Of a stretch of 33,519 bases of DNA, positions 1-33,519 are shown in pieces. The position numbers and the translations under genes are program-made. Positions within the stretch are counted from its first letter, which is position 1; each line of letters starts with the position of its first letter. The DNA is from a virus, in IMG/VR virus record IMGVR_UViG_3300045988_174234; one strand, written 5' to 3'. A model generated the notes under the pieces. That model saw only the letters and a program-made list of their open reading frames with translations. It searched no databases and was not told where the DNA came from.

Positions 1-85
1 GTGAAGATTTACAATAGGTTTGTTAAAAATTGATAAGCCTATTGCCCGCAAGAACTAAAAAACACCGCAATTTATAGGTTTGTCA
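1..85. repeat. Terminal direct repeat, left copy (identical to 33435-33519)
   Basis: Bases 1-85 (gtgaagatttacaatagg...tataggtttgtca) recur exactly at 33435-33519. This is the signature of a circular or terminally redundant genome assembled end to end. Confidence 0.95.
13..43 (+). promoter_or_regulatory. Imperfect palindrome (candidate operator) overlapping the -10/+1 of the early promoter
   Basis: AATAGGTTTGTT (13-24), 7-nt spacer, GATAAGCCTATT (32-43). Arms match 9/12 as DNA; as RNA all 12 positions pair if three G-U wobbles are allowed. It starts inside the TACAAT -10 box (10-15). Confidence 0.5.
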
Positions 86-113
86 ATGCGACAAGCCTAT
101 TTTTATTTTATTT
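74..113 (+). promoter_or_regulatory. Second palindrome plus T-run in the leader of the RHH gene (operator or attenuator/terminator-like hairpin)
   Basis: ATAGGTTTGTC (74-84), loop aatgc, GACAAGCCTAT (90-100). This gives an 11-bp stem with one G-U, followed directly by ttttattttattt (101-113), then the SD aggagg and ATG at 128. Confidence 0.5.
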
Positions 114-127
114 AGGAGGTATCCACA

Positions 128-292
128 ATGACCGACAACGCAAACGTAAAACAAGAACGAGTAAGCATAACGGCATTTATCTCGAAAGATACCCGCGATA
201 AATTGTTGCGTATCGCGGAGGACGAAGATTTGACGTTTTCCGCCCTCGTTCGTCGTGCGCTTAAAGAGTACGCGGACAAAAAGGCAATTTAA
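128..292 (+). CDS. Ribbon-helix-helix (CopG/Arc-like) DNA-binding protein, 54 aa
   Basis: ATG at 128 follows ttaggaggtatccaca. Translation is MTDNANVKQERVSITAFISKDTRDKLLRIAEDEDLTFSALVRRALKEYADKKAI, a beta-strand/helix/helix RHH pattern. The ORF is below the 60-aa cutoff of the ORF track. Confidence 0.7.
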   Translation: MTDNANVKQERVSITAFISKDTRDKLLRIAEDEDLTFSALVRRALKEYADKKAI

Positions 293-310
293 TTCAAGAG
301 GAGGCACAAA

Positions 311-643
311 ATGAACAACCAAACCAAAACACAAGAGAACGTTAAAAAGGCTTTGGCAAAGCAAACGCTCGGACTTCCGTTGACCCCGCACGAACACGCG
401 CTCGTTACCCTATACGGACAATCGCCCGTACAGCAAAAAGAAAATAAACCCGAATTTGTCGAAAAGTATCTAAAACCCCTCGTTGTTGCGTTGGGCGTCG
501 GCGTTGTAAACGTCGTCTATCGAAAAACAAGCGAACACGACGAAATCGTAACACTTATTTACGAAAACGGTTTTACCACCGACAAGGACGTTTCGGCAGA
601 CTCGCTTTCCGCCTTAACGTGCGACACGATAAAAGGACTTTGA
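311..643 (+). CDS. Hypothetical protein
   Basis: 110-aa ORF with SD aagaggagg 6-8 nt upstream of the ATG. No recognisable motif. Confidence 0.6.
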   Translation: MNNQTKTQENVKKALAKQTLGLPLTPHEHALVTLYGQSPVQQKENKPEFVEKYLKPLVVALGVGVVNVVYRKTSEHDEIVTLIYENGFTTDKDVSADSLSALTCDTIKGL

Positions 644-655
644 GGGGCGGCGGAT

Positions 656-1174
656 ATGAAAAGCATTGTAACAAAACTTGCTATCTATAAAAAAGATCCG
701 CGCTTTGATTATTGCCCCACGCCCTATTATTGCGAAGGGCATTTCGTCGGCGGCGGGCAATTTTGCTCTTATTGCGGTATAACGGAAACGCAAGCGCAAG
801 AAAAGGAAATCGAAAATACATTTATCGGCGACGACGCAATGCGCGAATATTGGACGATTAAGTTTAACAACTTGCAAGAGCAAGATCGAAAACTCATTTT
901 GTCGGCGTTCCCCGATATTGAAAGCAAAGACAAAATAACACTCAAAGACCCGCAAGAACTTTACGCAATAGCGTTTCGCAAAGTGTTACGCCGTTTTGCG
1001 GTGGTTTGTCCGCGGTGCGGTGGTTGCGGTAATTATTCAACCGCGGTTGCCTATACAAGGGTTGACGACGGAATTTGCCACAAATGCAACGGGCGCGGAA
1101 AAGTTTTACCGCGTTTAACCGTGAAAAAACTCGAAGAAATTAAAAACTATTTCAAATCGGAGGCGAAAAAATGA
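656..1174 (+). CDS. Zinc-finger protein (CxxC clusters, DnaJ-like CxxCxGxG)
   Basis: 172-aa ORF. C-terminal CPRCGGCGNY...CHKCNGRGKV and N-terminal C..C...CSYCG motifs. Confidence 0.6.
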   Translation: MKSIVTKLAIYKKDPRFDYCPTPYYCEGHFVGGGQFCSYCGITETQAQEKEIENTFIGDDAMREYWTIKFNNLQEQDRKLILSAFPDIESKDKITLKDPQELYAIAFRKVLRRFAVVCPRCGGCGNYSTAVAYTRVDDGICHKCNGRGKVLPRLTVKKLEEIKNYFKSEAKK

Positions 1175-1335
1175 TACTTAACGTTGTTTTATTTTTACTT
1201 ATTATTGTTTTAACGGTGGCGGTCGCCTTGTGGTTTACGATTGACTATAAGCGCGCAAAAGCGGGCAAAAAGTCTTTTCTATGGGAACGCAAAAGCGACG
1301 CCCACCCCGACCGCGATACACAAACGAAAGATTAA
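1171..1335 (+). CDS. Small single-pass membrane protein, 54 aa
   Basis: ATG at 1171 overlaps the upstream stop codon (atga). Translation is MILNVVLFLLIIVLTVAVALWFTIDYKRAKAGKK..., a hydrophobic helix followed by a basic tail. Ends at TAA 1333-1335. Confidence 0.45.
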   Translation: MILNVVLFLLIIVLTVAVALWFTIDYKRAKAGKKSFLWERKSDAHPDRDTQTKD

Positions 1336-1346
1336 GGAGGGGCGCA

Positions 1347-2111
1347 ATGAAAAAATTAACCGTTGCTTGGCTTTCGGCGGGCGTTTCGTCATTTATCGCC
1401 GCTTACTTGATACGCGACGAAATCGACGAGTTTTACTACATAGACATTGACGATCAGCACCCCGACAGTATGCGTTTTATAAAAGATTGCGAAACCGCAC
1501 TCGGACGTCCGATTAAAATATTGAAATCGAATTACGGGAGCGTCGAAAACGCGATACTTGCGCAAGGTTGTATAAGAATAGTAAAAACGGGCTTTGCACC
1601 TTGTACGGCTTATCTTAAACGTCGGGTACGCAAAGAGCAATTCGAGTTGTTACACCAAAACGACGAAATAACGTACGTTTGGGGGTTTGACAGCACAAAG
1701 CACGAACAAAACCGCGCCGACCGTATCGTCGAGGCAATGCCGCAATATAACCACCGTTTCCCGCTTATCGAACAAGGACTCACAAAACAAGACGCTCACG
1801 CGGTTTTACGGCGATTAAACATACGCCGCCCCGCTATGTACGATCTCGGTTATCAAAACAATAATTGCGTCGGTTGCGTGAAGGGCGGTATGGGCTATTG
1901 GAATAAAATACGTCAAGACTTCCCCGACGTTTTCAAAGCCCGCGCGGAATTGGAAAGAAAACTCAACTCGTCTTGTTTGAAAGAGTGTTTTCTCGACGAA
2001 CTCGCACCCGATCGCGGTAAGGCGGATAACGAAATTTTGGAAGATTGCGGCATATTTTGCGAAATAGCCGCAAGAAAAATCGAGGAGGCGGCGGACAATG
2101 GCGGAAATTAA
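1347..2111 (+). CDS. PAPS-reductase-like / PP-loop adenine-nucleotide alpha-hydrolase family protein
   Basis: ATG at 1347 follows aaggagggg. N-terminal VAWLSAGVSS matches the PP-loop position. The pattern C..YLK, then WGFDSTKHEQNRADRI, then PLIEQGLTKQDAHAVLRRLNIRRPAMYDLGYQNNNCVGC resembles phage PAPS reductase family proteins. Confidence 0.55.
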   Translation: MKKLTVAWLSAGVSSFIAAYLIRDEIDEFYYIDIDDQHPDSMRFIKDCETALGRPIKILKSNYGSVENAILAQGCIRIVKTGFAPCTAYLKRRVRKEQFELLHQNDEITYVWGFDSTKHEQNRADRIVEAMPQYNHRFPLIEQGLTKQDAHAVLRRLNIRRPAMYDLGYQNNNCVGCVKGGMGYWNKIRQDFPDVFKARAELERKLNSSCLKECFLDELAPDRGKADNEILEDCGIFCEIAARKIEEAADNGGN

Positions 2112-2385
2112 AATTACAAAATGTAAAAGTTGCGGAGCGTCCATAACGTGGATAAAAACGAAAAACGGGCGCGTAATGCCTTGCGACGTTCCCGCGGTGG
2201 ACTATCAAGAGAATTACAAAGGAACGGACACCGTCGTTACGGACGACGGGCGCGTATTGCGTGTAATGGTATTCAAAAACCCGTCGCCGTCGGGCTTGCA
2301 ACCTATAATCGACGGCAAAGGTTATATATCGCATTTCGCAACTTGCCCGTATGCAAACAAGTATCGGAGGCGCGACAATGATTAA
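2098..2385 (+). CDS. Hypothetical zinc-ribbon protein
   Basis: 95-aa ORF with SD gaggagg. Contains CKSC near the N terminus. Confidence 0.55.
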   Translation: MAEIKITKCKSCGASITWIKTKNGRVMPCDVPAVDYQENYKGTDTVVTDDGRVLRVMVFKNPSPSGLQPIIDGKGYISHFATCPYANKYRRRDND

Positions 2386-2818
2386 CGACGCTATGTTTTC
2401 AAGCAATACGAACGAATGGGCGACTCCGCAAGCCTTTTTCGACGAACTCAACAAAGAATTTGACTTCACGCTCGATCCGTGCGCAACGCCGCAAAACGCA
2501 AAATGCGCCCGCTACTTTACAAAGGAAATTGACGGACTCGCGCAAAGTTGGCGCGGCGAAGTTGTTTTTTGTAATCCGCCGTACGGTCGGGATATTTCAA
2601 AGTGGGTCGCAAAGGCTTATGCCGAAACCCTATCGGGTGGGGCAAAACTTGTTGTTTTGCTTATACCCGCCCGAACGGATACGGCGTACTTCCACGACTA
2701 CATATACAAAAAGCACGAAATACGTTTCGTCCGCGGACGCTTACACTTCAACGAAAGCAAATGCGGCGCGCCGTTTCCGTCAATGGTTGTCGTAATGCGA
2801 GGTCGCAATGACGATTGA
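2378..2818 (+). CDS. Phage N6-adenine DNA methyltransferase (Dam-like small family)
   Basis: ATG at 2378 follows tcggagg. Contains MFSSNTNEWATPQAFFDELNKEFDFTLDPCA and the catalytic NPPY (VVFCNPPYGR). Confidence 0.8.
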   Translation: MINDAMFSSNTNEWATPQAFFDELNKEFDFTLDPCATPQNAKCARYFTKEIDGLAQSWRGEVVFCNPPYGRDISKWVAKAYAETLSGGAKLVVLLIPARTDTAYFHDYIYKKHEIRFVRGRLHFNESKCGAPFPSMVVVMRGRNDD

Positions 2819-3523
2819 CCGAAACCGTATCTACAATATGGATTGCCTCGACGGTATCCGCGATATGTTACGGGGGGGGTACGCGTTGATTGCGTGATTA
2901 CCGACCCGCCCTACCTTATCAACTACCAAACCCACCGACGGCAAGATAAAGATCATAAGTTTTGCAAGGCTATACAAAACGACGACAACCCGCAACTCAT
3001 AATCGACCTTGTACCGCTATTGTACGACGTAATGAAAGACAATACCCCGCTTTATATGTTTTGCGGGAGCGATAAAGTCGATTTTTTCAAACAAGAAGTC
3101 GAAAAGTGTTTTACCGTCAAAAACCTTATTGTATGGGATAAAGGCAACCACACCGCGGGCGATCTTGGCGCGCAATACGGCAAACGTTACGAGTTTATCA
3201 TTTATGCAAACAAAGGACGCGCCCCGTTTCAACCCGATATGCCGCGGTTGGAGGATATATGGCACTTTCCAAAGGTGGCGGGAAAAGAACAAATACACCA
3301 AAACCAAAAACCGACAAATCTTTTGTCGCAAATTATCAATCAACACACCAAAGAAGGCGATTTGATACTCGACCCGTTCGCGGGTAGTTGCTCGACGGCG
3401 GTTGCCGCCTATCGCCTAAAACGCGATTATATCGGCTTTGAAATTGATCCCGTCGAATACGCGGCGGGTACAAAATGGCTCGACGCCGTACGGTCGCAAA
3501 TGTCAATATTTGATTTTATGTAA
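2808..3523 (+). CDS. N4/N6 DNA methyltransferase (DPPY, ParB-less PF01555-like), reading frame broken at a G8 tract
   Basis: ATG at 2808 gives MTIDRNRIYNMDCLDGIRDMLRGG and then stops at 2895-2897. The main ORF (2843-3523, VRVDCVITDPPY...QNQKPTNLL...DPFAGSCST) is in the other frame. The two frames join only if G8 (2872-2879) becomes G9 or G6. Confidence 0.8.
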
Positions 3524-3538
3524 AGGAGCAAAAGCAAT

Positions 3539-4141
3539 ATGGAAACAAAAATGTTTTACGACGCCCCGCGATCAATATCTATCGGCGATATTTTCTACGT
3601 TATAGACACGCGCGAAAGAAACGACTTCTCGTCGCCTTGCCGTGTATGCAATGACGAGAAAAAACTAACGGTAAACGGGATAACTTTTGATTGCCCCGTT
3701 TGCGGCGGCTATCGCCCCCGCGAAACGGTCGTCAGCGTGCAACATTTTACCGTTGCAACGGTTAAAGTGTACGTTATCAAACAAGAAGTATCTACGGATT
3801 ATTGGACGATACAAAACTATCGTGATTTACATTTTCGAGTATTTCGCAAACGCGGACACGGATACAACGGCGACGGCAATAATTTTACTCGCGATTTTAC
3901 GTCGAACAACATAAAAAACGACCTAAACGTACTCCCCGACGAAAAGTTTTTGCAAATATATTCGCAAGACGGATATTTTGCCCGTAATTGCGAGCGTTTT
4001 ATTTTTGACGATTATAAACTTGCTTGTCGGGCGGCGGAAATCCTAAACGAAAGCGAACTCGCAAGACTCAACAAATACAACGCCGAACACGGCACGTCGT
4101 TTGTGCCGATATGGGATAAAACAAGCGATCCGAAGAATTAA
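3539..4141 (+). CDS. Hypothetical protein with CxxC...CxxC zinc ribbon
   Basis: 200-aa ORF with SD aaaggag. Contains CRVCNDEKKLTVNGITFDCPVCGG. Confidence 0.6.
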   Translation: METKMFYDAPRSISIGDIFYVIDTRERNDFSSPCRVCNDEKKLTVNGITFDCPVCGGYRPRETVVSVQHFTVATVKVYVIKQEVSTDYWTIQNYRDLHFRVFRKRGHGYNGDGNNFTRDFTSNNIKNDLNVLPDEKFLQIYSQDGYFARNCERFIFDDYKLACRAAEILNESELARLNKYNAEHGTSFVPIWDKTSDPKN

Positions 4142-4292
4142 CGGGCGGCGGTTATGACGAAAACAAACAAAGAAAGTAAATATATCGTCGCCTGTCAAAA
4201 TTGTATGTTGCCCGTAAGTAAATGCAAGGGCGATTGCACGCGAAAACAAATCTTAAAAAATGCCGCAAATGCGGACAAAACGGAGGTTAAAA

Positions 4293-4739
4293 ATGGAAAA
4301 CACAAAGCACCTTAACGGTTATATCGAAGAAAAAGACGACACGTTTTACCCGACTTGTCGTTTTTGCGGCAAACAAACATTGCCCGACGCGCCGTATTTA
4401 AGTCAAGACGAGGCAAACGAGGCGGCAACGATACGTTGCGATTGTTTCGAGGCACGGGAATATCAAGAAAAATTACGCAAAGAAAAGGAACGCGCCGACA
4501 ATATCATAAAACTTCGTCAAAGACTCGACGATTTTTCGGAATATAGCGCGTCGCGCGGGGTTGAACTCACGGGCGAGTTGCACGACTTATTGTTAAACGT
4601 CGGTATTGCAATTATCGACGGTCAAATACTGAAGGCAAATATCAATGTCGGACGTATCAAAGTAAGTATATCGAGCAACTCGAAAAGTGTACTTACAATT
4701 TGCTTTACCTATTCCGACGGCGCAAAGTTGGAGGTTTAA
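4293..4739 (+). CDS. Hypothetical protein
   Basis: ATG at 4293 follows acggagg (MENTKHLNGY...). The ORF track's 4260 start has no SD. Confidence 0.55.
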   Translation: MENTKHLNGYIEEKDDTFYPTCRFCGKQTLPDAPYLSQDEANEAATIRCDCFEAREYQEKLRKEKERADNIIKLRQRLDDFSEYSASRGVELTGELHDLLLNVGIAIIDGQILKANINVGRIKVSISSNSKSVLTICFTYSDGAKLEV

Positions 4740-4741
4740 GA

Positions 4742-5257
4742 ATGAAAGACAAAACGCCGAAAATAATTGCCGTCGATTTTGACGGCACGTTGTGTACGAA
4801 CGCATACCCCGAAATCGGCGAGCCGATCCCCTATTCATTATTATATGTTACGCGCGCGAAGGCGGCGGGTCATATTATCACGTTGCACACTTGCCGACAA
4901 GGCAAATCCCTTGACGACGCGATCGCTTGGTGTAAAGCCCGCGGAATAACGTTTGATTACATAAACGAAAACGTACCCGCAAACATAAAGCGTTTCGGCG
5001 GCGATACGCGAAAGATATACGCCGACGTATATTTCGACGCAAACTCGTTAAACCCGCTCCGTACTTTCGGTATCGGCGATAACGACGAAAACGCCGAGTT
5101 ATTCGACCGTGCGGAAGAATTGACCGAAAAGGCATTATGCAACGTTGCTTGCCTTTGTCCGCAATGGAAGGCGGCGGGTATGTGTTGCGAGTGCGACGTC
5201 TTTTATTCGTTACGCGACTACCACGCCGAACAACTCGCAAACAATAAGGAAAAATAA
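4742..5257 (+). CDS. HAD-superfamily hydrolase/phosphatase-like protein
   Basis: ATG at 4742 follows ggagg. Contains IIAVDFDGTL (HAD motif I DxDGT). Confidence 0.6.
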   Translation: MKDKTPKIIAVDFDGTLCTNAYPEIGEPIPYSLLYVTRAKAAGHIITLHTCRQGKSLDDAIAWCKARGITFDYINENVPANIKRFGGDTRKIYADVYFDANSLNPLRTFGIGDNDENAELFDRAEELTEKALCNVACLCPQWKAAGMCCECDVFYSLRDYHAEQLANNKEK

Positions 5258-5266
5258 ACCTATCCG

Positions 5267-5337
5267 AGGGCGGCGTTTTCACAACATAAAAACGCGGTTA
5301 CTCCTTACGCGTCGGGGATTGCCGCCCTTCCCCTTTT
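5267..5337 (+). terminator. Candidate branched terminator hairpin plus T5
   Basis: agggcggc (5267-5274) pairs with gccgccct (5321-5328). There is an inner acgcg/cgcgt hairpin. The structure is followed by tcccctttttat. Confidence 0.35.
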
Positions 5338-5352
5338 TATCGGAGGTACAAA

Positions 5353-5862
5353 ATGTCAAGATATAAAAAAATAATGTTACAACGCGGCGTAATGCAAAAG
5401 GACGTTTTAGCGGACGTAAGAAAGTTTGAACCGCGCGTCGATAACCCGTTGTTGAGTAAGTTTGTAAACGACGTTTGTTTACCGTCGCCGCGCACGCTCG
5501 AAAGTATTTGCAAATCGCTTTCGTGCGCCCCGCTCGATATTTACGACCCGCGCGAAATAGAACTTGCGCCCCGTTCCGACTCCGACGTCGAAAAAGCCGC
5601 CACAACGGGCGGCGGACAATCCACCACCGCGGGAGCGGTCAAGAAACGCGCCCGTCGGCGTGATAAAAACTTATATAACCTTACCGTCGAAATACCGCGC
5701 GACGTCGCCGAGCGTGTATTTGCGCCCGCCGCGTTACGCAAATTAGGATATTTGAGCAAATCGGACTTTGTCCGTCAAGCGGTGGCGGCTCTCGACGCGA
5801 AATTATCCACAATAGAAAGCAAAGAAAAAACCGCCGACGCGGGAACGTCGGACGGCGAATAA
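5353..5862 (+). CDS. Putative DNA-binding regulator (N-terminal HTH-like, C-terminal RHH-like)
   Basis: SD ggaggtacaaa precedes the ATG. N-terminal ...MLQRGVMQKDVLADV... ...LESICKSLSCAPLDIY is XRE-like. C-terminal NLTVEIPRDVAERV...SKSDFVRQAVAAL is RHH-like. Confidence 0.5.
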   Translation: MSRYKKIMLQRGVMQKDVLADVRKFEPRVDNPLLSKFVNDVCLPSPRTLESICKSLSCAPLDIYDPREIELAPRSDSDVEKAATTGGGQSTTAGAVKKRARRRDKNLYNLTVEIPRDVAERVFAPAALRKLGYLSKSDFVRQAVAALDAKLSTIESKEKTADAGTSDGE

Positions 5863-5964
5863 CAACCGTTGCGAAATTGCAACAATATTTAGACAAAGGA
5901 TCGGGCGGTGAAATTGGCACTTCCGACCGCCCGCAAGGTTTGACAAAATCTCGTCAACCAAACC
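5824..5964 (-). ncRNA. Candidate ~140-nt non-coding/antisense RNA
   Basis: Bounded by a consensus minus-strand promoter (5971-5999) and a minus-strand intrinsic terminator (hairpin 5831-5857 plus T6 = A-run 5825-5830). It has no SD or ATG inside. It contains an internal cgggcggt/accgcccg hairpin. Its 3' end overlaps the last codons of CDS 5353-5862. Confidence 0.5.
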
Positions 5965-5970
5965 GATATT

Positions 5971-5999
5971 ATTATACCATATCGGAGGTATTATGTCAA
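5971..5999 (-). promoter_or_regulatory. Consensus sigma70/sigmaA promoter on the minus strand
   Basis: The reverse complement reads TTGACA-taatacctccgatatgg(17)-TATAAT, with TGg upstream of the -10 (extended -10). Confidence 0.65.
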
Positions 6000-6355
6000 C
6001 ACTTTGCACGGCTTGTACGGTGCTGTTAGCGTCCTCGTAATGAAGTATTATCTTATCGACGAGAAAATACTCGGTAATTAAGTTTTGTGTTTTATTCCCT
6101 TTCGCCTTGACCGTAAAAAACCACGGCGGCAAGCAAAGTCAAGCGCGGCGAATTTTCGCAAGAAAATTTTTTGCGCAAGCAAAACGATTGACTTTATAGG
6201 CTTGACGTTGTGGTACGGTCAAAGGCAAGCGAAAGGGATAAACGCAAAACGTATTACGAGGAACACCCGAAAGCACCGCCCCGTATTTTTCAAAGAGAAC
6301 AACGAACAAAGCGAATTTCCGCCCCGTGTTGTATTCCTTTGAGCCTTGCGGGGTT

Positions 6356-6395
6356 GCAAGGGGCAAGACCCCTTGCGTCCTTTGTCTTTTTCTTT
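6356..6395 (+). promoter_or_regulatory. GC hairpin plus T-rich tail upstream of rep (terminator/attenuator or origin element)
   Basis: gcaagggg (6356-6363), loop caaga, ccccttgc (6369-6376), followed by gtcctttgtctttttcttt. An upstream ccttgc (6344-6349) can pair alternatively with gcaagg (6356-6361). Confidence 0.45.
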
Positions 6396-6415
6396 ACGAT
6401 TATAACGGAGGCACT

Positions 6416-7273
6416 ATGGCAAGGCACTACACTCTACCGCACACCGAATACGACTACGACGAAATATTTAATCAACAAGAAGAAAACGAGGCACAACTAC
6501 AATTACTCAACGACCCGCATATCGTCAAATATCGGACAAAGACAATCAAAAGCGGCAATTTCCTTGAAGTCGAGGTTTATCCGATTTGGGATACCCGCTC
6601 GGCAACGGCACGGGCGCGTCGAACGAAAGAAAGCCGCGAGGCGCAAAAACGACTCAATTACAAGAACGCAACGAAAAACGTTATACGCCTTATAAACGCA
6701 AACTTTACCGACTCGGATTTTTGGGGAACGTTTACATACGAAAGCCGCAAACTTCCGAAATCGCTACCCGACGCGCAAAAAGAAATGTCAAAGTTTATTC
6801 GACGCTTAAAGTATTACGCCGAAAAACACGACTTCCCGCCGCTAAAATACATTTACGTTACGGAATTTGAAAACGACGAAGAAAAAGGCAAACACCGCGT
6901 ACACCACCACGTCGTAACAAACTTCCTCGATCGCGACGTAATGGAGGATTTGTGGCGAAACGGCGGTCGAAACAATACGCGTCGTCTTGTGGCGGACGAT
7001 AGCGGGTACGAAGGTTTGGCACGGTACATAATGAAAGACCCGAAAGGCGCAAAACGGTATGTTGCGTCAAAGAACTTGAAAAAACCGCAAATCACGGTTG
7101 CCGATTGCAAATTCACTCGCCGCAAGGTCAATCGCCTTTATCGAGAAACGGCAAACCGTAAAGCCGTCTTTGAAAACCTTTACAAGGGCTATCAAATGAC
7201 GCAATTTTACGGCAAAACGAGCGAGTATGTTTCGGGCGCGTATTTGTACGTCAAAATGAAAAAACGAAATTGA
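6416..7273 (+). CDS. HUH-superfamily rolling-circle replication initiator (Rep)-like protein
   Basis: ATG at 6416 follows acggagg. Motif I-like FWGTFTYES, HUH motif KHRVHHHVVTN, and Tyr motif EGLARYIMKD. Confidence 0.65.
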   Translation: MARHYTLPHTEYDYDEIFNQQEENEAQLQLLNDPHIVKYRTKTIKSGNFLEVEVYPIWDTRSATARARRTKESREAQKRLNYKNATKNVIRLINANFTDSDFWGTFTYESRKLPKSLPDAQKEMSKFIRRLKYYAEKHDFPPLKYIYVTEFENDEEKGKHRVHHHVVTNFLDRDVMEDLWRNGGRNNTRRLVADDSGYEGLARYIMKDPKGAKRYVASKNLKKPQITVADCKFTRRKVNRLYRETANRKAVFENLYKGYQMTQFYGKTSEYVSGAYLYVKMKKRN

Positions 7274-7287
7274 AACGGAGGTACAAC

Positions 7288-8046
7288 GTGAAATATATCG
7301 GCAGTAAAGCGAAATTTGCCGACGAAATCGTCGCAATATTGCAAGGCTACATATCCGAATACAAAATCAAACAATACGTCGAGCCGTTCGCGGGCGGTTT
7401 TAACGTTATTGACAAAGTGCAATGCGAATACCGACTCGGCAACGATATTGACCCGCTCGTTTACGATTTAATCGAAACTTGCCGTGATAATCCCGCGTTG
7501 CTTGACTCGTTGCATACGCCGACCCGCGAGGAATATTACGACGTACGCGACAACAAGGGAAATTATGCGGCGTGGTATCGTGCGGCGGTGCTTTTATTCG
7601 CCTCGTATAATTCCCGTGTTTACGGCGGTTGTTACGGCGCGACGGCGCAAACAAAAGACGGCAAAACGCGTAACTATTTCGAGGAAAGTAAACAAAACTT
7701 TCAACGTCAATTACCCGCGCTCCGAAATATCCTTGTCGGTAATGCCGATTATCGCGATTTACGTTTCCCTACGCGGGAGCGGGTTTTGATTTATTGCGAC
7801 CCGCCGTATTCAACGGGCGTCGGCTATGGCGGCGAAAAATTCGACACGGCGGAGTTTTGGGATTGGTGCAGACTTCAGACAGCCGCGGGGCATATTGTGA
7901 TTATCAGCGAATACACCGCTCCCGACGATTTCGTTTGTATTTGGGAACACAAAACAAAAACACACTTAAACAACCGCGCAAAAATTGACCGCACCGAAAA
8001 ATTATTCATACAAGGAGGCTTGAAATGCCGAAAATACACGATTTGA
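7288..8046 (+). CDS. DNA adenine methyltransferase, D12 (Dam) class
   Basis: GTG at 7288 lies 6 nt after acggagg. Contains KYIGSKAKFADEI, YVEPFAGGFNV (AdoMet motif) and IYCDPPY. Confidence 0.8.
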   Translation: MKYIGSKAKFADEIVAILQGYISEYKIKQYVEPFAGGFNVIDKVQCEYRLGNDIDPLVYDLIETCRDNPALLDSLHTPTREEYYDVRDNKGNYAAWYRAAVLLFASYNSRVYGGCYGATAQTKDGKTRNYFEESKQNFQRQLPALRNILVGNADYRDLRFPTRERVLIYCDPPYSTGVGYGGEKFDTAEFWDWCRLQTAAGHIVIISEYTAPDDFVCIWEHKTKTHLNNRAKIDRTEKLFIQGGLKCRKYTI

Positions 8047-8282
8047 AAATCTTACCCACCTATTTTGACGACGTCGCGAAAGGTCGAAAGACGTTTGAAC
8101 TCCGTTTTGACGACCGCGGTTATTTTGAGGGCGATTTGCTATTGCTCCGCGAATGGGAAAACGGCACATATACGGGGCGTCGCGTGGTGGTTAAAGTAAC
8201 GTACATTTTGAAAGGCTTTGACGGCTTAAAAGACGGTTGGGTTATTTTAAGTATCAAACGAGTTAAAGGAGGCTTGAAATGA
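8025..8282 (+). CDS. ASCH-like / DUF3850-type small protein
   Basis: HDLKILPTYFDDVAKGRKTFELRFDDRGYFEGDLLLLREW...YTGRRVVVKVTYI matches the DUF3850 pattern as I recall it. Confidence 0.6.
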   Translation: MPKIHDLKILPTYFDDVAKGRKTFELRFDDRGYFEGDLLLLREWENGTYTGRRVVVKVTYILKGFDGLKDGWVILSIKRVKGGLK

Positions 8283-8485
8283 AAAAGATAATTTCCGCGA
8301 TATACGTTATCGGTTGCTTATTATGCACCGTTTGCACTCCACTTTCGGCGATTTTTATTATTTGCAAATTATGCGCGGCGACGTCGCTTTCGTGGATTGC
8401 TTGTTGTATTCCGCTTTTAATCGCGTTAGCGGTTTTACCCTTGCTTATAATTACAAAAGCGATTATCAACGCGAGCGAAAAATAG
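8279..8485 (+). CDS. Small Cys-rich membrane protein
   Basis: 68-aa ORF with SD aaaggagg. Contains two hydrophobic helices. Confidence 0.5.
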   Translation: MKKIISAIYVIGCLLCTVCTPLSAIFIICKLCAATSLSWIACCIPLLIALAVLPLLIITKAIINASEK

Positions 8486-8494
8486 GAGGAAAAA

Positions 8495-9079
8495 ATGCCG
8501 AAACAAAACAAAAATAACGACATTTCGGGAGCGGTTACGGTAAAGCCGAAAAAATCGCCCCCGAAAAAGACAAAGAAAACCACTACAAAAACGCCCGAAA
8601 AGAAGAAACGCGGCGCGCCGTCGCAATACGCAAATAAGGTAAAACCTTATTTAGCCGATATTGAGCGTTATGTACGGTGCGGCGTAACCGAGGGCGATAT
8701 TTGCGAATATTACGGCGTCGGCAAAACACAATGGGCGCAATATAAGCGCGATAATCCCGAATTAACCGAAACACTATTACGCGCGAAGGAACAATGCAAA
8801 GAAGATTTGCTCGACAATGCGTATCGCGTCGCTATGGGCTACGAATACACCGAAGAAACAACGGAAGAAATAAAAAACCTTGACGGTACGGTTATCGGAC
8901 ACAAAACACGCCGATATAAACGCTATGCAAAGCCCGACGCGGGAATGTTGCAATTTTTGTTGATAAACCGCTACTCGTCGGAATTTGCCCGCGATCCGCA
9001 AGCAATCGAATTACGCAAAAAGGCGTTGGAACTTGCGGAACAAGGTAAAATGCCGCCCGACGGTTGGGAGGGTGTATAA
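8495..9079 (+). CDS. Terminase small-subunit-like DNA-binding protein
   Basis: Lys-rich N terminus and an HTH-like segment (GDICEYYGVGKTQWAQYKRDNPEL). Positioned upstream of the packaging genes. Confidence 0.5.
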   Translation: MPKQNKNNDISGAVTVKPKKSPPKKTKKTTTKTPEKKKRGAPSQYANKVKPYLADIERYVRCGVTEGDICEYYGVGKTQWAQYKRDNPELTETLLRAKEQCKEDLLDNAYRVAMGYEYTEETTEEIKNLDGTVIGHKTRRYKRYAKPDAGMLQFLLINRYSSEFARDPQAIELRKKALELAEQGKMPPDGWEGV

Positions 9080-9080
9080 A

Positions 9081-9767
9081 ATGCCGCTCGACCCTATACA
9101 CGCGTTTTATTGCCGTAAAGACTACTTGTCGCTCGCGCAGTCTTGCAAGGTTAAAAGCGGCGGTATTTGCGCCCGTTGCGGCGGCGTATTCGATTTGAAC
9201 GAACTACGACCGCACCATAAAATCGAATTGACGCTCGACAATATCGACGATACAAATATCACGCTTAACCCCGATAATATCGAAGTGCTTTGCCACGCTT
9301 GCCACAACGCAGTACACTCGCGTTTCGGTAATGCTATCGGCGCAAAGCGCGTTTACCTTGTGTACGGATCGCCGTATGCGGGCAAGACAACTTACGTTGC
9401 GTTGGTTGCAACGCGTAACGATATTGTCGTTGACCTTGAACGCATACACGCCGCGATATGTGTATGCGGACAATACGACAAACCCGACGCAACAAAACGC
9501 ATTGCGTTTAATATCCGCGATTACCTACTCGACGAAATACGGACGGCGACACCGCGCCGCAAATGGCAAGACGCTTACATTATCGGCAGTTATCCCGACC
9601 GTATCGACCGCGATAATTTCGTCCGCGAATACAACGCCGAACTCGTACACATAGACACGCCGCAAGACGCTTGCGTTAAGCGTGCGTACGAAGATATAAA
9701 GCGGGTAGCGGCACGCGACGCCGTCGTCGGTTGGATTGCCGATTATTGGCGACGTTACAACGAATAG
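9081..9767 (+). CDS. HNH endonuclease fused to a P-loop NTPase/kinase-like domain
   Basis: ATG at 9081. Contains CARCGG...HHKIEL...NIEVLCHACHNAVH (HNH) followed by VYLVYGSPYAGKTTYV (Walker A). Confidence 0.7.
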   Translation: MPLDPIHAFYCRKDYLSLAQSCKVKSGGICARCGGVFDLNELRPHHKIELTLDNIDDTNITLNPDNIEVLCHACHNAVHSRFGNAIGAKRVYLVYGSPYAGKTTYVALVATRNDIVVDLERIHAAICVCGQYDKPDATKRIAFNIRDYLLDEIRTATPRRKWQDAYIIGSYPDRIDRDNFVREYNAELVHIDTPQDACVKRAYEDIKRVAARDAVVGWIADYWRRYNE

Positions 9768-9903
9768 AAAATATTTTTTGATCCCCCCTATGCCCTCGCG
9801 ATTTCGGAAACGCTAAAAGACTCCCAGCCGCGGGCATTTAGCACACACACCGAGTTTTTGACTTTTTCTCGAAAAAGTTTTGAAAAGATAAACGGAGGAC
9901 GCA

Positions 9904-10242
9904 ATGAAAAGCGACCAAAACAAAAAAGAAACAATCGCAAATGCGGAATATGACCGACTCGTCAAACTTTTTACCGACGCGGGCGTTGATAACGTCAAAG
10001 TCGAAATTTATTCCGAACTTATCCGCAAGGTGGCGGAGGTTTTTGCTTGTCTTGAAGTGATAAAAGATTTGCCGTCGATTTTGTACGACAAAAACAATCC
10101 CGCCGTACAGCGCGAAACGGCGGCGGGAAAAATGCGAGTCAAGTATATGGCGCAATATACGTCGGCTATGCAAAAGTTAAACAAAGATTTGCTCGGCGGG
10201 CTAAATGGCGACGACGGCGACGATTTGTCCGATTACGAATAA
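9904..10242 (+). CDS. P27-family-like terminase small subunit
   Basis: 112-aa ORF lying between HNH and TerL, as in HK97-like HNH/cos modules. The helical sequence resembles Terminase_4 members (from recollection). Confidence 0.45.
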   Translation: MKSDQNKKETIANAEYDRLVKLFTDAGVDNVKVEIYSELIRKVAEVFACLEVIKDLPSILYDKNNPAVQRETAAGKMRVKYMAQYTSAMQKLNKDLLGGLNGDDGDDLSDYE

Positions 10243-12079
10243 TCTTTCGGCGGCGGACAATTTCGCCGAGTGGACGCTTGCAAACCCCGATATTGCGCCT
10301 ATCGAAGGTTGGCAATGTTTGCGCGACGATATAGACGGCAAACATAGTTTTTTGATTGAGTATTACAAGCGTTGTCGGTCGGGCGAAATCATAATCGGAC
10401 GCGAACTCAAAACGACGCTTGAAAGTTTAATACAAGATATTTTCTACCGTTCCGACGTTTACCGTTTTACGTTGGACGCGGCTCATAAACGGATAAACTT
10501 TATCGAAAAGGAAGTCAAACACTTTGAAAGCCCGTTTGCGGGCAAACCGTTTATTTTGACGCTATGTCAAAAAGCGATTGCCGAGGCGATATTCGGGTTT
10601 TACATATTCGATACGGAACTATTGGGCGGCGGTCGTTGGGTACGACGTTTCAAAGAGGTGTTGCTTTTGATAGCGCGTAAAAACGGCAAAACCCCATTTA
10701 CGGCGGCATTGACTCTTGCCGAATGGTTTTGCGGCGAGGCGGGTCAAAAAGTAATGTGCGCGTCGAACGACTACGATCAAGCGGGTTTAATCTTTGATTG
10801 TATAAACGCGTTTCGCGAAGAGTCGCACGCCGTATCGCGGGTTACGCGAAAGAATATCAAAGGTATATTTTTCGGTAATCCGAAACAGCGCAAAAAGACG
10901 GGCAAGTTTTCGGCGCAAAATAAAGGCGCAATCAAAAAAATGTCGGCAAAATCGGGTGCAAAGGAAGGTCGAAACCTAAAAATCGTTATCGTTGACGAAG
11001 TCCACGAAATGAAAGACGGGTCAACCATTATGCCCCTCCGCTCGTCGCTTACCACGCAAGACGAGCCGTTGTTTTTTGAAATCACAACTGAAGGTATCGT
11101 TCGCGACGGATACCTCGACGAAAGATTGATTGACGCCCGCAAAGTGCTTAAAGGCGAAGAGGACGCGCCTCGTTGGCTTATATGGCTTTACACGCAAGAC
11201 AGCGAGGCGGAAGTTTGGAACGACGAGAACAGTTGGCAAAAATCAAATCCGATGATCGGTGTCGTAAAGAAGAAATCAGATTTACGCGACCTTGTCGATA
11301 AAGCACGCAAAAGCGGCGCGCAACGCGCTTTCACGTTGGCGAAAGAGTTTAATATCAAACAACTTTCGTCGAACGCGTGGCTCGAAGAAAAATATATCGT
11401 TTGCGACGCAACGTTTGATTTATCCGACTTTCAAAATTGTTGGTGTATCGGTGGCGTTGACCTTGCGGAAACAAACGATCTTTGCGCTTGTACCCTTTTG
11501 TTTATGCGACCGAATGACCCCGTAAAATACTTGCACACAATGTACTTTGTTACCGAGGTAAAAGCGGGCGACGGACAATCGACCGACAGTCCGACAAATC
11601 CCGAAAAAAAAGATTATCGACAATGGGCATCGGAAGGCTTATGTCGGATTGTTTCCGATAACGTTATTGACGACGTCGTCGTCGCCGAGTATCTTTGGGA
11701 AATCTACCAAAAGTACGGCATACGACCGTACGTCGTCGGTTACGACGAATGGCACGCAAAAGAATTTGCAAAAACTACGGCAAAACACTTCGGCTCAAAC
11801 GTTCCCGTCAAAATCCGAATGACGCCCGAAACGCTTAACGTTCCGACGCGCAACGTCGAAGAAGATTTGCGGGCGCGGCTTATAAACTACCAAAACAACG
11901 CAATTTGCCGTTGGAACTTCCGAAACGCCGCAATCAAATACGACAATCGCGGTTTTGTAATGCCGACAAAGATTGTCGGATATATCGGAAACAAAATCGA
12001 CGGCACAATGTCAAAAGTTATAGCGTACGCCGCGTTGCGGACGTGTAAAACCGCCTTTATGGCAAAAATCGGAGGTTGA
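10205..12079 (+). CDS. terL: Terminase large subunit
   Basis: 624 aa. Walker A-like LLIARKNGKT, Walker B IVIVDEVHEM, and a C-terminal nuclease region GGVDLAETNDL. Confidence 0.9.
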   Translation: MATTATICPITNNLSAADNFAEWTLANPDIAPIEGWQCLRDDIDGKHSFLIEYYKRCRSGEIIIGRELKTTLESLIQDIFYRSDVYRFTLDAAHKRINFIEKEVKHFESPFAGKPFILTLCQKAIAEAIFGFYIFDTELLGGGRWVRRFKEVLLLIARKNGKTPFTAALTLAEWFCGEAGQKVMCASNDYDQAGLIFDCINAFREESHAVSRVTRKNIKGIFFGNPKQRKKTGKFSAQNKGAIKKMSAKSGAKEGRNLKIVIVDEVHEMKDGSTIMPLRSSLTTQDEPLFFEITTEGIVRDGYLDERLIDARKVLKGEEDAPRWLIWLYTQDSEAEVWNDENSWQKSNPMIGVVKKKSDLRDLVDKARKSGAQRAFTLAKEFNIKQLSSNAWLEEKYIVCDATFDLSDFQNCWCIGGVDLAETNDLCACTLLFMRPNDPVKYLHTMYFVTEVKAGDGQSTDSPTNPEKKDYRQWASEGLCRIVSDNVIDDVVVAEYLWEIYQKYGIRPYVVGYDEWHAKEFAKTTAKHFGSNVPVKIRMTPETLNVPTRNVEEDLRARLINYQNNAICRWNFRNAAIKYDNRGFVMPTKIVGYIGNKIDGTMSKVIAYAALRTCKTAFMAKIGG

Positions 12080-12081
12080 TA

Positions 12082-12285
12082 ATGGACGATAAAAAAAACA
12101 CTCAAAAGCAAAACCCCGTCTTTATGCGCGAAGTCCGTTGCCCCGTACATAACCTTTTAATCGGTCGTTACGACGCCCGCGACGGTTTAATCAACGCGAC
12201 GTTTTATTGCCCGAAATGCGGGCGCGAGTACACTTTCACGATAAAACGCGAGCGAAATTTCGCTACATATCGCAAAAAGTCTTGA
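12082..12285 (+). CDS. Small zinc-ribbon protein (Com-like)
   Basis: ATG at 12082 lies 6 nt after ggagg. Contains VRCPVHNLLIGRY...FYCPKCGREY. Confidence 0.45.
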   Translation: MDDKKNTQKQNPVFMREVRCPVHNLLIGRYDARDGLINATFYCPKCGREYTFTIKRERNFATYRKKS

Positions 12286-12310
12286 CTTCGTACCGAGAAT
12301 TGAGTAAAAT
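12282..12310 (+). promoter_or_regulatory. Near-consensus promoter upstream of the portal gene
   Basis: TTGACT-tcgtaccgagaattgag(17)-TAAAAT. A cgccgc/gcggcg hairpin follows at 12334-12350. Confidence 0.5.
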
Positions 12311-12392
12311 AGAAGTAACTAAATAGGCATATCCGCCGCTTTTCGCGGCGCGTACCCTAACTTTTTTATTTCGTCAAAGGAGGCGGCGGACG

Positions 12393-13667
12393 TTGGGAAC
12401 GCTTAAAAACGCAATACAAAGTTTGCTCGGTTGGGATCGAGAAAGCAATTATAACCGCATAATCATCGCAAATTCCGTTGTGTTTTCCTCTTTCGGGAAA
12501 GATATTACGGCGTCGGATATAGTCAAAACGGCAGTCCACCGCGTCGCCGAGGAAGTATCGAAATGCAACTTGAAATCGGTAACCGAGGCACAAAACCCGC
12601 GTCGTATCATTGTTGCCGACGACGATATAAACGCGGTGTTTGCGGGGCGCGTAAACCCGCTTTGCGGGCTTAAAGATTTTTTGTACAAAGTTGCATACAT
12701 TACGCTCTTAAACCGAAATTGTTTTATCTATTGGGCGTATGACGAAGTACAAATCGAGGGGCGCGACACCGTACGCCGCGTAACACGCGGCTTTTACCCT
12801 ATCGAAACCGCGTCAATCAAGTTGTATTACGCCGACGGCGAAATGCGCGCGGAATTGACGGGCAAAAACGGTATCGTGCTTGATTTGCCGTATAGCGACT
12901 TGATACACATTAGACTCGGCTACGGCGCAAATCAATATCTCGGCGGCGACGCAAACGGGCGCGCGGACTTTCGCGCAATGCTCGGCAACTTGCAAACGTT
13001 AAGCGTAATAAAAGAGTCAATACCGAAAGCGTTAGAGTCGTCTTTATCGCTTAAAGGCATTTTGTCAATGAAAACGGTTGCCGACGCGGACAAACGCACC
13101 ATAACCCGCGAGGAATTTGAAAAACACCTTTTCGACAGCAAATACGGCATTGTTGCAACCGACTACGAGTCGGAATTTCAGCCGATAAACATTTCGGCGA
13201 CGGATATACCGTCGAACACGTTATCGTTTATACGCGACGAAATATTGTCGTTTTTCGGCGTTTCGTTGCCGATATATCTCGGCAAATACACCGACGACGA
13301 ATACACCGCGTTTTATCAAACGGCGGTCGAAGGCTTGTTGTTGCAAATTGCCGAGGCTTTCAAGATAACGTTGTTTACCCCGCGTCAACTTGCATACGGA
13401 CGCACGATAAAGTATTACGACAAAATCGTACAATCGTTATCGTTTGCTCGCCGTCAAGAAATTGCGGAAATGACCAAAGACGACGCGTTGTTATCACGCG
13501 ACGAACGCCGCGAGTTGTTGGGCTATGACCCCGACGGCGAACCGACGCGCGTTTCGCTTAACTATATCGACGTATCAATCGCAAATCAATATCAATTAAC
13601 GTCTTTGTCGCAAGGCAAAAAACCGACGGCAAAGCCGAACGACTCAAACAAGGAGGACAAAGAATAA
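12393..13667 (+). CDS. Portal protein (HK97 family-like)
   Basis: 424-aa ORF. TTG start lies 9 nt after aaaggagg. Positioned between TerL and the prohead protease. Confidence 0.8.
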   Translation: MGTLKNAIQSLLGWDRESNYNRIIIANSVVFSSFGKDITASDIVKTAVHRVAEEVSKCNLKSVTEAQNPRRIIVADDDINAVFAGRVNPLCGLKDFLYKVAYITLLNRNCFIYWAYDEVQIEGRDTVRRVTRGFYPIETASIKLYYADGEMRAELTGKNGIVLDLPYSDLIHIRLGYGANQYLGGDANGRADFRAMLGNLQTLSVIKESIPKALESSLSLKGILSMKTVADADKRTITREEFEKHLFDSKYGIVATDYESEFQPINISATDIPSNTLSFIRDEILSFFGVSLPIYLGKYTDDEYTAFYQTAVEGLLLQIAEAFKITLFTPRQLAYGRTIKYYDKIVQSLSFARRQEIAEMTKDDALLSRDERRELLGYDPDGEPTRVSLNYIDVSIANQYQLTSLSQGKKPTAKPNDSNKEDKE

Positions 13668-14362
13668 TGCCCGAAATACCTAAAATCGACAAAGGTTTGA
13701 TTATTCGCCGTTTTGCTCGTGATATGCAATCCCCGACGGTCGAACCGACAAAAGGAATTATCGAAGGTTACCCTATCGTTTTTAACGAGCGTACGGCAAT
13801 CGGCGATTACTTTTTCGAGGAAATCGACCCGCACGCGCTCGACGAGGCGGATTTATCGGACGTCAAATTTATGGTAAACCACAATGACGGTATGATACCG
13901 CTTGCGCGGCATAGACGCGGCAAACGTTCGACAATGGATATTGCAATCGACGAACGCGGTATGCACATACAAACGACGCTTGACGTTGAAAACAACTCCA
14001 CCGCCCGCGAACTTTGCTCGGCGGTACAGCGCGGCGATATTGAAGATATGTCGTTTGCGTTCGGGATAATGGTATCGGGCGAAGATTGGCGCGACCTTGA
14101 CAAGGATATGCCGACTCGCCGCATAACAAAAATATCAAAGGTTTGCGAGGTATCAGCCGTAAACGACGGCGCGTATCCGCAAACTTCGATAAATGCTCGC
14201 TCCCTCGCCTCGTTGGATAACGACAAAATCGCGTTGGATAACGCGAAGGCGGCGGCGTTGGATAATGAACAAAGGCGACGCGACGCCGACTCGCAAGCGG
14301 CGTTTAATCTTGCGAAAGAAAAATTTTTATTCTTGGAGGCAAGAAAACATTATGACCATTAA
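13667..14362 (+). CDS. Prohead protease (HK97 / S78-like)
   Basis: EGYPIVFNERT...FMVNHNDGMIPLAR...DMSFAFGI pattern. Positioned between portal and capsid genes. Confidence 0.8.
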   Translation: MPEIPKIDKGLIIRRFARDMQSPTVEPTKGIIEGYPIVFNERTAIGDYFFEEIDPHALDEADLSDVKFMVNHNDGMIPLARHRRGKRSTMDIAIDERGMHIQTTLDVENNSTARELCSAVQRGDIEDMSFAFGIMVSGEDWRDLDKDMPTRRITKISKVCEVSAVNDGAYPQTSINARSLASLDNDKIALDNAKAAALDNEQRRRDADSQAAFNLAKEKFLFLEARKHYDH

Positions 14363-15569
14363 AGAACTTATCGAAAGACGCGCCGCACTTTTGGCGGAAC
14401 TCGCAAAACCCGAAACCACCGCGGAACGTTTCGCGGAAATTCGCTCCGAAGTCGAAAAACTCGACTACACTATCGAACGCGCAAAGAAAGACGCCGACGA
14501 CGCAAAACGCGAAGAAGAACTCCGCGCGGCTCGTAAGCCTAACGGCGGCGCACCCGCCCCCGCAAACGGCGTTGTATTCAAATCGGGCAATCCTACGGAA
14601 GAAGAAAGACGCGCCGCGGAAAAAGAAGAAATCGAAAAGCGCGCAAACGCCCTTAAAGCGGGCAATAAAGCGACGTTTGAACTCCGCGCCGTTTCCACTA
14701 CAAAAGTAGCAATGACCGACCTTGCAAGCGGCGAAATCAACCCCGCGTTTGAACAAGTCGGAACGCTCGACAAACTCGTTAAAATCGTACCGTTGCAAGG
14801 CGCGGGAGCGGAAAGTTACAAAGCCCCGTTCCTTAAAACGATCGGCGAAGGCGGCATAACCGCGGAAGGTGCGGCTTACACCACCGCCGAACCGACCTTT
14901 GATTACGCAACGATCAACAAAATCAAGATCACCGCATACGCCGAGGTCAACGAAGAAGTCGAAAAATTGCCGCCCGCACGCTATACCGCCGAAGTCGAAA
15001 AAGCAATCGAGGGCGCGTGGCGCAAGAAACTTATTTCGCAAATCCTTAACGGTAGCGGCAACGCCGAACTCGTCGGCATTATCAACGCCCCGACAACTAT
15101 TATCGACGCGGATCAGCGCAAGACTATTGCGACTATCGACGAAAATACGCTCGATAATATTATTTTCGACTACGGCGGCGACGAGGACGTCGAGGGCGAC
15201 GCAACGTTGATACTCAACAAGTTGACGCTCAAAGAATTTGCAAAAGTCAAAGGCTCGGACAAAAAGCGCGCTTACGAAATCGTCGTCCGCGGAAATTCGG
15301 GAACGATCAACGGTATTCCGTTTGTATGCACGAGCAAACTCGCGGCGTTCGCAAACGTAACCGCGGACGATCCGTATATGCTTTACGGCAAACTTAAAGC
15401 ATACGAACTCGCGTACTTTACCGACCTTGACGTCGAGAAATCCACCGACTACAAATTCAAAGAAGGCGTAATCGCTTTCAAAGTATGCGGTTTTGTCGGC
15501 GGCTCTCCCGCCGTGTACAACGGCTTTATGTCCGTACAAAAAGCCGCAAAAACTAACGTCGACGGTTAA
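14352..15569 (+). CDS. Major capsid protein (HK97 fold) with N-terminal delta/scaffold-like coiled coil
   Basis: ATG at 14352 (MTIKELIERRAALLAEL...). Charged helical N terminus followed by a capsid-like body. Overlaps the protease stop codon. Confidence 0.85.
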   Translation: MTIKELIERRAALLAELAKPETTAERFAEIRSEVEKLDYTIERAKKDADDAKREEELRAARKPNGGAPAPANGVVFKSGNPTEEERRAAEKEEIEKRANALKAGNKATFELRAVSTTKVAMTDLASGEINPAFEQVGTLDKLVKIVPLQGAGAESYKAPFLKTIGEGGITAEGAAYTTAEPTFDYATINKIKITAYAEVNEEVEKLPPARYTAEVEKAIEGAWRKKLISQILNGSGNAELVGIINAPTTIIDADQRKTIATIDENTLDNIIFDYGGDEDVEGDATLILNKLTLKEFAKVKGSDKKRAYEIVVRGNSGTINGIPFVCTSKLAAFANVTADDPYMLYGKLKAYELAYFTDLDVEKSTDYKFKEGVIAFKVCGFVGGSPAVYNGFMSVQKAAKTNVDG

Positions 15570-15640
15570 AATTCGCTTGATTTTTCGTGCGGGTCGGGCG
15601 CATAGCCGATACGCAACGGTAAACGTTTAGGAGGTCAACA

Positions 15641-15898
15641 ATGCAAGAAGTTGATAAAATTCTCTATAAAATGGGCTACTATGACGCAGACCCGCACAAA
15701 AAACAAGAAGTGCAAGACTCTATCGACGCGGCGGAGGAATTTATGCGCGCAAGCGGTGTTCCCGCGGAACTTATAACAAGCAAACGCGCGTATGCCGTCA
15801 AGGCTATTTACGCCGACGCAGTCGATAAAGGCACGCCCGACGAAATCGTAAAAAAAGACGGTATGATCGTTGCGTTGATTTCGCAAATGCGGAGGTAG
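15641..15898 (+). CDS. Head-tail connector (gp6-like)
   Basis: 85-aa ORF directly after the capsid gene. SD aggagg. Confidence 0.55.
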   Translation: MQEVDKILYKMGYYDADPHKKQEVQDSIDAAEEFMRASGVPAELITSKRAYAVKAIYADAVDKGTPDEIVKKDGMIVALISQMRR

Positions 15899-15899
15899 T

Positions 15900-16307
15900 A
15901 TGGCGCAAACGGTAAAAGAAAAAAGAACTCTTGTACGTTTTGCCGTACAAAAGACGCGATACGTTGCGGGCAACGGCGCGGCGACGGAATGGGAAACAAT
16001 CAAAGTAAATATCGGAACGACCGACGACGGCAAGCCGATAACGACCGATTGTTTTTACGTCGAATGGCTTTCGTCCTACGGGGCGGCGGCTATACAACAA
16101 CAGTCCGACGGCGTTATCCGCCCCGCCCGCGTGCGTATGCCGTACGTCAAAGCCGTTTACGACGCCTTGATAACAAAAGACGTCCGCATATACCTTAACG
16201 GCGTTATCGACGACGCGCACGCTTTCAAACTCGCGGCGGCGGCGGACAATTACCTTCAGCAAAACAAAATGCTCGAATTTCAAGTCAAAAAATACGAGGT
16301 TAGATAA
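15900..16307 (+). CDS. Head closure / head-tail joining protein
   Basis: 135 aa. Call rests on synteny and size. Confidence 0.5.
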   Translation: MAQTVKEKRTLVRFAVQKTRYVAGNGAATEWETIKVNIGTTDDGKPITTDCFYVEWLSSYGAAAIQQQSDGVIRPARVRMPYVKAVYDALITKDVRIYLNGVIDDAHAFKLAAAADNYLQQNKMLEFQVKKYEVR

Positions 16308-16720
16308 TGGACGTTAGGACGGTTATACAAAAAATCCTTGACGATACACTACTCCCCTACGGCGTATTGTCAAACCACTTGCGAAGAGTGGACGCGGATT
16401 ATATCGAAAATTCCGACGTGGCAGTCAATAAGGACGAGTACGTTGTTTTTCGTGTTGTAAGCAACCGCCCGCACACTTTCGGCGACGGTGCTTGTACGCT
16501 TTCCCGCGTGTATATCGACGTCAATTACTACTACTCGTACGAAAAGACCGACCCGCGCTATACGGACGCGCAAGCACGCTTGCAAGCGGTCAAAAACGCG
16601 GTTTTGAGTAACAAACGCTTTCGACTTGCAAATGACGCAAGCGATATTGCCGATATAGACAATCCGTATCGAGGACTTAACGTCGAGTTTGTTTATTTTG
16701 AGGTGGCGGACAATGGCTAA
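16307..16720 (+). CDS. Hypothetical neck/tail-completion protein
   Basis: 137-aa ORF with translationally coupled starts (ataATGg). Call rests on synteny. Confidence 0.5.
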   Translation: MDVRTVIQKILDDTLLPYGVLSNHLRRVDADYIENSDVAVNKDEYVVFRVVSNRPHTFGDGACTLSRVYIDVNYYYSYEKTDPRYTDAQARLQAVKNAVLSNKRFRLANDASDIADIDNPYRGLNVEFVYFEVADNG

Positions 16721-17129
16721 AACGAAAAACATATCGACGGGCAAAATCGCGCTCGAAGATATGCCCGACGCATTGACGGAAATTTTGACGGACTTTCAAC
16801 GCTCGTCGTTCGACGTAAGACAAAACGCCGTACAAGCGGGCGCGGAAGTTTTCAAATCAGCCGTTGAACAAGCAACCCCGCGCGATACGGGCGGAATGGC
16901 GGACTCTTGGGAAATCAAAACAAAATACAAAGATCGCCGATACGTCGGCAACACAAAGACGGTAAACGGCGGCGGTAAAGAAAATATACCGCTTTCAAAC
17001 GTGTTGGAATACGCCGAAAAATCGCCGCACGCGGGCTTTATTCGTCGGTGCTTTGATAGTACCGAGCCGCAAGTCTTTGACGCAATCAAAAAAACTATCC
17101 AAAACGGAGGATCTAACAATGGCAAATAA
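16713..17129 (+). CDS. HK97 gp10-family tail component
   Basis: ATG at 16713. Contains ATPRDTGGMADSWE, typical of the gp10 family. Confidence 0.6.
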   Translation: MAKTKNISTGKIALEDMPDALTEILTDFQRSSFDVRQNAVQAGAEVFKSAVEQATPRDTGGMADSWEIKTKYKDRRYVGNTKTVNGGGKENIPLSNVLEYAEKSPHAGFIRRCFDSTEPQVFDAIKKTIQNGGSNNGK

Positions 17130-17733
17130 AAAAACTCTTGTACGTTTCAACGTGCAAAACGTGAAGTACGCAGTACCCACCGCGCAAGGCTCTTTCGGGG
17201 CGTTTCAAGATATGGGAACGTCAATGAAACTTGCGCTTGAAAACGACTCGTCCGTAAAGAAGATTTACGGCGACGGACGCCGTATCGTCCATATCGTAAA
17301 CGAAAAAGGAAAGACGGCGACGCTTACTCAAAACAACGTTTGCGACGCGTACGAAGTCGCAATGGGTCGCAAAATCAAGACGAAACAAGGGCTTGCAGAT
17401 ATTAAGCAAGTCAAAAATATTTCGCACGTTATTTACTTTGAAACGTGCGGCATTGACGAGGACGGCGCAACCGTGCTTGCAAAAACTATGCTTTACGGCG
17501 TAACGTCCACCCGCCCCGCCGAGTCTTTCGACCAAACTACCGACGATATTAACGAGTCGTCTTTCGACACCGCACTCGAAATCGGCGGTACTCCGCTTTT
17601 GGCGGCAAACGGTCAAAAGTATCTCGACGACAAGGGAAACAAAGTTATTGTTTGGCAAATGACCGTTACCCCCGACGATACCGATTTCGATACGTTCGGC
17701 GAAGAAGTCGTTTTGCCGACTATGGCGGAATAA
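17119..17733 (+). CDS. Major tail protein
   Basis: ATG at 17119 (MANKKTLVRFNVQNVKYAV...). About 200 aa, located just upstream of the chaperone and tape measure genes. Confidence 0.65.
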   Translation: MANKKTLVRFNVQNVKYAVPTAQGSFGAFQDMGTSMKLALENDSSVKKIYGDGRRIVHIVNEKGKTATLTQNNVCDAYEVAMGRKIKTKQGLADIKQVKNISHVIYFETCGIDEDGATVLAKTMLYGVTSTRPAESFDQTTDDINESSFDTALEIGGTPLLAANGQKYLDDKGNKVIVWQMTVTPDDTDFDTFGEEVVLPTMAE

Positions 17734-17753
17734 AAGCGCGGAGGGCTTGAAAA

Positions 17754-18149
17754 GTGATAAAAACGAAATTACCCTTACTTGAAAAAGAAATTGACGGCGA
17801 CGGAAAACTCGTCGTCAATAAAAGCGAAATTGAAATCGGTATTGATACGTCGTTGTTTGCCGAGGAACGTTGGGAGTCTAACTTTCCCGCGCAAGCAAAA
17901 ACGGAAACACTCTTTGCCTACGTTGAACGTATCGGCAAAGCGGGGCTTGCCGATAGCAAAGCGCACATTTTGTCAAATCTAAAAGCCCTCTATTGCTTTA
18001 TAGACAGCGACAAACTCCCCGATTACAAGTCGTTTTTGAAGTTGTTTGATTTGGCGGACGGCGAGTATCTTACCGCCCTTACCGACAAAATTAAATACGT
18101 TTTTGAAATTGCACTTCAAGGGGCAACGGCAAACTCAAAAAACTTGTAA
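17754..18149 (+). CDS. Tail assembly chaperone (G-like)
   Basis: GTG start after gcggaggg. Ends ...tca aaa aac ttg taa. Located immediately upstream of the tape measure gene. Confidence 0.7.
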   Translation: MIKTKLPLLEKEIDGDGKLVVNKSEIEIGIDTSLFAEERWESNFPAQAKTETLFAYVERIGKAGLADSKAHILSNLKALYCFIDSDKLPDYKSFLKLFDLADGEYLTALTDKIKYVFEIALQGATANSKNL

Positions 18150-18481
18150 CGCACGGCGAGGAATTTATGCGGTTGTTGGCGATTTACAAACGGCTTGAAC
18201 CGTCCGCCGACAACCAAAATAAAACCCTACCCGTGCCGCGATACATAACGATAATGCAAAAGTGCGTCGAACACAAAATACAAGACGTGTTTATACGCAA
18301 CTCACATTTTAACGACCTTTACGTTTTGATTATGTCGATTGATATTGCGAACTTAAAGCAAATGATCCGACAAATGCGGGCGGCGAAGGCAAAAGAAACA
18401 AATACTACCGTGCGCGACGTATCACAAAGCGACGCGGTCAAATTCTTAAAAGGAGGCTCGGCAAATGGCGGAAAGTATTAG
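17754..18481 (+). CDS. Tail assembly chaperone GT-like -1 frameshift product
   Basis: Slippery heptamer A_AAA_AAC at 18137-18143 in the zero frame. The -1 frame is open from 18107 to 18481 and overlaps the tape measure start. Confidence 0.6.
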
Positions 18482-20636
18482 AGGCTTAACCGTTGAAATC
18501 AGCGCGGACGCGTCGTCTTTCAACAAAGAAATGTCGTCTATGCGGAAAGCGGCGCAACAGTCGCAAACCGAATTAAACGCATTGCAAAAGAGCCTCGAAC
18601 TCGAATTTGACTCGGATAAATTCGCCCGCGCGCAAAAGGTGGCACAAAACGCGATAGACCAAACGGCGGCAAATGCGGACGCATTGCGTCGCCGTTTAGA
18701 CTATTTGGAAAACGCGGGAAATATTGACACCGATCAATATCGCAAACTTAAAGCGGAACTCGCGAAAACCGAACTACAAGCGCAACAACTCGAAAAACAA
18801 CTTGAAAAAATCAATCAAATCAAGTTTGACGCGATTTCGTCGCGCGTAACAAAAGTCGGCGACGCTATATCGAACGTCGGAAAAACCCTTGCTCCGTTTT
18901 CGGCGGCGGCACTTGCCGCGGGAACGGCGGCGGCAACACTCGGCATAAAAACAGCGGCTACGGGAGCGGAACTTGACGATTTGTCTTTGCGGCTCGGTAT
19001 TTCCGCCGAAAAAATACAAGAATATCAATACGTTACGGCGCAAGCGGGCGTTGAGTGGGATACGTTCGAGAAGGCACTCATAAAAGCCCGTGCGGCGATT
19101 GTCGATTTATCGGCGGGAACAATCAACAACGCGTCAAAAGCCTTGCAATCGCTCGGCTTACGCGTGGAAGATTTCGACAGCAAAGAGGCAATGTTTGACG
19201 GCAATATCGACGCTCTTTCAAATATGGAAGATAAAACGTTGCAAACGGCTTACGCAAACGAAATTTTCGGCGATAACATCGCAAATCAAATGTTGCCGTA
19301 CCTTAACGCGGGAACGGACGCGATCAATCAATTTAAGTCGGAATTTGAAACAATCGGCGCGCTTTCAAACGAACAAGTCGCCGCTCTTGCAAAACTTGAC
19401 GACACGATCTATTTGTTGAAAGAGTCCTTAAAAAACGTATGCTTGCAAATCGGTGCGTCTTTCGCCCCGCTATTGCAACGCGTTGCCGAAATAATCAATA
19501 CGTCGCTTATTCCGAAATTGCAAAAACTCGCCGAATGGTTTAACTCCCTTACGATAGAACAACAAGCGTTTGCGGCAAAAGTGTTGCTCGTGGTGGCGGC
19601 ACTTGCCCCACTTGCGCTCGGTATCGGTAAAGTGGTATCGGCTATCGGCGGTATTATAAAACTTATCCCCGCATTACAAGCGGGTTTGTCCGCGCTTGCG
19701 GCTAACCCGATTATACTCATTATCGCGGTTATTGCGGCAATTTTATTGTTGCTTTACACGCGGTGCGAGGCGTTCCGCGACTCGATAAACAACCTTGTAT
19801 CCACACTCGGCGAGGCATTGCAACCCGCGCTCGACGCAGTAATGCAAGTGCTTGATTTGGTAATGCAAGTTTTGCAACCGATAATCGACCTTGTCGGCGG
19901 CGTGCTTGCGGTGGCGATAAACATTATATCCGAGGCGTTGCAACCCGTTATCGGCATTATACAAGCGATATTCGATATTATTTCGCCGTTGCTTGATATG
20001 CTTATGTCGGTTGTTGAAATGATATTGACGCCGATACAAGTTGCAATACAAGCGTTATTCGGCATTTTACAACCGCTTTTGTCGGTTGCCCTTATCCCCT
20101 TAAAAGTCGTTTTACAAGCCTTGCAAGTACCTTTGCAAATGCTCGGAACGTTGCTCGGTTGGCTTGCTCCGATATTTAAGATTTTCGGCAACGTCGTTAC
20201 AAAGATTTTTAGCGGCGTTGTAAAGATTATCAATATCGTTGTAGGTGTTGTCGAGGACGCAGTAAACTTCGTTATCGGCATAATTAACAAACTTATTGAC
20301 GGCGTCAATTCGTCTTTGGGTTGGCTCGGTGTGCATATCGACCGTATCGCGGAAGTAAAACTCCGCATTGATACGTCGGAAATCAAGGATATGGACGACG
20401 TCAACGCTATTATTGACAGTACCGCCCCGACGCAACCGAAAGACAACGGCGGCAACGGCGGCACGGTTTACGACAACGGCAACAGCACGGGAACGTCGGG
20501 CGATATTTACAACTACGACAACAGCACGAAAAACACAACGCAAAATATCACGGTTACGATACAAAACTACGCGGCGGAAGTTGATACCGATAAACTTGTC
20601 CGCGAAATCAATATGAAACTTGCGGAGGCTATGTAA
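18465..20636 (+). CDS. Tape measure protein
   Basis: 723 aa. Coiled-coil N terminus, long hydrophobic/helical repeat region, and matching position in the tail module. Confidence 0.85.
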   Translation: MAESIRGLTVEISADASSFNKEMSSMRKAAQQSQTELNALQKSLELEFDSDKFARAQKVAQNAIDQTAANADALRRRLDYLENAGNIDTDQYRKLKAELAKTELQAQQLEKQLEKINQIKFDAISSRVTKVGDAISNVGKTLAPFSAAALAAGTAAATLGIKTAATGAELDDLSLRLGISAEKIQEYQYVTAQAGVEWDTFEKALIKARAAIVDLSAGTINNASKALQSLGLRVEDFDSKEAMFDGNIDALSNMEDKTLQTAYANEIFGDNIANQMLPYLNAGTDAINQFKSEFETIGALSNEQVAALAKLDDTIYLLKESLKNVCLQIGASFAPLLQRVAEIINTSLIPKLQKLAEWFNSLTIEQQAFAAKVLLVVAALAPLALGIGKVVSAIGGIIKLIPALQAGLSALAANPIILIIAVIAAILLLLYTRCEAFRDSINNLVSTLGEALQPALDAVMQVLDLVMQVLQPIIDLVGGVLAVAINIISEALQPVIGIIQAIFDIISPLLDMLMSVVEMILTPIQVAIQALFGILQPLLSVALIPLKVVLQALQVPLQMLGTLLGWLAPIFKIFGNVVTKIFSGVVKIINIVVGVVEDAVNFVIGIINKLIDGVNSSLGWLGVHIDRIAEVKLRIDTSEIKDMDDVNAIIDSTAPTQPKDNGGNGGTVYDNGNSTGTSGDIYNYDNSTKNTTQNITVTIQNYAAEVDTDKLVREINMKLAEAM

Positions 20637-21487
20637 TGAGGCGGTTTATTCTACACACCTACGACAAATCAAATTCGTTTGACTTGAACGGCGAAACCGC
20701 GCTTGCCGCCGAACCGCAAGGACTCGGCAACAACTTTTCGTTGTCTTACAAGGAAAGCGAAAAAGGCAAACACCTTACAAACGTTACGCCCGAATTTGAC
20801 CCGATAACTCTTTCGATTTATTTCAATGCGGACGGATCGAACGGATACAGCAATTACAAAGCATTACTTCGATTTCTTGCGGAGTGCGGCACGTCGATAT
20901 TTTTGTTTGAGTATGACGACGGCATTACCGATAAATATTGCGACGTTGTTTTGAAAAGTGCGCCGAAATCGGAAATAAACGAAGAAGGTTTATTTGTCGA
21001 AACGTTTTCTTTTGAACGTCAAACATATTGGTATGAACGCGTCGAGGAGTCTTTTGCTTTGAAATCGACCCGCGCCGAAGATACAAAATTCCCGCTCGGT
21101 TTTCCGTTCGGATTTGCGGGGCGCGTGTTTAAGTCAAAGTACAAAATCACAAACTCGTTTTTTGTTGACGCACCTATCACAATACGCATTACGGGCGCGA
21201 TAGCGAACAATATACGTCTTTACTTACAATCTCTTGACGGTAAGACAATCGAAGAAATCGCGCTTTCCACAAACAACGCCGACGGCACGGAAATTTTAAT
21301 CGAGCCGACGACAAAAAAAATCACGGTTACGACGGACGGTGTATCGACAAACGGTTACGGTTTGACCGACAAAACGAAACAATCGTTTTTGTACTTGCCG
21401 CAAGGCGAATATTTTATCGGCGCAAATATGACCGCGGACGACGACGGCGCAATCGAAGTATCAATCAAACGTTATTTATTCGACTAA
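20636..21487 (+). CDS. Distal tail protein (Dit-like)
   Basis: 283-aa ORF directly after the tape measure gene (atgtaATGa coupling). Confidence 0.6.
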   Translation: MRRFILHTYDKSNSFDLNGETALAAEPQGLGNNFSLSYKESEKGKHLTNVTPEFDPITLSIYFNADGSNGYSNYKALLRFLAECGTSIFLFEYDDGITDKYCDVVLKSAPKSEINEEGLFVETFSFERQTYWYERVEESFALKSTRAEDTKFPLGFPFGFAGRVFKSKYKITNSFFVDAPITIRITGAIANNIRLYLQSLDGKTIEEIALSTNNADGTEILIEPTTKKITVTTDGVSTNGYGLTDKTKQSFLYLPQGEYFIGANMTADDDGAIEVSIKRYLFD

Positions 21488-21502
21488 AAGGAGGCGGCGG
21501 GC

Positions 21503-22681
21503 GTGTATATCGCAATATACGACGAAAACAAAAAGCATATTACGAACGTTGACAACGCGACGTACGATTTAACGACCCGCGTTTACGACAACGACTCGTT
21601 TTCCGCCGAGGGCGTTTGCGACGTTGATATAAACGACGCAAAAATCGCCGTACTTAACGACGACCGCGGAAATTACGAGTACGCTTGCTTTGCCGACGAA
21701 ATAAAGCCCGAATACAATAAACGCACCGTCAAAGGGCTTGACTTCAAAACCCTTTGGGATACCGAAATATTACTCGACTACACCGCCGACGGCAGTTTTG
21801 ACGGGCGGTTGTCGGCTATCTTTACAAAGGTAAAAACGCAAGTCTTTGACGGCAAAGATACGGCAGTAAATAAAATCCCCGTTGTTGTCAATATCCCGAC
21901 CGATAACACCGACACGACGACAACGTACGGCAGTTATGCGGGTACATATCAATTTGTCAATGCGTACAAATTCTTGAAATGTTACTTGAAATACTACGAG
22001 TACAATATCGAAAGTTACTACGACGTCGCGTCGGGAAAAATTGTCTTTACGTTCGTTAAGTGTACGGACGCCGTAAGCGTCGATTTACGCGACTTTATCC
22101 ACGAACTAACCACGACTTCGACAACGACAAACAAAACGGTTGCAACTATCAAATACAACGTCGAAACGCCCGAAACGGACGCGGACGGCAATATCATTTA
22201 TACCACAACGCAAAAGACGGACGCAAACGGCGATCCCGTTACCGATAAAGACGGAAACCCCGTTTATATCCCGAAATATCAGCCCCGCCCCTCCACTATT
22301 GCAACCGTCTATTATTACCGCGATAAAAACAACAACATTGTACAATCGAACGAAAACGGGAATATCGACGGGCGGCTCTACCCCGTAAAGGCAAAGTATT
22401 ATGAGTCGGAATATTTAGCGGACGCACAGTTTAACGCGGTTTACGAACTCGCTAACGCGCGATACGTTGATAATATCATTATCGACAACAACAAAACGAT
22501 TGACCCGATAGACTTTTCGGGTTACCGACTTTATACGAAGGTTGCCCTTTATTACGACGGTAAGTTATTTAAGACGTTGCCCATAAGCGAGAAAATAATC
22601 ACGCTCGACGGCGACGGCAAAAATACAAAAATCAAACTCGGTTTTAAGAAAATACTTTTGACCGAAGTTATCAAAAATTAG
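21503..22681 (+). CDS. Tail-associated (Tal/Gp37-like) baseplate protein
   Basis: GTG start 8 nt after aaaggagg. 392 aa. Call rests on synteny after Dit. Confidence 0.45.
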   Translation: MYIAIYDENKKHITNVDNATYDLTTRVYDNDSFSAEGVCDVDINDAKIAVLNDDRGNYEYACFADEIKPEYNKRTVKGLDFKTLWDTEILLDYTADGSFDGRLSAIFTKVKTQVFDGKDTAVNKIPVVVNIPTDNTDTTTTYGSYAGTYQFVNAYKFLKCYLKYYEYNIESYYDVASGKIVFTFVKCTDAVSVDLRDFIHELTTTSTTTNKTVATIKYNVETPETDADGNIIYTTTQKTDANGDPVTDKDGNPVYIPKYQPRPSTIATVYYYRDKNNNIVQSNENGNIDGRLYPVKAKYYESEYLADAQFNAVYELANARYVDNIIIDNNKTIDPIDFSGYRLYTKVALYYDGKLFKTLPISEKIITLDGDGKNTKIKLGFKKILLTEVIKN

Positions 22682-22691
22682 GAGGTCAGCA

Positions 22692-23843
22692 ATGATAAAA
22701 CCCGTAACGTTTCAAGGTTGTTTTAATTTCAACGCGAATTTGTACGCGCTTGAAGTACGCTCGCGTTTTATAGACCAAAGCAAAGCAAACGGATATTACA
22801 AGGGTTACGGCAACGAACTTGCCGCGCAAATCGTCGGTCAAAAAATACAAATCGGCACGGGCGCGTTTTTGGTGCAAGGTCGTATGTGCGAAATCACGGC
22901 GGCGGAATTAGTCGCCCCGCAAATTTTTGACGGCTTTGTCGGTTACGTTGTGGCGCGTATCGAAACGTACCACCCGTCGGACGACGCAAATTGTAGTCTT
23001 TTAGCGGTTGTCAATCGTACTTACGAGGCGATAACGCTCGAACAAAACGACACCTACGCGGCGACCGCAGACAATGTCAACACGGCTTACGAACTCCCGT
23101 TGTATTCGTTTGAAATTTCGGGTACGTCGATCGTCAATCTTAAAAAGTTGATAAACCCCGTTGCCGACTATGCAACGATTAAAACAATCGTTGACGAGAC
23201 ACTCGAAAAAGCCGCAAGCGCAGTCGCGGCGGCAAACACCGCTATTTCAGCGGCAAATGCGGCAAACACAAAGTCCGACGACGCAGTCGCAAAGGCAACG
23301 GACGCAGTATCGAAAGCAACAAACGCCGTCAGCGCGGCAAACGCCGCGAATACAAAATCCGATAATGCAGTCGAAACAGCGAACGGCGCAAAGACCACCG
23401 CCGAAACGGTCAAAAGTATTGCCGAAAGCGCGGACGCAAAAGCGGGAAACGCCGAAACGGTGGCGGCGGGTGCGGTTACTACGGCGAACGGCGCAAAAAC
23501 CAAAGCCGAGGACGCCGTCAGCAAAGCGGAAACGGCAATCGAAACCGCAAACGGCGCGGATACAAAAGCGGATAGCGCAACCGAAGTTGCAAGTGCGGCA
23601 AACACAAAGTCCGACAATGCGGTATCAGCCGCGAACGAGGCAAAACAAACCGCAAGCGACGCGGCAAACCTTGCAAGTACCACAAAAACGCAAGTCGAGC
23701 AAAAAGTAAATGACCTCGAACAGCAAATCGGAACGAAACAAGGTACAACCGTTACACTTAACGGAACACCGCAAGCAACTTTCGAGGGCGGCGGATTGAT
23801 CGACGAAAACGATACAATCATTTTCAGCGGCGGCGAGGCATAG
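22692..23843 (+). CDS. Tail fibre/baseplate protein with Ala-rich coiled-coil stalk
   Basis: 383 aa. Central degenerate repeats of the form (A)ANTKSD(D/N)AV...ANGAKT.AE. Confidence 0.6.
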   Translation: MIKPVTFQGCFNFNANLYALEVRSRFIDQSKANGYYKGYGNELAAQIVGQKIQIGTGAFLVQGRMCEITAAELVAPQIFDGFVGYVVARIETYHPSDDANCSLLAVVNRTYEAITLEQNDTYAATADNVNTAYELPLYSFEISGTSIVNLKKLINPVADYATIKTIVDETLEKAASAVAAANTAISAANAANTKSDDAVAKATDAVSKATNAVSAANAANTKSDNAVETANGAKTTAETVKSIAESADAKAGNAETVAAGAVTTANGAKTKAEDAVSKAETAIETANGADTKADSATEVASAANTKSDNAVSAANEAKQTASDAANLASTTKTQVEQKVNDLEQQIGTKQGTTVTLNGTPQATFEGGGLIDENDTIIFSGGEA

Positions 23844-23857
23844 AAGGAGGGCTTGCA

Positions 23858-24484
23858 ATGAAACTTACCTTTTGCGGCAAATCCCCGCAACAACGATTTT
23901 TCCGAATTGGAGTTGTCGGTAATAACCTTGCCGACGATTTGACAATGATAATCGACAAGAAACAAGGCAATTTGAACCTTGCCGAATTTATGCCGTTTAT
24001 TAAGATTGTCAACCGCGATTTTACGTTCGTCGATAAAACGCGACATTTTATTTTCGACGTCGATACCGACCCCGAAAAGGTAAGACTCATTTATGTTTTT
24101 CCGAAAAAGGTTACAAGGCAACGCAACGTCGATATGCAAGTGCTTTTCCAAAAGGCGGAAAACGACGATACGATAATTTGGCAAACGGAAATTTTTAACG
24201 CGACTTTCGATTTAGAAATTCCCGCCGACGAGGTTATTTCCAAAGAATACCCCGACGAGTTGCAAGACCTTGACGACCGCGTTACCGCGCTTGAACAAAA
24301 GGACGGCGGCGTTACCGAATGTATCGACCGCGCCCATTTCCCCGACGTCGGAGTCGGCGGTGTAATCTATATCGACGCGGAAACAAACACGCCGTACCGC
24401 TACGATACGGCAACAAACAATTACGTTATTATCGGGCTTGATCCCGACGATATAACAATTATCAATGCTAACGGAGGTAATTAA
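23858..24484 (+). CDS. Hypothetical tail-fibre-locus protein
   Basis: 208-aa ORF with SD gaaggaggg. Confidence 0.55.
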   Translation: MKLTFCGKSPQQRFFRIGVVGNNLADDLTMIIDKKQGNLNLAEFMPFIKIVNRDFTFVDKTRHFIFDVDTDPEKVRLIYVFPKKVTRQRNVDMQVLFQKAENDDTIIWQTEIFNATFDLEIPADEVISKEYPDELQDLDDRVTALEQKDGGVTECIDRAHFPDVGVGGVIYIDAETNTPYRYDTATNNYVIIGLDPDDITIINANGGN

Positions 24485-24485
24485 A

Positions 24486-25667
24486 ATGGCAAGCAAAACA
24501 CTCAACGTAACGTTGATTATGCGCAACGACACGGCGGCAAATTGGGCGAGCAAAAACCCCGTTTTGACGCTCGGCGAACTTGGCGTCGAAACCGATACTC
24601 GCAAATTTAAGATCGGCGACGGCACTACCGCATACAACTCGTTGAAATACGGACTCGGCGGAAACGTCGAAGTCAAAAGCACCGCCCCCACCGCGAGCGA
24701 CGTCGGCTACGACATTGGCACGCTTTGGGTTGACACGACGGGTACGAAGGCTTATATCCTTTTTGCAAAAACCGCAAATGCGGCAACGTGGATCGGGCTT
24801 TTGGACTCGCAAGGAAAAATCGACAAAGCAACACTCGCCGACGAGGCAATTAAACTCCAAACCGCAAGGACGATTAAGTTTTCGGGAGCGGTCGTCGCAA
24901 ACTCTAAAACGTTTGACGGTAGCGGCGACGTCGAATACGTCCTCGTGCTTGCAAATAGCGGCGTATCGGCGGGAACTTATACCAAAGTTACCGTAAACGC
25001 AAAAGGTATTATCACAAGCGCAACGCAACTTACGGCGGCGGATATTCCCACTCTTACCCTTTCCAAAATTTCGGACGCGGGAACGGCGGCAAGTAAGAAT
25101 ACGGGAACGGCGGCGGGCAATGTACCCGTGCTTGACGCAAACGCAAAAATCGCGGTCGCCCTTATCCCCTCGCTTACCCTTTCAAAGATTAGCGACGCGG
25201 GAACGGCGGCGGGTAAAAACGTCGGTACGGCGGCGGGCAACGTTCCCGTGCTTGGTAGCGACGGAAAACTCGACGAAAGTTTGCTCCCCGCAATCGCGAT
25301 TACCGAAACTTTTGTCGTTGACAGTCAAGCCGCAATGCTCGCGCTTTCCGCGCAACGCGGCGACGTGGCAGTCCGCACGGACGAAAACAAGTCTTACATA
25401 CTTAACGCCGATAATCCGACCGTGCTTGCAAATTGGGTTTGGTTGCGCACTCCCGATTGTAAGGTGCTTTCGGTAAACAGTAAAACGGGCGCGGTTGTGC
25501 TTACTACGAGCGATATTGCGGAAGGTGCAAACCTTTACTTTACCGAGGCGCGCGCTACCGCAAACTTCAACTCGAATTTCAAAAACAAAAGCGTAACCGA
25601 ATTGAAAGACGGCGGAAACGTTGTACTTTCAACCGATACGTTGACGATTAACGGCGGTAAGGCGTAA
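24486..25667 (+). CDS. Tail fibre protein with Mtd-N-like N-terminal domain and 40-aa tandem repeat
   Basis: ATG at 24486. N-terminal NVTLIMRNDTAANWASKNPVLTLGELGVETDTRKFKIGDGTTAYNSL. Internal duplicated IP(T/S)LTLSKISDAGTAA.KN.GTAAGNVPVL. Confidence 0.7.
   Translation: MASKTLNVTLIMRNDTAANWASKNPVLTLGELGVETDTRKFKIGDGTTAYNSLKYGLGGNVEVKSTAPTASDVGYDIGTLWVDTTGTKAYILFAKTANAATWIGLLDSQGKIDKATLADEAIKLQTARTIKFSGAVVANSKTFDGSGDVEYVLVLANSGVSAGTYTKVTVNAKGIITSATQLTAADIPTLTLSKISDAGTAASKNTGTAAGNVPVLDANAKIAVALIPSLTLSKISDAGTAAGKNVGTAAGNVPVLGSDGKLDESLLPAIAITETFVVDSQAAMLALSAQRGDVAVRTDENKSYILNADNPTVLANWVWLRTPDCKVLSVNSKTGAVVLTTSDIAEGANLYFTEARATANFNSNFKNKSVTELKDGGNVVLSTDTLTINGGKA
25044..25283 (+). repeat. Two tandem 120-nt (40-codon) repeats inside the fibre gene
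   Basis: Unit 1 at 25044-25163 and unit 2 at 25164-25283 share ...cttaccctttc.aa.att.gcgacgcgggaacggcggc...ggcggcgggcaa.gt.cccgtgcttg... Confidence 0.8.
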
Positions 25668-25678
25668 AGGAGGTCAAA

Positions 25679-25996
25679 ATGGCAACGCGGAATATAACCG
25701 TAACACTCAAAGTTAGACAAGACACCGCGGCAAATTGGGCGAGTAAAAACTCGGTACTTTCCGCGGGCGAATTTGGCTACGATACCACAAACAAGGTTTT
25801 GAAAATCGGCGACGGTACGACCGCTTGGGCAAACCTTGTTGCACTCAAAACCGAGGGCGGCGGCGCGTCAATCGCAATTTATGCCGCAACGGCGGCGGAG
25901 TCGGAAAAAGCCGTCGGATATACGCGCGGCGGCGAAATTGACGCCGAATTTAAGAAAATTAAAACGCGGCTTGCCGCACTCGAAGGAGGTAATTAA
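25679..25996 (+). CDS. Small Mtd-N-like domain protein (paralog of the N terminus of 24486-25667)
   Basis: NITVTLKVRQDTAANWASKNSVLSAGEFGYDTTNKVLKIGDGTTAWANL. Shares a 24-nt block, gcggcaaattgggcgag(c/t)aaaaac, with the upstream gene. Confidence 0.7.
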   Translation: MATRNITVTLKVRQDTAANWASKNSVLSAGEFGYDTTNKVLKIGDGTTAWANLVALKTEGGGASIAIYAATAAESEKAVGYTRGGEIDAEFKKIKTRLAALEGGN

Positions 25997-25999
25997 ACT

Positions 26000-27046
26000 A
26001 TGAACATTGAAAAAGCAAAAATCTACGGTGTAGATAAAGTCGGCTCGTCCACCCCGTCCGCCCTTACGAGGACGGACGACGCCGTCGGGCTTTCCTATAC
26101 GGTCGGCACGACGGACATTGTAAGCGACTTTGACCGTTGCTATCCGTGGAGCGATATGCAAGAAGTAACCGACGCGTCGGGTAACGTATTTATCAAGATA
26201 CCGAAATTTTACTCTAAAATCACGAAAAACAGCAACGGAACATACAAACACCAAATATCGGGTATCCGATACGAAGGTTTTTCAACGTTGTTTGTTGACG
26301 GCGCGGGAAACGAACTCGATTACGTTCTCGTCGGCAAATACGAAGGGAGCGGGTCGTCGGCGCGTGTGTACTCGAAATCGGGCGCAACGGCACTTGTCAA
26401 TATTACTTGCGATAATTTCCGTACGGGTTGCAAGGCAAACGGCGCGGGTTATCAGCAATACGACTTCTTGATCGACCTTATTATCAAAGAATTGTGGCTC
26501 GTTGAAATGAAAACAACAAACTCACAATCGGTAATGTACGGCTACGCAAACGGCAACTCGGCGGCGATCGCTACGGGAAGAACGGACAGCGTAAAAACCC
26601 CGTCGGGGTCGGAAGTCAGCAACACCGACGGCAAACACGCGTCGAAATACCGCGGTATCGAGAATTTGTGGGGCAACGTTTACAAGTGGGTTGACGGCAT
26701 TTCGTTTTCCGACGAAAAAGTGTACGTTTGTTTCGACCCCGCATTTTATGCGGCGGGCAAAACCGCGTCGCCGTACGTTTATCAAGGCGACCGTTCGTCG
26801 GGCGGCGGCTATATTAAAAAGGTCGAACCGCTCGGACGCAACCCACTTATACAATACGCAACCGAAGTCGGCGGGAGTAACGCCACCTACTACGCGGATT
26901 ACGCGGACGTCTACGGCTCCGTCCTTGCCGTTGGTGGGTATTGGAGCGACACGACGGACGCGGGCTTGTGGTGTTGGGGCGGTGTTTACGGTCCGTCGAG
27001 CACGTACTCGGTCGTCGGGGGTCGCCTTTGCTATAAACCTCTTTAA
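26000..27046 (+). CDS. DGR target protein: FGE-sulfatase/C-type-lectin-fold receptor-binding candidate with C-terminal variable region
   Basis: 348 aa with SD gaaggagg. Contains GIENLWGNVYKWVDG and a C-terminal GGYWSDTTDAGLWCWGGVYGPSSTYSVVGGR encoded by the VR. Confidence 0.85.
   Translation: MNIEKAKIYGVDKVGSSTPSALTRTDDAVGLSYTVGTTDIVSDFDRCYPWSDMQEVTDASGNVFIKIPKFYSKITKNSNGTYKHQISGIRYEGFSTLFVDGAGNELDYVLVGKYEGSGSSARVYSKSGATALVNITCDNFRTGCKANGAGYQQYDFLIDLIIKELWLVEMKTTNSQSVMYGYANGNSAAIATGRTDSVKTPSGSEVSNTDGKHASKYRGIENLWGNVYKWVDGISFSDEKVYVCFDPAFYAAGKTASPYVYQGDRSSGGGYIKKVEPLGRNPLIQYATEVGGSNATYYADYADVYGSVLAVGGYWSDTTDAGLWCWGGVYGPSSTYSVVGGRLCYKPL
26901..27032 (+). repeat. DGR variable region (VR)
   Basis: Ungapped alignment to 27135-27266 at an offset of 234 nt. 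All differences fall at positions where the TR has A. Confidence 0.9.
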
Positions 27047-27058
27047 GAGAGGGATTGT

Positions 27059-27080
27059 CAAGGGGGATACCTCCCCCTTG
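27059..27080 (+). promoter_or_regulatory. GC-rich hairpin just downstream of VR (DGR target-recognition hairpin candidate)
   Basis: caaggggga (27059-27067), loop tacc, tcccccttg (27072-27080). A perfect 9-bp stem with a 4-nt loop, 13 nt after the stop codon. Confidence 0.6.
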
Positions 27081-27134
27081 GCGTCTATTCAATAGCGACA
27101 ATAAAAACATAAAGGGTATTGCGCGCACTCCCCG

Positions 27135-27266
27135 ACGCGAACGTCAACGGCTCCGTCCTTGCCGTTGGTGGGAATTGGAACAACACGACGAACGCGGGCT
27201 TGTGGAATTGGAACGGTAATTACGATCCGTCGAACACGAACTCGAACATCGGGGGTCGCATTTAAT
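27135..27266 (+). repeat. DGR template repeat (TR)
   Basis: Non-coding copy of the VR, rich in AAC/AAT codons. Within the 125-nt core (27135-27259), 18 of its 31 adenines are substituted in the VR. Confidence 0.9.
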
Positions 27267-27378
27267 CTTGATATTTATTTAGAGCGCGCATAATCCTTGC
27301 CCCTCGGCAAAAAACACTTCACAAAGAGGGCGGTTTAGTAAGTCATTGAAAGACCGCAAGAAGATTAAAGGATATTCT

Positions 27379-28527
27379 ATGAAAAGAGTCGGTTATTTGT
27401 ACGAGAAAATGTGCGACGTCGATTTTATCAAAACGGCAATCCGAAACGCCGCAAAAGGTAAAACCGACCGACTCTACGTCAAAGCGATATTGAGTGATAT
27501 TGACGGTTACGCACGAAAAATCAAAGCAATGCTCGAAACCGAAACGATAAAACTTTCGCCGAGTGAACATATCGAAATTTACGACAATTCTTGTTGTAAA
27601 ATACGACAAATCACAGTACCGAAATTTTACCCCGATCAAATCGTGCATTGGCTTATTATTACGGCATTAAACCCCGTAATAACGCGCGGTATGTACCGTT
27701 ATTGTTGTGGGAGCATACCTAACCGCGGCGGCATTGACGCGAAGGCTTACGTCGAAACGGCGATACGCGACGTCAAAATGCGTTATTGCGCAAAACTTGA
27801 CGTGTCAAAGTTTTTCGACAGCGTCCGCCCGCCGATATTGCTCGAAATGCTTAAAAGGAAAATCAAAGACGAAAAGGTTTTACGCCTTATCGGTCAAGTC
27901 CTCGAAAACGGCGGCGATCATCTACCGATCGGATATTATACGTCGCAATGGTTTTCAAATTTTTACTTGGAAGGTTTAGACCACTATATCAAAGAAGTAT
28001 TGCACGTCAAATACTACGTCCGATACGTTGACGATATGGTTTTGATAGACTCTAACAAGCGAAAGTTACACAAAGCGGTTGCGGCGATTGACAACTACTT
28101 GCACGGTATCGGATTAAAGATAAAAGGTAATTGGCAAGTTTGGAAACTCAACTCGCGCCCGATTGATTTTGTCGGGTATCGGTTTTATAAAAACAAAACC
28201 ATACTTCGCAAACGAATATTTTTTCGGCTATGTCGTCGAGTGCGCAAAGTTAGTAAAACGGGCTACACTACCCCGCGGCAAGCAATGAGCCTTTTATCCC
28301 TTATCGGGCGGCTATCGCATATCAACGGGCGAAACTTCTATAAAAAGAACATTTACCCGTACGCGCCGAAAAACAAACTTAAAAAGATTGTAAGTAATTA
28401 CAGTAAACAAAACGGAGGTAATCTCAAAAATGGCAAACGCAAAACAAAAAGTATTCAGCAAAGACAAATGGCTCGAAACGGCAAACGCGGACAAGGCGGC
28501 GGGGATACTCACTCAACGCGAAATTGA
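27379..28527 (+). CDS. DGR reverse transcriptase
   Basis: ATG at 27379 follows aaagga (the ORF track's TTG at 27346 is less likely). RT motifs present: RQITVPKFYPDQIV, GSIPNRGG, AKLDVSKFFDSV, LPIGYYTSQWFSNFYL (DGR-type I/LGxxxSQ), YVRYVDDMVLI and IDFVGYRF. Confidence 0.9.
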   Translation: MKRVGYLYEKMCDVDFIKTAIRNAAKGKTDRLYVKAILSDIDGYARKIKAMLETETIKLSPSEHIEIYDNSCCKIRQITVPKFYPDQIVHWLIITALNPVITRGMYRYCCGSIPNRGGIDAKAYVETAIRDVKMRYCAKLDVSKFFDSVRPPILLEMLKRKIKDEKVLRLIGQVLENGGDHLPIGYYTSQWFSNFYLEGLDHYIKEVLHVKYYVRYVDDMVLIDSNKRKLHKAVAAIDNYLHGIGLKIKGNWQVWKLNSRPIDFVGYRFYKNKTILRKRIFFRLCRRVRKVSKTGYTTPRQAMSLLSLIGRLSHINGRNFYKKNIYPYAPKNKLKKIVSNYSKQNGGNLKNGKRKTKSIQQRQMARNGKRGQGGGDTHSTRN

Positions 28528-28633
28528 CGACGCTTGCGAAATTTGGGTCAACGACCTTGACGGCAAGTCAAAAGAGGAAATCGCCGACAACAACGGCGCG
28601 TCGCTCCGCGACGAGTGGTTTGTAGAGGTGTAA
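28430..28633 (+). CDS. Small acidic hypothetical protein
   Basis: 67-aa ORF with SD acggagg. Overlaps the last 98 nt of the RT ORF in another frame. Confidence 0.5.
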   Translation: MANAKQKVFSKDKWLETANADKAAGILTQREIDDACEIWVNDLDGKSKEEIADNNGASLRDEWFVEV

Positions 28634-28634
28634 A

Positions 28635-28970
28635 ATGAACGTTTGGGCAACGATCTTAACCGCGATTATAAGTACGTCCGTCGGCGCGGTGGTAACGGCG
28701 ATTGTCGGCAACTTCAAAAGCGGACACGCAAAAAACAAAGCAATGCAAAGCGGCTTGCAAAGTCTTTTGCGCGCCGAAATCATACGACAGCACGAAAAAT
28801 ACACCGACCGCGGCTATTGTCAGATTTATGCAAAAGACGCATTGCGTCGGGAGTATGAGTCGTATCACTTGCTCGGCGGTAACGGCGTTATCACGGACTT
28901 ATACAACGACTTGATCTCATTGCCCGAACTTCCGCCCCACCCCGACAACGAAAACAAAACGGAGGATTAA
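28635..28970 (+). CDS. N-terminally membrane-anchored protein (lysis-cassette component?)
   Basis: 111 aa. Contains one N-terminal TM helix (WATILTAIISTSVGAVVTAIVG). Confidence 0.5.
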   Translation: MNVWATILTAIISTSVGAVVTAIVGNFKSGHAKNKAMQSGLQSLLRAEIIRQHEKYTDRGYCQIYAKDALRREYESYHLLGGNGVITDLYNDLISLPELPPHPDNENKTED

Positions 28971-28977
28971 AAAACTT

Positions 28978-29379
28978 ATGGATTGGCAAAGTATTATAAT
29001 CAAAATCGTTTCCGCCCTACTCGCCACGCTCGGCGCGTGGGTTTTGGCAAAGGTTAAAAGCCTTATCAATACCAAAATCAAAAACGAAAAAGCGCGCAAT
29101 CTTTTACAAGGCGCAACGAACGTTGTTTCAAATGCCGTAAAGGCAACATATCAAACGTACGTCGAGTCTATCAAAGGTACGGACGCTTGGACGAAAGACG
29201 CGCAAGAGGAGGCGTTAAAACTTGCAATCGCGGCGGCGCGTATGCAGTTGTCGGCGGACGTCGAAAAATTTATAAACGACAACTTCGGCGACGTCGAAAC
29301 GTGGATAAAGTCGCAAATCGAGGCAACGCTTTACGACTTGAAAAATAAGCCTTTGGAGGTACAAAATGAAAACGGTTAA
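28978..29379 (+). CDS. Holin, LL-H-like family
   Basis: N-terminal TM helix followed by ...NVVSNAVKATYQTYVESIKG...DVEKFINDNFGDVETWIKSQIEA. This resembles Holin_LLH members as I recall them. Confidence 0.6.
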   Translation: MDWQSIIIKIVSALLATLGAWVLAKVKSLINTKIKNEKARNLLQGATNVVSNAVKATYQTYVESIKGTDAWTKDAQEEALKLAIAAARMQLSADVEKFINDNFGDVETWIKSQIEATLYDLKNKPLEVQNENG

Positions 29380-29782
29380 AGCAATTATGTTTTGGCTTTT
29401 GTCGCTAACGTGGGGCGCGCTTATGACGCTTTGCGGCGGCGTTGTTGCCCTTGCCTTGCTTGTAACGGGGCATAAACCGAAACGATTTCATTATTTGATT
29501 TATTTTGAAGTCGGGAGCGGTTGGGGCGGCTTTGAACTCGGCGCGTTTTTCGTCGTCAACAAAACCCCGTCTTTACATATCTTGCAACACGAAAGCGGAC
29601 ACGGTTTACAAAATATTATGCTCGGCGTGTTTATGCCTTTTATCGTCAGTATTCCCTCTTGTATTCGCTATTGGTGGCGCGAGTACAAAATACGAAAAGG
29701 ACTCGGCAACACTTTACCGCCCTACGATCGAATATGGTTTGAAGGTTGGGCAACCCGCCTCGGCGAAAAACATTTTAATTGA
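29366..29782 (+). CDS. Polytopic membrane protein with HExxH motif (DUF3267-like putative zincin)
   Basis: 138 aa with multiple hydrophobic helices. Contains LQHESGHGLQN. Confidence 0.55.
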   Translation: MKTVKAIMFWLLSLTWGALMTLCGGVVALALLVTGHKPKRFHYLIYFEVGSGWGGFELGAFFVVNKTPSLHILQHESGHGLQNIMLGVFMPFIVSIPSCIRYWWREYKIRKGLGNTLPPYDRIWFEGWATRLGEKHFN

Positions 29783-29788
29783 TAAAAC

Positions 29789-29818
29789 AAAAACGCCCTC
29801 GCAAGAAGGCGTTTTTTA
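29789..29818. terminator. Bidirectional intrinsic terminator between convergent operons
   Basis: aaaacgccctc-gcaa-gaaggcgtttttt. There is an A-run upstream and a T-run downstream. Confidence 0.7.
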
Positions 29819-29833
29819 TTGCTTGTTTTGGCG

Positions 29834-30490
29834 TTAGTCGTCGATATGTTCGCCGACAATCTTTATATTGCAACCGTAATTTTGCCCGTCGCTACCGCCC
29901 GTTATATCGGCGATTTCGCCGTCAAGTGTAAACCGTTCGTCAAACTCGCCTACAAATTCCCACGCAAGATCCGATTTGATACGACCGATACGCTTACGCG
30001 TCCGCGCGTTTATGACGTCCACGCTTTCGGGGTATTCCTCGGTTGGCTTGTGTTTGATTAAAAGCGGGTCGCCGACGTTGCTTTTTTGTATGTTTTCTTG
30101 GCAATTATCAAACGATACGCCGACCGCCTTTGTAAATATCGGAAAACTCAACGTCGTTGCGGGCGACGTTACCGCGGCGTCGCTCATTTTGATTATATGC
30201 GGATTTTCGGTTGTCGTAATTTTTTTACGGCTTTCAAGTGCGGCTCGTTCCGTTTGTTTGGCGTCGCGAGCGGCTTTTGTTTCTTTCGCCCGCGCTTTGA
30301 TTGCAAACACGGTAAATACAACGCCGACGGCAAGCAATGCGCAAATTATCAACGCTTGCCACGTTTGCATATTTTCGCCGTTTTCCCCTACGCTACCGCC
30401 GACAACGCCCGCAAAGATAAATAACGGTAACCACGATACAACGGCAATTATAACGCGTACAACGCGTTTAAGATTATAAAACCACTTCAT
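29834..30490 (-). CDS. Membrane-anchored HIRAN-domain protein
   Basis: Two N-terminal TM helices. C-terminal FTKAVGVSF..CQENI....VGDPLLIKHKPTEEYPESVDVIN.....IGRIKSDLAWEF...GEIADITGG...GCNIKI matches the bacterial HIRAN pattern. SD aaggag overlaps the end of the repressor gene. Confidence 0.7.
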   Translation of the reverse strand: MKWFYNLKRVVRVIIAVVSWLPLFIFAGVVGGSVGENGENMQTWQALIICALLAVGVVFTVFAIKARAKETKAARDAKQTERAALESRKKITTTENPHIIKMSDAAVTSPATTLSFPIFTKAVGVSFDNCQENIQKSNVGDPLLIKHKPTEEYPESVDVINARTRKRIGRIKSDLAWEFVGEFDERFTLDGEIADITGGSDGQNYGCNIKIVGEHIDD

Positions 30491-30496
30491 ACAAAA

Positions 30497-30898
30497 TCAC
30501 TCCTTATTTTTCTTGATTTCTTTTTCAAGGTCGTATGCGTACATTAAAAGAGCGGTTTTGTGGCGCATATCGAAAGACTCGCATACCTTCAGTAATTCCC
30601 GCTCGTATTCGGTCAAATCCCCGCCGACATTGCCCGCTACGTTTGCAATGTTATTCGAGTTATTGTTACCGATTATTTGTTGTACGGGTGCGTCGCGTGG
30701 CGGTCGCCCCGTAATAAGGTAGTCAAGCGACACGCCGAAATATTCGGCGATTTTTGCATAAAAGACAGCCGACGGCTCGCGTTTTCCCGTTTTCCACTCC
30801 GAAACCGTTGTCGGGCGCACGTTTAACGCTCGCGCGAGGTCGCCTTGCTTTTTTCCTTGCTTTTTCAAAAGGTCGAAAATCCGTTCGGAAACCGTCAT
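30497..30898 (-). CDS. XRE-family (CI-like) repressor
   Basis: ATG at 30898 lies 9 nt after aaggag (MTVSERIFDLLKKQGKKQGDLARALNVRPTTVSEWKTGKREP...). No S24 peptidase domain is visible. Confidence 0.8.
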   Translation of the reverse strand: MTVSERIFDLLKKQGKKQGDLARALNVRPTTVSEWKTGKREPSAVFYAKIAEYFGVSLDYLITGRPPRDAPVQQIIGNNNSNNIANVAGNVGGDLTEYERELLKVCESFDMRHKTALLMYAYDLEKEIKKNKE

Positions 30899-30949
30899 AT
30901 AAAAAAGACTCCTTGAAAGATAAATTTTTCGTTTACACTTCAAGAAGTC

Positions 30950-30978
30950 TTGACTTTCTCGGTCGTTCGATATATAAT
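30950..30978 (+). promoter_or_regulatory. Rightward near-consensus promoter, divergent from the repressor gene
   Basis: TTGACT-ttctcggtcgttcgata(17)-TATAAT. Confidence 0.65.
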
Positions 30979-30984
30979 AGTAGT

Positions 30985-31187
30985 ACGATTATCGACGCAC
31001 CGAGAAAAACGGGCGTCGTTATATCGTTAGCCGTGTTATAACCGAGTCGCAAGATATGAAGTGTAATGATTGTAGCAAATCTATTATATCAAATCTTTAC
31101 GGCGAAGTCAATAACGCGGCTATTCCTTTATTAAAAATCTCGGTATAACGATAAAACGCCCTCCACTATCGGAAGGCGTTTATTTTT
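30985..31187 (+). ncRNA. Candidate ~200-nt short transcript (sRNA or leader) in the immunity region
   Basis: It would start about 7 nt after the -10 box. 5' hairpin acgat-tat-cgacgc/gcgtcg-ttat-atcgt (30985-31027). 3' intrinsic terminator aaacgccctcc/ggaaggcgttt plus tatttttc (31154-31187). The only ORF inside is 30 codons long and has no SD. Confidence 0.4.
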
Positions 31188-31231
31188 CTCGAAAAAAATA
31201 AAAATATTTTTTGAAAAAGTGCGTAAAACGG

Positions 31232-31260
31232 TTGACTTATCATAGTAACTATGATATAAT
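31232..31260 (+). promoter_or_regulatory. Near-consensus promoter with an embedded perfect 9+1+9 palindromic operator
   Basis: TTGACT (31232-31237), 17-nt spacer, TATAAT (31255-31260). TATCATAGT-A-ACTATGATA occupies 31238-31256. Confidence 0.7.
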
Positions 31261-31319
31261 ATAATCACAAAGGTTGAGGGAAACAAAAACCTTTGAAATC
31301 AAAAAAAGGAGGTGCGAAT

Positions 31320-31451
31320 ATGGACAACATAACAAAAGCCTTGCAAGACTTGGCAAAAGCGGTTGAAAGTAACGACACGGTGGAACGAGTCAAAGTTACA
31401 ATAACACTTAAAAAACCAAAGACAAGCAAGGCACAAACCAAAGCCGAGTAA
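31320..31451 (+). CDS. Small early protein, 43 aa
   Basis: ATG at 31320 follows aaaaaggaggtgcgaat. Translation is MDNITKALQDLAKAVESNDTVERVKVTITLKKPKTSKAQTKAE. Below the ORF-track size cutoff. Confidence 0.55.
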   Translation: MDNITKALQDLAKAVESNDTVERVKVTITLKKPKTSKAQTKAE

Positions 31452-31553
31452 ATCGGCAAGGCAGAGCGGGCGGGAAACCGCCCCTCGTAAGTCCTATTTT
31501 ATCATATTTTAGTCGGGTTTGTCAAATCAAAATGCCCGCGATAGGAGGACAAA

Positions 31554-31772
31554 ATGCAAAATCAATCAAAAAGACCGTACAAAATAACCGTAATTTTAAG
31601 CGGTAGGACAAATCAAGTCGAAAATCCTAACCCCGACGGGTCGTACACTTTTAGCCCGTTCGGCAACGCCCGCACGTCGGAAAAATCGGCGATTGCCGCA
31701 ACACGGCGTTTTTACTCCCTTTGCGGTTACAAGGTCGAAAAAATTATTAAAATCGAAAAAACGGAGGTGTAA
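31554..31772 (+). CDS. Hypothetical early protein
   Basis: 72-aa ORF with SD ataggagg. Confidence 0.55.
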   Translation: MQNQSKRPYKITVILSGRTNQVENPNPDGSYTFSPFGNARTSEKSAIAATRRFYSLCGYKVEKIIKIEKTEV

Positions 31773-31773
31773 T

Positions 31774-31944
31774 ATGACGATCGAAAAAAACGGTAAAACT
31801 TACAAGGTGGCGGAAAACGCGAAATCGTGGACGGTATCCATATTAAGCGATTGCAACGTAACGGCAACGGCGAAAATATCAAAAACCGATTGCCCTACTT
31901 TCGACGACGTAAAAGCGTTTATCGCCGAAAACGACTTATTTTAA
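31774..31944 (+). CDS. Hypothetical early protein, 56 aa
   Basis: ATG at 31774 follows acggaggtg (MTIEKNGKTYKV...). Confidence 0.5.
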   Translation: MTIEKNGKTYKVAENAKSWTVSILSDCNVTATAKISKTDCPTFDDVKAFIAENDLF

Positions 31945-31956
31945 CGGAGGTACAAA

Positions 31957-32151
31957 ATGGCACGGAGTGAGGCACAAAAAGCCGCCGACGCAAGATACGC
32001 AAAAAAAATAAACGGAAAATACAAGCCGTTTATTGTAAATCTTGATCCCGCCGAACTTGCCCGCATTAACGCCGTTATAGCGGCGTCGGGTATGAAAAAA
32101 GCCGAGTTTTTGCGTTGGGCGGTCGGCGAATTGGAAAACAAAAACAAATAA
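31957..32151 (+). CDS. Ribbon-helix-helix protein
   Basis: KPFIVNLDPAELARINAVIAASGMKKAEFLRWAV shows a strand-helix-helix pattern. SD acggagg. Confidence 0.55.
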   Translation: MARSEAQKAADARYAKKINGKYKPFIVNLDPAELARINAVIAASGMKKAEFLRWAVGELENKNK

Positions 32152-32166
32152 TCAAAAAAATAGGTA

Positions 32167-32202
32167 AAGCGGGTTGCCCTATCGGTAGCCCGCTTTTGTT
32201 TT
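32167..32202 (+). terminator. Intrinsic terminator candidate
   Basis: aagcggg (32167-32173) pairs with cccgctt (32189-32195). Followed by ttgtttt. Confidence 0.5.
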
Positions 32203-32215
32203 ACGGAGGTTAAAA

Positions 32216-33229
32216 ATGAAGGGTATCAAATACACGGCGAAAGAAAAAGAAAACGCGCTTAAAAAATGGATAGTTGACGGCGAGGACGTTTTCAAGGTTG
32301 CAAAGAAAACAAAATGCACGATACAAAGTCTTTATCGGTGGCGGAGAGCCTACGACGGCACAACGGACAGTTTGAAAAACAAATCAAGTCGCCCGCACAC
32401 GCCGCACCCGAACGCGCACACGCCCGAAGAAACGGCACAAATTGCCGAAGTATTCAAATCGCACCCCGATATAAGTTACGCCGAGGCGTTGGGCATACTT
32501 CGCACCGACTACGGCTACGCGCGGACGTATGGCGGATTTTACCGCTTTTTAATGAAACATAAAATACGCCCCGTGCGGGAAATAAACCCGTATATCGCAA
32601 AGCCGTACGATACGCCCGAAATGTTCGGCGTAAAAATGCAAATGGACGTCAAATACGTTCCGTTAGAGTGTAACGTCGGCAAATACAAACACGAGCGATA
32701 TTATCAATATACAATGATTGACGAGGCAACGCGGGAGCGGTTTATATACCCTTACAAGGAAAAAAGCGGATACTCGACCGTCGATTTTATCAAACGCGCG
32801 ATAATTTACTTCGGTTATTTGCCCGCTATCATTCAAACCGACAACGGCACGGAATTTACAAACCCGAAAGGCACGGGCGAAGGCAAAGTCCACGCCGTCG
32901 ATCAGTTATTAAACCGACTCCGCATAAAACATAAATTGATACGCGTTTACACGCCACGCCACAATGGAAAAGTTGAACGCTCACACCGCACCGATCAAGA
33001 AAATTTTTATAATCATTTAACCTTTTCAACCTTTGAAGAATTACGCGAAAAAATGCACGCTTGGCTCGTGCGTTATAATCATTGCCCGCACTCGTCTTTA
33101 CGTGATAAATACGGGCGGCGGTCGTGGATTACACCGCTACAAAAGCGCGCCGAACTTATGGAAGTTTTGAAATCGGCAACGCTCGACGCGGGCTATCGGG
33201 TCAAATTCTTGAAGAAAAAAGCCGCCTAA
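32216..33229 (+). CDS. DDE (rve integrase-core) transposase/integrase with N-terminal HTH
   Basis: 337 aa. Contains KMQMDVKYV (D), AIIQTDNGTEF (D) and YTPRHNGKVERSHRT (E). N-terminal HTH-like KVAKKTKCTIQSLYRWRRAY. Resembles IS481/IS3-type transposases. Confidence 0.8.
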   Translation: MKGIKYTAKEKENALKKWIVDGEDVFKVAKKTKCTIQSLYRWRRAYDGTTDSLKNKSSRPHTPHPNAHTPEETAQIAEVFKSHPDISYAEALGILRTDYGYARTYGGFYRFLMKHKIRPVREINPYIAKPYDTPEMFGVKMQMDVKYVPLECNVGKYKHERYYQYTMIDEATRERFIYPYKEKSGYSTVDFIKRAIIYFGYLPAIIQTDNGTEFTNPKGTGEGKVHAVDQLLNRLRIKHKLIRVYTPRHNGKVERSHRTDQENFYNHLTFSTFEELREKMHAWLVRYNHCPHSSLRDKYGRRSWITPLQKRAELMEVLKSATLDAGYRVKFLKKKAA

Positions 33230-33308
33230 CGAAACTTAACACCGCCGACGCGCCGCGTCTATTATCGCCGCGGTTGTTTTCTTATGCCCTTTTACAAGTT
33301 AAAACAAC

Positions 33309-33347
33309 GGGGATTGCCACACAACACGACGGCAACCCCCTTATTTT
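33309..33347 (+). terminator. Intrinsic terminator candidate after the transposase gene
   Basis: ggggattgcc ... ggcaacccc stem followed by cttatttt. Confidence 0.5.
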
Positions 33348-33420
33348 GCCTATTTTAGGGCGTCAAAACCCCGAAAATAAAAATAATTTAGAAAATTTCT
33401 TAAAATCTCTTAAAAAACGA

Positions 33421-33449
33421 TTGACAAAACAACAGTGAAGATTTACAAT
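33421..33449 (+). promoter_or_regulatory. Early promoter spanning the contig junction
   Basis: TTGACA-aaacaacagtgaagatt(17)-TACAAT (the -10 box is also present at 10-15). It is preceded by A-tracts in 10-bp phase at 33392, 33402 and 33412 (UP-element-like). Confidence 0.65.
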
Positions 33450-33519
33450 AGGTTTGTTAAAAATTGATAAGCCTATTGCCCGCAAGAACTAAAAAACACC
33501 GCAATTTATAGGTTTGTCA
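33435..33519. repeat. Terminal direct repeat, right copy
   Basis: Identical to 1-85. Confidence 0.95.

Follow-up and report, generated by a model that had tools for sequence, protein, structure and literature searches.

A compact diversity-generating retroelement without an avd gene at the tail-fibre locus of a putative gut Clostridia prophage

The IMG/VR virus record IMGVR_UViG_3300045988_174234, a 33,519-nt stretch of DNA called the window below, very probably carries a diversity-generating retroelement (DGR) that functions now or did so until very recently. It is arranged as target, template repeat (TR) and reverse transcriptase (RT) without an accessory gene, in what is very probably a temperate, siphovirus-like prophage whose hosts are Clostridia of the human gut (Christensenellales-like). 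DGRs are a well-known kind of system, present here in a compact form that lacks the usual helper gene. The features on which this reading draws are as follows.

25679–25996, + strand: 105-aa open reading frame (ORF) with an Mtd_N domain (Pfam PF18454 at 2.1e-14)
26000–27046, + strand: DGR target gene encoding a variable protein of 348 aa, at the end of the tail-fibre block
26901–27025, + strand: variable repeat (VR), with homology to the TR running on to 27032
27015–27032, + strand: IMH-like boundary, comprising the invariant GC-rich 3′ end of the VR, TCGGGGGTCGC, and then the fixed VR-specific bases 27026 and 27030–27031
27059–27080, + strand: perfect 9-bp hairpin with a 4-nt loop (CAAGGGGGA-TACC-TCCCCCTTG), 3′ of the VR
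27112–27126, + strand: 5′ strand of a predicted long-range helix bracketing the TR (AAGGGU..UGCGCGC), from RNAduplex and covariation
27135–27259, + strand: TR, with 31 adenines and homology running on to 27266
27284–27298, + strand: 3′ strand of the TR-bracketing helix (GCGCGCA..AUCCUU), from covariation
27298–27372, + strand: RT-18 RNA (Rfam RF03021) in the TR–RT spacer, 48.4 bits against a gathering score of 41.3
27379–28527, + strand: DGR reverse transcriptase, an intact ORF of 382 aa from the ATG at 27379
28430–28633, + strand: orf67, a 67-aa acidic ORF overlapping the 3′ end of the RT gene, at the downstream edge of the TR–RT insertion

The relationship between the two repeats carries most of the argument. 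Recomputed from the sequence, VR 26901–27032 and TR 27135–27266 form a gap-free alignment with an offset of 234 nt, reproducing the alignment given in a preliminary description of this DNA, and the same pair was recovered independently by a repeat search of the window; no second VR-like copy was found elsewhere in the window, with both strands searched. All 18 mismatches in the 125-nt core fall on TR adenines, of which the core holds 31, and no C, G or T position differs (P = 8.6e-14, hypergeometric, for 18 mismatches all on 31 A out of 125 positions), so that the A-only pattern described earlier stood up to re-examination; across the full 132-nt repeat the count is 21 of 21. Fourteen codons are changed in the VR relative to the TR, exactly as previously listed: 12 are AAC or AAT in the TR and read GAC, TAC, TAT, AGC, GAC, GAC, TGT, GGC, GTT, AGC, TAC and GTC in the VR, and the other two change from GAT to GGT and from ATC to GTC. 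Read in the VR frame, the TR comprises 12 AAY codons and 7 codons with a single A; A-to-N changes can reach no stop codon and allow ~2e18 possible proteins. The VR spans codons 301–342 of 348, in the last ~130 nt of the target gene, and the gap between VR and TR is 88 nt.

Variation among relatives follows the same rule. A 100% identical TR occurs in four contigs, the window and three others (L002, L005 and L082), each with a different VR, and the mismatches that lie on A sites number 18/18 in the window and 14/14, 15/17 and 15/15 in the other three, respectively; the 2 of 17 non-A mismatches in L005 fit background mutation. Comparison of the window with L002 or L005 gives differences of 0–0.9% in the TR, the two spacers and the RT, against 14–18% in the VR. 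In a set of 50 distinct 348-aa target proteins drawn from 90%-identity clusters, each of the 12 AAY codons takes 7–12 residues, with an entropy of 2.1–3.3 bits; among the 23 VR codons without a TR adenine, 20 have an entropy of ≤0.28 bits and 16 are invariant. Natural diversification at A-templated sites, which the preliminary description had anticipated, is thus borne out by four VRs under one TR and by 50 proteins that vary at A-templated codons. More widely, an A-only TR/VR pair is present in 113 of 135 loci with an RT homologue, and 94 loci have the same compact gene order. The heterogeneity of VRs under a constant TR shows a DGR that is active now or was until recently. Among these relatives, contigs L001 and L004 terminate within the VR, the copy at the TR position has itself shed adenines in three decayed loci (L088, L090 and L091) and one (L034) has lost the entire cassette. 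Near-identical annotated phage genomes were not found by megablast against 50,697 phage records, and the relatives detected by tblastn are ≤36% identical and mostly labelled 'tail protein' or hypothetical.

The RT has the features of its DGR class. Its ATG lies 112 nt past position 27266 and it carries LPIGYYTSQWFSNFYL and a YVDD box, in agreement with the DGR-type RT reported in the preliminary description. Residues 184–190 read IGYYTSQ, which fits the DGR RT motif definition [I/V/L]GxxxSQ (PMC7826257), in place of QGxxxSP, and R76 and I184 align with R74 and I181 of bRT. The protein matches RVT_1 at 9e-14 and phrog_1423 at 9e-92. Its best match in the PDB is 8ub7 (1.4e-25), in an alignment that includes IGYYTSQ and YVDD; this 328-aa RT we take to be bRT because of its length and the R74, I181 and IGSLTSQ seen in the alignment, having found no literature on 8UB7. 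The same PDB search matched group II intron RTs (GsI-IIC) at 1.5e-12 and a retron-type RT at 5e-10, and the window RT falls below the curated NCBIfam cutoffs of all group II, retron, Abi and Drt families (for group II, 95.6 against 300 bits). By profile and PDB scores, it therefore appears nearer to DGR RTs than to those of any of these four classes.

The repeats are accompanied by candidate cis-acting elements. The GC-rich segment TCGGGGGTCGC is common to VR and TR, and fixed differences between them follow directly: the mismatches at 27026 and 27030–27031 are fixed in every relative, and the resulting '.C...GC.' pattern relative to the TR recurs in every related VR, which identifies these three positions as an IMH/IMH* difference and not as products of mutagenesis. 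Throughout the clade, the hairpin at 27059–27080 keeps its place 23–30 nt beyond the VR repeat, with covariation in its outer stem pairs; it is probably the target-recognition hairpin or cruciform. Judged from its sequence, the window thus appears to hold both the IMH/IMH* pair and the hairpin that characterize DGRs.

Further elements bracket and follow the TR. RNAduplex predicts a 13-bp helix between the sequences on its two sides, and this helix covaries across loci, with cognate strands pairing at −21.7 kcal/mol versus −15.3 kcal/mol for non-cognate strands (p=1.3e-9). Beyond it, the spacer matches the RT-18 model over its full length (model positions 1–84) and ends 6 nt upstream of the RT ATG, and the 3′ end of this RNA bears the ribosome-binding site of the RT gene. 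RT-18 is present in 17 of 17 sampled relatives, with compensatory changes in 12 of 15 pairs. Its first hairpin (27298–27309) and an A-run (27310–27315) both come after the bracketing helix. The cPRT Stop has been described as a duplex of ~13 bp between TR-upstream and TR-downstream sequences, after which come a stem-loop and adenosines that are unpaired (Handa et al., bioRxiv 10.1101/2023.10.23.563531); the helix, hairpin and A-run of the window have this layout and by likeness may serve as such a stop. No sigma-70-like promoter was found between VR and TR, although the sigma-70 model is uninformative for this host, and inspection by eye gave no convincing pairing between TR and spacer of the kind formed by the Bordetella Sp A56 primer duplex.

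The preliminary description placed the target last in the fibre gene block with the VR at its 3′ end, which holds, and the protein matches the tail protein family phrog_5302 at 1.8e-53. The description had also read an FGE-sulfatase/CLec signature in the sequence. That assignment fails at the level of sequence: neither FGE-sulfatase (PF03781) nor any other Pfam family was detected in the target even at E ≤ 10, NCBIfam gave no match, and a PDB profile search gave no significant match, returning 5vf4 alone at E=0.75. What survives of it is the fold. An AF2 model of the target, of moderate confidence (pLDDT 70, pTM 0.76, with residues 180–229 below 50) matches TaqVP (5vf4) in Foldseek at E=2.7e-5, with a probability of 1.00 and a TM of 0.44–0.49, as its sole significant PDB match. 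According to the literature, TaqVP has a CLec fold. The model also matches viral 'tail collar fiber' proteins at E down to 4e-39 and, weakly, a sulfatase-modifying-factor-like phage protein in BFVD (E=9.6e-4). The structural comparison thus points to a variable-protein fold for the target.

The 105-aa Mtd_N ORF immediately upstream makes up the N-terminal 'anchor' half of what is, in the window, a split fibre gene; in P0100, P0108 and P0118 it is fused to the target module. In the window the two ORFs share one frame with a single TAA between them. Stop-codon readthrough joining them was considered and rejected because they lie in different frames in relatives (L008 and L011) and because the target is equipped with a GGAGG ribosome-binding site of its own. 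Recombination has made a mosaic of the gene's C-terminal half ahead of the VR (~26480–26880).

The element was called complete in the preliminary description, which is accurate for an accessory-less Architecture A (Wu et al.) but not for a DGR with Avd: no ORF of the window that was scanned with Pfam and NCBIfam matches an Avd-type gene, and no other known accessory was found. Many ORFs of the window are without annotation. The Avd-less gene order appears consistent with Architecture A, so the absence of Avd does not exclude the element from the DGRs. Avd is missing from 26% of catalogued DGRs. Downstream, orf67 was considered as an accessory. It belongs to a narrow, unannotated family and stands behind the RT in 55 loci, including two (L041 and L105) whose RTs are 44–45% identical to that of the window. 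We rejected it because three loci (L168–L170) carry an orf67 homologue directly after a DGR-less fibre homologue with no RT present, because its family is narrow and because hhalign gives a probability of only 15% for its relation to CH1-like acidic ORFs; orf67 belongs to the phage backbone, outside the DGR.

The repeat pair might instead be a plain duplication of the 3′ end of the target gene that diverged by point mutation or recombination beside an unrelated RT of a retron, group II intron or abortive-infection/defence system. Similarity to Drt, retron and group II models does turn up in PADLOC and NCBIfam, but it is weak and generic to the RT domain, and mosaic recombination has affected the target gene at ~26480–26880. 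Yet those matches lie far under the curated cutoffs and the RT has IGxxxSQ rather than QGxxxSP, and the A-only mismatches (P ~1e-13) recur independently in 113 related loci; given this pattern and the variation among 50 proteins, ordinary duplication is effectively refuted. It is also improbable, though less drastically so, that the element is a fossil in the window genome, its TR/VR pattern recording past activity and its diversification having ended. The relatives L088, L090, L091 and L034 indicate that such cassettes can decay or be lost; against this, the RT ORF of the window is intact with all catalytic and signature motifs, the cis elements are intact and the TR keeps all 31 adenines and is identical to the TR of three other contigs with different VRs.

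Far more weight attaches to the question of whether the cassette is self-sufficient, since an unrecognised accessory, an analogue of Avd, could be encoded elsewhere in the phage or host. Avd is essential in the Bordetella system (PMC5758913), the unannotated ORFs of the window leave candidates, and in relatives whose RT is 40–50% identical small acidic ORFs (pI 4.1–5.1) follow the RT, one family of them being 102–221 aa long and for the most part 167–221 aa. These ORFs resemble the published 'CH1' accessory of avd-less DGRs (160–169 aa, pI 4.7). We nevertheless regard an undetected accessory as possible but unlikely: no window ORF matches an Avd-type Pfam family, and orf67, the sole ORF tightly linked to the RT, is disqualified by the DGR-less fibre genes beside which it also occurs and by its low hhalign score to the CH1-like group. 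Moreover, only ~24 nt separate the GC-rich end of the TR from the 3′ strand of the bracketing helix, too short a distance to accommodate the 9-bp stem-loop that has been described as binding Avd in DGRs with that protein.

For the accessory-less DGR that we favour, we propose that one RNA is made across the TR and the RT-18 spacer, in which the 13-bp TR-flanking helix, short stem-loop and A-run would arrange this RNA on the RT in the manner of the Bordetella cPRT Stop. Halted by the bracketing helix, cDNA synthesis would have its 5′ limit 8 nt ahead of the point where TR/VR homology begins, and the RT would copy the TR faithfully except opposite adenines. The cDNA would then replace the VR, with the GC-rich VR end and the downstream hairpin as guides, randomizing 12 AAY and 7 single-A codons where the receptor-binding module of the tail fibre has its C-terminal tip. 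The fibre-locus position and the tail-fibre homologues suggest that the outcome may be a switch in receptor specificity of the fibre, as the preliminary description proposed. Independence from Avd is suggested by the architecture and by published surveys. Tentative, and on balance less likely than not, is the further proposal that RT and RNA alone accomplish mutagenic retrohoming, with RT-18 and the bracketing helix replacing the Avd scaffold, in a minimal two-component DGR widespread in phages of gut Clostridia.

Phage tail-fibre DGRs are established drivers of host-range switching, and tens of thousands have been catalogued, especially from the human gut, so the window instance adds little as a discovery. 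Its worth is as a very clean natural example, with hundreds of near-identical contigs whose VRs differ at A-templated codons, and as a representative of the compact Avd-less architecture, for which, to our knowledge, no mechanism has been worked out. A modest addition is that RT-18 and a cPRT-Stop-like helix become linked with a DGR lineage lacking Avd. The RT-18 spacer, the covarying bracketing helix and the lack of room for an Avd stem-loop offer handles on how cDNA is primed and stopped without Avd, and the same three could serve a smaller, two-part hypermutation tool.

Compared with the prototype, the DGR of Bordetella phage BPP-1 (mtd-avd-TR-brt), the window element is likewise phage-borne and likewise has a distal tail-fibre target with the VR at its extreme 3′ end. 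The two share A-specific mutagenesis, a GC-rich VR end with IMH/IMH*, a GC-rich hairpin 3′ of the VR, an RT with the [I/V/L]GxxxSQ motif and R74/I181 equivalents, and a TR-bracketing duplex of upstream and downstream sequences, behind which come a stem-loop and adenosines (cPRT Stop). Both have an Mtd_N domain in the fibre locus, which in the window is a separate 105-aa ORF. Unlike BPP-1, the window has no avd, a VR–TR gap of merely 88 nt and no space for an Avd-binding stem-loop; its spacer RNA is Rfam RT-18 rather than RT-10, its target has no sequence-level match to Mtd and its host belongs to a Gram-positive gut Clostridia lineage.

The target resembles Thermus aquaticus TaqVP (PDB 5vf4) in being DGR-diversified with a C-terminal VR, and the Foldseek alignment covers the whole length; the two are 16–18% identical in sequence, and TaqVP is cellular rather than a fibre protein of a phage. 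The spacer RNA passes the gathering score of Rfam RT-18 (RF03021; Weinberg et al. 2017, PMC5737381) and, like that motif, lies upstream of an RT gene. In that study RT-10 alone was tied to a DGR and the other RT motifs were the subject of speculation; we found no literature that joins RT-18 with a DGR. Finally, the window shares with Architecture A and the avd-less 'Lineage 3' (PMC5758913) a TR–RT core without an accessory and a target immediately upstream, and it may be a member of Lineage 3. An Avd-free variant of retrohoming was proposed for avd-less DGRs in the same survey (Wu et al. 2018, PMC5758913), to which the window adds a tie between such a DGR, the RT-18 RNA and a cPRT-Stop-like helix.

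By function and membership, the locus belongs to the diversity-generating retroelements (DGRs), carrying every testable defining feature except Avd, the accessory protein of the Bordetella BPP-1 DGR. It directly follows the fibre genes of a temperate siphovirus-like phage with the following features:

1281–2111, PAPS-reductase-like ORF, early region
2351–2818, Dam-type DNA methyltransferase gene, early region
2843–3523, N6_N4_Mtase DNA methyltransferase gene, early region
7270–8046, D12-class N6-adenine DNA methyltransferase gene, early region
8985–9767, HNH endonuclease, early region
10205–12079, large terminase
12393–13667, portal
13667–14362, prohead protease
14193–15569, capsid
18465–20636, 723-aa ORF in the tape-measure position, by location only
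20636–21487, Dit
22692–27046, fibre gene block, including the target gene (26000–27046, plus strand, 348 aa); the DGR comes next
27379–28527, plus strand, reverse transcriptase (RT), 382 aa, start ATG at 27379; RVT_1 9 × 10⁻¹⁴, phrog_1423 (phage RT family) 9 × 10⁻⁹²
28978–29379, holin
30497–30943, minus strand, CI-type repressor
32216–33229, rve-type (DDE) integrase/transposase with N-terminal HTH domains

The rve gene, near the window end beside the CI-like repressor and found after the lysis region in related contigs L159–L166, may be a phage integrase or an IS element. Relatives with RTs 60–99% identical come from gut Clostridia, on large genome contigs of Christensenellaceae, Catabacter and the isolates Pumilibacter intestinalis and P. 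muris. Three loci with RTs 89–99% identical come from bins assigned to Bifidobacteriaceae, Parasutterella excrementihominis and Alphaproteobacteria, in contrast to most relatives, which belong to Clostridia/Christensenellaceae; mis-binning of phage contigs is the probable cause, and the bin labels do not give host range.

Recomputed from the sequence, VR 26901–27032 aligns without gaps to TR 27135–27266 at an offset of 234 nt, and a repeat search of the window independently recovered the same pair, with no further VR-like copy on either strand. Within the 125-nt core (TR 27135–27259; 31 A, 39 G, 32 C and 23 T), all 18 mismatches fall on TR adenines and all non-A positions are identical (P = 8.6 × 10⁻¹⁴ for 18 mismatches all landing on 31 A among 125 positions). 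Fourteen codons are altered, 12 of them TR AAC or AAT, matching the preliminary description in each detail, including the codons it listed. Three additional mismatches, at 27026 and 27030–27031, are the same in every related VR and thus reflect a fixed IMH versus IMH* difference at the 3′ boundary, not mutagenesis. With 12 AAY codons and 7 single-A codons, the TR spans 4³¹ DNA variants and around 2 × 10¹⁸ protein variants, none of which contains a stop.

Natural diversification was assessed from population data in other assemblies. Four contigs (the window and relatives L002, L005 and L082) share a 100% identical TR and carry four distinct VRs, in which 18/18, 14/14, 15/17 and 15/15 mismatches, respectively, lie on TR adenines. 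Between the window and L002 or L005, the Mtd_N gene, VR–TR spacer, TR, TR–RT spacer and RT diverge by 0–0.9% and the VR by 14–18%, with 18/18 and 20/22 of the VR differences at A-templated sites. The target protein belongs to a cluster of 184 sequences at 90% identity (a neighbouring cluster holds 1,755). Across 50 distinct 348-aa cluster members, all 12 AAY-templated codons carry 7–12 residues each (2.1–3.3 bits) and single-A codons show the expected four-residue subsets. From codon 302 to codon 342, 23 codons lack a TR adenine; entropy is at most 0.28 bits in 20 of these, 16 being invariant, with codon 304 (GTC, 1.06 bits) as the clear exception. Residues 1–300 average 0.15 bits. Metagenomic contigs L001 and L004 stop within the VR (window 26941/26943), and breaking a contig inside a heterogeneous site is the usual assembler response. 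Together, the identical TR with differing VRs, the divergence at A sites, the protein entropy and the contig breaks show that the VR has been rewritten repeatedly, independently and A-specifically in nature while the TR stayed constant.

These contig ends, like the junction in L003 (514–1117), where the target gene body is joined straight to the TR in what resembles a collapsed VR/TR repeat, are assembly artefacts of a kind typical of DGR loci. For a 99.4%-identical viral contig, L034, two readings stand. It lacks window 23922–28020, a stretch that takes in three fibre genes, the target and the TR and reaches 640 nt into the RT, and it also lacks 18345–19958, within the 723-aa ORF 18465–20636; it is either a natural deletion variant that has lost the DGR or an assembly artefact.

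Other variation accompanies that of the VR. The C-terminal half of the target outside the VR (26480–26880) diverges by about 6.5% from L002/L005, against less than 1% in flanking genes; this recombination mosaic within the receptor-binding domain adds to the DGR variation. In Christensenella/Pumilibacter prophages L088, L090 and L091 (all 5760–5890), whose RT ORFs are intact, adenines have been lost even from the copy at the TR position. That of L088 differs from the intact TR of its sister L089 (2624–2754) at 12 sites, all adenines, and the L088 VR has the same 12 changes, 9 more on adenines and two fixed non-A boundary differences. This looks like natural TR erosion, in which cDNA or VR overwrote the TR and more rounds followed from the depleted template. 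Besides the RT-adjacent pair, L069 and L070 (both 7159–8081) have another A-only repeat pair about 3–4 kb downstream of the RT (17 A mismatches in 106 nt), which may represent a second target or another DGR.

The best solved-structure match of the RT is the 328-aa RT of 8ub7–8ube (E = 1.4 × 10⁻²⁵), thirteen orders of magnitude ahead of group II intron RTs (1.5 × 10⁻¹²); retron-type RTs match at 5 × 10⁻¹⁰. We take the 8ub7 chain to be bRT, the Bordetella RT, because it carries the residues R74, I181 and IGSLTSQ that have been described in bRT (PMC7826257). The window RT aligns to it with R76, I184 and IGYYTSQ, and with YVDD opposite YMDD. As IGYYTSQ conforms to [I/V/L]GxxxSQ, which in DGR RTs replaces QGxxxSP (PMC7826257), the sequence bears out the earlier assignment of a DGR-type RT with a YVDD box. 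NCBIfam models for group II, retron, AbiA and Drt RTs all scored far under their curated cutoffs (for example, 95.6 versus 300 bits), and the PADLOC matches are generic RT-domain matches. Upstream sequence was sufficient at 135 RT-homologue loci, of which 113 contain an A-only repeat pair (at least 7 A-only mismatches and zero non-A over at least 50 nt), and the compact VR–TR–RT order of the window recurs in 94.

The target matches the phage tail family phrog_5302 (1.8 × 10⁻⁵³), with zero Pfam matches even at E ≤ 10, zero NCBIfam matches and zero significant PDB sequence matches, so that the FGE-sulfatase signature originally ascribed to it is not detectable by profile methods. The proposed lectin-type fold finds structural support. 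An AlphaFold2 model from a 49-sequence alignment, of moderate confidence (pLDDT 70, pTM 0.76; residues 180–229 ill-defined), has as its sole significant PDB neighbour the Thermus aquaticus DGR variable protein TaqVP (5vf4; E = 2.7 × 10⁻⁵, probability 1.00, TM 0.44–0.49, whole length). Among predicted viral structures, the model matches the C-termini of many longer 'tail collar fiber' proteins (E down to 4 × 10⁻³⁹, TMq 0.7–0.83) as well as crAss-like tail proteins; its match to a sulfatase-modifying-factor-like phage protein is weak (E = 9.6 × 10⁻⁴). The predicted fold supports assignment to the DGR variable-protein (C-type-lectin-like) class, as a fibre receptor-binding module; the C-type-lectin label, carried over from the literature on TaqVP, presumably applies.

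The 105-aa Mtd_N ORF 25679–25996 lies in the same frame as the target, parted from it only by TAA-ACT (25994–26002). Since the two are fused into one fibre protein in three homologues and lie in different frames in four related loci, the fibre gene is genuinely split in the window, one part being an anchor and the other the diversified receptor-binding module. The 400-aa Mtd_N fibre gene 24465–25667 contains a 110-nt direct repeat (25043–25272; 120-nt spacing, 76% identity) encoding a recurring 'LTLSKISDAGTAA.KN.GTAAGNVPVL' motif.

At its 3′ end the VR has an invariant GC-rich block, TCGGGGGTCGC (27015–27025), and then the fixed VR-specific bases. Beyond it lies a perfect hairpin of 9 bp with a 4-nt loop (27059–27080, CAAGGGGGA-TACC-TCCCCCTTG). 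Most relatives have a G5/C5-cored hairpin at a matching distance, 23–30 nt beyond the repeat, and its outer pairs vary complementarily (GTTAAGGGGG, TTGGGGGC, ACGGGGGA and others), as expected of a DGR target-site hairpin/cruciform. In the TR–RT spacer, RT-18 RNA (Rfam RF03021, 27298–27372) lies directly upstream of the RT in 17/17 sampled relatives (RT identity 39–99%), with compensatory changes in 12/15 pairs (RNAalifold). The paper defining RT-1 to RT-19 tied only RT-10 to a DGR, that of BPP-1, and speculated that others might have a role in DGRs (PMC5737381).

A single-sequence fold suggested a helix, 27112–27126/27284–27298, enclosing the whole TR. Most relatives have an equivalent of 13–17 bp with thoroughly different sequences (for example, GGGCAGUCGGCAC/GUGCUGACAGUCC, GGGUAUAAUAUGC/GCAUAUUAUAUCC, GGGGUACAGCGUGC/GCACGCUGUAUUCC); across 17 loci compared all-against-all, cognate strands average −21.7 and non-cognate strands −15.3 kcal/mol (Mann–Whitney p = 1.3 × 10⁻⁹). 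Directly after it come the first RT-18 hairpin, UGCC-CCUC-GGCA (27298–27309), and AAAAAA (27310–27315). The same three-part layout, a duplex of around 13 bp between upstream and downstream sequence, a short stem-loop and adenosines, makes up the cPRT Stop of Bordetella DGR RNA, which is needed for cis-primed reverse transcription and just before which cDNA synthesis ends (Handa et al., bioRxiv 10.1101/2023.10.23.563531). TR/VR homology starts at 27135, 8 nt past the 5′ strand of the helix, consistent with cDNA synthesis ending before a cPRT Stop. By analogy with known DGRs, the RNA would be copied into cDNA that would replace the VR; A27281 is a positional guess for the priming site, and no convincing primer:template duplex was identified.

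No Avd-type family occurs among the window ORFs scanned. The VR–TR gap, at 88 nt, is unable to hold a gene, and the interval from the GC-rich end of the TR to the 3′ strand of the helix, only around 24 nt, is too short for the 9-bp Avd-binding stem-loop of Handa et al. A small acidic accessory, CH1, is confined to DGRs without avd, HRDC or MSL genes (Wu et al., PMC5758913). The 67-aa acidic orf67 (28430–28633, plus strand) overlaps the RT 3′ end and follows the RT in 55 loci. As a DGR accessory it is ruled out by contigs L168–L170, in which its homologue (70% identical) comes straight after a fibre of 763 aa, with RT and TR absent between; the C-terminal module of that fibre and the target share 61% identity. 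Thus orf67 is a backbone gene, and the TR–RT unit (about 27047–28430) behaves like a segment inserted where the fibre gene meets orf67.

Relatives with RTs 40–50% identical carry several unrelated small acidic ORF families in the post-RT position, and profile comparisons found no connection between these and orf67. The members of one such family are homologous to each other, with RTs 39–50% identical, and measure 102–221 aa, mostly 167–221 aa (pI 4.4–5.1); at ten loci they start within about 70 nt of the RT stop, and two shorter members have 127 aa (L058) and 102 aa (L080). This family resembles CH1 in size and charge, as compared by description only. The window DGR may yet require a trans-acting factor of an unfamiliar kind. 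That RT and RNA suffice in the window, with RT-18 substituting for Avd, is a tentative reading to which we give somewhat less than even chances; if true, it would be of moderate interest.

Compared with the BPP-1 prototype, the window DGR is without Avd, has RT-18 rather than RT-10 as its spacer RNA, carries its Mtd_N anchor on a separate ORF and resides in a Gram-positive gut host. Avd is not universal among DGRs, published surveys contain abundant DGRs on gut phage fibres, and public collections include this very contig. Its architecture is also published, as Architecture A, a TR–RT core without an accessory gene that accounts for 75 of 372 DGRs, and an avd-less Lineage 3 has been described (Wu et al., PMC5758913). 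The locus, with the defining features of DGRs, is therefore another DGR of a type already known. What is new is incremental. Natural diversification is seen here in a very clean series, and Rfam RT-18 is assigned to the TR–RT spacer in a large clade of phage DGRs without Avd. The covarying helix around the TR extends to an Avd-less lineage the cPRT-Stop architecture, which had been surveyed for conservation only in DGRs with Avd homologues (Handa et al., bioRxiv 10.1101/2023.10.23.563531).
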